Below, one piece after another: positions 1 to 44,392 of a stretch of 44,392 nt of DNA. Made by a program: the position numbers and the translations under genes. This stretch comes from Macrostomum lignano (lineage: Eukaryota), in contig NIVC01003072.1 of the NCBI GenBank assembly GCA_002269645.1, positions 1 to 44,392 on the forward strand, in the 5' to 3' direction. The notes under the pieces were generated by a model. That model saw nothing but the letters and a program-made list of their open reading frames with translations, was not told the origin of the DNA and did no database searches. Every line of letters begins with the position of its first letter. Within the stretch, counting starts at the first letter, position 1.

Positions 1-209
1 GAGAAGCGAATTTTTGAGCTGCTGGACAGAAACAAGGACGGCTTCATCTCAGGGCTGAGCTGGCTCACGTGATGAACGACCTGTTAGAGGAGGGCCTGAG
101 CGAGCACGACCTCGACCAGATGATGGCGGCCGCTGACACCGACGGAGACGGTCAGATCAGCTTTGAGGAGTTCAGCAGCCTGGCGGCCAGCATGAGGATC
201 TTCCGTTGA
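1..209 (+). CDS. 3' end of a calmodulin-like EF-hand protein (5' end outside window); apparent 1-nt frameshift at GGG 52-54
   Basis: Frame 1 reads EKRIFELLDRNKDGFIS. Frame 3 continues AELAHVMNDLLEEGLSEHDLDQMMAAADTDGDGQISFEEFSSLAASMRIFR* (TGA 207-209). Two EF-hand loops (DRNKDGFISxAE, DTDGDGQISFEE). Adding one G at 52-54 joins the frames. Confidence 0.85.
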
Positions 210-289
210 GACCAAGGGGATTCTACATATCGGAGCTTTGAGCAGCCGACTCGTTTTTTGGCCAGCCAGCTTCTCCTAAACCTTTTCCA

Positions 290-720
290 ATCTCACTCTC
301 TCCCCGTCTCACTCTCTCCCCATCTCACTCTCTCCCATCTCACTCTCTTCCCCGTCTCACTATCTCCCCATCTCACTATCTCCCCATCTCACTATCTTCC
401 CATCTCACTCTCTCCCCATCTCACTCTTTCCCATCTCACTATCTTCCCATCTCCCCAACTCACTATCTCTATCTCCCCATCTCACTCTCTCCCCATCTCA
501 CTCTCTCCCCATCTCCCCATCTCCCCAACTCACTATCTCCCCATCTCACTATCTCCCCATCTCACTATCTCCCCATCTCACTATCTCCCATCTCACTATC
601 TCCCATCTCACTATCTCCCCATCTCACTCTCTCCCCATCTCACTATCTACCCATCTCACTATCTTCCCATCTCACTATCTTCCCAACTCACTACGAGTAT
701 CTCCCTATCTCACTCTCTCC
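290..720. repeat. Minisatellite, about 17-18 bp degenerate unit (CCATCTCACT(A/C)TCTCC)
   Basis: Direct tandem periodicity. It explains the low-complexity ORF 258..776. Confidence 0.95.
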
Positions 721-2351
721 TGAGGTTCTGCATCTCATTTCTCATTTCTCAAAGCTCTCATTTCTCTTGTTTGTAACGGAAGCCACTCTCAGCCCTACTC
801 AAGTTGAAACGAACGCCTTTTGTTGATAATAAACTGTTCTGTTTGTCCCATTCAAAAATAATCTATTTCTGATCATCAATTCCAGCCTGAGTGATCTTGA
901 AATTCTATTATTATATTTTATTTTTCTGTTTCACGTTTGGATAAATGATCAATTGCAATATCGTACATTGGTAACTATTTGGCTTTTTGCTGCAATGAAT
1001 TGCACAAAGCGTATCTAAGCTGCTAAAAACGTGAGATTAATACTCACTGAAACTGTGGCAATCGGTATTGTTCTATTAATCAATATTTTTTGGTTGAATT
1101 GTTTTTTCTATTGTGTTTGCTTCTGTGGTTTTTGGTAAAATCTGCTTCTGCATCCTGCATATTTACAGGCATAAACTGGCCGTATAAGTATACAGACCCT
1201 ACTTGGGTTTTTCATTCTTAATAAACAATTTTTGGGACTTGAAAATCAATATGTTCTCTTACGTTTGTATTAAATTAACAAAAAATCTTATCTTTTGTTT
1301 GCAAACGTAAAATTATTTTTAATACTTCAGTTGTCCATTAATATATATGATGGATTTAAATTATAACTTAATATAAATACAACGAGAATTTTGCTTATAG
1401 TGGGCGAATACTGTATAGGAATTATTGATACTCTTATCAATAATCGCTGTTATTTTTACGATTTACAGTGTACAGTCATGGCCACGGGAATTAGGAACTG
1501 ATTTCCCGCGGGATTCCCACGCGGTCATTCCCGGGGAATCACATTTGATTGGCTCGCTCCACCCACCCCCACCGAGACGCGACCCTCTGTTGTGTGTCAC
1601 CCTATATATTACCCCTCATTATTCTACTCCTCTTGAAAGATCCAACAGGGCATAAAAAATGGCACTCGGCGCCAAAAAGATCCATTTCACCCTTTAGGTT
1701 GGCGCTTGGGGGGCACAGTTGGAGTTACAATCCCAGGAATTCAGAACACAATATTTTTTAACTTGCAGACAATGAGACTTCACAGCGGCAATCAGAATAT
1801 GCCTTCATCAAGATGCAGCGATGGAAGCAGATTTTGTCCGAGCGAGCACGGCGGCAGTGCGTGACCAAGACGAACCGGCTGGGGGATTTCTCAGTATTGG
1901 CACTCAGAGTGACAACACTGAACTGAAAGAGCCGTCCTGTGAAGAAAAGGAAAGTGGGCGTGACCTCCAGAGACGGGCCATCTGCAACTCAGTGGGCAGC
2001 TAACAAGATAAAAAAACTACGGCATCAGAATGCTGGATTTCGTCCTTTTCGTTCCGTACATGTACAGATGTACGTTAAACTAAATAATGAAGACAATAAA
2101 AGTTGAACTCATCTCATTAGGAATGCAAAAGAACAAAGATACGTGGACATGTATTTGTTTATTTCGCATATTAGAACAGTTCAAATCCAGTTCTATACGG
2201 GAACACGAATGAACTCTATCAAACATTATTTAGCAATATAATTAAACAATAAACTGTTGGCTTATTATAACAAGAATAGAATTAAGGAAAGAGAAAATTT
2301 CGTTGCTGTAATTATTAATTAATAAATATAGTTGAGCGTTTGAACCTTAAT

Positions 2352-3461
2352 CTACGCCTTGTGCCCATTGATCTCTGTGCCGTTTCGCCTGTAGAACTCG
2401 GACTGAACGATGCCGACGCGGCAATGCGCCCGATCCGGGGGGTCCAGCTGATTCGATAGCCGCTTGCCGTACACAGACGAGTAGAGAGTCGGTACCGGCT
2501 TTGAAATTTCCTGGAAATATCGTTATATCCAGGAACCGTGTTAAAACGGATCATCAACGTACCAAGCCGTTAAAATGTAATTATTTGCAGTGTAAATGTT
2601 TTGAACTTATAAAGTTCACTACTAGCCGTTACAAAACATTTAAATTACCTCCTGATGCACTTGGAGGCCTTGAGACTTTGCATGCTCCCTGTCGTCTCTG
2701 TGCAGCTTGGCATTGAAATCGCGCTCCTGGTGAAAAATCCTATCGTAGCCATAGGCCGAGTAGCGTTCCTGTGGGATGGGCGGTAAAGGCAATAGCTAGG
2801 GTGAGAGAGGAAATGTATTGAAATTTTAATCTATTTTTACTGTATACTGCGCTGCATCTAAGGTAGTTGTAGTCTTCAATTTCGCCTTTCCTTTATTTAT
2901 ATATCATCTATTTTCAAAGTCTCGTGGGTTTTAAAATAAAAGTAAATCACTTAAAACTGACAAAAAATTTACCAACTCTATATTATTTCGTCTGTTCTAA
3001 CTTTAGAGGGTTTAAGCCAGTATTACTTTAGGACAGCTGGGCATATAAAATGCTTATATATGGTCTGGAAGCTACTTTCATACTAGTGGCAAACAGGGGC
3101 GTAGGGAGGGGGGGGGATAAGGGGGGATGTATCCCCCCCCGAAGAGCCTGACCAAAACTTTTTTGTTGCCCTTTGTTGCTATACATGATACCATGTGACT
3201 CTGTCATAGCACTTTTACCTTGGTGTATCCCCCCCGTAGAAAATTCACCTTGGTGTATCCCCCCGTAGGAAATTCCTGGCTACGCCCCTGGTGGCAAAAT
3301 CTTACATTTTTATCTACGTTGAAATATGTACGTTCCCTCGGTGCATGGCGCTCTGGAGGGACAAAAGAAAATGAGGAAAGCTCGCAAGGGCGACCTCGCA
3401 AGACGAATTCGTCAGTATCCGTCTTTACGGGAATAACAAAATCGCTTTGCTCTTCTTCCAT
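2352..3461 (-). CDS. CFAP90: CFAP90/C5orf49-like cilia- and flagella-associated protein, about 144 aa, 3 exons
   Basis: Exons (-): 3461..3306, 2768..2649 (alternative acceptor 2795), 2510..2352, all phase 0, GT-AG. Translation includes LRGRPCELSSFSFVPPERHAPRERTYF, YDRIFHQERDFNAKLHRDDREHAKSQGLQVHQE and SSVYGKR...QSEFYRRNG. These match the C5orf49 motifs I recall (KLHRDDREHAKSLGLHV, SSVYGKR, FYRKN). Confidence 0.9.
3094..3290. mobile_element. Non-autonomous hAT-type MITE (197 bp) in CFAP90 intron 1
   Basis: TIRs CAGGGGCGTAG (3094) and CTACGCCCCTG (ends 3290); 8-bp TSD GTGGCAAA at 3086-3093 and 3291-3298. Confidence 0.9.
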
Positions 3462-3861
3462 TAGGAGCTTTGCTTCTCTTGTCAGTAGGAAAATACAAAG
3501 ACGCTGGTATAGATCAAACCGATGATTTGATTTTGTATATAGCCGAAAACATATTCAAATTTTAAACTGAATAGGAGCGACACTATTAGCTACAACAAGT
3601 AAAACAAAATCTTCTGAACAAAATTACTTTGCCCTTAATTCTATAGTAATAGCGCAAGTATCAAATAAATAAAAAGTTTTTTGATATAACAGATTGAAAA
3701 AAGAACAAATTTATGTAAGTATTTTTTTGTTTGGGGGAACGATTTCAAGTTTAATAAGACCCAAGAATGATCTATAGCTCACGGACTGTAAGGTAGTCTA
3801 GCAATTTTGGATACTTTGCGTGTGTTTAAAAATAAGACTACTAGATACTTTTTAAGAGGAA

Positions 3862-6800
3862 ATGAGCAGAAATTTTCCAACTTTGCAAGAGAAAGTTGGT
3901 AACGCTTCTTCGAGGTAATCTAATCTTCAATGTTTTTCATTTTAAGATATTCGTGTACTCCATATAATAAAAATGGTTTGTCGGTAGGTATCTATCTAGG
4001 TATGCGATCAATTTTACCTCTCTACTAAACATCCAATTTTTAGACATATGTTTTGTTTATTTGTCGACTGTTGCTTTTAAAAGGCTCGTACATCATTTAA
4101 GAAGAATTTACATTACTAACATTGTCTAGTCATTAAGTGCAGAACATCAGAATTCATATGGCATGTGCTAAACAAAAAACCTTATTAATATTACTTTTGG
4201 TCAACTGGTTTAAAATATAATTGTATATTAGTTGTCACTAGGTAATATATATATATCGATTTTTTATTTTATCAGTAATAGCTTTAATAATTGCAATAAT
4301 GCTTTTATAGCATTTTGTTTAATATCTTTGCTTTAGGTTGTTATGCTATTTATCAATAACTGCCATACCTTCTTAGGAATAAAAATTACTGAAAATCAAT
4401 TCTAACTTTTCCTCTTAAATTATGCACTTAAAGCTAATTTTCTAATTATGATTTAGCATAGAAAACTAAATTAAAAGTTAGACATTTTGCTTTGCATGGC
4501 TATCAAAATTAAAATGAAAGAAGTCTTTGAAAAAAAGCTATTTTTGCATTCAAAACCCAAATCAAGATCTGTGCAAGACCGCGTCAGCTCAGTGAGCCAA
4601 CGAGAGGCCCAAAATGTTCTTCGACTTCGCGTCAATCGAGTCTGCCTTGTACAGCAGCTCAATGTAGATCCCGTGGTTGATTACCTGAGACGTGAAGGTA
4701 TTCTCAGCGACACCGATGTTCGCTTCGTGTCCCGCGGTGCCAACAGGTCTGAGAAGACGCGAATGCTGCTTGACATGCTGCCCAGCAAGGATCCCAGCAC
4801 CCAGTGGTACAACAAGTTCAGGTGGGAATGTGAGCTGCAAGTATTGCCGAATGAACGCCCTTCTGTTCTTCGAATCTCTATTCTGAGAATCGCCCTCAAA
4901 TCTCTATTCTGAGAATCGCCCTCAAATCTCTATTCTGAGAATCGCCCTCGAATCTCTATTCTGAGAATCGCCCTCGAATCTCTATTCTGAGAATCGCCCT
5001 CGAATCTCTATTCTGAGAATCGCCCTCAAATCTCTGTTCTGAGAATCGCCCTCAAATCTCTGTTCTGAGAATCGCCCTCGAATCTCTATTCTGAAAACCA
5101 GCCCCCTAGATCTAATCTGGACCAGAGAATGGCCCTCTAGATCTAATCTACACCAGAGAATGGCCCTCTAGATCTAATCTACACCAGAGAATGGCCCTCT
5201 ACATTTAATCTGCACCAGAGAATCGCCCTCTACATTTAATCTGCACCAGAGAATCGCCCTCTAGATCTAATCTGCACCAGAGAATCGCCCTCTAGATCTA
5301 ATCTGCACCAGAGAATCGCCCTCTAGATCTAATCCACACCAGAGGAACCTCTAGAGCAAGCGATCTAGAAGCAAAGTCCCGTCACCTACCCAGGACGTCT
5401 CTATCGGCAACATCCACCGTCGACGCCACCACCGCTCGGAATCATCAAATCCTGGTTGACTTTCTAGACAGCACAAATCTAGCCAATCTGAAATCGAGTT
5501 CCACAGACTCAATGCAACACTCTGAGCAGCAGCAGCAGCAGCCGCCGCTGCCGCCGATTCAACCTCAAGAAGACGATCCGACGTCTGCAGAGCATCGTCA
5601 GCGTTGGAAGGCGCTACGCTCGGCGGCCAAGTCCAGACTGAGTCAGCTCGAAGCCAATCCGTCTATTCGATTGAGTCGCCTACCGGAGGACTTGCCCGAG
5701 CACCTGGCTCGAACTTACGAAGCCTGGACAGCTAACGGCGGCAGCGGTCGCTCCGCGGCCAAGCACGAGCGTCGATGCCTGTCGCGACTGCGAACCGCCG
5801 ACGAGTTCGCCTTGCAAGCCGCCGGTTCGGCCAATCCCGAACGACTCATGCTGGTCTGCTTCATTTCGCCGCTGCACCGTCTGCTGTGCGACATTCGCAA
5901 GCGTCATCTGGCTTATAAATACTTACTAGCCGATGCGCCTAGCCTTGGCAACGCCATAGCAACCGCGTTTGCTAACTTATCTACCGGGCCGGACGGTCGA
6001 CGACTTTTCACCGACGGTCGATGGTCGCGGTACGCGGCTACTAAGCTGGCAAATTTGGCCGGCCGACTGTTCGACTTTCTGGCCGGAGTCAATCTGTTTA
6101 GAGAGTGCGAGACAGTTGCCGGGTCTTTGTGCGACTATCTGAATAGGTGAGGCTGCTTAAGTATCTGAGCTGTCTGAAGTAAAACTTGTTTCACACGTTG
6201 TTAGTGTAACGCTCGGCGATCTAGTGATAAAATAATTCCATCACAACATCCGATGACTATGACCGACGGTGACATTCATTTGGGGCTTTTGTGCTAAAAT
6301 TAACAAAATTTTGGGTAAACGGCAGGAGTAACTATGACTTGATTTTTAAGGCTAAATGTCTCAGTACCTAATTAGTGCTATGTCTATTTTTGGGTTGGCA
6401 TTTTTGTGACTTACCTTGGCTAAGCCCCTCGCCAGGGTGTTGCACATGTATGGCCATGTTGCCATTTTATTACATCCATGTGACACACAAAGCCACCATA
6501 GTCTCTGTGACACAAGCGACTGTATATAACTCTCACTAATCTCCTTGAAAAGGTTCGGCGGCGACTGCGTGGAAGCCCTGCTGCCAACCTACCGCGCCAG
6601 CGTCAGGCTGATGGAAGCCCGGCTCAACAACGCCGACTACCAGCTGGCCGACGCTGCCAGTCAGGCGGCACAGGCCACGGCGGCCAGAATCAACCGCTTG
6701 TCGTTTGGCCAAAAAGTGATGGACAACCAGGCCCTGCTGCAGGCACAGATTGGTCGGATGCTGCTGGACCAGGGTAGCCTGGCGTCCGCGTTGGGTGCTT

Positions 6801-9800
6801 TTGGTAGCGCCATCTCGGTGAGTGCATGCTAATTTGTTTTTAGATTTTTTAGAATATGCAAGCATAAGAATATTAATTGATTAATTATTTGCCAGTGCGG
6901 GCCTGCAGAGTTTTCTTTTATTAAACAGGATTCATTATTATTTGTTTTACTTATAGTTTTAAATGATAAAATAAATGATCAATAACTCTATTAAATATTT
7001 AGGTATAGATAATTTTTTATTACGTTTTATTAATATTAAAAAAATAATTAAACGAAAAATAGTAAGTAAAAATTTAAATCAAAATGACTTTTTATTGAAT
7101 TAAAATTGTTAATTATACATAAATTGAGTCGTCTCTTGAGTAAATATAGAAAAGATTTCTTTTATACTTGAAAAATTTAATAAAATATCAATTTTAGACT
7201 GTGGATCTTAATGATACAGAGGCCGTCTTCAAAATTCTCTACCACGCTTTGCAACTTTACCTAACAAATTCCGATGAAGGAAAAGCGGAAAAATTAGCTG
7301 TTGCTTGCGTACAGCATGCTTAGTAAGTACTTTTTTGTAATTTCCATACCCGCTTGACTTAATATTAACATAAATTTTAATTTATTATTATTTCAGCAAA
7401 TTTTACAAAACAGAATCGCCGGAATACATCAAGTCGTTGTTAAACTTTGTCAAATTTTCAAACGCTTTCTGTCAAGATGATTTTGGAGTCGAAGTTGCTG
7501 TGGTAAGTTTGGTCACGGGTGTGCAAAGTTTTATTTTCTAGTGTTTGGAAATATTTCTCTAACATCCCTAGAAAACTATTTGGTCTCATATGTATGAAAA
7601 ACGAATTTTATTTTTACTGTATCGAAATTTATACGATGTCATTCTAAGAAGGAAACAAACCAAAGTCAGAAAATTTAGTTTTTTTAAGTAATAGTTATTT
7701 TAGTGTAATTTTTTTAGCTTTTAAGTAAGTAATTCGGTGCAATCTTAAGTATCTCATGGTTTAAAAACCATGTCAGTATCTTAAGATAGTCTGATGTAAA
7801 TTTTAAATAAGAATCGATTTGACATTGTACCGCCCTTCGTTCGAGAAACTTTCATTAACCGTATTAATCTAACATTCTAGAAACCATGCACAAATCCAAA
7901 TGTCGCGATCTTTGCAGAAGTTTATCTTCACCTAATAATATTCTACGAGCTAGTTTCAAGCATTTATTAATGAATACTAAATTATGTACTATAGTAAATA
8001 GTATAGTAAACGTCCTGGATATAGCATAGTAAATATCTGTGTAATTATCTGTAAATTAATCAGCACGTTAAATTTGTTATACTGTAGAAAATATTTTTAG
8101 AACTTTCTCGAAAACCAAGTCATATCTATAAATATACGGCAGGCGCATCGTCATATCTTTATCTTCCCCATTTTCTTTATTCGTTCCTAATACACCAATA
8201 AACAAAGGAACCACTGATTTCATTTGCTGACGAATGCTAACATCAATCCAACTAATTCCGCCAATGTCGTTCTGTTCTAACAAAATATAATTTTTAGATT
8301 ACACCTAATTCTTAGAAAATATCGCATCAGCTAAAAAACTTCGTTCTTTTCGTAAAAATTGGATCTCATTCTATAGGAAACTTATTCTCTCTTTCTAGGA
8401 AAAATCAATTCCGTTTCTAAGGCTAATTCTCACCTCATTCTTATAAAATTTAATAAATTTCCTATCCATCAAATTCCAGAACGCATCTTTATTCGCTCAG
8501 CTCATCCTGGGCTACCAGCACCCGCTACTAGCCGAAGTCCAGTCGCACCTGTCGTTGGCGCAGCTTCTACGGCTCCGTCATCGCAGCCGCCGCGGTCAGG
8601 GTGCAACTGCGGAGCCCCAAGAAGTTGTCGCTCACGTGGAAGCTTCTCTAGCCGCAGTCAGAATGAGCTCTGGCGAGTCGGCATCTCAGCATCCCAACGC
8701 TGCCTCCTTGATGACTAATCTAGCCCAAGCTGCTCGCCTAGCGAACCCCGCCATCCTGCCAGTTGAACTGCTTCAAGTCGCCATCGAATTCGGTAGAAAA
8801 TCTGTTGAAATTCTCTCGAATACCATCGGTCGGCACAGTCCGGCAGCTGTGCAAGCCAGAATCTGTCTGGGCAGACTTCTGGCCGATGTGCCTTCGGGGA
8901 GTACCGTCCGGAGGCTGAGCGGCTGGCTGATGAAGCTCTAGAAGCGCTGATTGACAGCCAACCAGCTCAAGGGCACCTGCTGCTCAGAGCTAAACTCCAG
9001 TTGGCTAAGTAGGCCATTTTTTAGTCTGTCAGATTTTTTATTCTGAGATTTTGAGTCTGAAATTTTTGAGTCTGAGGTTTTGAGTCTGTGAGATTTTGAG
9101 TCTGTGAGATTTTGAGTCTGGGTGATTTTGAGTCTGAGATGTTAAGTCTGGGATTTGGATACTGAGATTTTGAGTCTGTGAGATTTTGAATCTGGGAGAT
9201 TTTGAATCTGGGAGATTTTGAATCTGGGAGAGTTTGAGTCTGGGATTTTGAGTATGAGATTTTGAGTCTGTGAGATTTTGAGTGTGAAATTTTGAGTCTG
9301 TGAGATTTTGAGTCTGTCAAATTCTGAGTTTGAGATTTTGAATCTGGGTGATTTTTAGTCTCTGAGATTTGAGCCTTTGAGATTTTGAATCTGAGAGATT
9401 TTGAATCTATGAGATTTTGAATCTGGGAGAGTTTGAGTCTGGGATTTTGAGTCTGTGAGATTTTGAGTCTGGGTGATTTTTAGTCTCTGAGATTTGAGCC
9501 TTTGAGATTTTGAATCTGGGAGATTTTGAATCTGGGAGAGTTTGAGTCTGGGATTTTGAGTATGAGATTTTGAGTCTGTCAAATTCTGAGTCTGGGATTT
9601 TAAGTCTGTGAGATTTGAGTCTGGTTGATTTCGAATCTATGATATTTTGAGTCTGATATTTTGAGTCTGCTAGTCACTGCATGAGTCTGTCAATTTTAAT
9701 TGTTTAACTCGGCTATTAGATCAACATTTGGTAAACTTGGGTCATCTAATTGAGATTCAATAATTTAAATACTTTTTTCATCTCTAAAGGCTGCACCGAG

Positions 9801-12800
9801 CCGCCGGCAATCCCAAACGAGCCCTTGCCCTGGCCAATGACGTCATCGAACAGACTGAATGCTACGGCTCTTATATTCGATGGCTAGACCAGGCCTACAT
9901 TCTCGCTATTGAGTTGCTAAGCGAGTCCAAAGACTTGGCTGAAGCTGCTGCTGCAACGACGACAAGCGATGAGATGATGGCTAAACGGCAAGATTGGCTG
10001 AGCAGGCATCCGATGTCGCGGTCTGCTCAGGGCCTGGATTGGGCCGCTTTGCACGATCGACCCGACAAAGAGTTCTTTCGGCGATTCCGGGCCTGGGGCG
10101 ACGACAGGAAGGAACTGGTGAGGCAGGTCGCTGCCGCCGCAGCCGCTGCCGCTGCCACCACGGCAGATGGTCAGGGAGCTGAAGGCAGCAAAACTGAGTG
10201 AGTTTGAGCGCGCTCTAAACAGCTCTACCCTGGTCTGATTCTGTTAGAATGTGTTTTCACTCTGTGAATCAAGGTGTCTAGTTCGGTTAAGAACGTGTCT
10301 AGTTCGGTTAAGAACGTGTCTATCGGTTAAGATCGTGTCTAGTTCGGTTAAGAACGTGTCTAGTTCGGTTAAGAACGTGTCTATCAGTTAAGATCGTGTC
10401 TAGTTCGGTTAAGATCGTGTCTAGTTCGGTTAAGAACGTGTCTGGTTCGGTTAAGAACGTGTCTGGTTCGGTTAAGAACGTGTCTAGTTCGGTTAAGAAC
10501 GTGTCTAGTTCGGTTAAGAACGTGTCTAGTTCGGTTAAGAACGTGTCTAGTTCGGTTAAGAACGTGTCTAGTTCGTTTAAGAACGTGTCTGGTTAAGAAC
10601 GTGTCTGGTTAAAAACTCACTTTACCAAACATTCTTTTCAGACAAAATAAAGTCAAAGCAGCTCAAAACCCAGAGTCCAGAACTGCTGTTGACGGATCCG
10701 AGACGGCAGCTGAAGCAAAACAGCAACGCGTGATAAAATGTGCGATTTCTTTCAGTTTAAATTAAAAATATTTGTCCTTAAAAGGCTTTTTATATTAAGA
10801 AATCATCTTGTTTATCTTTAATTCCACAGTGCTGCTCATAGGCGATTCCGGAGTCGGGAAATCCTGCCTGTTGCGCAGATTTGCTGAAAACTCATTTGAC
10901 GAAAGTCAAAACGCGACGCCAACAATTGGTGTGAACTTCAAAATTGTTCAAAATGAAATCGATGGGTCAAGCATCAAGTGCCAGATCTGGGACACCGCTG
11001 GACAAGAGAGGTGATTCCTTGCATTTTTACTTGTGCGCACTTGCCTCTGATCAACCCCGAATCTCTACCCCCTAATGTACACTTATCTCTTACCTACCCC
11101 ATTCAATCTCTACCCCTCCAAATGTACACTTGTCTCTTATTAACCCATTCAATCTCTACCCCTTCCAAATGTACACTTGTCTCTTATCAACTCATTCAAT
11201 CTCTACCCCTTCCAAATGTACACTTGTCTCTTATCAACCCATTCAATCTCTACCCCTTCCAAATGTACACTTGTCTCTTATCAACTCATTCAATCTCTAC
11301 CCCTTCCAAATGTACACTTGTCTGACCAACCCCATTCAATCTCTACCCCTCCAAATGTACATTTGTCTCTTATCAACCCATTCAATCTCTACCCCTTAAT
11401 GTACACTTTCCTCTGACTTCAACAAAACTCCAGATTCCGCACAATAACATCATCCTACTACCGAGGCTGCGCCGGCGCTCTGCTGGTCTTCGACGCCTCG
11501 AACCGCGACAGCTTCGACAGCTGCGAGCGCTGGCTGCAGGAGCTGCGGGCCTCCGCGCCAGAGTCCGTGCACGCGGTTCTGGTGGCCAACAAGAGCGACT
11601 CGGATGAGGCCGCCGTGACTCAGGAGGAGGCTGACGAGTTCGCCAAGTCGCACGGCATCGAGCTGTGCTGGGGCGTCAGCGCCCGCACCGGACAGAATGT
11701 CGGCCAGGCATTCAGGGGCCTGCAGAGTCGGGTGCTGCAGAGCAAAGTTGATGGGTTAGTTATTGAGCTACCGAAGGTTTCAGAATAGAAAGCATTGCAA
11801 CACTATAGTCTCGCATAGCAACACGCTAGTCTCGCATGGCAACACGATACTCTCGCATGGTAACCAAGAACTTAGGGTTTCGCCTTCCCACAGACTGAGT
11901 TCAAATCAGGCTCCAATGAATTCAACTGACATGCGACAATTGCCTCAGTTGGTGCCTAAGAAAAGTGAAAATTCTAACGAACATATTGATTATCAGATAA
12001 AAGGTAAGCAGGATTGAACTTTTTTATTGTAGAAGGTAAAAATAAAGAATTATTGTATTACGCTCATTCAATTTATCATTCAGTTCTTCTAATTGGCGAC
12101 TCCGGTGTTGGAAAGTCCAGCTTGCTTCAGCGATTTGCAGACAAAGAATTTGATGCCACTAACGAAATGCCACAAACCATTGGAGTGGAATTTCGAGCTG
12201 TGAAAGACAATATTGATGGCTGTCGAGTCAAGAGTGTGTTCTGGGACACAGCTGGTGCGGAGAGGTAAGTTTGAGATGGAATTACGCTAACCTGAGAAGG
12301 CTTATATGCTAGACAGAGGCCTCACACCTGTTAGACTGGGGCTTCACACTTGTTAGACAGAGGCCTCACACCTGTTAGACTGGGGCTTTACACTTGTTAG
12401 ACAGAGGCCTCACACCTGTTAGACTGGGGCTTCACACCTGTTAGACAGAGGCCTCACACCTGTTAGACTGGGGCTTCACACCTGTTAGACAGAGGCCTCA
12501 CACCTGTTAGACTGGGGCTTCACACTTGTTAGACAGAGGCCTCACACCTGTTAGACTGGGGCTTCACACTTGTTAGACAGAGGCCTCACACCTGTTAGAC
12601 TGGGGCTTCACACCTGTTAGACAGAGGCCTCACACCTGTTAGACTGGGGCTTCACACCTGTTAGAGAGAGGCCTCACACATGTTAGACTGGGGCTTAACA
12701 CCTGTTAGACAGAGGCCTAACACTTGTTAGACAGAGGCCTAACACTTGTTAGACAGAGGCCTCACACCTGTTAGACTGGGGCTTCGCACATGTTAGACAG

Positions 12801-15800
12801 AGGCCTCACACCTGTTAGACTGGGGCCTCAAACCTGTTAGACAGAGGCCTCCCACGTGTTAGACAGAGGCCTCACACCTGTTAAACAGTGGCCTCACACC
12901 TGTTAGAGGCCTCACACCTGTTAGACAGAGGCCTCACACCTGTTAGACTGGGGCTTCACACTTGTTAGACAGAGGCCTCACACCTGTTAGACAGAGTCCT
13001 CACACCTGTTAGACAGAGGCCTCACACCTGTTAGACGGAGGCCTCACACCTGTTAGACAGAGGCCTCACACCTGTTAGACAGAGGTCTCACACCTGTTAG
13101 ACAGAGGTCTCACACCTGTTAGACAGAGGCCTCACACCTGTTAGACAGAGCCTCACACCTGTTAGACTGAGGCCTCACACCTGTTAGACTGGGGCTTCAC
13201 ACCTGTTAGACTGGGGCTTCACACCTGTTAGACAGAGACACCTGTTAGACTAGGGCCAAACCCATCCATAAATTACCCGACATCCGCAGGTTCCGCTCCA
13301 TCACGAGCGCCTACTACAGAGGCTGCGCCGGCGCTCTGCTGGTCTTCGACGCCTCGAACCGCGACAGCTTCGACAGCTGCGAGCGCTGGCTGCAGGAGCT
13401 GCGGGCCTCCGCGCCAGAGTCCGTGCACGTGGTTCTGGTGGCCAACAAGAGCGACTCGGATGAGGCCGCCGTGACTCAGGAGGAGGCTGACGAGTTCGCC
13501 AAGTCGCACGGCGTCGAGCTGTGCTGGGGCGTCAGCGCCCGCACCGGACAGAATGTCGGCCAGGCTTTCAGGGGCCTGCAGAGTCGGGTGCTGCAGAGCC
13601 AGAGCCAGCAATTCGGGTTGGTGTCTGGCCTTTGCAACAGCATTTAATCCCTTTAGCTATACATTCTCATCGTCATAGCAACACAACGTCATTCACATAG
13701 CAACAAAACTTCGTCCCCATGGCAGCACAACCTCAAACACAGCAACACAACTTCATCCCCATAGCAACACAAATTCATCCCCATAGCAACACAACTTTAT
13801 CCGCATAACAACGCAAATATTTTCTCTTTAAAACCGATTCCTAGTTTGGCACAGACCCAGCAGTCAAACGAATCGACTACTTTCGCTCCGAAGGCCATCA
13901 ATACGAGTAAATCTACTGAGCAGTCGAAGGAGTCTCCCATTTCGAAGCCAGCAGCAGTGGGACAGGCAAACCTGAACGATGATCGCTCTCCTGACTATGT
14001 GATAAAAAGTGAGATATAGCATCCTTGTCTTTACCATCTGACTGTTACGTGGGTGCGAAGTGAGATGGATATGCGGAGTGAGCTGGGTGCGGAGTGCGGC
14101 GGGTGTGGAGTGAGGTGGGTGTGGAGTGCGGCGGGTGTGGAGTGAGGTGGGTGTGGAGTGAGGTGTGTGTGGAGTGAGGTGGGTGCGGTGTGAGGTGGGT
14201 GTGGAGTGAGGTGGGTGCGGAGTGCGGCGGGTGTGGAGTGAGGTGGGTGTGGAGTGAGGTGGTGTGGAGTGAGCTGGGTGCGGAGTGCGGCGGGTGTGGA
14301 GTGAGGTGGGTGTGGAGTGAGGTGGGTGTGGAGTGCGGCGGGTGTGGAGTGAGGTGGGTGTGGAGTGAGCTGGGTGTGGAGTGAGCTGGGTGCGGAGTGC
14401 GGCGGGTGTGGAGTGAGGTGGGCGCGGGGTGAGGTGGGTGCGGAGTGAGGTGGGTGCGGAGTGAGGTGGGTGCGGAGTGAGGTGGGCGTGAAGTGGGGTG
14501 TGTGTGGAGTGAGGTGGGTGTGGAGTGAGGTGGGTGTGTAGTGAGGTGGGTTCGGAATGAGGTGAGTGCGGAGTGAGGTGGGTGCGGAGTGGAGTGAGGT
14601 TCGGAGGTGGGTGCAGAGTGAGGTGGGTGCAGAGTGAGGTGGGTGCAGAGTGAGGTGGGTGCAGAGTGAGGTGGGTGTGACAATGCTCACAATGCCCACA
14701 CCCACACGCAGCGGTGCTAATCGGAGACTCCGGCGTCGGCAAGTCCTGCCTGGTCCGCCAATTTATTGACCAGGAATTTGACGAGAGCCTCAAGGCAACG
14801 CCCACCATCGGAGTGGACTTTCGCGTGGTGAACAGCGACATTGACGGGTCGCGAGTGAAAACTCAGATTTGGGATACGGCAGGACAACAGAGGTGAGGTT
14901 GAAGTTGGATAGCTCGCTCTTTCCTTTATTAACTTTATTTCTGGACGAAATTGTGTTATAAAACCCATTAGATTTACACATAAGTTACTATCATTAACTC
15001 ATTAGACAGCAGGGACCTTAACACCTGGATCATAATAACTGAATCATGAATCTAGGCTCATAAACCTATATTAAAACACCGGAATCATGACACTCAAATT
15101 ATAAATCTTGGATCATAATTATCTGAATCATAACACCTCGATCATTACACCTGGATTATAACACCTGGATTATAACACCTGGATTATAACACCTGGATTA
15201 TAACACCTGGATCGTACCACCTGGATCATAATACCCGGATCATAACACCCGGATTAGAACACCTGGATCATAACACCTGGATCATAACACCTGGATCATA
15301 ATACCTGGATCATAACACCTGGATCATAAAACCTAAACCATAACACCCCTTAGACCGCCCTTCGCCCCTCCCCGACATCCGCAGGTTCCGCTCCATCACG
15401 AGCGCCTACTACCGAGGCTGCGCCGGCGCCCTGCTGATCTTCGACGCCTCGAACCGCGACAGCTTCGACAGCTGCGAGCGCTGGCTGCAGGAGCTGCGGG
15501 CCTCCGCGCCAGAGTCCACGCCCGTGGCTCTGGTGGCCAACAAGAGCGACTCGGATGAGGCCGCCGTGACTCAGGAGGAGGCTGACGTGTTCGCCAAGTC
15601 GCACGGCGTCGAGCTGTGCTGGGGCGTCAGCGCCCGCACCGGACAGAATGTCGGCCAGGCTTTCAGGGGCCTGCAGAGTCGCTGCCTCGCCCAGATGAAG
15701 CTTCAGAAGGCGGAGACAGCGCCGAAGGCGGCCAACGCGTCAATACGGATAGCAGAGATTGACAGCATGCTGGCGAGTGTCAAAGATATGAGTTCGTCGA

Positions 15801-17795
15801 ATTTCGATTCGAAAGTTTTGTCCAGATTCACCGTTGACAGTCAGCGGCAAAGCGCGCCGCCAGGTGCCAGCGTGGAGGAGCTGCCGTTGATTGAGTCCCA
15901 GACTGCGTCTGTGCCCGACAGGCCTGCTGTGCTCGTCAATGGTGATCTTGGGCGATTTTTAGGGCTTTTAAATAAGACACAAATGGCGCCAAACTAGACA
16001 CAAATGGCGCCAAACTAGACACTAAAGGCGTCAACCTAGACACAAATGGCGCCAAACTGAACACAAATGGCGCCAAACTAAACGATAAGAATCGATGGCG
16101 CCAAACAACTTTACGAGTATGTTTACCAATGATTAAACCGATCAACTCCCGCAGTAATCGTTGTTGGGAACGCTGGCGTTGGCAAGTCAAGCCTTCTGGC
16201 TCGCTTTGTAGGCGGCCAATTCAACGAATCGTATGCGCCGACAGTGGCCGCGAGTCTGCAGAGCCGACTGGTCAAGGTTGACGGGGTGCCGGTCCAATGC
16301 CAGATTTGGGACACTGCCGGTCAGGAGAGGTGAGGAGATTTTGACGTTCGCACGGTGGTGCGCGAAGGGATGTGTGGAGTGAGGTGGGCGCGGGGAGTGA
16401 GGTGGGTGCGGGGAGTGAGGTGGGCGCGGGGAGTGAGGTGGGTGCGGGGAGTGAGGCGGGTGCGGGGAGTGAGGCGGGTGCAGGAAAGTGGGGTGGGTGC
16501 AGGGAGTGAGGTGGGTGCAGGGAGTGAGGTGGGCGCAGGGAGTGAGGTGGGTGCAGGAAGTGAGGCAGCTGCAGGGAGTGAGGTGGGCGCAGGGAGTAAG
16601 GTAGGTGCAGGGAGTGGGGTGAGTGCAGATTGAGGTGGGTGCAGAGTGAGGTGGGCGCGGGGAGTGAGGTGGGTGCGGGGAGTGAGGTGGGCGCGGGGAG
16701 TGAGGTGGGTGCGGGGAGTGAGGTGGGCGCGGGGAGTGAGGTGGGTGCGGGGAGTGAGGCGGGTGCGGAAAGTGGGGTGGGTGCAGGGAGTGAGGTGGGT
16801 GCAGGGAGTGAGGTGGGCGCAGGGAGTGAGGTGGGTGCAGGAAGTGAGGTAGGTGCAGGGAGTGAGGTGGGCGCAGGGAGTAAGGTAGGTGCAGGGAGTG
16901 GGGTGGGTGCAGATTGAGGTGGGTGCAGAGTGAGGTGGGCGCGGGGAGTGAGGTGGGTGCGGGGAGTGAGGCGGGTGCGGAAAGTGGGGTGGGTGCAGGG
17001 AGTGAGGTGGGCGCAGGGAGTGAGGTGGGTGCAGGAAGTGAGGTAGGTGCAGGGAGTGAGGTGGGCGCAGGGAGTAAGGTAGGTGCAGGGAGTGGGGTGG
17101 GTGCAGATTGAGGTGGGTGCAGAGTGAGGTGGGTGCAGGGAGTGAGGTAGGTGCTAACAAAGTCCACCGCCATTACTCCCAGCCATCGCAGCAACTCGGA
17201 GGGCTACTACAGCGGCTGCCAGTGTGCTATGCTGGTCTATGACGTCACTGACGCGGACAGCCTCCGCGACTGCGAGGCCTGGCTGCAGCGACTGCGCCCG
17301 GCACAGGACGGCGACAGCGTCGGACTACCAGCCGACGCCCCCATCGCTCTGATCGGCAACAAGCTCGACCGCCGCGAGCTCCCTACGCCCTCCGGAGCTC
17401 AGTCCGGCCTGGCGCTGGCTCGGCGCCACGGCCTGGTTTGGCGCGAGGCAACGGCGCTAGACTCGGAGAGCGCCAGCGAAGCGTTCCTGTGCCTGCTGCG
17501 CGCTGTTCTACAGACCATGCATTCGCCAGAACAACTTCGGGATGCGGATTCTAAGAAACGCAAAGGCGAAAAAAACGCTAGCAGACGAAAGCGAAAGTCG
17601 AAGCAGAAGGCAAGAAACAGCGGTCGCGATGCCGCCGCCAAAGTTTCCGCCGTGAGGTTTGGCGGCACGGCGACGCTGACGGAATTTCCAGGCGTCGGAG
17701 ACAACGCGGCGACCACCCAAGATGACGACAATGAGGCTGCCTGGACGTCGGACTCCTCGCTAAGCAGCAGCAGCTCGGCCGAGTCAGCTGAGTAA
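3862..17795 (+). CDS. Predicted multidomain protein, about 1,800 aa: CARD - APPBP2-like TPR region - four tandem Rab-like GTPase domains (19 exons)
   Basis: Exons: 3862-3914, 4567-4821, 5394-6146, 6553-6817, 7198-7322, 7397-7502, 8480-9008 (needs +1 G at 8896-8899), 9790-10197, 10642-10739, 10830-11010, 11434-11754, 11894-12003, 12084-12264, 13290-13616, 13845-14008, 14712-14892, 15385-15941, 16155-16329, 17183-17795. All introns are GT-AG with matching phases; total 5403 nt including the corrected base. Exon 1 and the 10197/10642 junction are the least certain parts. Confidence 0.7.
4567..5480 (+). CDS. CARD (death-fold) domain, exon 2 plus start of exon 3 of the multidomain gene
   Basis: [66 protein letters not shown]|TSL...[10 protein letters not shown] follows the CARD consensus (LxxxRxxLvxxL.v..vlDyL...gvLs......I......r..k.r.LLd.Lp.kg....F). 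Confidence 0.85.
4868..5340. repeat. Compound intronic minisatellite: 26-bp unit, then 31-bp unit sharing the core GAGAATCGCCCTC
   Basis: Tandem CTGAGAATCGCCCTC(A/G)AATCTCTATT to about 5095, then CCAGAGAATCGCCCTCTAGATCTAATCTGCA. Confidence 0.95.
5590..10197 (+). CDS. APPBP2/PAT1-like TPR region (exons 3-8 of the multidomain gene)
   Basis: Collinear similarity to human APPBP2 as I recall it: RLSRLPEDL~IRSLPENI; [11 protein letters not shown]~KVLRALDKRHL; [16 protein letters not shown]~VRLLHVRNGNCKYHLG; [31 protein letters not shown]~KAEQLIKHAVYLARDHFGSKHPKYSDTLLDY; [17 protein letters not shown]~SVFGGKNIHVATAHEDL. Confidence 0.7.
6290..6452. mobile_element. Degraded relative of the CATACATGCGCAAC MITE family
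   Basis: Contains TTTGGGTAAACGGCAGGAGTAACTATGAC, identical to 28643-28671, and ends in GTTGCACATGTATG (6439-6452), a TIR variant. Left end and TSD not recognisable. Confidence 0.7.
9035..9690. repeat. Intronic minisatellite, about 10/19-20 bp units (GAGATTTTGAGTCTG(T/G))
   Basis: Tandem periodicity within intron 9009..9789. Confidence 0.95.
10263..10610. repeat. 21-bp minisatellite (GTGTCTAGTTCGGTTAAGAAC)
   Basis: Tandem periodicity. It fills the predicted intron 10198..10641 and explains ORF 10396..10596. Confidence 0.95.
10830..11754 (+). CDS. Rab-like GTPase domain 1 (exons 10830-11010 and 11434-11754)
   Basis: [22 protein letters not shown]|[19 protein letters not shown]. Resembles Rab1/Rab35-type sequences. 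Confidence 0.92.
11065..11410. repeat. 47-bp intronic minisatellite (CCAAATGTACACTTGTCTCTTATCAACCCATTCAATCTCTACCCCTT)
   Basis: Tandem periodicity in the intron splitting Rab domain 1. Confidence 0.95.
12084..13616 (+). CDS. Rab-like GTPase domain 2 (exons 12084-12264 and 13290-13616)
   Basis: [22 protein letters not shown]|[19 protein letters not shown]. Linked in frame to domain 1 by exon 11894-12003, which ends HIDYQIK|V. Confidence 0.92.
12312..13255. repeat. 22-bp minisatellite with two alternating variants (CACACCTGTTAGACAGAGGCCT / CACACCTGTTAGACTGGGGCTT), a 44-bp higher-order repeat
   Basis: Tandem periodicity in the intron splitting Rab domain 2. Confidence 0.95.
13670..13815. repeat. 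Short degenerate CATAGCAACACAA repeat; a similar short array lies at about 11805-11865
   Basis: Repeated CAT(A/G)GCAAC core in the introns after domains 1 and 2. Confidence 0.7.
14085..14680. repeat. G-rich minisatellite (GGAGTGAGGTGGGTG(T/C))
   Basis: Tandem periodicity. Source of the PHS/PT-rich spurious ORFs. Confidence 0.95.
14712..15690 (+). CDS. Rab-like GTPase domain 3 (exons 14712-14892 and start of 15385-15941)
   Basis: [22 protein letters not shown]|[19 protein letters not shown]. Linked to domain 2 by exon 13845-14008, which ends PDYVIK|T. Confidence 0.92.
15085..15345. repeat. 14-bp minisatellite (GGAT(T/C)ATAACACCT)
   Basis: Tandem periodicity in the intron splitting Rab domain 3. 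Confidence 0.9.
15975..16105. repeat. 21-bp minisatellite (AAACTAGACACAAATGGCGCC)
   Basis: About 5 imperfect tandem units in intron 15942..16154. Confidence 0.85.
16155..17795 (+). CDS. Rab-like GTPase domain 4 (divergent) plus basic/Ser-rich tail (exons 16155-16329 and 17183-17795)
   Basis: [23 protein letters not shown]|[20 protein letters not shown]. Followed by [21 protein letters not shown]; ends [10 protein letters not shown] with no C-terminal Cys. Confidence 0.88.
16372..17152. repeat. G-rich 18-bp minisatellite (GGGAGTGAGGTGGG(T/C)GC(A/G)) with higher-order blocks
   Basis: Tandem periodicity in the intron splitting Rab domain 4. Confidence 0.95.
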
Positions 17796-18049
17796 AATGA
17801 CTCAGAGACGAAAAATTGTTTCTATTTTTAGAGGTGTTAAACCATTGCGAGAAGGTTCCCCGTTTTTTTATCTGAATCGATAAAAACATTATCGATGGGA
17901 TTCCCCTTTGGGGGATCATAGACACCAGCTAGCATACGCTCGCAAATATTGACGGGACAGGATTCCTCACTTAAAAATCAATAATATGGGATTTCCTTTT
18001 TAGCAACTATAAATAGCAGCGGGAGTCTCTTTTGTAAAACTCCAGAACG

Positions 18050-18640
18050 ACTATGGAATTCCCCTTTGCAAAACTAAAATAGCTATGGGATTCCCCTTTG
18101 CAAAACTAAAAAAACTATGGGATTCCCCTTTGCAAAACTAAAATAGCTATGGGATTCCCCTTTGCAAAACTAAAATAGCTATGGGATTCCCATTTGTAAA
18201 ACTAAAATAGCTATGGTATTCCCCTTTGCAAAACTAAAATAGCTATGGGATTCCCCTTTGCAAAACTAAAATAGCTATGGGATTCCCCTTTGCAAAACTA
18301 AAATAGCTATGGGATTCCCCTTTGCAAAACTAAAATAGCTATGGGATTCCCCTTTGCAAAACTAAAATAGCTATGGGATTCCCCTTTGCAAAACTAAAAT
18401 AGCTATGGAATTCCTGTTGTAAAACTAAAAAACCGACGGGATTCCCCTTTGAAGAACTAAAAAGTTATGGAATTTCCATTTGTAGAACCAAAAACAGCAA
18501 CCGAAATCCGGGTTCCCCTTTGCAAAACTAAAAATAGTTACGGGATTCCCCATTGTAAAGCTTAAATCAGCTACGGGATCCTATGTTAAAACTATAAATA
18601 AATAAGGGATTCCCCTTATGTAAATCCAAAACAACTACGG
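18050..18640. repeat. 32-bp minisatellite (ATGGGATTCCCCTTTGCAAAACTAAAATAGCT)
   Basis: Near-perfect core at 18080-18410 with degenerate flanks. Confidence 0.95.
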
Positions 18641-19169
18641 GAAACTTGTTGACAATAATTTTCTAGTTTAATCAGTGATTGCATGATACTGTTTATGCTT
18701 TATTAAATCTAGCTAGTAATAATCAATTATGATTCCATTAAGATGTTAATGCCTAAAGTAGATTTTTGTTGAGTTTTTTACTTTCTGCTCTCTGTAGTCT
18801 AATAGGTTGTTTTTTATCAAGCCGCTTCTTTTTCAAGTTGAACAAAAAATGATATGTTGAATCGTATCTGAGTACGTACTAGACTTTTGATTAAAATATT
18901 AGTAGTAAAATTCGCTTTTCTTTAATTTTTTCGCGAACATATAATAATAAATACTATTTTTACACATTACGAAAGAGCAAACTGCCTGTTGCAGTACTTT
19001 GGACTGAATAACTTTTATTTGAACCATGTTAAAACGATTATAAACATTCATAGAATAATACACTGCCAAATTGTGAGACTGCTGCGACTTCAGATGGTTG
19101 ACTGGATATAAATTACTGGATAAATATAAAGTACTGGAATATAAAACATTGTTACTGTGAAATAGATAT

Positions 19170-19795
19170 TGGGTGAGATTGAGAGATGGGTGAGATTGAG
19201 AGATGGGTGAGATTGAGAGATGGGGGCGATTGAGAGATGGGTGAGATTGAGAGATGGGTGAGATTAAGAGATGGGTGAGATTGAGAGATGGATGAGATTA
19301 AGAGATGGGTGAGATTAAGAGATGGGTGAGATTGAGAGATGGATGAGATTGAGAGATGGGTGAGATTGATAGATGGGGGAGGTTGAGAGACGGATGAAAT
19401 TGAGAGATGGATGAGATTGAGAGATGGGTGAGATTAAGAGATGGATGAGATTGAGAGATGGATGAGATTGAGAGATAGGTGAGATTAAGAGATGGGTGAG
19501 ATTGAGAGATGGATGAGATTGAGAGATAGGTGAGATTAAGAGATGGGTGAGATTGAGAGATGGGTGAGATTAAGAGATGGGTGAGATTGAGAGATAGGGG
19601 CGATTGAGAGATGGGTGAGATTGAGAGATGGGTGAGATTGAGAGATGGGTGAGATTGAGAGATAGGGGCGATTGAGAGATGGGTGAGATTGAGAGATTTG
19701 TGGGATTGAGAGATTAGTGAGATTGGGAGATTGGTGGGATTGAGATTGGTGAAATTAAGAGGGGGTGAGATTAGGAAGATGAGATAAAAGGCAGA
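19170..19795. repeat. 17-bp minisatellite (GGGTGAGATT(G/A)AGAGAT)
   Basis: Tandem periodicity. Its reverse complement resembles the 290-720 array. Confidence 0.95.
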
Positions 19796-20137
19796 TAAGA
19801 CGGACACAGTTGAAACACAACACCACTATATATGCTGACTGAATACAAGTAACAAACAAAATAGGCAAAGTAGACAAAATAGACACAATAAAATGCGCTA
19901 CAATCATTAGCTTATCAGATGCAATGATTATCACCAACAACATATTGAATGCTTTGCTCAGATATGGCAAAAAGCACACCAATTTGATGGAATTTAACCA
20001 GTTAAGATTGTAATTGAAGTTACAAAATAACAAATCTACAGACTAGAGTAGACACTGGTGTATAGAGGTAGAAAAATGATATTTTACAGCAAAGCCAATC
20101 AAGTTTAAAATTCTTTATTCAAAGGCTTTATTATCAA

Positions 20138-21418
20138 TTTGATCGGCTTTATTGTCTATGGCCGAGTGCAGTTCTGTGCCAGCTGTGGCAGTGTGGCTTT
20201 GATCGGCTTTATTGTCTATGGCCGAGTGCAGTTCTGTGCCAGCTGTGGCAGTGGCTTTGATTGGCTTTATTGTCTATGGCCGAGTGCAGTTCTGTGCCAG
20301 CTGTGGCAGTGTGGCTTTGATCGGCTTTATTGTCTATGGCCGAGTGCAGTTCTGTGCCAGCTGTGGCAGTGTGGCTTTGATCGGCTTTATTGTCTATGGC
20401 CGAGTGCAGTTCTGTGCCAGCTGTGGCAGTGTGGCTTTGATCGGCTTTATTGTCTATGGCCGAGTGCAGTTCTGTGCCAGCTGTGGCAGTGGCTTTGATT
20501 GGCTTTATTGTCTATGGCCGAGTGCAGTTCTGTGCCAGCTGTGGCAGTGTGGCTTTGATCGGCTTTATTGTCTATGGCCGAGTGCAGTTCTGTGCCAGCT
20601 GTGGCAGTGTGGCTTTGATCGGCTTTATTGTCTATGGCCGAGTGCAGTTCTGTGCCAGCTGTGGCAGTGTGGCTTTGATCGGCTTTATTGTCTATGGCCG
20701 AGTGCAGTTCTGTGCCAGCTGTGGCAGTGTGGCTTTGATCGGCTTTATTGTCTATGGCCGAGTGCAGTTCTGTGCCAGCTGTGGCAGTGTGGCTTTGATC
20801 GGCTTTATTGTCTATGGCCGAGTGCAGTTCTGTGCCAGCTGTGGCAGTGGCTTTGATTGGCTTTATTGTCTATGGCCGAGTGCAGTTCTGTGGCAATGGC
20901 TTTGATTGGCTTTATTCTCTATGGCCGAGTGCAGTTCTGTGGCAGTGGCTTTGGTTGTCTTTATTGTCTATGGCCGAGTAAAGTTCTGTGGCAGTGGCTT
21001 TGATTGGCCTTATTGTCTATGGCCGAGTGCAGTTTTGTGGCAGTGGCTTTGATTGGCCTTATTGTCTATGGCCGAGTGCAGTTTTGTGGCAGTGGCTTTG
21101 ATTGGCTTTATTGTTTATGGCCGAGTGCAGTTCTGTGGCAGTGGCTTTGATTGGCCTTATTGTCTATGGCCGAGTGCAGTTTTGTGGCAGTGGCTTTGAT
21201 TGGCCTTATTGTCTATGGCCGAGTGCAGTTTTGTGGCAGTGGCTTTGATTGGCTTTATTGTCTATGGCCGAGTGCAGCTCTGCGGCAGTGGCTTTGATTG
21301 GCTTTATTGTCTATGGCCGAGTGCAGCTCTGCGGCAGTGGCTTTGATTGGCTTTATTGTCTATGGCCGAGTGCAGCTCTGCGGCAGTGGCTTTGATTGGC
21401 TTTATAGTCTATGGCCGA
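20138..21418. repeat. Minisatellite: 60-bp units (with 59-bp variants) changing to 49-bp units
   Basis: Identical 60-nt lines at 20281/20341/20401; 49-bp period from about 20880 after loss of the CCAGCTGTG-containing segment. Confidence 0.95.
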
Positions 21419-21667
21419 TGATAAAATCAGGGCCGCTGTGCACTCTGTGTGAACGTGTGTACGAGTGCGCGACTGCGTACAGTATTGGCACGCTTGTATG
21501 TGTTCAGAAGTCAGCGGAATGGGCAGGACGTTGCTCCAGGGCGCATGCAGCCCTCGTACAAACATACTATATTTCATTTAGATGCCTTTGACAAAACACA
21601 CGCTAAATTAATTTTTTTTTCAAAAAAAGTTTTTTTTAAAACCATTAATTTTGAACTATTATTTAAT

Positions 21668-24600
21668 TCAATCATCCTCATCTCCGGCCTCGTTGTCTTC
21701 GGCGTCTCCACCGCCGCCTTCATCCTCGGCGTCGGCATCGGCAAAGTGCAGCACAACAGCCTCATCAACCTCTTCATCGGCGGCTTCCTTAGTGCCCCCC
21801 TGATCCCCATCGTCGCCAAGGAAATCCCACACTAAGATAGTATCGTCGTGGGACGATGAAACGATCTGAAATTCGTCGAATTGCAAGCGGAACACCCTGC
21901 CAGAGTGTTCGCTGAGTGTGACGATGCACAGCGCGTCGGCCGACGATCTGGGGTCAAGGGCGGCCTGCAGGTCCCACACTTTGATCTTGCCGTCGTAGGC
22001 GCCAGACACAATTCGTTTGGAGTCGAAACGGATGCAGCGGACCAGCTCTTCGTGCCCTGCAGGGGGATTAAGATAATAACTATCGTATCGGGAGGTGCCT
22101 TTGATGTTAACAGAAGAAGGTTCAATGAAAGTGGGGAGGTGCCTTTGATGTTTACCGAAAAAGGTTCAATGAAAGTGGGAAGGTGCCTTTGATGTTTACC
22201 GAAAAAGGTTCAATGAAAGTGGGAAGGTGCCTTTGATGTTTACCGAAAAAGGTTCAATGAAAGTCTGAAGGTGCCTTTGATGTTTACCGAAAAATGTTCA
22301 ATGAAAGTCGGGAGGTGCCTTTGATGTTTACCGAAAAAGGTTCAATGAAAGTCGGGAGGCGCCTTTGATGTTTACCGAAAAAGGTTAAATGAAAGTCGGG
22401 AGGTGCCTTTGATGTTTACCGAAAAAGGTTCAATGAAAGTCGGGAAAGTCTAGAGGTGCCTTTGAATTTTGCCGAAAAAGGTTTAATGAGAGTCGGGGTG
22501 CCTGGTGAAAGGTTCAATAAAAATCGGTCCGTTGATGCTTACCGATAAGGGTTCAATGAAAGGTTGGGGCGGCGCCTTTGAAGTTTGAAGTGAATCTACA
22601 GTTTCAAACTTACCATTGAGCACTCGCAGACAGATTCCGCTCTCGATATCCCACAGTCTGATAGAATTATCAGACGAGCCGCTAACAACCAGATTATCGC
22701 GATACTGCAAACAGGCGATGCCGCGCTTGTGACCGCTCAGGGTGCGCACAAATTCGCAGCTGGCAGTGTGCCAAACTTTAATAGTCCTATCGCCGGAAGC
22801 TGACACAATGTAGCGCGAATCGAAATCTACAACATTCACGGCGGCTCGGTGGCCTACTAGAACTCGTCTAAGCGCGATGTCGCTAGGCGAGTGCATGTCC
22901 CACACGGCTATGGATCTGTCCTTGGAGCACGTGACCATCAGGCCGTCGCAGAAGCGCAGATGGAGCACGGCCTCGCAATGATGATACAGTGTGTTCAACG
23001 GTTGGCCAGTGCGCACGTCCCAGACCCGCACTGTGCTGTCTGAGGAGCCGCTAATTATTATGTCATCGTCGTATTGGAGGCACAGTACGGAGCCCATATG
23101 GCTGGATAGCACCTGGTTTGTGTGATAATTGTATGATGGGGATATCGGTAAGGGAGATGCATTCACTAATCCCATAGTTTGATACTGATCCCAATTGATA
23201 ATCCCCTCGAGTGAGTAATAATCCCAATTGATAATCCTCTTTTGTGGTTAATAATCCCAATTGATAATCCTCTCTTGTGGTTTATAATCCCAATTGATAA
23301 TCCTCTCTTGTGGTTTATAATCCCAATTGATAATCCTCTCTTGTGGTTTATAATCCCAATTGATAATCCTCTCTTGTGGTTTATAATCCCAATCGATAAT
23401 CCCCTTCAGTGATTAATAATCCCAATTGATAATCCTCTCTTGTGGTTTATAATCCCAATTGATAATCCTCTCTTGTGGTTTATAATCCCAATTGATAATC
23501 CTCTCTTGTGGTTTATAATCCCAATTGATAATCCTCTCTTGTGGTTAATAATCCCAATTGATAATCCTCTCTTGTGGTTTATAATCCCAATTGATAATCC
23601 TCTCTTGTGGTTTATAATCCCAATTGATAATCCTCTCTTGTGGTTAATAATCCCAATTGATAATCCTCTCTTGTGGTTTATAATCCCAATTGATAATCCT
23701 CTCTTGTGGTTAATAATCCCAATTGATAATCCTCTCTTGTGGTTTATAATCCCAATTGATAATCCTCTCTTGTGGTTTATAATCCCAATTGATAATCCTC
23801 TCTTGTGGTTTATAATCCCAATCGATAATCCCCTCCAGTGATTAATAATCCCAATTGATAATCCTCTCTTGTGGTTTATAATCCCAATTGATAAACCTCT
23901 CTTGTGGTTTATAATCCCAATCGATAATCCCCTCCAGTGATTAATAATCCCAATCGATAATCCTCTCTTGTGGTTTATAATCCCAATTGATAATCCTCTC
24001 TTGTGGTTTATAATCCCAATCGATAATCCCCTCCAGTGATTAATTATCCCAATTGATAATCCCCTCTTGTGTTTTTATAATCCCAATTGATAAAATAACC
24101 TAAATCGATAATCACCTACGATTTTTTTGATTTGAATCCTCTACACAAAGATTAATTCTATATTATTATCCCCATTCCGAATCCCTTACCTTAGTACACT
24201 CCAGAGATTTACGATCCCACACTTTGATGGTGTTATCCCTTAGGCCGCTAATAATCTTGTCCTCGTCGTACTGCAGGCAATAAACTCCTTTGGAAGATTC
24301 GCTTCGGCATTGAATTCGACGCAATTTAAAACTGCCCTTGGCCCAGTTGCTCTCGATTCGCCTGATGTCGCTGAGAATCTTCGGGTACAGCTGCCTGTAG
24401 TGGCTGTCTGAACTGCCGACGTCGCTCTCCGCTCCGTCTCGCTGCGGCCGGCGCAGGTCTCGCAGCCAGCCTCTGCGGACGGCCAGCCCGCGCCACAGAT
24501 TGCTTCTGCGCACCTGCAAGCAAATTTTAAAGTACAGTGCGGTTTGTCTGGTTTGCCCAGCAACTGGGGATCTGGGAGGCTGGCCCAGCAACTGACACTC

Positions 24601-25578
24601 TGGGAGGCTGGCCCAGCAACTGACACTCTGGGAGGCTGGCCCAGCAAGCAGCAACTGAGGATCTGGGAGGCTGGCCCAGCAACTGACACTCTGGGAGGCT
24701 GGCCCAGAAACTGATCTGGGAGGCTGTTGGCCTAGCAACTGAGGATCTGGGAGGCTGGCCCAGCAACTGGGGATCTGGGAGGCTGGCCTAGCAACTGAGG
24801 ATCTGGGAGGCTGGCCCAGCAACTGGGGATCTGGGAGGCTGGCCCAGCAACTGACACTCTGTGAGGCTGGCTCAGCAACTGGGGATCTGGGAGGCTGGCC
24901 CAGCAACTGAGGATCTGGGAGGCTGGCCCAGCAACTGGGGATCTGGGAGGCTGGCCCAGCAACTGACACTCTGTGAGGCTGGCCCAGCAACTGGGGATCT
25001 GGGAGGCTGGCCCAGCAACTGAGGATCTGGGAGGCTGGCTGGCCCAGCAACTGAGGATCTGGGAGGCTGGCCCAGCAACTGAGGATCTGGGAGGCTGGCT
25101 GGCCCAGCAACTGAGGATCTGGGAGGCTGGGCCAGCAACTAGGGATCTGGGAGGCTGGCCCAGCAACTGAGGATCTGGGAGGCTGGGCCAGAAACTAAAC
25201 AGTTGCTAACCAAATATTTGAGTCCCCAAAGTCAATCCTCTCAACGCTCACCTGCGACTCAATCAGCTTACGCCACAGCAGGCCCTCAGATACAACCCGT
25301 CGCCACTCGCTGCACACCATCTCAGCAGAGGCCAGAGATTTTGCATCCAAACAGGCCAAGATTCGCTCAGCCAAATGATCCAAGCCACATGTTGGCAGTA
25401 CACTGATAAAGTCTCGCTGCAGCATGGGAGCTAAGTATTCCTGCACTTGGCCATGCTGATAATGCGACATACTGCCCAGTAACTGTTCAACAAAGTTCAC
25501 CTGTTCCATTTCTGACCAAGTGGAGAATTGCTCCAAGCAGACTGACTGCTCAGACAGAAATTGTTCAGACAGAGACAT
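21668..25578 (-). CDS. BTRC: beta-TrCP (F-box/WD40 protein; BTRC/FBXW11/slimb orthologue), about 512 aa, 4 coding exons
   Basis: Exons (-): 25578..25252, 24513..24190, 23112..22614, 22056..21668, GT-AG, in phase. D-domain ([14 protein letters not shown]...HYQHG), F-box ([17 protein letters not shown]), seven WD40 repeats ([43 protein letters not shown]). An additional upstream exon is possible (AG acceptor just 5' of EKAKYIM). Confidence 0.97.
22090..22560. repeat. 44-bp intronic minisatellite (GAGGTGCCTTTGATGTTTACCGAAAAAGGTTCAATGAAAGTCGG)
   Basis: Tandem periodicity in the last beta-TrCP intron. Confidence 0.95.
23183..24100. repeat. 33-bp intronic minisatellite (TATAATCCCAATTGATAATCCTCTCTTGTGGTT)
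   Basis: Tandem periodicity. Explains ORF 23440..23841 ([11 protein letters not shown])n. Confidence 0.95.
24553..25192. repeat. 28-32 bp intronic minisatellite (CTGGGAGGCTGGCCCAGCAACTGAGGAT)
   Basis: Tandem periodicity in intron 24514..25251. Confidence 0.95.
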
Positions 25579-26669
25579 GATGTACTTGGCTTTTTCTGGT
25601 ACAGCATAAATTCCAAGGTGCAGTATAGAGGCACATAGTTTAGTGTTCCAAAGGATGATACAAGTATAAAGAAATGAAAATTTTATCATCTATATTATTC
25701 AATTGTTTTATGTTAGCTATTATTGTAATTATATTATTAATTACAGATTGGAAAATGATTATTAATTCATAAAATTGAAAAACATCTAAACATTAGACTC
25801 TTAATGTTAGTCATATTTTAATTACTATTAAAAAAACCAGTTGTGAGTTTTTACTAGATATATATCATATTCTGGCTTAATTAAAATCTTTATCAATAAA
25901 TAAATAATTATAAAAATAACTTATGTACTATATTACACTACTATATAGTTAGTATATTTTCAGTTGAATGAGCATATAATAATATAGTTTGAATGTCTTT
26001 ATATTTATAGTTAGTTTGAAAAGAGTTTGGGAAATACTTTAAATTTGTAAGACCTGGGGCTATATAAATAATATTTAAATATTGGCGCAATTTTTAGTTT
26101 AGAGACATTGGCATTTTAGAATAAGAGCATCTTACATCTAATTCCTAGTAACCTAATATCTATTCTAGGTGGCAGTGTTAGGCAAAGTAAAAAATAAACT
26201 AGATAAAAATTTGGGATTGACCAACTATGATTTTTTCTTTTGTGCATGATTAGAACTAGACAATGCATGAAACAATGCATGACCATGAATTTTTTAACAT
26301 ACATTTTAAATTAGACATAGAACTATTTGTTTTAATACTACTAAGTCTAGCAATTTGTATTGATTTTTAAGCTTTGTTTTATTAAGTTTATTGTTTTACC
26401 ATATTTTATTATGTGGCTTTGTTATATCTATGCTGATTTGTAACAATTTTGGTTTGCTTTTCACAATCATATATTTTAGAATATTGTGCTACGACTTAAA
26501 AAGTAAGGTTTAAATCAGGAAATTCACAAATTATGATTGGCAATAGACAATATGTGATTTTTTTCCTCGTAATCATAGTTTTCATGATTGTGACTAAGCC
26601 TACAATCACAGTCAATCTCCAATAAAATGCTAAAATTAATAATTAAAAAAAATTTATATTAATAATAAT

Positions 26670-26966
26670 CATACATGCGCAACAGTTGGCCGAGTCGGCC
26701 GATCCGGCCAACTGATTTGGCGGCCAACCAAGGAAGTCGCAAAAATGCCCACCCGAAAAAATGACCAAGTAGTAGTACTAAGTAGCTGATGAGGCATTTT
26801 AGCTTAATAAGACAGTCATAGTTACTCCTGCCGTTTACCCAAAGTTGCGTTAACTTTGCTTTAGGGTTTTTTACATGTAAGTCGCATTTTTGGCCAAAAA
26901 CTACGTCGCATTTTTGTTAAAACTAAGTCGCATGGCCGACCGAATTTCGGAGGTTGCGCATGTATG
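26670..26966. mobile_element. hAT-type MITE (297 bp), CATACATGCGCAAC family
   Basis: 14-bp TIRs CATACATGCGCAAC / GTTGCGCATGTATG; 8-bp TSD ATAATAAT (26662-26669 and 26967-26974). Confidence 0.92.
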
Positions 26967-28006
26967 ATAATAATATACTAGTATACTTATTTCTATTTTT
27001 ATTTTTTATTAGCTAGATAACTTCAATTGCCAAAAGCACTTTTGTTTAATGTTAACAAGACAACTAAGTAAAGTTAATAAAATTTAGCCTTTTATTTAAG
27101 TGATATAAAGAAACCATAGGAACAGTGCCACATAGATAGGTCTATATACTTTTTAACCTTTTTTGGCCAGCTAATTTAGCATTTAAAATATAATAGGTGC
27201 TCTATAAGTATTAATAATATAATTTTATGCAATAATAATATCAAGAAATATTTTAATTATATACTATATTGATAGTGATAAGATATATACCTATCTAGAA
27301 ACCTATCTATAATATAATTAGAGATGGTATAGCATACTTTAATAACTTTCTCAAAATTTTGTTAGATTTCTAAAAGTTAAAACATTATTATTTTTCCAGA
27401 AACTTCTTCAAGTTAGCAGCTTATCTATTACATATGCATATAAATAGTAAATAATTAATTATTACTCAACTGTTAATATTCTACTTGTATTTGCGTAATG
27501 TATATAATTAAGTGTTTAATTGCTTTGTTAAGATGTGCTCAATCTTTCTAGAAATTTCTGGAAGACATTTACAAATCTATAAATATATGGCAATGGCAGT
27601 GACACGAATCACTCTCCCCTTGTTTTCTCTTCAATCTGATTTCTGTTGAAAAACTACTAAATGAACCAGCACCTTGCTATTATTCAAAAAATAAACAAAG
27701 CTGTCTATAATAGTATACAATATATCATAGACCTAGTCAAGAAAAAGATATATATTCCTAAAGTTTCTAGGGTACATCCAAGAAATTTGATGTATATATT
27801 GGCATATAAAAAGTGATTTTGGGTTTTGCCTTTTAGTTTAGTATTTTGGTATACCGGGTGTTGCAAAAAAACTTGACACTTCTAATTCCCTATATAAATA
27901 GGCCTATATAGCATCAATACCAGATATTTTATAGTCATTTCGAAGCGCTCTTTCTAAGCATTCATTTGCTCTTACAGCAAAGCCAATTGCATCTGCACAG
28001 TCTGAA

Positions 28007-29290
28007 ATGGAAGCAAGAAGGCACAGAGTGTCGACCTTACTGGACGTGGGCATGCCTGTGGCGCAGATTGCCAAGAGCATTGGCATCAGCCGGCAGGCAG
28101 TCTATGACATCAAAAGGGGACTGGATGACGGCAAAGGGCTTGAAAGACAGCCAGGATCGGACAGGCCTCCAAAACTTGACTTGGCCAAAGTCAGGCAGAT
28201 CTTCACGGACAACCCAATGGCCAAAATGTCCGAGGTGGCCGAGGCAGCAGGTGTTAGCAAATCAACTGTCTCTAGAGCTGTCAAGAGTGCTGGAGGCACT
28301 TCCCTTCGCCAAGTTGAGTGGCCACTGCTGTCAGATCAGCAGCAGCAGATACGATTGGAGCAGTCCAAGAAGTTGCTTAACAACTTGAAAAGCTTTGGTG
28401 GTCGCATTCTGATTTTCTCGGATGAGAAGACATTCACCGTCGATCCCGTGTTCAACCGGCAAAATGATCGATTTGTCAGCTTCAGCGAGGAGGATCGAGC
28501 CCGCCAGTATGTTTCCACCCATACATGCGCAACCTCCAAAATTCGGTCGGCCATGCGACTTAGTTTTAACAAAAATGCGACATAGTTTTTGGCCAAAAAT
28601 GCGACTTACATGTAAAAAAAACCTAAAGCAAAATTAACGCAACTTTGGGTAAACGGCAGGAGTAACTATGACTGTCTTATAAGGCCAAAATGCCTCGTCA
28701 GCTACTTAGTACTACTACTTGGGTTTTTTGGGTGGGCATTTTTGCGACTTCCTTGGTTCACCACCAAATCGGTCGGCCGGATCGGCCGACTGTTGCGCAT
28801 GTATGTTTCCACCACCAAGCATCCGGCCTCCGTGATGATGCTCGGCGTCGTAGCCTCCAGCGGTGACGTCATGCCTCCTGTTTGGTTCTCGCAAGGGTAT
28901 TGCCTAAATGCGGCCGACTACAAGGCAGTTCTACAGAAGAAAGTGCTCCCATGGATCACTCGAGTCACTAAGGGGAAGCCTTATGTGTTCCAGCAGGACA
29001 GAGCACCTGCACACACGGCTATCACCGTGCAGAGCTGGATGGCACAGAAGATGTTGTTTTGGGACAAATCGTTTTGGCCACCCCAGTCACCAGACCTAAA
29101 CCCGCTGGACTTCGCCATTTGGGCGCGTGTAGAGTCTGAGGCCTGCGCTATGCGACATCCAAGCGTTGAGGCGCTCAAAGCCAGTGTGTCTGAGAAATGG
29201 AGGAACATGCCGCCCGATTTCATAATCAGTGTATGCTCCAGCTTCCGGTCACGCCTGGAGAGTTGTTTCGGCCAACGGAGGCTACATTGA
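28007..29290 (+). pseudogene. Tc1/mariner transposase (329 aa if the MITE is removed)
   Basis: N-terminal HTH, FSDEKTF, FQQDRAPAH, WPPQSPDLNPLDF. Deleting 28520-28813 restores ...RQYVST-TKHPASVMMLG... in frame (990 nt). Confidence 0.93.
28520..28805. mobile_element. hAT-type MITE (286 bp), same family as 26670..26966, opposite orientation
   Basis: Same TIRs; 8-bp TSD TTTCCACC (28512-28519 and 28806-28813). Confidence 0.95.
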
Positions 29291-31689
29291 CTGAACATGT
29301 GCTACTCATGCCTATGTTTATATTTAATAGCTTTTTACTTGGTTTTAATCATGCTTCCCTTTCTAGGGGGCCTTTGTTTTTAGTAAACAGATTTGTCAAG
29401 TTTTTTTTGCAACACCCAGTATCATATGCATAGAAAATTAAAAAAGTATGTTTTCAAAAAGAATTATAAGTTGTTTATGCATTATAATCATAAAATTTGG
29501 TAACTATTTTACCCAAAATTGATTTCTATATTTTTATAAGGTAATAATTTGAAATTAAAAAAATATACCAACTGTTTTTTTCTCTATATATATATACAAA
29601 ATATGTGTTACATATATACAAAATATGATACTTAGACAAATATAAATATTAAAATTCTTCTTTGTTTAACTGCATCTAATCTAATTGAAAGTTGAAACTA
29701 GGCCTAGCCTAAATGACAAAATCACTAATAAAGTATTAAATGTTTCAAAATTTACAATTTGAAGCTCTGCCATAAGGTAATGTATTTGGCATATATTGGC
29801 ATACACCAAAAAATTTGGTCATTTTTTTCTTAGGTACATATAGTGTTCCGAACTATGGAATATATATTTATATATTGTAGAAATAGGCTTTAGGCCTAGC
29901 TAGGTCACTAGGAGAAAAAGACAATTTATCAAATTTTATACCAATGTATGCCAAGCTTTTTATCCAATTTATGACATTTTATGGTTAATATAATATATAA
30001 GGAGAAATATGCTATATTTATGCCAACTTCTAATTCAACTGCCAATACAATTATACATTAATAAGAAATTTCTAACATATCTTATATGATCTCCGATGTG
30101 ATCAGATGTCTTGAAATAATCGCAATAATAAGCAAATTATGGCCTTGGACAATAAGCTTATTAAGGTAGATCTAAAGTATACTCTATAGACTAGGAAAAA
30201 GGCTGGTTAAAATCTGCCATTCTTCAAGAGTCGTTCACTACACTCCATCCATAAATAGCACGATTTATTTATTCGCCCGCCCGTCCGCGGCGGGAGCCAT
30301 TTTTTATTTATTTATTTATTTTATTTGGGAGCCATGGGAGCCATGGACTCAGTTCTCGCTAAAATTAAGTTTCTGAGGTGGGGGTGGAGAAAGTTTTCTT
30401 GGGTAATTGGTTGTTTGAAATTAGTTGCTGACACCAGTTGGGGTGGGGCGAATTCCTCGTTTGAATTTGCCGCCGGCGTTGTTGAAACACGAATAAAGCC
30501 GGAAAATCGCGCAGACGAATCACCACGAATTTCTTCTCCTTTTACTCCGACAGCCGGGGTCCTCAAATTCCGGGGGGGAGGGTAGTCGTAATCGTAGCAG
30601 AGCGGTCGTTAGAGCGGCACGGTCGTTCAGATGGTAGACACCGGAGATGGACACCGTAAATTAATGTGTCGATTTGCAGAGCTGTTTACTCTCAGTAGGG
30701 TAGTTGCTGCCACCACCGTAATTTACGTATTACGGAACGTTTAATGATCTCAGAGCTTTCTCTGAGATGAGATTTCGGTTATTTTACGCCCCACGGGCAA
30801 AGGATTCAAGATAGGCTATGGCTTAAGTCAACGGAATAAATATTAAGTGTTAATTTGTTGTTATTTATTAAAGTAATTATGGTTATTAATTTTAAAGCAG
30901 GTTATTTATGGATTAATGAGTAATATAATGACGATGATGACTACACGGGCGCCGGTGCGCTAATAGACTAATAAATTAATGAACTGTATGTGGAGTCTAG
31001 CTCCAAATGAATAAGAATAAGATTGTGCACGAGCGTGTGTGTGAGCCTCGTAGGCCAGCTCGATCTTGGTTCGTAGCTTCTTACAGAGGCGCCAGGCCTC
31101 GGGCTTCTTTATTTATCTCTCTCTGCTTCCCAGCTTGGGGGAAGACAACCGGCAGGCCTATGCTTGTTGGGGGTGCGGGGTGCAGACAGACAGACTTGTG
31201 CATAGGACTTGTGCGTGCATTGGCCGTACAGTGATGACTGTAACGGCTAGACAAAGACCGGTGCCTGGTGGGACTGAGGAGTGCGAGTACGAGCTAACCG
31301 ATAGACAGACCATAGAATTCTAGATAACTAACTGGAAGCGAAGGCTTTTTTGGGGGGGGCGGACACAACCGGGCCGAGTGGGAGCCTGCATGTTTTCTGG
31401 CTGCCTTATTCAACACTAATGTTTTCACTAATAATTGGCTGCTGCTATTAAGAGTAATATTTAATTCTTTAAGTTTATTTTTTTAATTAACAAGTCAGTG
31501 CTTATTAAGAGTTTCTAAAGGTATTTGTGACATATCTTAACAAAACTAATATTTTTGCAAAGCCGCAAAGTAAACACATAGGATCAGTAAAAAATCATAG
31601 TATGAACAGAAAATTAGCTGCTTAATCTAATCTATGAAGAAGATACATCGCGGTACCATCGCCACTGCATCGCGGTACTTTCCGGCGAT

Positions 31690-32600
31690 CGATTTCACCT
31701 GATACATCGCGGTCAAACTCGACGATTTCGTCGAGTCTCTTCCTGCCGACCGTCGAACGCGCCCAGCGCCAGCTGGACCAGCTTGTGAGCGTTGCTGCGA
31801 GCGTCGGCCTGGGGGTCAACACGCAGAAGATCGTCGTGCTTCGAACACCGAGACGCTGACAGGCAGGTGTCGAAGCTTCCGCACTGTCAGCAGTTCGTCT
31901 GCCTCGGCGGTCTGCAGACCATGGTGCTTGATGTTCCAGAGGACCTAGCACGTCGCCGTGGACTTGCTTGGGTTGCCTTCCGTTTCGTGAGGGCGGTCCT
32001 GCAGTCCGAGGCCCTGCCTGACCGCCAGAGGGCGGCGTTGTTCAAGGCGGTGATCGAGACCGTCCTGTTGTACAACACCGAGACCTGGACACTGACGGAT
32101 TCGCTCGAACAGCAGGTCAATGCGGCGCACGCTGGCCTGTCTTTAAGATCGGCTGCGAGCACGTCACCAATGCGGGCTATATCGCCGCACTGGCCTGTCC
32201 CTTCCCAGCAAACTTTTGCGCCGTCCACGACTCCAGCTGGCCACATCATCCGAGCCGAGTCCTAAAGTCCACAGCCGGTGCAGGAAGTGCTGCTGCTGTC
32301 GCTGCAGGCAACCTACCGGCGGGGACAGGCGCGCAGTCTGTGTTTCGTCGACTTCTTGCCGGCTAATGCCGGCGCCCCGGACTCTGCCGGCGGTGCGGCC
32401 GGCGGTTCGCGCCCAGGCCCTGAAACGTGTGACGTTGTCCTTGTCTCTCATGACCATGACTCGCTGGAATGGCTGACAGCGCATTTTGTTGTTGTATGGA
32501 GGGCACACCGGCACACCATCATTCCTTATTCAGAGTGTCGCTGTTTCTCCTGCGCTCACTAAGAATCTTGTGACGTTGTGTGAAAATCGGTGGCAATAAA
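31690..32600 (+). mobile_element. 5'-truncated, frameshifted non-LTR retrotransposon (RTE-like) RT fragment nested in the P-like element
   Basis: Across frames: IAVKLDDF (YADD-equivalent), TVERAQRQLDQLVSVAASVGLGVNTQKIVV, DLARRRGLAWVAF, LFKAVIETVLLYNTETWTLT, AGHIIRAES; AATAAA near 32595. Confidence 0.85.
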
Positions 32601-33121
32601 GTGCAACAGTTGAGATTCTGTCGTGGGTTGGTAGTTTACCCTTCGAATTCGTTGCGACCACTCTTCAAATAGTTGAAAATCATGCAAAGGAAGCACATGA
32701 GAAAATATTCTGCTTTCTGCTCCTGAAGATTGAACCGCTGGATTTTTATTTGTAGTTGCATATCCAGATCCAGACCTGTAGTTGTAAGCTGCGTATTTAT
32801 AAACAATTCTTTCTCTCTGACTATAGTCTCTGATATAGCATGTATCATATCGAATCTTTATAAATTTTTCATTTAGGGTGAAGTGGAGAAGGCATCCTCA
32901 AAAGCATGCGAGCAAATGTACACCCAATGTGCATGCGTTCAGCTTTCAAGTGGGGGCCTGTTACCCCGTGTGCATCACAGACAAAGAAACAGCACTGATT
33001 TACCGGGGATCTTCCTTCCCCTCCGAAGGGTTTTTCTCCTGTCTAGGACAAAAAAACTTCCAAGCCTTGTGAAGAGCCTGCCCACCTCAAACCCCGCTTA
33101 GTCAGTGGGACTGAGATAGGG

Positions 33122-33168
33122 CAGGGAATACTCTACATACTCTCATACTCTATGTAGAGTATTCCCTG
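33122..33168. mobile_element. 47-bp minimal TIR insertion / perfect hairpin with 7-bp TSD
   Basis: Arms CAGGGAATACTCTACATA / TATGTAGAGTATTCCCTG (18 bp, perfect), 11-nt loop; GATAGGG at 33115-33121 and 33169-33175. Confidence 0.7.
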
Positions 33169-35089
33169 GATAGGGAAAGGCAGGCCGTTTAAACAAGCTA
33201 AAATGACTCGGCCCGGTTGTGTCCGCTTTCGACCCACGAAAAAGTGAGCCTTCTCTTCCAGTTAGTTATCTAGAATTCTATGGACAGACACTACACTGTA
33301 GAGATAAACAGACAAGATAGTGAGGGAGCGATCGCGCAAGAAGAAAGTTAGAAAAGTTGGCAACTGAGCATGAGTAGTTTATATAAGCAAAAAGTAAGGC
33401 AACGTCCAAAGCATGGGGGAAAGATTAGCCAACAAGGGGGCCATACAATGGTTAAAGGAGAAATTACACAGAAAATATATAATGAACCGCTTAATTCCAA
33501 CTAATGAAAAGGCTGTTAGCCAACGATGGGAAACTGAATAGCAACGGTGGGTCCACACACGGGGCCAACAAGAGGAGGGGTGATGTCATATAACAATGGT
33601 TGGCCGCACGGGTTGGTATTCACGAGGAAAATACGGGCGCGCATTTAAAATAAAAAATTATTTAAAAAAATTATTAAATGGTGGCAACCCCACTGCCACT
33701 TTTTTAAGTGCGGAAGTTTCCTAGAAGCTACTTTTCGTTAGAACAAAACTATTATAATAACATTTTTATTTAGTTTTAGATTTTCTTTAAAGTATGCCAA
33801 AACCAAAAAAAATTATTACATTTTTAAGCTACTTTGTTTTAGAATATTTTAGGCTTACTCTTAATTTGCACTTGCGAAAAAGCATGAGCACGGCGGTAAG
33901 ATCAATATAGAACACAACGGCCAATGGATCTTCAATATATACACCCCTTAAGTTCAAAGGGCGTATCAAGGACAAGTCAAGTAGAAGGATTTGAAGCGAC
34001 GTTTCTTGTAAGTTTTTAAGAGGCAAGGTTTTTATCGAAAAATACATGTTACATGTATGTTACGGAGCATCATAGAATCCTAATTTTCTAAACGAAAAGC
34101 TTTACTATGAATATCAATAGATCGAGCTACCTAAGAAAGGCAAGACATGAACCATTGGGTCTCGATCCCTTCTATCAAAAGCAATAACACTTTTGTGCTG
34201 AAAAAATCAAACCAGCTCATAATATATTTTTGGTAAACCGGCCTCCTAATTTTTCATAGAAACGTAGCTTCCCGTCCTTCTACTTGAGTAGTCCAATTGT
34301 ACTGAAACGTGTGTACACGACGAATTTAGCTTTACTGCACAAGATTGGAAGAAACAATTTGGTAATATAATTGTTCTTAAGATTTACTAGCGCTTAAAGT
34401 ACAAAGTTCTGAGCTGTTATTAGAGACCAAACACAAGTAGATCGTTTTTTTAAGGTGTATATTTAGTGCTTATAGCGCATGTTAACTTTTGGTGTACAAG
34501 CGTCAATTTTTTATTAATTGCCAGCTTAAACTTTAAGATCAATGAGCTACAGCTACAGCTGCTGCTTCCACTGTAGTCTAAAGGACTTCATCAAGTACCG
34601 CGCAGCAATTGCATGGTAACAACTAAAACAAACCGTATTTAATGTAAAAAATATATGTGTAGCTACTCGTGTAAGCTGTTACAATTTCGCGTTCACATAG
34701 TGTTTACATGCAAATGGATTATTTATATATATATATGCATTTATAGTGCAGATGTTCAGAAGTTATATTCAAAGTCAGGCATGAAGTCAACAGCCTTAAA
34801 AAGTCAACACTGCAAGCTCATATGTGATCAAAAAAAGAGTTGGAATTGTATCTTAATCTTACATTTACAGATAAGCTAAACGCCTCATGTTAGGACGTTC
34901 AACAAAAGCCGAGAACTATATATAAATTCCATTGCAAATAAAAATCAAGATGTTAGATAGAAGCATTCATCAAAACCATTTGGTCAAGGCTAAGCGCAGC
35001 TGCCTATTGTGCTCGAACGTTTCTAAGAAGTAAAACATTAAAACAAAGCAGTAGTTTGCACATTTTTCAAATTTTTTGTAATTCCATTT

Positions 35090-40524
<5,435 letters not shown>

Positions 40525-41443
40525 TGTTTGCTAGAAGGAAGGGGTCAAATGACTTCATTAGTGAGAGGCAGATTCAGGGACTGAGGGAGAGCGTAGAGCC
40601 AGATTCAGAGACTGAGGTGAGAGCGGATAGGCAGATTCAGTGACATAAGAAATCTTAGCTCGTACAAAATGAGTTAAAAACTACCTGCAATTAACGACCG
40701 GATGTTAAAAAACTTCGCAGGAACTTATTCTAGCAACGGAGGTTTCTGGATCTTAAAGCTAGATTTATAAATTTCTGTATGTTTGTATTGCGTCGTTAAT
40801 ACGTTTTTACAACGCTTGCAGACGAAAAATACATACACGAGCTGAAACGAGTTTTGGAACAGAAAGAAAAAACAGACAGGCAGAGGGAGGAACAATTCGC
40901 ATTCAAGTTTGAGTAGCGTTAAAATAGTTCTACCTTAAAGCCTGGCCGCGTGTTTACTCAAGTGTTTTCTTCATTCCCTTGAGCCATTGTCCTGAAAAAT
41001 TTCAGTGCACAAAGCGTGGATTTCTATTCAGGCAGAATTCTACTGACCAGTGCAGGCAGAGGAGAAGCAAGAGATGCCTGCGTACATGTCGATGGCTTGC
41101 TTTGGCCCTGCAGACCCAATGCCCCTCCCAAGCTCAGGTGAGACTATTACTCGTATTTCGTCAGCCAACAACACGTGACTGGGTATGCTCGGACGCCCTA
41201 TTTTTGTCCAAGTATAGCTTGCTACATCTAGATGTTGCTCTTGGGGAGTGTCGACACTTTTTTCATGTAATCTCAAGAATACATAAGACAAGAAGTTACA
41301 TAGGAAACGTTGTCTATCCCATGATGGGCCATGATGTATCGTTTATTGAAATTTACACAATTGCACCTTTTATTACGTTCAAGTTCAAACACTTTTAAAT
41401 ACTGTAAAAACTAAAAAAAAACTTTCAAAGATAAGAGTATGCA

Positions 41444-42090
41444 GTGAAGACCACTAGAAGCTACCATTCAATCTTTTGTATCTTGTACTGTTCCGCCTTG
41501 CACTGCCTGTCCGATGCTGCCGCATTCCGCATCTCCAAGGCATTCACGGAACAGCACTGCAGCATGCAGGCGACCGATGCGTTTCCATCCGGCATTCTCG
41601 TTGCCCAGTTCGAGCCGGCCGCTCTCCGCTGCAGTCTCTTCCGCTACCAGTCCGTGTGTCGCGACCTGTCTCTGGCGGTGCGAGCAGCGACTGCCGAGTG
41701 CTCATCCGATTTCCGATCAAATATCCGGCTCAGCTCAACCCGAAGCTCACAAACGTGTGGCTCGGAGACGACATGTCTGCATTTGAGAATGTCGTGTGCC
41801 AGGCTGACGAAGAAACCAACCGAATTTATCCGATCGGAGTCCAGTGGACAGAGGAGGGCGCCGCGTTCGATGGGAGCAGCTCGTTTCTGGCCATGAACAA
41901 GAGCGACATCGGGTTCGGCACAGGCGTCACGGTGCTGCTCAGGATGAAGCGGCAGCCGCAGGTGCAGATCTTCTTCAATTTTCTAAACTGCTTTGACTTC
42001 GAAACTGGAATTATCCACCACTTTATCTAGGAGCACGGATGTTCAAAGCCAAAGCTGGTGCCGCTCCCTGACCCTGACGCTTTTCGGTCA
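41444..42090 (+). pseudogene. Probable secreted LamG/concanavalin-A-like domain gene, frameshifted (pseudogene or assembly errors)
   Basis: One frame gives a hydrophobic signal-like stretch and a Cys-containing region. A second frame gives WLGDDMSAFENVV...GVQWTEEGAAFDGSSSFL...VTVLLRMK, a LamG_3-like N-terminal pattern. A third piece gives PPLYLGARMFK. No continuous ORF. Confidence 0.5.
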
Positions 42091-42904
42091 GGCATCGGAT
42101 CTATGTAACTAATGAAGACGTCGACTTACTCAGAAAACAGTACTATACGAAGATATCAGAGAGCTAATGATAATAGCTCGTATCCAGCGTTTATAGACCG
42201 ACAAGTGAATAATTAATTTGCCAAATTTAGCAGATTACTTTTTTTCAATATCTGACAGATCCTCCATTTCGAAGCGTTCTCACTAAAAACTGATCGCACA
42301 GGGCAAAAGACGGAGCCAACTAGGCAAAATTTAGTTGGCTCCGTCTGCATCGGTGTCAAATATCAGAGTTTGCAGCTGCCAAGGCAAATGTTTACATGGC
42401 GCAGCAACCTTTAATGCCGGACAAGTAAGGGAAGCTGCTACATGTAGATTTCTTATTTGAGTTGCACAACCGGATTTTAATTTCGTTGAATTCATGAAGC
42501 CTAATCATAGGCTTAGATTTGGAACAAATGACTCTAGTAGAAATTTGCGAAAATCTCTCTACATTTCTGGATAAAGTTCCATGGTTGTCAACTGCAGTGT
42601 CCGGATCAGGTTCTAGCGAGTAAATTTAGAGTGTGGAAGCTAGCATCCCCTGTTTCCAATCATAAAATAAAACATTATTCTATAAGGCATTTCCGACCAG
42701 TCCTCAATGCAGCTTAGCGGAAGGTCGCAGTTCGAGTCTGCATGGAAGCAGAGAATTTATCTGAATTAAAAGTACGTATATTATATTTACCTTATAATAT
42801 TATACTGACGAAATTACAGATTTTTTAATATTTAGGTTAAATGAAATTTTTGCTAGAGCTGTGTTAATCTTCTAGAGCAGTGCTTATCTGTGGTTGGGGA
42901 CAAG

Positions 42905-43160
42905 TGTTAACCTGGGGAAGTAGTGCTAATCTGTGGGAAGTAGTGCTAATCTGTGAGGAGTAGTGCTAATCTGTGAGGAGTAGTGGTAATCTGTGGGAAG
43001 TAGTGCTAATCTGTGAGGAGTAGTGCTAATCTGTGAGGAATAGTGCTAATCTGTGGGAAGTAGTGCTAATCTGTGAGGAGTAGTGGTAATCTGTGGGAAG
43101 TAGTGCTAATCTGTGGGGAGTAGTGGTAATCTGTGGGAAGTAGTACTAATCTGTGGGGAG
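42905..43160. repeat. 20-bp minisatellite (TAGTGCTAATCTGTG(GGAAG/AGGAG))
   Basis: Tandem periodicity. Confidence 0.95.
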
Positions 43161-43387
43161 TTAGGGAGTCGCTAATACTAATGCGACAATGGAATTTTTC
43201 AATGGAAATTAATAAATTATAAAAAAGCTACTAAACTAAATTTAGGCAAACCGTACACAAGCAAGGAATAAGTTTGAACTTTTTCTCATCTACTCTAGCA
43301 TAAGAAAATAATATAGTCTATCTCTCACATCAGAGACTAAGGCGAATTAATTTATAAGAGTTTCAATTTAAAAGTAAATTCTGAGTT

Positions 43388-43749
43388 TCACTGGATATTG
43401 TTGTAAAATTCGTGAATCTCGCTCTCAGAAATGGTGACGTTGCTCATGGCGATGGCCCGCACAGTGCCTTTGAACATTCGAGCGTCATTCAGTCGCTTGC
43501 CGAACCTGAAGCAGTTCTGAGGCAGCAAGATGAAGCTGACACTAGTAGTCGAACCCAAGGAGGACGTCGGCAAGAAGGCGTCGTTTACGAACTCTCCCCA
43601 CGAGTCAGCCGCTGGAGTCGATGTGAAGCCGATGTTCACCCACTCGTTGGCGTTCGAAGTCAGCAGAGTTGTCGAGGTTGTATAGCGTCTGGGAGCGGAA
43701 CCAGCTTCTGTTTTGATCACGAAAAGAAGTTTAGAAGCAGCGTTATGCT
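43388..43749 (-). CDS. Terminal exon of a LamG/concanavalin-A-like domain gene (5' part unresolved)
   Basis: KLLFVIKT...NEWVNIGFT...EFVND...FRFGKR...RMFKGTVRAIAMSNVTISESEIHEFY* fits the LamG_3 C-terminal pattern (W.hv..T...lyvnG...l.iG...F.G.i.ev.iy..aLs.eeI..ly). Candidate acceptor TCTAAG near 43750. Confidence 0.6.
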
Positions 43750-44392
43750 CTTAGACACAGCAAGCCTATCCCCTGATGCTGGCGTCTCAGTTGTGTGACT
43801 GCAGCCGCTTGCAGTGGCTCTCATCTACCACTTCGCTTGAATTTTTAAATAGGATTTGCAGACACTGCAAAGAAGTTGAGTTCTAAGGTTTTCTACTGAA
43901 TTATCCGCCGCTGCTGGAAGAAGTGGCTATGGAGAGACAGAAAAGGTACGAGTAAAAATTCCATGCAGAGTTTTGAGGAAGAATTCATCTTCGTATAGAT
44001 AAAGTTAAATGTCTCCGATGTAATTGTCAACATGGTTTTTACTTGAGTCTTCTCAAGATTGCGTATTATTTTACGAAGCATCATTAACGTGGCTTAGGCC
44101 CACTCGGCAATGCTTTGATCTACGCTAAATTGCAGATATAACGATGAAAAAGCAACAGAAGAGTTGCAGAAGACTTCAGACCAGGGACCACAAAATACCA
44201 GTGCGATAGTGCATTGAGACAAGACGTACATGCATGTAGTTGGATATTCAAGCAAAGCACTGCAAGAAGTGCAATTAGAAGCAAAAGGCGAAGGAACAAA
44301 AGACATTTAGAAACCATATTCAGAGATAGGACGTTTGCATCATTAACCGGCCGAGGTAACACATACAGCATCAAACAGACCCGTCACCATGA

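Follow-up and report, generated by a model that had tools for sequence, protein, structure and literature searches.

Does a single gene of Macrostomum lignano encode a CARD, an APPBP2-like TPR region and four Rab-like GTPase domains on one polypeptide, or do separate genes lie here side by side? The stretch of DNA analysed (hereafter the window, 44,392 nucleotides) comprises positions 1-44392 of NIVC01003072.1 in assembly Mlig_3_7 (GCA_002269645.1). The original prediction had placed in it one gene of about 1800 amino acids, with its two parts joined by a splice between 10197 and 10642, and this claim is borne out by transcript-derived coding sequences that cross the junction. We conclude that positions 3862-17795 of the + strand are, with high probability, a single protein-coding gene of 19 exons encoding this combination of domains. 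The model runs from an ATG at 3862 to a TAA stop at 17793-17795, and its product has 1800 aa after a correction of 1 nt. This protein opens with the CARD, which a disordered spacer separates from a TPR superhelix of the APPBP2 type, about 600 residues long; four Rab-like G domains follow, with linkers of 30-90 residues, and the chain closes with a tail that is first polybasic, then acidic, and devoid of a prenylation cysteine. The features of the gene are as follows, in positions of the window.

Exon 1, 3862-3914, + strand: begins at the ATG; donor AG|GTAATC, phase 2; N-terminus in agreement with database proteins P0001, P0002 and P0005.
Exon 2, 4567-4821, + strand: CARD helices 1-5; Pfam CARD E = 1.4e-9 and 3.4e-9; junction YNKFR|TSLSA in agreement with P0001-P0003.
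Exon 3, 5394-6146, + strand: end of the CARD, disordered Q/P-rich spacer and first part of the APPBP2-like helical region.
Exon 4, 6553-6817, + strand: TPR region, collinear with spiralian relatives.
Exon 5, 7198-7322, + strand: TPR region.
Exon 6, 7397-7502, + strand: TPR region.
Exon 7, 8480-9008, + strand: TPR region; holds the -1 frameshift of the window copy, a site through which P0002 and P0003 read.
Exon 8, 9790-10197, + strand: final TPR helices and ancestral C-terminus; ends GA|GTGAGT, with the read-through stop TGA at 10199-10201.
Intron 8 (fusion junction), 10198-10641, + strand: 444 nt, phase 2; removed by splicing in P0002, P0003 and P0004.
Exon 9, 10642-10739, + strand: linker 1 (QNKVKAAQ...QQRVIK), no Met; donor GTGCGA.
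Exon 10, 10830-11010, + strand: N half of Rab-like domain 1 (G1-G3); Pfam Ras 1.2e-20.
Exon 11, 11434-11754, + strand: C half of Rab-like domain 1 (G4-G5); donor GG|GTTAGT, phase 2.
Exon 12, 11894-12003, + strand: linker 2 (...DYQIK), where in-frame Met codons resume after residue 771.
Exon 13, 12084-12264, + strand: N half of Rab-like domain 2; G3 = DTAGAE.
Exon 14, 13290-13616, + strand: C half of Rab-like domain 2; donor GG|GTTGGT, phase 2.
Exon 15, 13845-14008, + strand: linker 3 (LAQTQQSNE...PDYVIK), no Met.
Exon 16, 14712-14892, + strand: N half of Rab-like domain 3.
Exon 17, 15385-15941, + strand: C half of Rab-like domain 3 and linker 4 of about 86 aa, in one open exon as far as strand beta-1 of domain 4.
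Exon 18, 16155-16329, + strand: N half of Rab-like domain 4 (GNAGVGKS ... WDTAGQE).
Exon 19, 17183-17795, + strand: C half of Rab-like domain 4 (NKLD), polybasic stretch, acidic/Ser-rich tail and stop TAA; no C-terminal Cys.

An earlier exon model, with the ATG at 4496, the CARD junction at 4829|5468 and exon 7 from 8501, was displaced after comparison with the database proteins, which gave the values used here (3862-3914, 4567-4821|5394, and exon 7 from 8480). A divergent CFAP90 gene (2352-3542, minus strand) has its 5' end 320 bp from exon 1.

The fusion junction itself can be read directly in the sequence, and here the original prediction proved accurate. The letters GAG TGA at 10196-10201 overlap a donor, GA|GTGAGT, that is in phase 2 after 10197; the next exon, 10642-10739, follows an acceptor, TTCTTTTCAG, ending at 10641; and after RVIK this exon is spliced into Rab-like domain 1 through a second acceptor, TTCCACAG, which ends at 10829. 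Most of the 444-bp gap is indeed minisatellite, with 21-nt and 16-nt repeats filling 343 nt (10274-10616, or 77%). The reported absence of an in-frame Met from 10642 until well into Rab-like domain 1 holds, and extends over residues 772-1039, that is, all of linker 1 and domain 1. The model translation also lacks an in-frame Met at residues 1098-1456, a segment that includes linker 3 and domain 3, so that these two units could not be genes of their own. An alternative first exon within intron 8 (ATG near 10248) was rejected, its phase-1 donor being incompatible with the phase-2 acceptor at 10642.

Database entries carry the reading frame across this junction. The GenBank coding sequence PAA53531.1 (9974-17795) begins mid-gene, at 9974 in exon 8, and equals model residues 758-1800 exactly, so that it covers 10197|10642 and all four Rab units. 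PAA53536.1 and PAA82250.1, from paralogous copies, contain the CARD, the TPR region and Rab1 in one coding sequence across GSKTE|QN; the latter ends KLMD, followed by a TGA at 17294-17296 of contig L001, a C-terminus that needs the splice from Rab1 to linker 2 (11754|11894). In UniProt entries A0A1I8FWW3 and A0A1I8FYK8, the Rab2-Rab4 junctions are identical to those of the model. A search for transcripts over 10197/10642 had been proposed as a check; the junction is crossed by annotated coding sequences derived from transcripts, a support that rests on the published annotation method. This annotation was built solely from RNA-seq and Trinity transcripts, split wherever a spliced-leader or poly(A) peak had been measured; its open reading frames come from TransDecoder (PMC5730564). 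The full 1800 aa occur in no single database entry; assembly indels or a transposon insertion have left each entry truncated or lacking exons.

A real fused transcript could still have shorter main products, namely a CARD-TPR protein made with intron 8 retained, a CARD-TPR-Rab1 protein (compare PAA53536.1) or a protein of Rab2-4 whose translation begins at Met1040, a prospect that we consider unlikely without dismissing it. Linker 2 contains both Met1040 and Met1045, retention of intron 8, 11 or 14 would lead to an immediate stop, and the annotated isoform of one further copy of the gene (copy B, L002) does stop after Rab1; it does so, however, within a transposon-derived exon, and the window copy is free of this insertion. 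Moreover, PAA53531.1 continues to the final stop, and the frame is kept between copies through all four units and their linkers.

The assembly contains three copies, each with different indels or insertions. In copy B the 19 exons together read through 1800 aa in one open frame, and no GT/AG is lost. In the window copy the G run at 8896-8899 is four letters long, against five in both other copies, which causes a -1 frameshift in exon 7 that the original prediction had missed; the 1800-aa frame is thus continuous in this copy only with a correction of 1 nt. If the frameshift is real, translation of the window copy from the first ATG would give a product of only about 670 aa. A tiny intron in exon 7 (8888-8919, 32 nt, or 8794-8875) was rejected as a candidate: the segment reads as good TPR, and both other copies differ just by an extra G. 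The missing G is probably an assembly error. The competing explanation, that the window copy is a decaying duplicate and the full protein comes only from the paralogous copies, appears improbable. M. lignano does have large recent duplications that yield redundant copies (PMC5730564), the entire block is present twice on this contig, and copy B carries a transposon end inserted at an acceptor, where its annotated isoform is truncated. Yet the difference between four and five Gs is a single base in a homopolymer, in a PacBio-based assembly, and the same locus on contig L001 (99.3% identical) has the five Gs but shows other exon indels, of 1 nt and 4 nt, that are missing from the window, a pattern expected of assembly errors. 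Furthermore, no second defect occurs across 5.4 kb of exons, and the window copy is transcribed and annotated.

Comparison between copies also shows constraint. Indels number 0 in 5403 exon nt versus 14 in 3453 nt of non-repeat intron; the overall dN/dS is 0.37, values for Rab domains 1-3 lie at 0.23-0.47, and the only differing site in Rab domain 4 is synonymous. Substitution rates are similar in exons (1.8%) and introns (1.5%), so that constraint is visible mainly through the missing indels and dN/dS.

Several features of the locus recall operon-like adjacent genes, with a CARD-TPR transcript polyadenylated after the TGA at 10199-10201, one or more Rab genes fed by spliced leader at 10642, 11894 or 13845, and fused models that represent pre-mRNA or minor read-through: the CARD-TPR relatives stand alone and end at exactly the fusion point, an AATAAA lies at 10646-10651 as predicted, linker 2 holds in-frame Met codons, reading through the donors after units 1 and 2 leads to stops at 11786 and 13645, and intron 8 without its minisatellite measures about 100 nt and has an acceptor, TTTTCAG, that fits [T/C]TNCAG, spacers of about 100 nt and acceptors of this type being typical of M. 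lignano operons and spliced-leader sites (PMC8629364). Such an arrangement is nevertheless highly improbable, since transcript-derived coding sequences are cis-spliced in frame over 10197|10642 and all later junctions, the annotation pipeline made no cut here at a spliced-leader or poly(A) peak, neither Rab1 nor Rab3 possesses its own start codon and the spliced leader (...GCATG) joined at 10642 runs into an in-frame TGA, Rab3 and Rab4 share one open exon, and an upstream cis donor is expected to beat trans-splicing (rule cited in PMC8629364).

With a single gene as the preferred reading, the identity of its domains can be considered. The CARD (Pfam PF00619) scores 37-38 bits, above the curated cut-off of 23.9, and AlphaFold2, run on database protein P0002, predicts helices at residues 29-129 with pLDDT 68-87; in the exon 3 region, pLDDT falls below 50 at residues 131-204, with helices after. 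The family profile also matches the CARDs of RAIDD and Apaf-1.

The TPR part is homologous to the 11-TPR solenoid of APPBP2. The designation APPBP2-like, given earlier, is upheld by a family profile (E = 3e-43 over APPBP2 residues 40-574 in 8JAQ/8JAL) and by a fold search. The M. lignano TPR sequence alone, searched against the PDB with phmmer, finds only a chance match to KDM5A; at the level of sequence, a family profile was required to bring out APPBP2. In the fold search (Foldseek), APPBP2 is the best match, with E = 9e-15, a TM score (by target) of 0.69-0.72 and about 630 aligned columns, the next match being at 2e-6. Human APPBP2 (also PAT1) is a Cullin-2 ligase substrate receptor for R-x-x-G C-end degrons (PDB 8JAL, 8JAQ; PMC10614623). 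It differs from the M. lignano protein in sequence (about 17% identity) and in its surroundings, since the CARD in front and the four G domains behind are found only in M. lignano.

Recruitment of a Cullin-2 ligase and reading of C-end degrons, which had been proposed for the M. lignano protein, do not carry over, because the degron-binding residues of APPBP2 are not conserved. Only R437 is kept among the 17 pocket residues (Y338, Y341, V342, Y345, R380, L384, acidic 387/388, N434, R437, S441, Y468, L472, H476, S479, Y483 and Y515; PMC10614623), and neither of the APPBP2 zinc-dimer residues, C54 and H89, is conserved. The region of the N-terminal VHL box (alpha-1 to alpha-3), which in APPBP2 binds Elongin B/C and Cullin-2, did not align in sequence, the alignment starting at APPBP2 residue 40; the structural alignment spans nearly the whole chain. 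Spiralian relatives are also different at nearly all of the degron-pocket positions.

In the C-terminal half, Pfam recognizes four Ras-family stretches (593.7 bits). The best solved relatives of Rab-like domain 1 are Rab1A/B (E = 1.4e-47), followed by Rab35, Rab10 and Rab8, and those of domain 4 are Rab11 and Rab2 (E = 2e-30). All four domains have the nucleotide-binding motifs G1-G5: G1 is GDSGVGKS or GNAGVGKS, the switch-I Thr of G2 is present, at G3 domains 1 and 4 read DTAGQE, domain 2 DTAGAE and domain 3 DTAGQQ, G4 is NKSD or NKLD, and G5 is SAR in domains 1-3 and TAL in domain 4. In domain 2 the catalytic Gln is thereby replaced by Ala. RabF-type motifs (IGVDF, KxQIW, RFRSIT, YYRGA) are kept in domains 1-3, and some of them (SHRSNS, YYSGC) in domain 4. 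No C-terminal prenylation motif (CC, CXC or CAAX) is present, the last 90 residues containing 0 Cys; without it, and with the internal domains not prenylatable, these domains are better termed Rab-like than canonical Rabs. A central NACHT or NB-ARC domain is likewise absent, as the Pfam NACHT/nSTAND matches span only 20-30 residues around the P-loops and none forms a separate stretch.

How this gene was built remains legible in its exons. Proteins with an N-terminal CARD and the same TPR region, collinear with residues 1-832 of the M. lignano protein at 21-28% identity and with E values as low as 1.7e-33, occur in an annelid, a brachiopod, a nemertean and molluscs. They include Owenia fusiformis A0A8S4N315, Lingula anatina XP_013395164.1 ('amyloid protein-binding protein 2 isoform X1'), Lottia gigantea V4AGT2 and proteins of Tubulanus, Babylonia and Physella, all of them uncharacterized. 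Unlike the M. lignano protein, these relatives have 792-860 aa, lack Rab domains and end where linker 1 begins. The ancestral CARD-TPR gene thus ended at the end of exon 8, and its stop codon is bypassed by the donor lying over it, from which splicing proceeds in cis, and in phase 2, to exon 9. In the Rab part the building block is a three-exon unit (linker / G1-G3 / G4-G5) with phase 2 at both ends, which allows tandem duplication with the frame intact. In units 1-3 the exons for the C half are nearly identical, which points to gene conversion among these units.

Parallels to parts of this architecture exist in several known systems. Apaf-1 and NLRs are built as CARD-NB-ARC/NACHT-repeats, and DAPK1/ROCO proteins combine a Roc GTPase with a death domain. 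Like the M. lignano protein, Apaf-1, NLRs and DAPK1/ROCO unite in one chain a death-fold domain, one or more P-loop NTPase domains and a sensor made of helices or repeats, and the nearest counterparts of the M. lignano CARD are the CARDs of RAIDD and Apaf-1; the order, however, is CARD-repeat-NTPase in M. lignano versus CARD-NTPase-repeat in Apaf-1 and NLRs, and the NTPases are Rab-type, not STAND or Roc-COR. Large Rab GTPases (CRACR2A/Rab46, Rab44, RASEF/Rab45) possess EF-hands, a coiled coil and a single Rab domain, mostly with the prenylation site kept. As in the M. lignano protein, a long chain of several domains closes C-terminally with a Rab-type G domain, but they have one Rab domain, compared with four Rab-like domains and no C-terminal cysteine in M. 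lignano. Tandem G domains on one chain are found in Miro and EngA/Der, with two each, and in multi-Rab proteins predicted for bdelloid rotifers (in Rotaria socialis, 6 Ras domains in 991 aa), to which 98% of the Rab part can be aligned at 31% identity. The rotifer proteins, known as predictions only, are Rab-type, whereas GIMAP, Miro and EngA belong to other GTPase families, and none of these multi-G-domain proteins has a CARD or an APPBP2-like TPR region. GIMAP8 has three AIG1 domains (PMC4201521).

The statement that no protein of this architecture had been described stands as far as papers are concerned: a literature search on the gene identifiers and on tandem-Rab proteins found nothing relevant. 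It does not extend to databases, as predicted CARD + TPR + Rab proteins are present in UniProt/GenBank (A0A1I8FWW3, 1667 aa; A0A1I8FYK8, 1675 aa). The architecture is unusual and uncharacterized, and both GenBank and UniProt already contain truncated versions of the gene that have gone unstudied. The suggested search of spiralians for CARD-TPR-Rab proteins did return CARD-TPR relatives, all without Rab domains, and the fusion is so far found only in Macrostomum.

Our best guess, held with low confidence, is that the protein may be a cytosolic scaffold of death-fold signalling or innate immunity, CARD-recruited and gated by GTP. In such a scaffold, the CARD would recruit a CARD partner, for example a caspase or an adaptor; the TPR solenoid would bind a peptide ligand other than the R-x-x-G degron of APPBP2; and the four G domains could govern assembly or location, serving either as switches that respond to nucleotide or as platforms for binding. 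At least one of them, domain 2, lacks the catalytic glutamine and would probably remain GTP-bound. A more elaborate proposal, to which we attach little probability, combines function and origin: the protein would be a death-fold hub in which a Rab-type GTPase array replaces NACHT/NB-ARC and forms a multivalent platform, gated by GTP, on which the CARD is exposed or clustered for caspase or immune signalling, and the fusion would have arisen from an operon when a donor appeared on the upstream stop codon and the acceptor of the Rab gene downstream switched from trans- to cis-splicing.

The locus represents a lineage-specific gene fusion whose steps are legible in the sequence, from the bypassed stop codon of a conserved spiralian gene to a tandem, phase-symmetric Rab unit. 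It draws attention to an unstudied spiralian family with a CARD and APPBP2-type TPRs, and bears on the diversification of cell-death and immune adaptors outside vertebrates, flies and nematodes. RNAi and transgenesis exist in M. lignano, making the function of a protein with a CARD and four Rab-like domains directly testable there.

The gene consists of 19 exons on the forward strand, from the ATG at 3862 to the TAA at 17793-17795, as read from open-frame blocks and the pairing of splice sites. Pfam recognizes its CARD (37-38 bits against a cut-off of 23.9) and four Ras-family stretches (593.7 bits). Direct reading of the sequence confirmed the predicted coordinates of the fusion junction to the base: GAG TGA lies at 10196-10201 and overlaps the phase-2 donor GA/GTGAGT, which cuts after 10197. 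The acceptor TTCTTTTCAG, whose last base is 10641, leads into an open exon of 98 nt (10642-10739). It is followed by a second small intron with its end at 10829, and the spliced reading continues from RVIK into Rab1. Because a phase-2 GTGAGT or GTAAGT donor sets the frame as xxG TGA, a stop directly after it is automatic, as is also seen at 6146, and the apparent stop at 10199 hence does not speak against splicing. Minisatellite makes up 343 of the 444 nt of intron 8. The introns of the gene are for the most part filled with minisatellites (units of 14-47 nt, one also of 88 nt), whose copy number varies among the gene copies.

Examples of intron minisatellites in the window
4873-5344, intron minisatellite
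9018-9669, intron minisatellite
10274-10616, intron minisatellite
11038-11408, intron minisatellite
12310-13237, intron minisatellite
14075-14679, intron minisatellite
16376-17154, intron minisatellite

The CARD-TPR and Rab parts are joined by splicing into one gene. The GenBank coding sequence of the window, PAA53531.1 (BOX15_Mlig031168g1, 1043 aa, 9974-17795), matches residues 758-1800 of the 19-exon model exactly; it starts inside exon 8, crosses 10197/10642 and every later junction, and includes the four Rab units and the final stop. Transcript support for the fusion comes from the published description of the annotation method (PMC5730564). The Mlig_3_7 annotation used no ab initio models; transcripts were StringTie/TACO assemblies and mapped Trinity contigs, split at peaks of spliced-leader or poly(A) (T-fill) reads, with open reading frames called by TransDecoder (PMC5730564). 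Since it was built from transcripts only, PAA53531.1 reflects cis-spliced RNA from a locus left uncut internally. CARD, TPR and Rab1 are contained in single coding sequences in the second copy on the same contig (copy B, PAA53536.1) and in the copy on NIVC01000483.1 (L001, PAA82250.1), where GSKTE is followed by QN(K/E) at the junction. These three coding sequences bear out the single gene proposed in the original prediction. PAA82250.1 ends in ...KLMD before a TGA at L001 17294-17296, an end that can only be reached by splicing exon 11 to exon 12. The Rab2-Rab4 junctions are identical in UniProt A0A1I8FWW3 (1667 aa) and A0A1I8FYK8 (1675 aa), which stem from a separate annotation.

PAA53531.1 starts only at 9974, mid-gene, because TransDecoder chose the longer reading frame downstream of a frameshift. 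In exon 7 the frame changes at TTCGGGGAG, where the window has four Gs (8896-8899, -1); L001 and copy B have five, and the frame is continuous in their proteins. L001 carries exon indels absent from the window (-1 in exon 11, -4 in exon 16). As each copy in this PacBio-based assembly has its own different error, the four-G run points to an assembly error, although it may be a real defect of the window copy.

A database search matched the conceptual protein to Macrostomum lignano proteins at 93-97% identity, and their loci place the window at the start of contig NIVC01003072.1 (GCA_002269645.1, Mlig_3_7), with which its sequence is identical. The gene lies between two minus-strand neighbours.

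Genes flanking the CARD gene in the window
2352-3542, minus strand, CFAP90, divergent from the CARD gene
21668-25584, minus strand, beta-TrCP

The called CFAP90 gene has its 5' end only 320 bp from the ATG at 3862 (+), and given this distance and the divergent orientation the two genes probably have a common promoter region. The three-gene block (window 1-27.8 kb) is repeated in inverted orientation at NIVC01003072.1:56.8-84.6 kb (L002, copy B; 88-98% identity) and is also found in L001, 99.3% identical to the window. Its occurrence in both orientations on one contig reflects either a genuine inverted duplication of the segment or the joining of related copies during assembly.

Shorter isoforms of the gene are possible. 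A transposon end in copy B provides an alternative last exon: an insertion of ~300 bp (L002 17706-18004) sits exactly at the exon 12 acceptor, and PAA53536.1 enters it by splicing and then stops (FIHAQQ...KCPPKK). The insertion matches window 26669-26966 (+) and 28520-28805 (-) at 90-94%, which are the inverted ends of a Tc1/mariner-like element (HTH + DDE_3) at ~26.7-28.8 kb.

Comparison of the copies also argues for one gene. In copy B the 1800-aa frame is unbroken over 19 exons and every GT/AG site is kept. Apart from the G run at 8896-8899, window and copy B differ by no indel in 5403 nt of exons; non-repeat intron has 14 in 3453 nt, and the repeats have far more. Between them dN/dS is 0.37 overall and 0.23-0.47 for Rab domains 1-3; Rab domain 4 differs at a single, synonymous site, and the linkers are under looser constraint, on small counts.

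With the region separating the CARD from the Rabs as query, an exhaustive HMMER search turned up only ~20 relatives, the best of which (792-860 aa) come from an annelid, a brachiopod, a nemertean and several molluscs. Pfam scans found a CARD at the N-terminus of most of those examined and a Rab domain in none; two are named 'amyloid protein-binding protein 2' by NCBI. They are collinear end to end with M. lignano residues 1-832 and end where the M. lignano protein goes on, so the Rab array was added to a gene that already existed on its own. A further CARD + APPBP2-like fragment, UPI0007A1364B (386 aa), is divergent (40% identity over 200 residues); its UniParc number makes M. lignano its probable source as well, which hints at a paralogue there. 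The label 'APPBP2-like' is right: the family profile matches human APPBP2 (8JAQ, 8JAL) with E = 3e-43 over residues 40-574, and the AlphaFold2 model (pLDDT about 80-90 in the TPR part) has APPBP2 as its best structural match (E = 9e-15, TM 0.7), with a lead of eight orders of magnitude over other TPR proteins. The Cullin-2 and C-end degron role suggested with that label was not upheld. Of the 17 APPBP2 residues in contact with the R-x-x-G degron (PMC10614623), one is kept in the M. lignano protein, neither zinc-dimer residue (C54, H89) is conserved, and the VHL-box region does not align by sequence; the function of APPBP2 is therefore not transferable.

An operon of separate genes would fit the ancestral end point of the CARD-TPR gene, the ~100 nt of intron 8 without its minisatellite (the usual M. 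lignano operon spacing; PMC8629364) and the intron 8 acceptor, which agrees with the spliced-leader acceptor motif [T/C]TNCAG (PMC8629364), but it is contradicted by the cis-splicing of the coding sequences and by missing start codons. No in-frame Met occurs between residues 771 and 1040 (linker 1 and the whole of Rab1), as had been predicted for the stretch from 10642 well into Rab1, nor between residues 1097 and 1457, a stretch with the greater part of Rab2, linker 3 and the whole of Rab3. One open exon holds Rab3 and the linker as far as strand beta-1 of Rab4. The M. lignano spliced leader ends in ...GCATG (PMC8629364), and joining it to 10642 would create an in-frame TGA, which would keep Rab1 from being translated from a trans-spliced Rab mRNA. 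The single fused gene may itself have arisen from an operon once a donor had formed over the stop codon of the upstream gene.

Every Rab unit comprises three exons (linker, G1-G3 and G4-G5) and has phase 2 at both ends, and is thus repeatable in frame.

Exons of Rab units 1-3 (N halves: DNA identity 63-68%, G+C 47-56%; C halves: DNA identity 91-95%, G+C 65-68%)
10830-11010, plus strand, N half of unit 1
11434-11754, plus strand, C half of unit 1
12084-12264, plus strand, N half of unit 2
13290-13616, plus strand, C half of unit 2
14712-14892, plus strand, N half of unit 3
15385-15705, plus strand, C half of unit 3

Units 1-3 are thus mosaic, and the high identity of the C halves relative to the N halves suggests gene conversion restricted to a single exon in each repeat. 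The first Rab-like domain is closest to Rab1, then Rab35, Rab10 and Rab8, and the fourth to Rab11 and Rab2. The G motifs are intact save in domain 2 (DTAGAE, the catalytic Gln replaced by Ala, within 12084-12264) and domain 3 (DTAGQQ, within 14712-14892), both unchanged in copy B. With its altered motif, domain 2 probably lacks GTPase activity. The protein's end lacks a C-terminal cysteine and hence a prenyl anchor. Its tail (17183-17795, residues about 1720-1800) has a polybasic cluster followed by an acidic Ser-rich end; the tail might act as a signal for nuclear localisation or as a patch that binds membranes in place of the absent anchor.

As to function, the likeliest candidate, offered tentatively and at low confidence from the domain content, is a GTP-regulated death-fold scaffold. 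The CARD would recruit partners by homotypic contact, the TPR solenoid might bind some peptide ligand, and the four G domains could serve as switches that depend on the bound nucleotide, or as docking sites; one of the four would probably be locked in the GTP-bound form.

The best-known protein with multiple G domains is GIMAP8. Bdelloid rotifers and an unassigned ENA contig have predicted proteins containing five to seven Rab domains, and a bivalve has one containing three; none of these includes a CARD. The expectation that no protein of this architecture had been described holds for the literature, in which no paper on the gene or on tandem Rab proteins was found, and fails for UniProt and GenBank, which hold unnamed, partial predictions. 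Since the architecture is already present there, the gene ranks as a lineage-specific fusion assembled from known parts rather than as a new class. The range of the architecture appears narrow, and the gene is an unusual one that can be tested in a tractable animal.

Follow-up and report, generated by a model that had tools for sequence, protein, structure and literature searches.

A stretch of 44,392 nucleotides of Macrostomum lignano DNA (hereafter the window, meaning that whole stretch) raises the question of whether a CARD has been joined to a homologue of the Cullin-2 receptor APPBP2 and, if so, what the resulting protein might do. A preliminary description had placed such a fusion at positions 4567-10197. 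Both ends of that range are exact splice sites (acceptor aatcaag/ATCTGT at 4567, donor AACTGA/gtgagt at 10197) and enclose exons 2-8, but the range omits exon 1 and the Rab exons at 10642-11788. We found a single gene at 3862-11788 on the + strand, as are all parts given coordinates below, with 11 exons, ten introns that are all GT-AG and a product of ~1,040 aa. Its three modules are, in order, a CARD, an APPBP2-like alpha-solenoid (~600 aa) and a Rab1/8/35-like GTPase. The translation agrees with the annotated GenBank proteins P0002 (100% identical) and P0001 (98% identical).

Gene structure, CARD and reading frame

Exon 1 (3862..3914) supplies the start codon and the first 17 2/3 codons and ends at the donor TTCGAG/gtaatc; the first 18 residues of P0001 were placed on it at 100% identity. 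Exon 2 (4567..4821) encodes CARD helices 1-5, with the Pfam CARD match (residues 38-106) starting at ~4625. On our reading of the sequence, intron 2 (4822..5393) is full of ~26-31-nt minisatellite repeats, and the annotated junction WYNKFR/TSLSAT is reproduced only by the acceptor at 5394. Exon 3 (5394..6146) was assigned the last CARD helix, a Q/P linker, a helix peculiar to Macrostomum, the VHL-box-equivalent helices and the first TPRs, using the family alignment, hhalign in local and global mode, and AF2 secondary structure. The last CARD helix, which runs to ~5478, carries the sequence LVDFLD(N/S)T, invariant across the CARD-APPBP2-like family described below. The poly-Q/P linker noted earlier is present at ~5521-5574 and contains a conserved PLPxI motif; the APPBP2-like domain begins at ~5653.

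An N-terminal CARD, as first proposed, was borne out by a Pfam match to PF00619 (E=3.5e-9; 37 bits vs a gathering score of 23.9) and by an AF2 model in which this region forms a helical bundle at pLDDT ~85-93, with helices at 2-11, 13-19, 22-31, 37-44, 49-62, 69-82 and 85-100. The nearest CARD among solved structures is that of RAIDD. Detected in 10 of the 12 members of the family (best E=3.2e-12), the CARD is also its best-conserved module, with 43% pairwise identity compared to 28-31% for the TPRs. CRADD/RAIDD and other small CARD adaptors likewise couple a CARD to a second protein-binding module, but in CRADD/RAIDD this is a death domain, whereas the M. lignano protein has an APPBP2-type TPR solenoid. 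Platyhelminths lack CRADD and possess Apaf-1 and a caspase-2-type CARD caspase (PMC11463336).

Exons 4 (6553..6817) and 5 (7198..7322) encode APPBP2-like TPRs, the former lying inside a BLASTP match to APPBP2 residues 154-294. The most conserved block falls in exon 6 (7397..7502), the counterpart of APPBP2 RDHFGSKHPKYSDTLLDYGFY, where family identity reaches 45%. Exon 7 (8480..9008) corresponds to APPBP2 TPR6-9 and holds a 1-nt frameshift. Exon 8 (9790..10197) completes the TPRs and adds the C-terminal helices and a tail rich in Ala; the alignment with APPBP2 stops at ~10087.

The frame is broken at a G-run (8896..8899) that reads GGGG in the window. Since the window sequence as given loses its frame in exon 7 and could represent a real null allele, the window copy might be a decaying, non-functional pseudogene. 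We regard this as extremely improbable: the run reads GGGGG, with an open frame, both in L002, the GenBank version of this locus, and in its homeologue, L001; the 3.1 kb CDS contains no further stops or indels; every splice site is preserved; and between the homeologous copies there are 23 synonymous and 27 non-synonymous differences, giving a rough omega of ~0.4. L002 and the window are 99.36% identical, with 21 indels over 13.3 kb. The homeologous locus has the same exon structure, the G-run being the sole CDS indel between copies. The most likely source of the window frameshift is an assembly error in the homopolymer, or else allelic variation. We conclude that the CARD and a full-length APPBP2 homologue, including its N-terminal VHL-box-equivalent helices, are parts of one genuine gene.

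APPBP2 homology and the CARD-APPBP2-like family

APPBP2 (PAT1; PDB 8JAL/8JAQ), a Cullin-2 RING ligase receptor for RxxG C-degrons, consists of three N-terminal VHL-box helices, an 11-TPR superhelix and C-terminal helices (PMC10614623), an arrangement that the M. lignano solenoid shares together with the block KAExL...FG..HP.Y..LL. The similarity is specific, yet visible only at profile and structure level. When the single protein was searched against the PDB with phmmer, no APPBP2 was returned at E<=10, and pairwise BLASTP against APPBP2 gave one colinear match of 145 aa (E=2e-4). Using a profile of the 12-member family, hmmsearch of the PDB detected APPBP2 at E=1.2e-45 over residues 40-574, compared to E=1.5e-5 for the runner-up TPR protein, KLC; the resemblance is to APPBP2 itself rather than to TPRs in general. 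Alignment of the family with 18 APPBP2 orthologues in hhalign gave a probability of 99.95% (E=1.1e-37, 528 columns), and in global mode (E=6.9e-54) the alignment extended to APPBP2 residue 1. In a Foldseek search with the AF2 model (overall pLDDT 82, pTM 0.75), the best four PDB matches were all APPBP2 chains (E=2e-11, TM 0.71, ~630 columns) and the match that followed them had E=2e-5. Across profile and structure comparisons, the margin of APPBP2 over other TPR proteins is 6 to 40 orders of magnitude. Kinesin light chain, which ranks next among TPR relatives for APPBP2 as well as for the family, was matched over ~190 residues only (E ~1e-5), a generic TPR_12-type resemblance.

The end-to-end alignment with APPBP2 that had been proposed in the preliminary description is upheld by the family profile, by global hhalign and by Foldseek. 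The KRHL motif that it cited, at 5899..5910, aligns to APPBP2 K75-R76-H77-L78; within the family, H and L are conserved at this site and K and R are found in Macrostomum only. The M. lignano solenoid is a true, very diverged APPBP2 homologue over its whole length, comprising the VHL-box-equivalent helices and 11 TPRs. As the family alignment has little depth (12 sequences, Neff ~3), individual residues of the C-terminal TPRs may be misplaced by a few positions.

Identity to APPBP2 is ~17%, compared to at least 57% among bilaterian orthologues. Further differences are the CARD and linker at the N-terminus of the M. lignano protein, and the extra Rab domain in the Macrostomum copy; human APPBP2 contains no CARD, in keeping with the absence already claimed for the vertebrate protein. 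The combination of a CARD with an APPBP2-like solenoid also occurs in Owenia, Lingula, Tubulanus, Lottia, Babylonia, Physella, Bulinus and Plakobranchus. The fusion therefore spans at least five spiralian phyla (flatworm, annelids, brachiopods, nemerteans and molluscs), and the term 'lineage-specific', applied to it earlier, is incorrect if taken narrowly. A canonical APPBP2 (577-584 aa, 63-66% identical to human) exists beside the CARD form (810-860 aa) in Lingula, Tubulanus and Lottia. Judged by these sequences, the two modules define a paralogue family across Spiralia, which we call CARD-APPBP2-like. We rejected the M. lignano protein as an APPBP2 orthologue, given the low identity and the co-occurrence of both forms in those three genera. 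We found no publication describing the family, which is undescribed and uncharacterised.

Counterparts of the APPBP2 Elongin-binding, dimer and degron surfaces

The preliminary description had located the Elongin C/Cul2-binding boxes around RLSRLPEDL. This was a mis-registered pairing with APPBP2 IRSLPENIQ, and the segment falls on APPBP2 helix 1. By residue mapping, the BC-box helix of APPBP2 (S34-LPENIQFDV-Y44) aligns instead to window positions 5776..5808. The BC-box consensus, within the VHL box, is (S/T/P)-L-x-x-x-(C/small or hydrophobic)-x-x-x-(hydrophobic). The equivalent stretch of the window protein reads L-SRL-R-TAD-E, in which L35 and D42 of APPBP2 are retained as L and D, while I39 is replaced by R and V43 by E.

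These observations bear on whether the protein functions as a CRL2 substrate receptor, its helices binding Elongin B/C and Cul2 and its CARD recruiting a caspase or Apaf-1 for ubiquitination, or activating the ligase through CARD oligomerisation. The whole APPBP2 N-terminal region, helices 1-3 included, can be aligned and is predicted to be helical, and the BC-box-equivalent helix is present in the AF2 model. Across the CARD family, position 35 stays L/F/V and position 42 D/E, hydrophobic residues predominate at positions 41 and 43, and a hydrophobic residue at +3, one position before the BC-box centre, lets a hydrophobic helix face persist. Human APPBP2 requires Elongin B/C for solubility (PMC10614623), which suggests that its fold depends on that partner. 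Against such a receptor, the BC-box centre (position 39) is I/V in 18 of 18 APPBP2 orthologues and R/Q/K in 12 of 12 CARD forms; P36, Y45 and Y48 are not retained; the glutamate in place of V43 is unfavourable in the window protein itself; and a Pfam search of the protein gave no SOCS-box or VHL-box match at E<=10. The Zn-mediated dimer of APPBP2 uses C54 and H89 (PMC10614623), and, as a further point against a receptor role, this pair is not kept in the CARD family, C54 being Pro in 11 of 12 members and the H89 position variable. Because the central hydrophobic residue of the BC box is R/Q/K, Elongin C binding is putative. The solenoid may keep its coupling to Elongin B/C-Cul2 as an E3, but we hold this to be the minority case, and the full CRL2-receptor reading to be credible though doubtful. 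The three preserved N-terminal helices argue for some retained partner, and the polar BC-box centre against an E3 role.

All 17 residues listed for the RxxG pocket (Y338, Y341, V342, Y345, R380, L384, E387, E388, N434, R437, S441, Y468, L472, H476, S479, Y483 and Y515; PMC10614623) are invariant in the 18 APPBP2 orthologues, and none is conserved across the CARD family, where E387/E388 fall in a deletion. The window protein coincides with the APPBP2 pocket at R380 and R437 only. From the alignment, the RxxG C-degron pocket appears to be gone in the CARD family, and the family-wide replacement of its residues suggests that the binding specificity of the solenoid has changed. Unlike APPBP2, the family has all three features altered: degron pocket, Zn-dimer pair and hydrophobic BC-box centre.

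The Rab extension and a proposed function

Exon 8 ends where an in-frame TGA (10199-10201) overlaps the consensus donor GTGAGT (10198..10203), as read in the sequence. The donor at 10198 is conserved in L001, and P0001 and P0002 both read ...SKTE/QN... over the 10197>10642 junction, for which the basis is sequence logic and the way GenBank annotates two loci. Splicing is predicted to remove the stop, the frame continuing into a Met-less Rab1-like GTPase. If the intron at 10198 were retained, the protein would end there with the architecture found in other spiralians. The preliminary description had overlooked this continuation of the Macrostomum gene.

Exon 9 (10642..10739) encodes a linker with no in-frame ATG. 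The Rab G domain is divided between exon 10 (10830..11010; P-loop GDSGVGKS, switch regions and WDTAGQE) and exon 11 (11434..11788; RFRTIT, YYRG, NKSD and SAR, ending at TAG 11786-11788). Its G1-G5 and RabF motifs are intact, SAR included; P0001 gave a Pfam Ras match of 5.9e-48, and Rab1A scored 1.5e-47 in a search of the PDB. In the read-through reading of exon 11 there is no C-terminal CC/CXC prenylation motif, and the alternative tail of P0001, ...KCPPKK, derives from a repeat element. Among the 12 family members scanned, only Macrostomum has the Rab domain.

M. lignano uses trans-splicing, and an independent Rab mRNA is conceivable. The CARD, APPBP2-like and/or Rab parts could belong to different genes that annotation from transcripts has joined, in a genome that is trans-spliced and rich in operons. 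The GenBank models, built from transcripts, have visible flaws (a frameshifted tail in P0002, an exonised repeat at the end of P0001), and three more free-standing Rab units follow the gene in tandem, of which the neighbouring unit 2 has its own ATG-bearing first exon, at the position that exon 9 takes here. We nevertheless consider a merger very unlikely. The CARD spans the boundary of exons 2 and 3, the start of the APPBP2-like domain lies in exon 3 as well, and the CARD-APPBP2-like fusion is predicted independently in other spiralian phyla. As for the Rab part, exons 9-11 are devoid of Met codons, so that an independent Rab mRNA would have no AUG, and the splice sites are canonical and in frame, with the donor overlapping the stop and the structure conserved in the homeologue.

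Long proteins with a C-terminal Rab are known in the large Rab GTPases Rab44, Rab45/RASEF and Rab46/CRACR2A, and ROCO/DAPK-type proteins combine a death-fold domain with a Ras-like (Roc) GTPase in one chain. The Macrostomum protein resembles both in outline, but its partners are a CARD and an APPBP2-like solenoid instead of EF-hand/coiled-coil or LRR/COR/kinase parts and, unlike the large Rab GTPases, its Rab part shows no prenylation motif.

The explanation that we favour, and think probable, is a three-module gene of the CARD-APPBP2-like family that encodes a non-catalytic adaptor with altered specificity and that captured a Rab in Macrostomum. The CARD would dock the adaptor on CARD proteins through homotypic CARD-CARD contacts, the flatworm partners being perhaps caspase-2-type caspases or Apaf-1, and the APPBP2-type superhelix would offer a second binding surface with changed specificity. 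Attachment to Elongin B/C-Cul2, if kept, would make the protein a CARD-directed E3 receptor. By capturing the first unit of the downstream tandem Rab cluster, Macrostomum may have gained a GTP-switch or membrane-targeting module, while an intron-retaining isoform would still yield the ancestral two-module protein.

A bolder possibility, which we think unlikely, is that spiralians have a second, CARD-armed APPBP2-type Cullin-2 receptor that ties death-fold assemblies of the caspase-2 or Apaf-1 type directly to ubiquitination, or that is activated by CARD polymerisation, with a three-module CARD-TPR-GTPase signalling protein in Macrostomum. If so, this last protein would resemble STAND or ROCO proteins in its logic, built from unrelated parts.

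Exon structure, reading frame and the Rab tail

The gene lies at 3862-11788 (+) in a window of eukaryotic sequence whose AT-rich introns are packed with minisatellites. Modeled from splice signals and the two matching annotated Macrostomum proteins, P0001 (BOX15_Mlig018981g1) and P0002 (BOX15_Mlig031168g2), it comprises 11 forward-strand exons, and every intron is GT-AG. Exons 1 to 8 lie at 3862-3914, 4567-4821, 5394-6146, 6553-6817, 7198-7322, 7397-7502, 8480-9008 and 9790-10197; exons 9 (10642-10739), 10 (10830-11010) and 11 (11434-11788) encode a Rab part. In homology searches, the spliced translation was 100% identical to P0002 and 98% identical to P0001, which places the window in Macrostomum lignano. 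A start codon at 4496 was discarded, the true exon 1 being at 3862. The preliminary description had drawn the gene from 4567 to 10197, positions that coincide exactly with the exon 2 acceptor and the exon 8 donor; that range is therefore the middle of the gene, without exon 1 and the last three exons. Many introns of this gene and of the second Rab unit downstream each carry a different array of 20-45-nt minisatellites (4840-5340, 9020-9680, 10260-10610, 11040-11400 and 12300-13260).

Within exon 7, the window reads GGGG at 8896-8899 and the frame is lost. Five G residues are found both in the homeologous locus L001 (NIVC01003072.1) and in L002 (NIVC01000483.1), the GenBank copy of the same locus. 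A pseudogene would also show a broken frame, but this reading was discarded given the GGGGG of L001 and L002 and because the G-run is the sole indel between the homeologues in 3.1 kb of coding sequence, where 23 synonymous and 27 non-synonymous changes give a rough omega of about 0.4. We take the frameshift to be a homopolymer consensus error or an allele, and not gene decay. The window represents the same locus as L002 (GenBank Mlig_3_7 contig). Between 1596 and 14865 (13.3 kb) the two are 99.36% identical, separated by 29 substitutions and 21 indels, so the window derives from a different assembly or haplotype. P0002 has a frameshifted C-terminus, the result of an indel that the GenBank contig carries and the window lacks.

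A consensus donor (AACTGA/gtgagt) overlaps the TGA at 10199-10201. This TGA was rejected as an obligatory stop, since both P0001 and P0002 splice it away and read on as ...[12 protein letters not shown]...[16 protein letters not shown].... Exons 9-11 then supply a G domain of the Rab1/8/35 type in which the motifs are intact (Rab1A, 1.5e-47; Pfam Ras, 5.9e-48), giving a protein of three modules: a CARD, an APPBP2-like region and a Rab domain. Methionine is absent from the entire G domain, which thus cannot be translated by itself from an AUG. Exons and splice sites are the same in L001.

This Rab part is the first of four tandem Rab1/8/35-like units at 10642-17795 (+). In unit 2 (about 11916-13680, +), the place of exon 9 is taken by a first exon that carries an ATG, and the catalytic Gln has been substituted (WDTAGAER). 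Unit 3 (about 14600-15997, +) follows; unit 4 (about 16130-17795, +) has diverged and has a long tail rich in Lys and Ser. The separate ATG exon of unit 2 suggests capture of the cluster's first unit by the CARD gene. If intron 8 were retained, the ancestral two-module protein would result.

The C-terminal 31 residues of P0001 (FIHAQQ...KCPPKK) were discarded as part of the window locus, being derived from a repeat element. In L001 this repeat directly follows the Rab exon and supplies those residues; it is absent from the equivalent place in the window, so the C-termini of the two copies differ. The repeat, of about 300 bp, is 94% identical between window 26669-26966 and L001 17706-18004.

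Several other genes were seen in the window. Upstream, on the opposite strand, lies a CFAP90-family gene (PF15074; about 2350-3540, -) according to the L001 and L002 annotation. At 21668-25689 (-), a gene resembling beta-TrCP/FBXW11 encodes WD40 repeats, an F-box and a Beta-TrCP_D domain (2e-18); L001 has it at the equivalent place. At 28007-29290 (+), two ORFs encode a Tc1/mariner-type transposase (HTH and DDE_3), probably a decayed copy. The SLC1/EAAT-type sodium:dicarboxylate symporter gene at 35850-40524 (-; Pfam SDF, 9e-10) has introns of very long simple minisatellites that generate spurious ORFs of 270-290 aa.

A CARD joined to an APPBP2-like scaffold

Pfam matched a CARD at residues 38-106 (E = 3.5e-9; 37 bits against a gathering score of 23.9). 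The nearest solved CARD is that of RAIDD, and the region forms a confident helical bundle in the AlphaFold model. Intron 2 splits the CARD. Its last helix lies in exon 3, followed by a family-invariant LVDFLD(N/S)T motif, a Q/P linker and the start of the APPBP2-like part. Since these elements share one exon, the fusion is not an artefact of joined neighboring genes. The linker also contains a short linear motif, P-x-Y-x-P-L-P-x-I (window about 5545-5562, PPLPPI; columns about 190-205 of the family alignment A3), whose L, P and I never vary among the 12 family members while the flanking linker shows no conservation; it might serve for docking.

Similarity to APPBP2 along the remainder had been proposed from the unaided translation. 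The human APPBP2 sequence used for comparison is identical to PDB 8JAL chain A (585/585 residues). Single-sequence methods gave little: BLASTP returned one colinear match of 145 residues (23% identity, E = 2e-4), and phmmer with the single protein found no APPBP2 in the PDB at E<=10, a result later judged a false negative. A two-sequence profile reached a probability of 11% in hhalign and was replaced by one of 12 sequences. Pfam could not decide the question, as it holds no APPBP2-specific model; PF24885, which falls on APPBP2, is TPR_NPHP3. With the 12-sequence profile, hmmsearch against the PDB selected APPBP2 at 1.2e-45 over residues 40-574, the next TPR protein being kinesin light chain at 1.5e-5. 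Aligned by hhalign to 18 APPBP2 orthologues, the same profile gave 99.95% (E = 1.1e-37, 528 columns), and in global mode the alignment extended to APPBP2 residue 1. For an AlphaFold2 model of an exact substring of P0002 (pLDDT 82.4, pTM 0.75), the best PDB matches were the four APPBP2 chains, aligned over about 630 columns with a target-normalised TM of 0.71 and E about 2e-11; generic TPR proteins came next (from 2e-5, TM 0.5 or lower). Weak in BLASTP, the similarity is unambiguous with the 12-sequence profile and is APPBP2-specific, not the purely generic TPR resemblance that the preliminary description had named as grounds for refutation.

A spiralian family that has lost the degron pocket

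An exhaustive phmmer search with the mid-region against 1.84 billion representatives found 20 relatives. Named ones, of 790-860 aa, come from Owenia (annelid), Lingula (brachiopod), Tubulanus (nemertean) and the molluscs Lottia, Babylonia, Physella, Bulinus and Plakobranchus, and their alignment to the flatworm protein runs from CARD to C-terminus. Pfam detected the CARD in 10 of the 12 aligned members, the other two being N-terminally truncated fragments; among the 12, a Ras-family domain was found in Macrostomum only. A search with the family profile added nothing new, its only hits being the Macrostomum pair and TPR/CHAT proteins of bacteria.

Ordinarily, APPBP2 is a C-degron receptor encoded by one extremely conserved gene. 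Canonical orthologues across protostomes are 57-66% identical to the human protein, and those of Lingula, Tubulanus and Lottia (P0082, P0092 and P0093) exist alongside a CARD form in the same animals (P0124, P0126 and P0130). Judged from these alignments, the Macrostomum protein is a paralogue, not APPBP2 itself. This co-occurrence, together with the fusion in other phyla, marks an old spiralian-wide family and not a Macrostomum invention, contrary to the lineage-specific adaptor first envisaged. Its members exist solely as automatic predictions, labeled 'APPBP2 isoform X1' or merely 'CARD domain-containing protein'; the NCBI pipeline calls the CARD forms of Lingula and Plakobranchus 'amyloid protein-binding protein 2'. 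Our literature search found no publication on the locus tags, on a CARD combined with APPBP2 or on a comparable CARD-TPR adaptor. We conclude that this is an uncharacterised family of CARD-bearing APPBP2 paralogues, with a lineage-specific Rab fusion.

Functional sites of APPBP2 were taken from the CRL2-APPBP2 cryo-EM study (PMC10614623), and each position was mapped onto the family through the profile alignment. The RxxG C-degron pocket is lined by 17 residues that never vary among the 18 orthologues; 0/17 are conserved in the CARD family, E387/E388 falling within a deletion. The Zn-dimer ligands are lost as well, C54 becoming an almost family-invariant Pro (11/12 members) and H89 being variable. 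In the VHL box, APPBP2 S34-L-P-E-N-I-Q-F-D-V43 aligns to window [10 protein letters not shown] (5776-5808, exon 3). The BC-box Leu and Asp are kept family-wide and positions 41 and 43 are mostly hydrophobic, while the central I/V39 is R, Q or K in 12/12 members, directly preceded by a hydrophobic residue. The preliminary description had equated RLSRLPEDL with IRSLPENIQ of the BC box; this register does not hold, as RLSRLPEDL maps to APPBP2 helix 1. Its pairing of the KRHL motif was correct, H and L being conserved in the family and K and R occurring in Macrostomum only. Of all modules of the family, the CARD is the best kept, with a pairwise identity of 43%, while the TPRs reach 28-31%; this reverses the pattern of canonical APPBP2, in which TPR6-11 are nearly invariant.

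Possible role in flatworm signaling

We hypothesize that the protein is an adaptor whose CARD would dock it onto CARD proteins, while its APPBP2-type solenoid would bind a different ligand. Coupling of the solenoid to Elongin B/C-Cul2 is conceivable from the aligned residues but somewhat doubtful, being weakened at the key BC-box position. In Macrostomum, the Rab domain could add GTP-dependent switching or membrane targeting. Flatworms possess Apaf-1 and a caspase-2-type CARD caspase, and platyhelminth CARD adaptors are of interest because CRADD and FADD are lacking (PMC11463336).

The family is an unrecognised sister of APPBP2 that kept the fold, lost the degron pocket and gained a CARD, and thereby offers a natural experiment on the role of the APPBP2 scaffold when released from RxxG recognition. 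As a 'Rosetta-stone' case, the Rab fusion of Macrostomum hints at a possible cooperation of the family with a Rab-type GTPase. In the cell-death or innate signaling of spiralians, the family is a specific candidate for a new node. M. lignano is a laboratory flatworm model, in which knocking down the gene could be attempted.

What the first reader, a model, noticed from the sequence alone, without database searches (positions are those of the whole stretch)
10642..17795. Four Rab GTPase domains chained in frame by dedicated linker exons
This looks like a tandem cluster of four small Rab genes. However, open linker sequences (exon 11894-12003, exon 13845-14008, and the extension of 15385-15941) each end with residues that complete beta-strand 1 of the next domain (DYQIK|V, DYVIK|T, VLVN|V) in exactly the phase-1 position required. 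None of domains 1-3 ends in a Rab CC/CXC prenylation motif. Known multi-GTPase proteins (Miro, EngA) have two G domains and the large Rabs (RAB44/45/46) have one, so four is highly unusual. This claim holds even if the upstream fusion is wrong.
Basis: partly seen in the sequence, partly recalled or inferred. Interest (0 to 1): 0.85.

Follow-up and report, generated by a model that had tools for sequence, protein, structure and literature searches.

The report
Flatworm gene chaining four Rab domains
The four Rab units are exons of one Macrostomum lignano gene, already in GenBank as an unstudied "hypothetical protein", that joins a CARD death-fold domain and an APPBP2-like TPR body to four Rab-like GTPase domains with no lipid anchor, an architecture I found in no paper.

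Summary
Observation confirmed. The window is the first 44,392 bases of Macrostomum lignano contig NIVC01003072.1. That frame is identical to residues 76-1043 of GenBank PAA53531.1 (BOX15_Mlig031168g1). This model was built from RNA-seq by a pipeline that cuts transcripts at trans-splice and poly(A) sites.

Domains 1, 3 and 4 have no start codon of their own. The spliced-leader ATG is out of frame at all three fusion acceptors. Two other genomic copies keep the same four-unit order.

The gene extends upstream to 3862. It adds a CARD domain and a full APPBP2-like TPR body. Annelid, brachiopod, mollusc and nemertean relatives of this module end where the Rab chain starts.

Domains 1-3 are Rab1-like and domain 4 is Rab11-like. 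None has a CC/CXC tail. Domain 2 lacks the catalytic glutamine.

"Four is unusual" holds for the literature but not for databases. One uninterrupted metagenomic ORF carries eight Rab domains, and a rotifer gene carries five complete domains plus a fragment.

Caveats: there is no protein-level evidence, the fusion donors are weak, and every assembled copy carries one frame-breaking lesion. Function is inferred only.

The parts
3862..3914 (+). Exon 1 with the start codon ([18 protein letters not shown]...)
   Evidence: tblastn of P0010/P0001; spliced alignment
4567..4821 (+). CARD-domain exon (protein residues about 18-103; Pfam CARD at 38-106)
5394..6146 (+). Linker and start of the APPBP2-like TPR body
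6553..6817 (+). APPBP2-like TPR exon
7198..7322 (+). APPBP2-like TPR exon
7397..7502 (+). APPBP2-like TPR exon
8480..9008 (+). APPBP2-like TPR exon. It carries a 1-nt frame break in this copy: G4 at 8897-8900 where copies L001 and L002 have G5
9790..10197 (+). Last TPR-module exon, donor GA|GTGAGT. The GenBank CDS starts inside it at ATG 9974 (MMAKRQDW)
10642..10739 (+). Linker exon E0 (QNKVKAAQ...QQRVIK). It has no in-frame ATG and supplies the start of beta-strand 1 of domain 1
10830..11010 (+). Domain 1 first-half exon (P-loop, switch I, DTAGQE)
11434..11754 (+). Domain 1 second-half exon (NKSD, SAR). Weak fusion donor TGG|GTTAGT
11894..12003 (+). Linker exon L1 ([15 protein letters not shown]...DYQIK). 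It is the only linker with in-frame ATGs (11916, 11931)
12084..12264 (+). Domain 2 first-half exon. Its G3 motif is DTAGAE, so the catalytic Gln is replaced by Ala
13290..13616 (+). Domain 2 second-half exon. Weak fusion donor CGG|GTTGGT. Read-through would end ...GLCNSI*
13845..14008 (+). Linker exon L2 ([10 protein letters not shown]...DYVIK). Its acceptor is TAG and it has no in-frame ATG
14712..14892 (+). Domain 3 first-half exon (G3 motif DTAGQQ)
15385..15941 (+). Domain 3 second-half exon plus an 85-codon open extension that serves as the third linker. Donor ATG|GTGATC
16155..16329 (+). Domain 4 first-half exon (GNAGVGKS). A spliced-leader ATG placed here would be followed at once by TAA
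17183..17795 (+). Domain 4 second-half exon (Rab11-like, G5 TALD), a basic stretch [19 protein letters not shown], an acidic Ser-rich tail and stop TAA. No Cys prenylation motif

Best explanation
Gene structure. Positions 3862-17795 (+ strand) are one Macrostomum lignano gene of 19 exons. It encodes a protein of about 1,800 residues in this order: N-terminal CARD domain, full APPBP2-like TPR superhelix, three Rab1-like G domains, one Rab11-like G domain. The Rab domains are joined by polar linkers of roughly 30-90 residues.

The repeated unit is [short 5' exon ending ..DYxIK] + [G-domain exon a] + [G-domain exon b]. This is what tandem duplication of a three-exon Rab gene would leave. Fusion works because a GT donor lies a few codons before each old stop. 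It is spliced in cis to the acceptor of the next unit's former first exon, in matching phase. For unit 4 the linker is simply a long extension of exon 3b.

Shown here:
- exon structure, open frame and identity to a deposited RNA-seq-derived CDS
- lack of own start codons for units 1, 3 and 4
- purifying selection on the G-domain exons
- homogenised second-half exons in domains 1-3
- a CARD/TPR module that is an older spiralian gene without Rab domains, so the Rab chain is a lineage-specific C-terminal addition

Inferred function. The protein has no geranylgeranyl anchor, so it is probably a soluble multivalent GTP-switch scaffold. All four domains keep the P-loop, switch-I Thr, DxxG and NKxD motifs and probably bind guanine nucleotide. 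Domain 2 (Q to A) is probably locked in the GTP form. The array would offer several Rab1- or Rab11-type effector or regulator surfaces on one chain. It would couple their occupancy to the peptide-binding TPR body and to CARD-CARD oligomerisation, meaning caspase or adaptor recruitment.
For: - Splice borders and open frame.
- Identity to PAA53531.1 at the same coordinates; L003 equals window[:27795].
- How that annotation was made (StringTie/TACO on RNA-seq, TBONE cutting at SL and poly(A) peaks, TransDecoder): PMC5730564.
- P0013 ends KLMD* at window 11898. This is only possible across junction 11754|11894, read in the frame shifted by a 1-nt deletion in that copy.
- P0010 uses the same donor and acceptor in the paralogous copy.
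- UniProt gene models from the earlier assembly (P0001, P0122, P0123) chain the domains in the same way.
- No in-frame ATG for E0, L2 or D4a. The SL ATG (SL sequence from PMC8629364) gives [12 protein letters not shown], a 22-residue peptide, and M* at the three fusion acceptors.
- Linker frames open far more often than in shuffles.
- Window versus paralog L002: no indel in any chain exon. pN/pS is 0.31 in G-domain exons and about 1.0 in linkers.
- Domain identities: Pfam; D1 nearest Rab1A/B at 165 bits; D4 nearest Rab11A at 106 bits; G-motif alignment.
- N-terminal module: end-to-end alignment with 790-850-residue CARD proteins of Owenia, Lingula, Babylonia, Tubulanus and Physella that stop where the Rab chain begins. 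Its profile hits human APPBP2 residues 40-574 at E 9e-42.
Against: - No read-level, long-read or protein evidence could be inspected. Support for junctions 13616/13845 and 15941/16155 rests on the deposited short-read-derived model and on start-codon logic.
- The three fusion donors depart from the species consensus GT[G/A]AG (GTTAGT, GTTGGT, GTGATC), and the L2 acceptor is TAG rather than CAG (consensus from PMC8629364). Splicing may therefore be partial.
- Every assembled copy has a lesion relative to the 1,800-residue ORF. The window has G4 instead of G5 at 8897-8900. L001 has a 1-nt deletion in D1b and a 4-nt deletion in D3a. L002 has a MITE at the L1 acceptor. These may be PacBio errors or real decay.
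- Linker exons evolve neutrally at the amino-acid level.
- The functional part is inference only. A single-sequence AlphaFold model was uninformative (mean pLDDT 44.5).
Confidence: 0.8

Rival explanations
1. Four separate tandem Rab genes, possibly an operon resolved by spliced-leader trans-splicing. The linker exons would be each gene's own first exon, and the in-frame chain would be a product of transcript assembly.
For: M. lignano has SL trans-splicing and operons of up to nine genes with spacings of about 100 bp (PMC8629364). The gaps between one unit's read-through stop and the next linker exon are only about 100-200 bp. L1 contains in-frame ATGs at 11916 and 11931, so a D2-first product is formally possible. 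The fusion donors are weak. Second-half exons of D1-D3 are 91-95% identical, which can confuse short-read assemblers.
Against: E0, L2 and D4a have no in-frame ATG and none upstream before the nearest stop. The SL's own ATG is out of frame at 11894, 13845 and 16155. The annotation pipeline cuts at mapped SL and poly(A) peaks and left one gene here. No AATAAA or ATTAAA lies between D1 and L1 or between D2 and L2. No unit has a CC/CXC tail. Junction 11754/11894 appears in two further independent models. The sequences flanking each junction are unique, so exon similarity cannot create them.
Confidence: 0.07
2. The chain is real but not constitutive. The weak fusion donors are used only part of the time, so the locus makes a ladder of products: CARD-TPR with one, two, three or four Rab domains. 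Intron retention would end them at 11788, 13647 or 15997. The two-domain form would end in CNSI, a possible CAAX-type lipidation box.
For: Donors GTTAGT and GTTGGT have T at +3 against the consensus GT[G/A]AG. Read-through tails are short and closed. CNSI* after domain 2 is conserved in paralog L002 (LVFGLCNSI*). In copy L002 a transposon at the L1 acceptor already yields an annotated one-domain product, P0010.
Against: No isoform data could be examined. GenBank keeps only one CDS per locus after filtering. CNSI is not a canonical Rab motif and may be a relic.
Confidence: 0.3
3. The locus is a decaying duplicate. The full ORF is no longer translated in this copy, and perhaps in any copy, so the four-domain chain is a transcribed relic and not a working protein.
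For: Each of the three assembled copies has at least one frame-breaking lesion. The GenBank CDS of this copy has to start at an internal Met (9974) because of the break at 8897-8900. M. lignano is a hidden polyploid with many redundant copies (PMC10468722 abstract).
Against: Two of the lesions are single-base differences at G runs, typical of PacBio consensus errors. The lesions differ between copies. The 968-codon chain is intact in both the window and L002, with no exon indels and pN/pS 0.31 in the G domains. The locus is transcribed and spliced.
Confidence: 0.15

Closest known systems
GenBank PAA53531.1 / UniProt A0A267DW32 (BOX15_Mlig031168g1, 'hypothetical protein'), plus UniProt A0A1I8FWW3 and A0A1I8FYK8 ('CARD domain-containing protein'), Macrostomum lignano
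   Same: It is the same locus and the same splice chain.
   Different: These are database models only, unnamed and unstudied. The GenBank CDS lacks the CARD/TPR part because of the frame break at 8897-8900. The UniProt models mis-splice around domain 1.
Spiralian CARD + APPBP2-like TPR proteins (Owenia A0A8S4N315; Lingula XP_013395164 'amyloid protein-binding protein 2'; Babylonia, Tubulanus and Physella uncharacterised proteins)
   Same: They align end to end with residues 1-830: CARD domain, spacer and the full TPR body.
   Different: They are 790-850 residues long and stop where the Macrostomum protein continues into the Rab chain. None has a G domain.
Human APPBP2, substrate receptor of Cullin-2 ligase for R-x-x-G C-degrons (PDB 8JAL; PMC10614623)
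   Same: The TPR superhelix is homologous over APPBP2 residues 40-574 (E 9e-42).
   Different: APPBP2 has an N-terminal VHL box and neither a CARD nor G domains. I did not establish whether the VHL box or the degron pocket is kept here.
Canonical Rab1 and Rab11 small GTPases
   Same: The G1-G5 motifs are present, RabF motifs are present in D1-D3, and the best PDB matches are Rab1A/B (D1) and Rab11A (D4).
   Different: There is no C-terminal Cys prenylation motif and no free C-terminus for D1-D3. D2 has Ala for the catalytic Gln. D4 has a degenerate switch II / RabF3-4 region ([12 protein letters not shown]). D1-D3 carry a two-residue insertion before switch I.
Large Rab GTPases RAB44, RAB45/RASEF and RAB46/CRACR2A (PMC8303950)
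   Same: Both are long proteins in which Rab-type G domains sit C-terminal to other modules.
   Different: The large Rabs have one Rab domain preceded by EF-hands and a coiled coil. Here there are four G domains preceded by CARD and TPR, and Pfam finds no EF-hand.
Two-G-domain GTPases Miro and EngA/Der (PMC4245960 calls EngA's tandem G domains one of a kind)
   Same: More than one G domain sits on one polypeptide.
   Different: They have two domains of non-Rab type and different accessory domains. Here there are four Rab-type domains.
Uncharacterised multi-Rab ORFs: P0002 (8 domains, one uninterrupted 4,905-nt ORF on a metagenomic contig), P0003 (7 domains), Rotaria socialis P0004 (five complete domains plus an N-terminal fragment), Stentor coeruleus P0018 (3 domains)
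   Same: They are chains of Rab-like domains with short polar linkers beginning ..(D)Y(D)xLxK and no Cys tail. In Rotaria, single exons run from the end of one domain through the linker into the next.
   Different: They share only about 30% identity and have no CARD or TPR module. They are probably independent inventions, and none is described in the literature I could search.

Membership tests
Rab family of small GTPases | G1-G5 guanine-nucleotide-binding motifs | tested here: met
   Alignment with human Rab1A. G1 is GDSGVGKS in D1-D3 and GNAGVGKS in D4. Switch-I Thr is present in all four. G3 reads DTAGQE, DTAGAE, DTAGQQ and DTAGQE in D1-D4. G4 is NKSD in D1-D3 and NKLD in D4. G5 is SAR in D1-D3 and TAL in D4. 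D2 lacks the catalytic Gln.
Rab family of small GTPases | Rab-specific RabF motifs ([33 protein letters not shown]) and best similarity to Rabs rather than to Ras, Rho or Arf | tested here: met
   D1-D3 carry IGVNF/IGVEF/IGVDF, IWDTAG, RFR(T/S)IT, YYRGC and LVFDAS. The top PDB hits are all Rabs. In D4 the RabF1, F3 and F4 motifs are degenerate.
Rab family of small GTPases | C-terminal Cys prenylation motif (CC, CXC, CCXX, CXXX) after a hypervariable tail | tested here: not met
   The spliced protein ends ...[11 protein letters not shown]1-D3 have no free C-terminus. Only the unspliced read-through of D2 would end in CNSI.
Rab family of small GTPases | Single-domain protein of about 200 residues | tested here: not met
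   There are four G domains in a 968-residue chain, about 1,800 residues with the N-terminal module.
Large Rab GTPases (RAB44/45/46) | N-terminal EF-hand plus coiled coil and one C-terminal Rab domain | tested here: not met
   Pfam finds CARD and TPR, no EF-hand, and four Ras-family domains.
ROCO proteins (Roc-COR) | COR domain directly after the Roc G domain | tested here: not met
   No COR hit appears. The Roc model scores below the Ras model for every domain.
Spiralian CARD + APPBP2-like TPR proteins | N-terminal CARD followed by an APPBP2-like TPR body, collinear over the whole length | tested here: met
   phmmer E values run from 1e-54 to 2e-38. Alignment A1 is end to end. CARD is found in 7 of 7 members and TPR in 5 of 7.
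Spiralian CARD + APPBP2-like TPR proteins | Protein ends after the TPR body (790-850 residues) | tested here: not met
   The Macrostomum protein continues for another 968 residues.
APPBP2 (CRL2 substrate receptor) | Eleven-TPR superhelix homologous to APPBP2 | tested here: met
   The profile of A1 matches 8JAL chain A residues 40-574 at E 9e-42.
APPBP2 (CRL2 substrate receptor) | N-terminal VHL box binding Elongin B/C-Cul2, and the R-x-x-G pocket residues | not tested
   The alignment starts at APPBP2 residue 40. I did not map the pocket residues listed in PMC10614623.
SL trans-spliced operon of separate Rab genes | Each downstream cistron has its own usable start codon after the trans-splice acceptor | tested here: not met
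   Only L1 has in-frame ATGs. L2 and D4a have none, and the SL ATG is out of frame at all three acceptors.
SL trans-spliced operon of separate Rab genes | SL-containing reads at internal acceptors and poly(A) sites between cistrons | not testable with these tools
   Read tracks are not available here. Indirectly, the TBONE-cut annotation leaves one gene over 9974-17795.

The most novel reading that the evidence does not exclude
The protein is a CARD-coupled sensor whose anchorless Rab1-like and Rab11-like domains act as integrated decoys, in the manner of plant NLR integrated domains. Pathogen effectors, or endogenous regulators, that bind or modify Rab1 or Rab11 would engage the array, and CARD oligomerisation would convert that into caspase or adaptor signalling. 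More broadly, anchorless multi-Rab chains, also seen in ciliate-like protists and rotifers, would be an unrecognised class of soluble multivalent Rab-surface proteins.
Probability: 0.12. Interest if true: 0.85.

Novelty: new variant of a known kind. Interest (0 to 1): 0.55.

Why it matters
Rab GTPases are taught as single-domain, lipid-anchored membrane identity switches. Here four of them sit on one chain with no anchor, welded to a death-fold signalling domain and to a peptide-recognising TPR body. That cannot work in the textbook way.

It points to Rab surfaces being reused as soluble, multivalent interaction modules. M. lignano has RNAi and transgenesis (PMC5730564), so this can be tested directly.

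The same search shows that chains of three to eight Rab domains exist as single ORFs in protists and rotifers but appear in no paper I could find. The flatworm gene is therefore an entry point to an overlooked architecture.

It also offers a clean example of how a tandem gene array becomes one gene. Donors just upstream of the old stop codons splice to the former first exons, and gene conversion then homogenises one exon of each unit.

Tried and rejected
1. Alternative C-terminal exon of P0010 (FIHAQQSAESADPADRFGGQSRKSQKCPPKK*). I first looked for it as a second isoform of this locus. It is the terminal repeat of a transposon. It matches window 26674-26760 (+) and 28810-28736 (-), which flank HTH and DDE_3 transposase ORFs. 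In the paralogous copy a short derivative of this element sits at the L1 acceptor.

2. Own mini-exon for domain 4 (ATGGCGCCAAACAACTTTACGA|GTATGT near 16093-16114, in phase with 16155). It would need an intron of about 40 nt. The shortest introns in this gene are 74-90 nt. No deposited model uses it, so I rejected it as contrived.

3. Assembly artefact. Rejected because three genomic copies (window, L001, L002) and the earlier assembly's gene models show the same four-unit order.

4. Word-index search with the 832-residue N-terminal module found only M. lignano itself.

5. Exhaustive HMMER search. Six N-terminal homologues still surfaced.

6. AlphaFold2 of PAA53531.1 without an alignment gave mean pLDDT 44.5 and pTM 0.30. 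I did not use it.

7. Literature searches for tandem, multiple or multi-Rab domain proteins returned only EngA papers and noise.

8. Searches for the gene identifiers Mlig031168 and Mlig018981 found nothing in full texts or in the two supplements held for PMC5816591.

9. I ran no further search on junction peptides. The first search would already have listed any identical fragment of about 70 or more residues.
Full report
WHERE THE WINDOW COMES FROM

A protein search with the spliced chain identified the organism as the flatworm Macrostomum lignano. Looking up the hits' genomic places showed that locus L003 (NIVC01003072.1:1-27795, assembly GCA_002269645.1, Mlig_3_7) is byte-identical to window 1-27795. 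Window coordinates are therefore contig coordinates.

Annotated neighbours:
- CFAP90 on the minus strand, 2352-3542
- a beta-TrCP-type F-box/WD40 gene on the minus strand, 21668-25584
- a sodium:dicarboxylate-symporter-family gene on the minus strand, around 35.8-40.5 kb

CHECKING THE OBSERVATION

The eleven exons splice into a single open frame of 968 codons that ends at TAA 17793-17795. A greedy spliced alignment written independently finds the same borders.

Each of the four units is a full-length Ras-family G domain by Pfam (E 1e-39 to 7e-50).

The linker frames are open where chance would close them. Shuffles stayed open in 0.22, 0.06, 0.066 and 0.028 of trials for E0, L1, L2 and the 85-codon extension of exon 15385-15941. 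The two alternative frames of every linker carry 2-5 stops.

IS IT ONE GENE?

The strongest evidence is that GenBank already annotates exactly this chain.

These BOX15 models are not ab initio predictions. They come from StringTie/TACO assembly of RNA-seq plus a de novo transcriptome. A step called TBONE then cuts transcriptional units at experimentally mapped spliced-leader and poly(A) sites, and TransDecoder calls the ORF (PMC5730564). That pipeline exists to split operons, and it left this locus as one gene.

Two further models from other genomic copies use the first fusion junction.
- P0013 (copy on NIVC01000483.1) ends KLMD* at window-equivalent 11898. That can only arise by joining 11754 to 11894 and reading in a frame shifted by a 1-nt deletion in that copy's domain 1.
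- P0010 (the inverted second copy on the same contig) uses the same donor and acceptor but runs into a transposon inserted at the acceptor.

THE OPERON RIVAL

M. lignano does have spliced-leader trans-splicing and operons of up to nine genes spaced about 100 bp apart. Its 35-nt leader ends in ATG (PMC8629364). So the default reading of four tandem Rab genes deserved a real test.

The rival fails on start codons.
- E0, L2 and the first exon of domain 4 contain no in-frame ATG, and none lies upstream before the nearest stop.
- The leader's own ATG is out of frame at all three fusion acceptors. It gives a 12-residue peptide at 11894, a 22-residue peptide at 13845 and an immediate stop at 16155.
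- Only L1 has in-frame ATGs (11916, 11931). A D2-D4 product from an internal trans-splice cannot be excluded as a minor form.

No AATAAA or ATTAAA lies between D1 and L1 or between D2 and L2.

THE UPSTREAM PART

The gene starts at 3862. Mapping the composite 1,800-residue protein onto the window gives 19 GT..AG exons with one break. A run of four G at 8897-8900 stands where both other copies have five. That break explains why the GenBank CDS of this copy begins at an internal Met (9974).

Pfam finds a CARD domain at residues 38-106 and weak TPR signal.

An exhaustive HMMER search found proteins of 790-850 residues that align end to end with residues 1-830 and stop there:
- the annelid Owenia
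- the brachiopod Lingula (named amyloid protein-binding protein 2)
- the gastropods Babylonia and Physella
- the nemertean Tubulanus

A profile of that alignment hits human APPBP2 over residues 40-574 at E 9e-42, and kinesin light chain TPRs weakly. APPBP2 is the Cullin-2 substrate receptor for R-x-x-G C-terminal degrons (PMC10614623).

So an older spiralian CARD + APPBP2-like gene acquired a Rab array at its 3' end in the Macrostomum lineage.

ANATOMY OF THE RAB DOMAINS

Domain 1 is closest to Rab1A/B, then Rab35, Rab10 and Rab8. Domain 4 is closest to Rab11A and shares Rab11's SALD-type G5 motif.

All four keep the P-loop, switch-I Thr, DxxG and NKxD motifs. Other features:
- Domain 2 has DTAGAE, with Ala in place of the catalytic Gln.
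- Domain 3 has DTAGQQ.
- Domain 4 has a degenerate switch II region.

No CC/CXC motif exists anywhere. The C-terminus is a basic stretch followed by an acidic Ser-rich tail.

HOW THE ARRAY EVOLVED

The unit is a short 5' exon ending ..DYxIK plus two G-domain exons.

The first-half exons of domains 1-3 are only 63-68% identical in DNA. The second-half exons are 91-95% identical and have GC3 of 0.84-0.90. This mosaic is best explained by gene conversion confined to the second exon.

Between the window and the paralogous copy L002:
- No chain exon has an indel.
- pN/pS is 0.31 in G-domain exons and about 1.0 in the three linker exons, so the linkers behave as sequence-unconstrained spacers.
- Exons D3b-D4b are almost identical (0-0.4% different) while the 5' half differs by 2-6%. 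This suggests conversion between loci as well.

IS FOUR DOMAINS UNUSUAL?

Against the literature I could search, yes. EngA's two G domains are called one of a kind (PMC4245960), the large Rabs have one domain (PMC8303950), and no paper on multi-Rab proteins turned up.

Against sequence databases, no.
- P0002 carries eight Rab-like domains in one uninterrupted 4,905-nt ORF on a metagenomic contig.
- P0003 carries seven. Its gene range is exactly CDS length, but it does not translate with the tool's code on a contig that also encodes a eukaryote-type ribosomal protein. A non-standard code is my inference.
- Stentor has a three-domain protein.
- A Rotaria socialis gene has five complete domains plus an N-terminal fragment. 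There, single exons run from the end of one domain through the linker into the next.

All of these lack Cys tails. At about 30% identity to the flatworm chain and without CARD or TPR modules, they look like independent inventions.

HOW IT PROBABLY WORKS (INFERENCE)

Without a lipid anchor the domains cannot mark membranes. The most economical reading is a soluble scaffold that displays several nucleotide-dependent Rab1- and Rab11-type surfaces. At least one of them (domain 2) is probably fixed in the GTP form. The array is tied to a peptide-binding TPR body and to a CARD domain that can nucleate death-fold assemblies.

A bolder reading is that the Rab domains are integrated decoys for factors that target Rab1 or Rab11. 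This is not excluded and not supported by any test here.

CAVEATS

- The fusion donors (GTTAGT, GTTGGT, GTGATC) are off the species consensus GT[G/A]AG, and the L2 acceptor is TAG. Partial splicing and a ladder of shorter products are plausible.
- The two-domain read-through product would end in CNSI, a CXXX box kept in the paralog.
- Each assembled copy has a different frame-breaking lesion. I cannot tell PacBio errors from real decay.
- No read-level or protein evidence was available.
- The single-sequence AlphaFold model was too poor to use.

VERDICT

The observation and the interpretation both hold. The gene model is already public but unstudied, so the finding is a rediscovery at the sequence level and a new variant at the level of described biology. 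The added value here is the full architecture (CARD, APPBP2-like TPR, three Rab1-like domains, one Rab11-like domain), the exclusion of the operon reading, and the link to a wider undescribed set of multi-Rab ORFs.

Noticed in passing
window 11434-11746, 13290-13602, 15385-15697 versus 10830-11010, 12084-12264, 14712-14892: Mosaic concerted evolution. The second-half exons of domains 1-3 are 91-95% identical in DNA with GC3 of 0.84-0.90. The first-half exons are only 63-68% identical with GC3 of 0.48-0.60. D2 and D3 also share the last 13 intron bases (cgacatccgcag). This looks like GC-biased gene conversion confined to one exon of each unit.
   Followed up: partly
window 13617-13647 (read-through of exon 13290-13616): If the weak donor at 13617 is not used, the frame ends ...[13 protein letters not shown], a CXXX (CAAX-like) box. 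It is conserved as LVFGLCNSI* in the paralogous copy. It may be a relic of the ancestral Rab tail or a lipidation signal for a two-domain isoform.
   Followed up: partly
window 8897-8900: A run of four G stands where copies L001 and L002 have five. This shifts the frame inside the TPR module and forces the GenBank CDS to start at 9974. Copy L001 has different lesions: 1 nt missing in domain 1 and 4 nt missing plus G>A in the P-loop exon of domain 3.
   Followed up: partly
window 26670-28815; L002 17700-18005: A Tc1/mariner-like element has terminal repeats at 26674-26760 (+) and 28810-28736 (-) and broken HTH and DDE_3 ORFs at 28007-28582 and 28742-29287. In the paralogous gene copy a derivative of about 330 bp without the transposase is inserted exactly at the L1 acceptor. 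Its CACAGAT target duplication copies the acceptor, so GenBank's P0010 reads into the element and stops, whereas UniProt's P0001 uses the downstream duplicate.
   Followed up: yes
window 1-27795 versus NIVC01003072.1:56782-84581 (L002, reversed): The whole CFAP90 / CARD-Rab gene / beta-TrCP block is present twice on the same contig in inverted (tail-to-tail) orientation. Exon divergence is 2-6% in the 5' half of the gene and almost zero from exon D3b onwards. This is either a real inverted segmental duplication with later conversion or a mis-join of homeologous copies in a polyploid assembly.
   Followed up: partly
window 9018-9669, 10274-10594, 11038-11408, 12310-13237, 14075-14679, 15019-15347, 15975-16080, 16376-17154, 18051-18493: Almost every intron of the gene longer than about 200 bp is filled by its own minisatellite (periods 14-47 bp, up to 44 copies). 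Two of them, at 14075-14679 and 16376-17154, share a GGAGTGAGGTGGGTG core.
   Followed up: no
window 11755, 13617, 15942: The three donors that create the fusions (GTTAGT, GTTGGT, GTGATC) are weaker than most donors inside the units, such as GTAAGT, GTGAGG and GTGAGA. The species consensus is GT[G/A]AG.
   Followed up: partly
P0149 (HEV2614272.1) and P0142 (PSN49720.1): A 2,322-residue 'GTP-binding protein' from a gammaproteobacterial MAG and a 1,706-residue Blattella germanica protein also show several Rab-like stretches (4 and 6). Multi-Rab-like chains may extend to bacteria or to contaminant sequences.
   Followed up: no
P0137 (UniParc UPI0007A1364B): A 386-residue fragment 43% identical to residues 3-340 (CARD plus the start of the TPR body). 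Its accession lies close to that of an M. lignano entry, suggesting a second, more distant CARD-APPBP2-like paralog in the same species. The organism was not confirmed.
   Followed up: no
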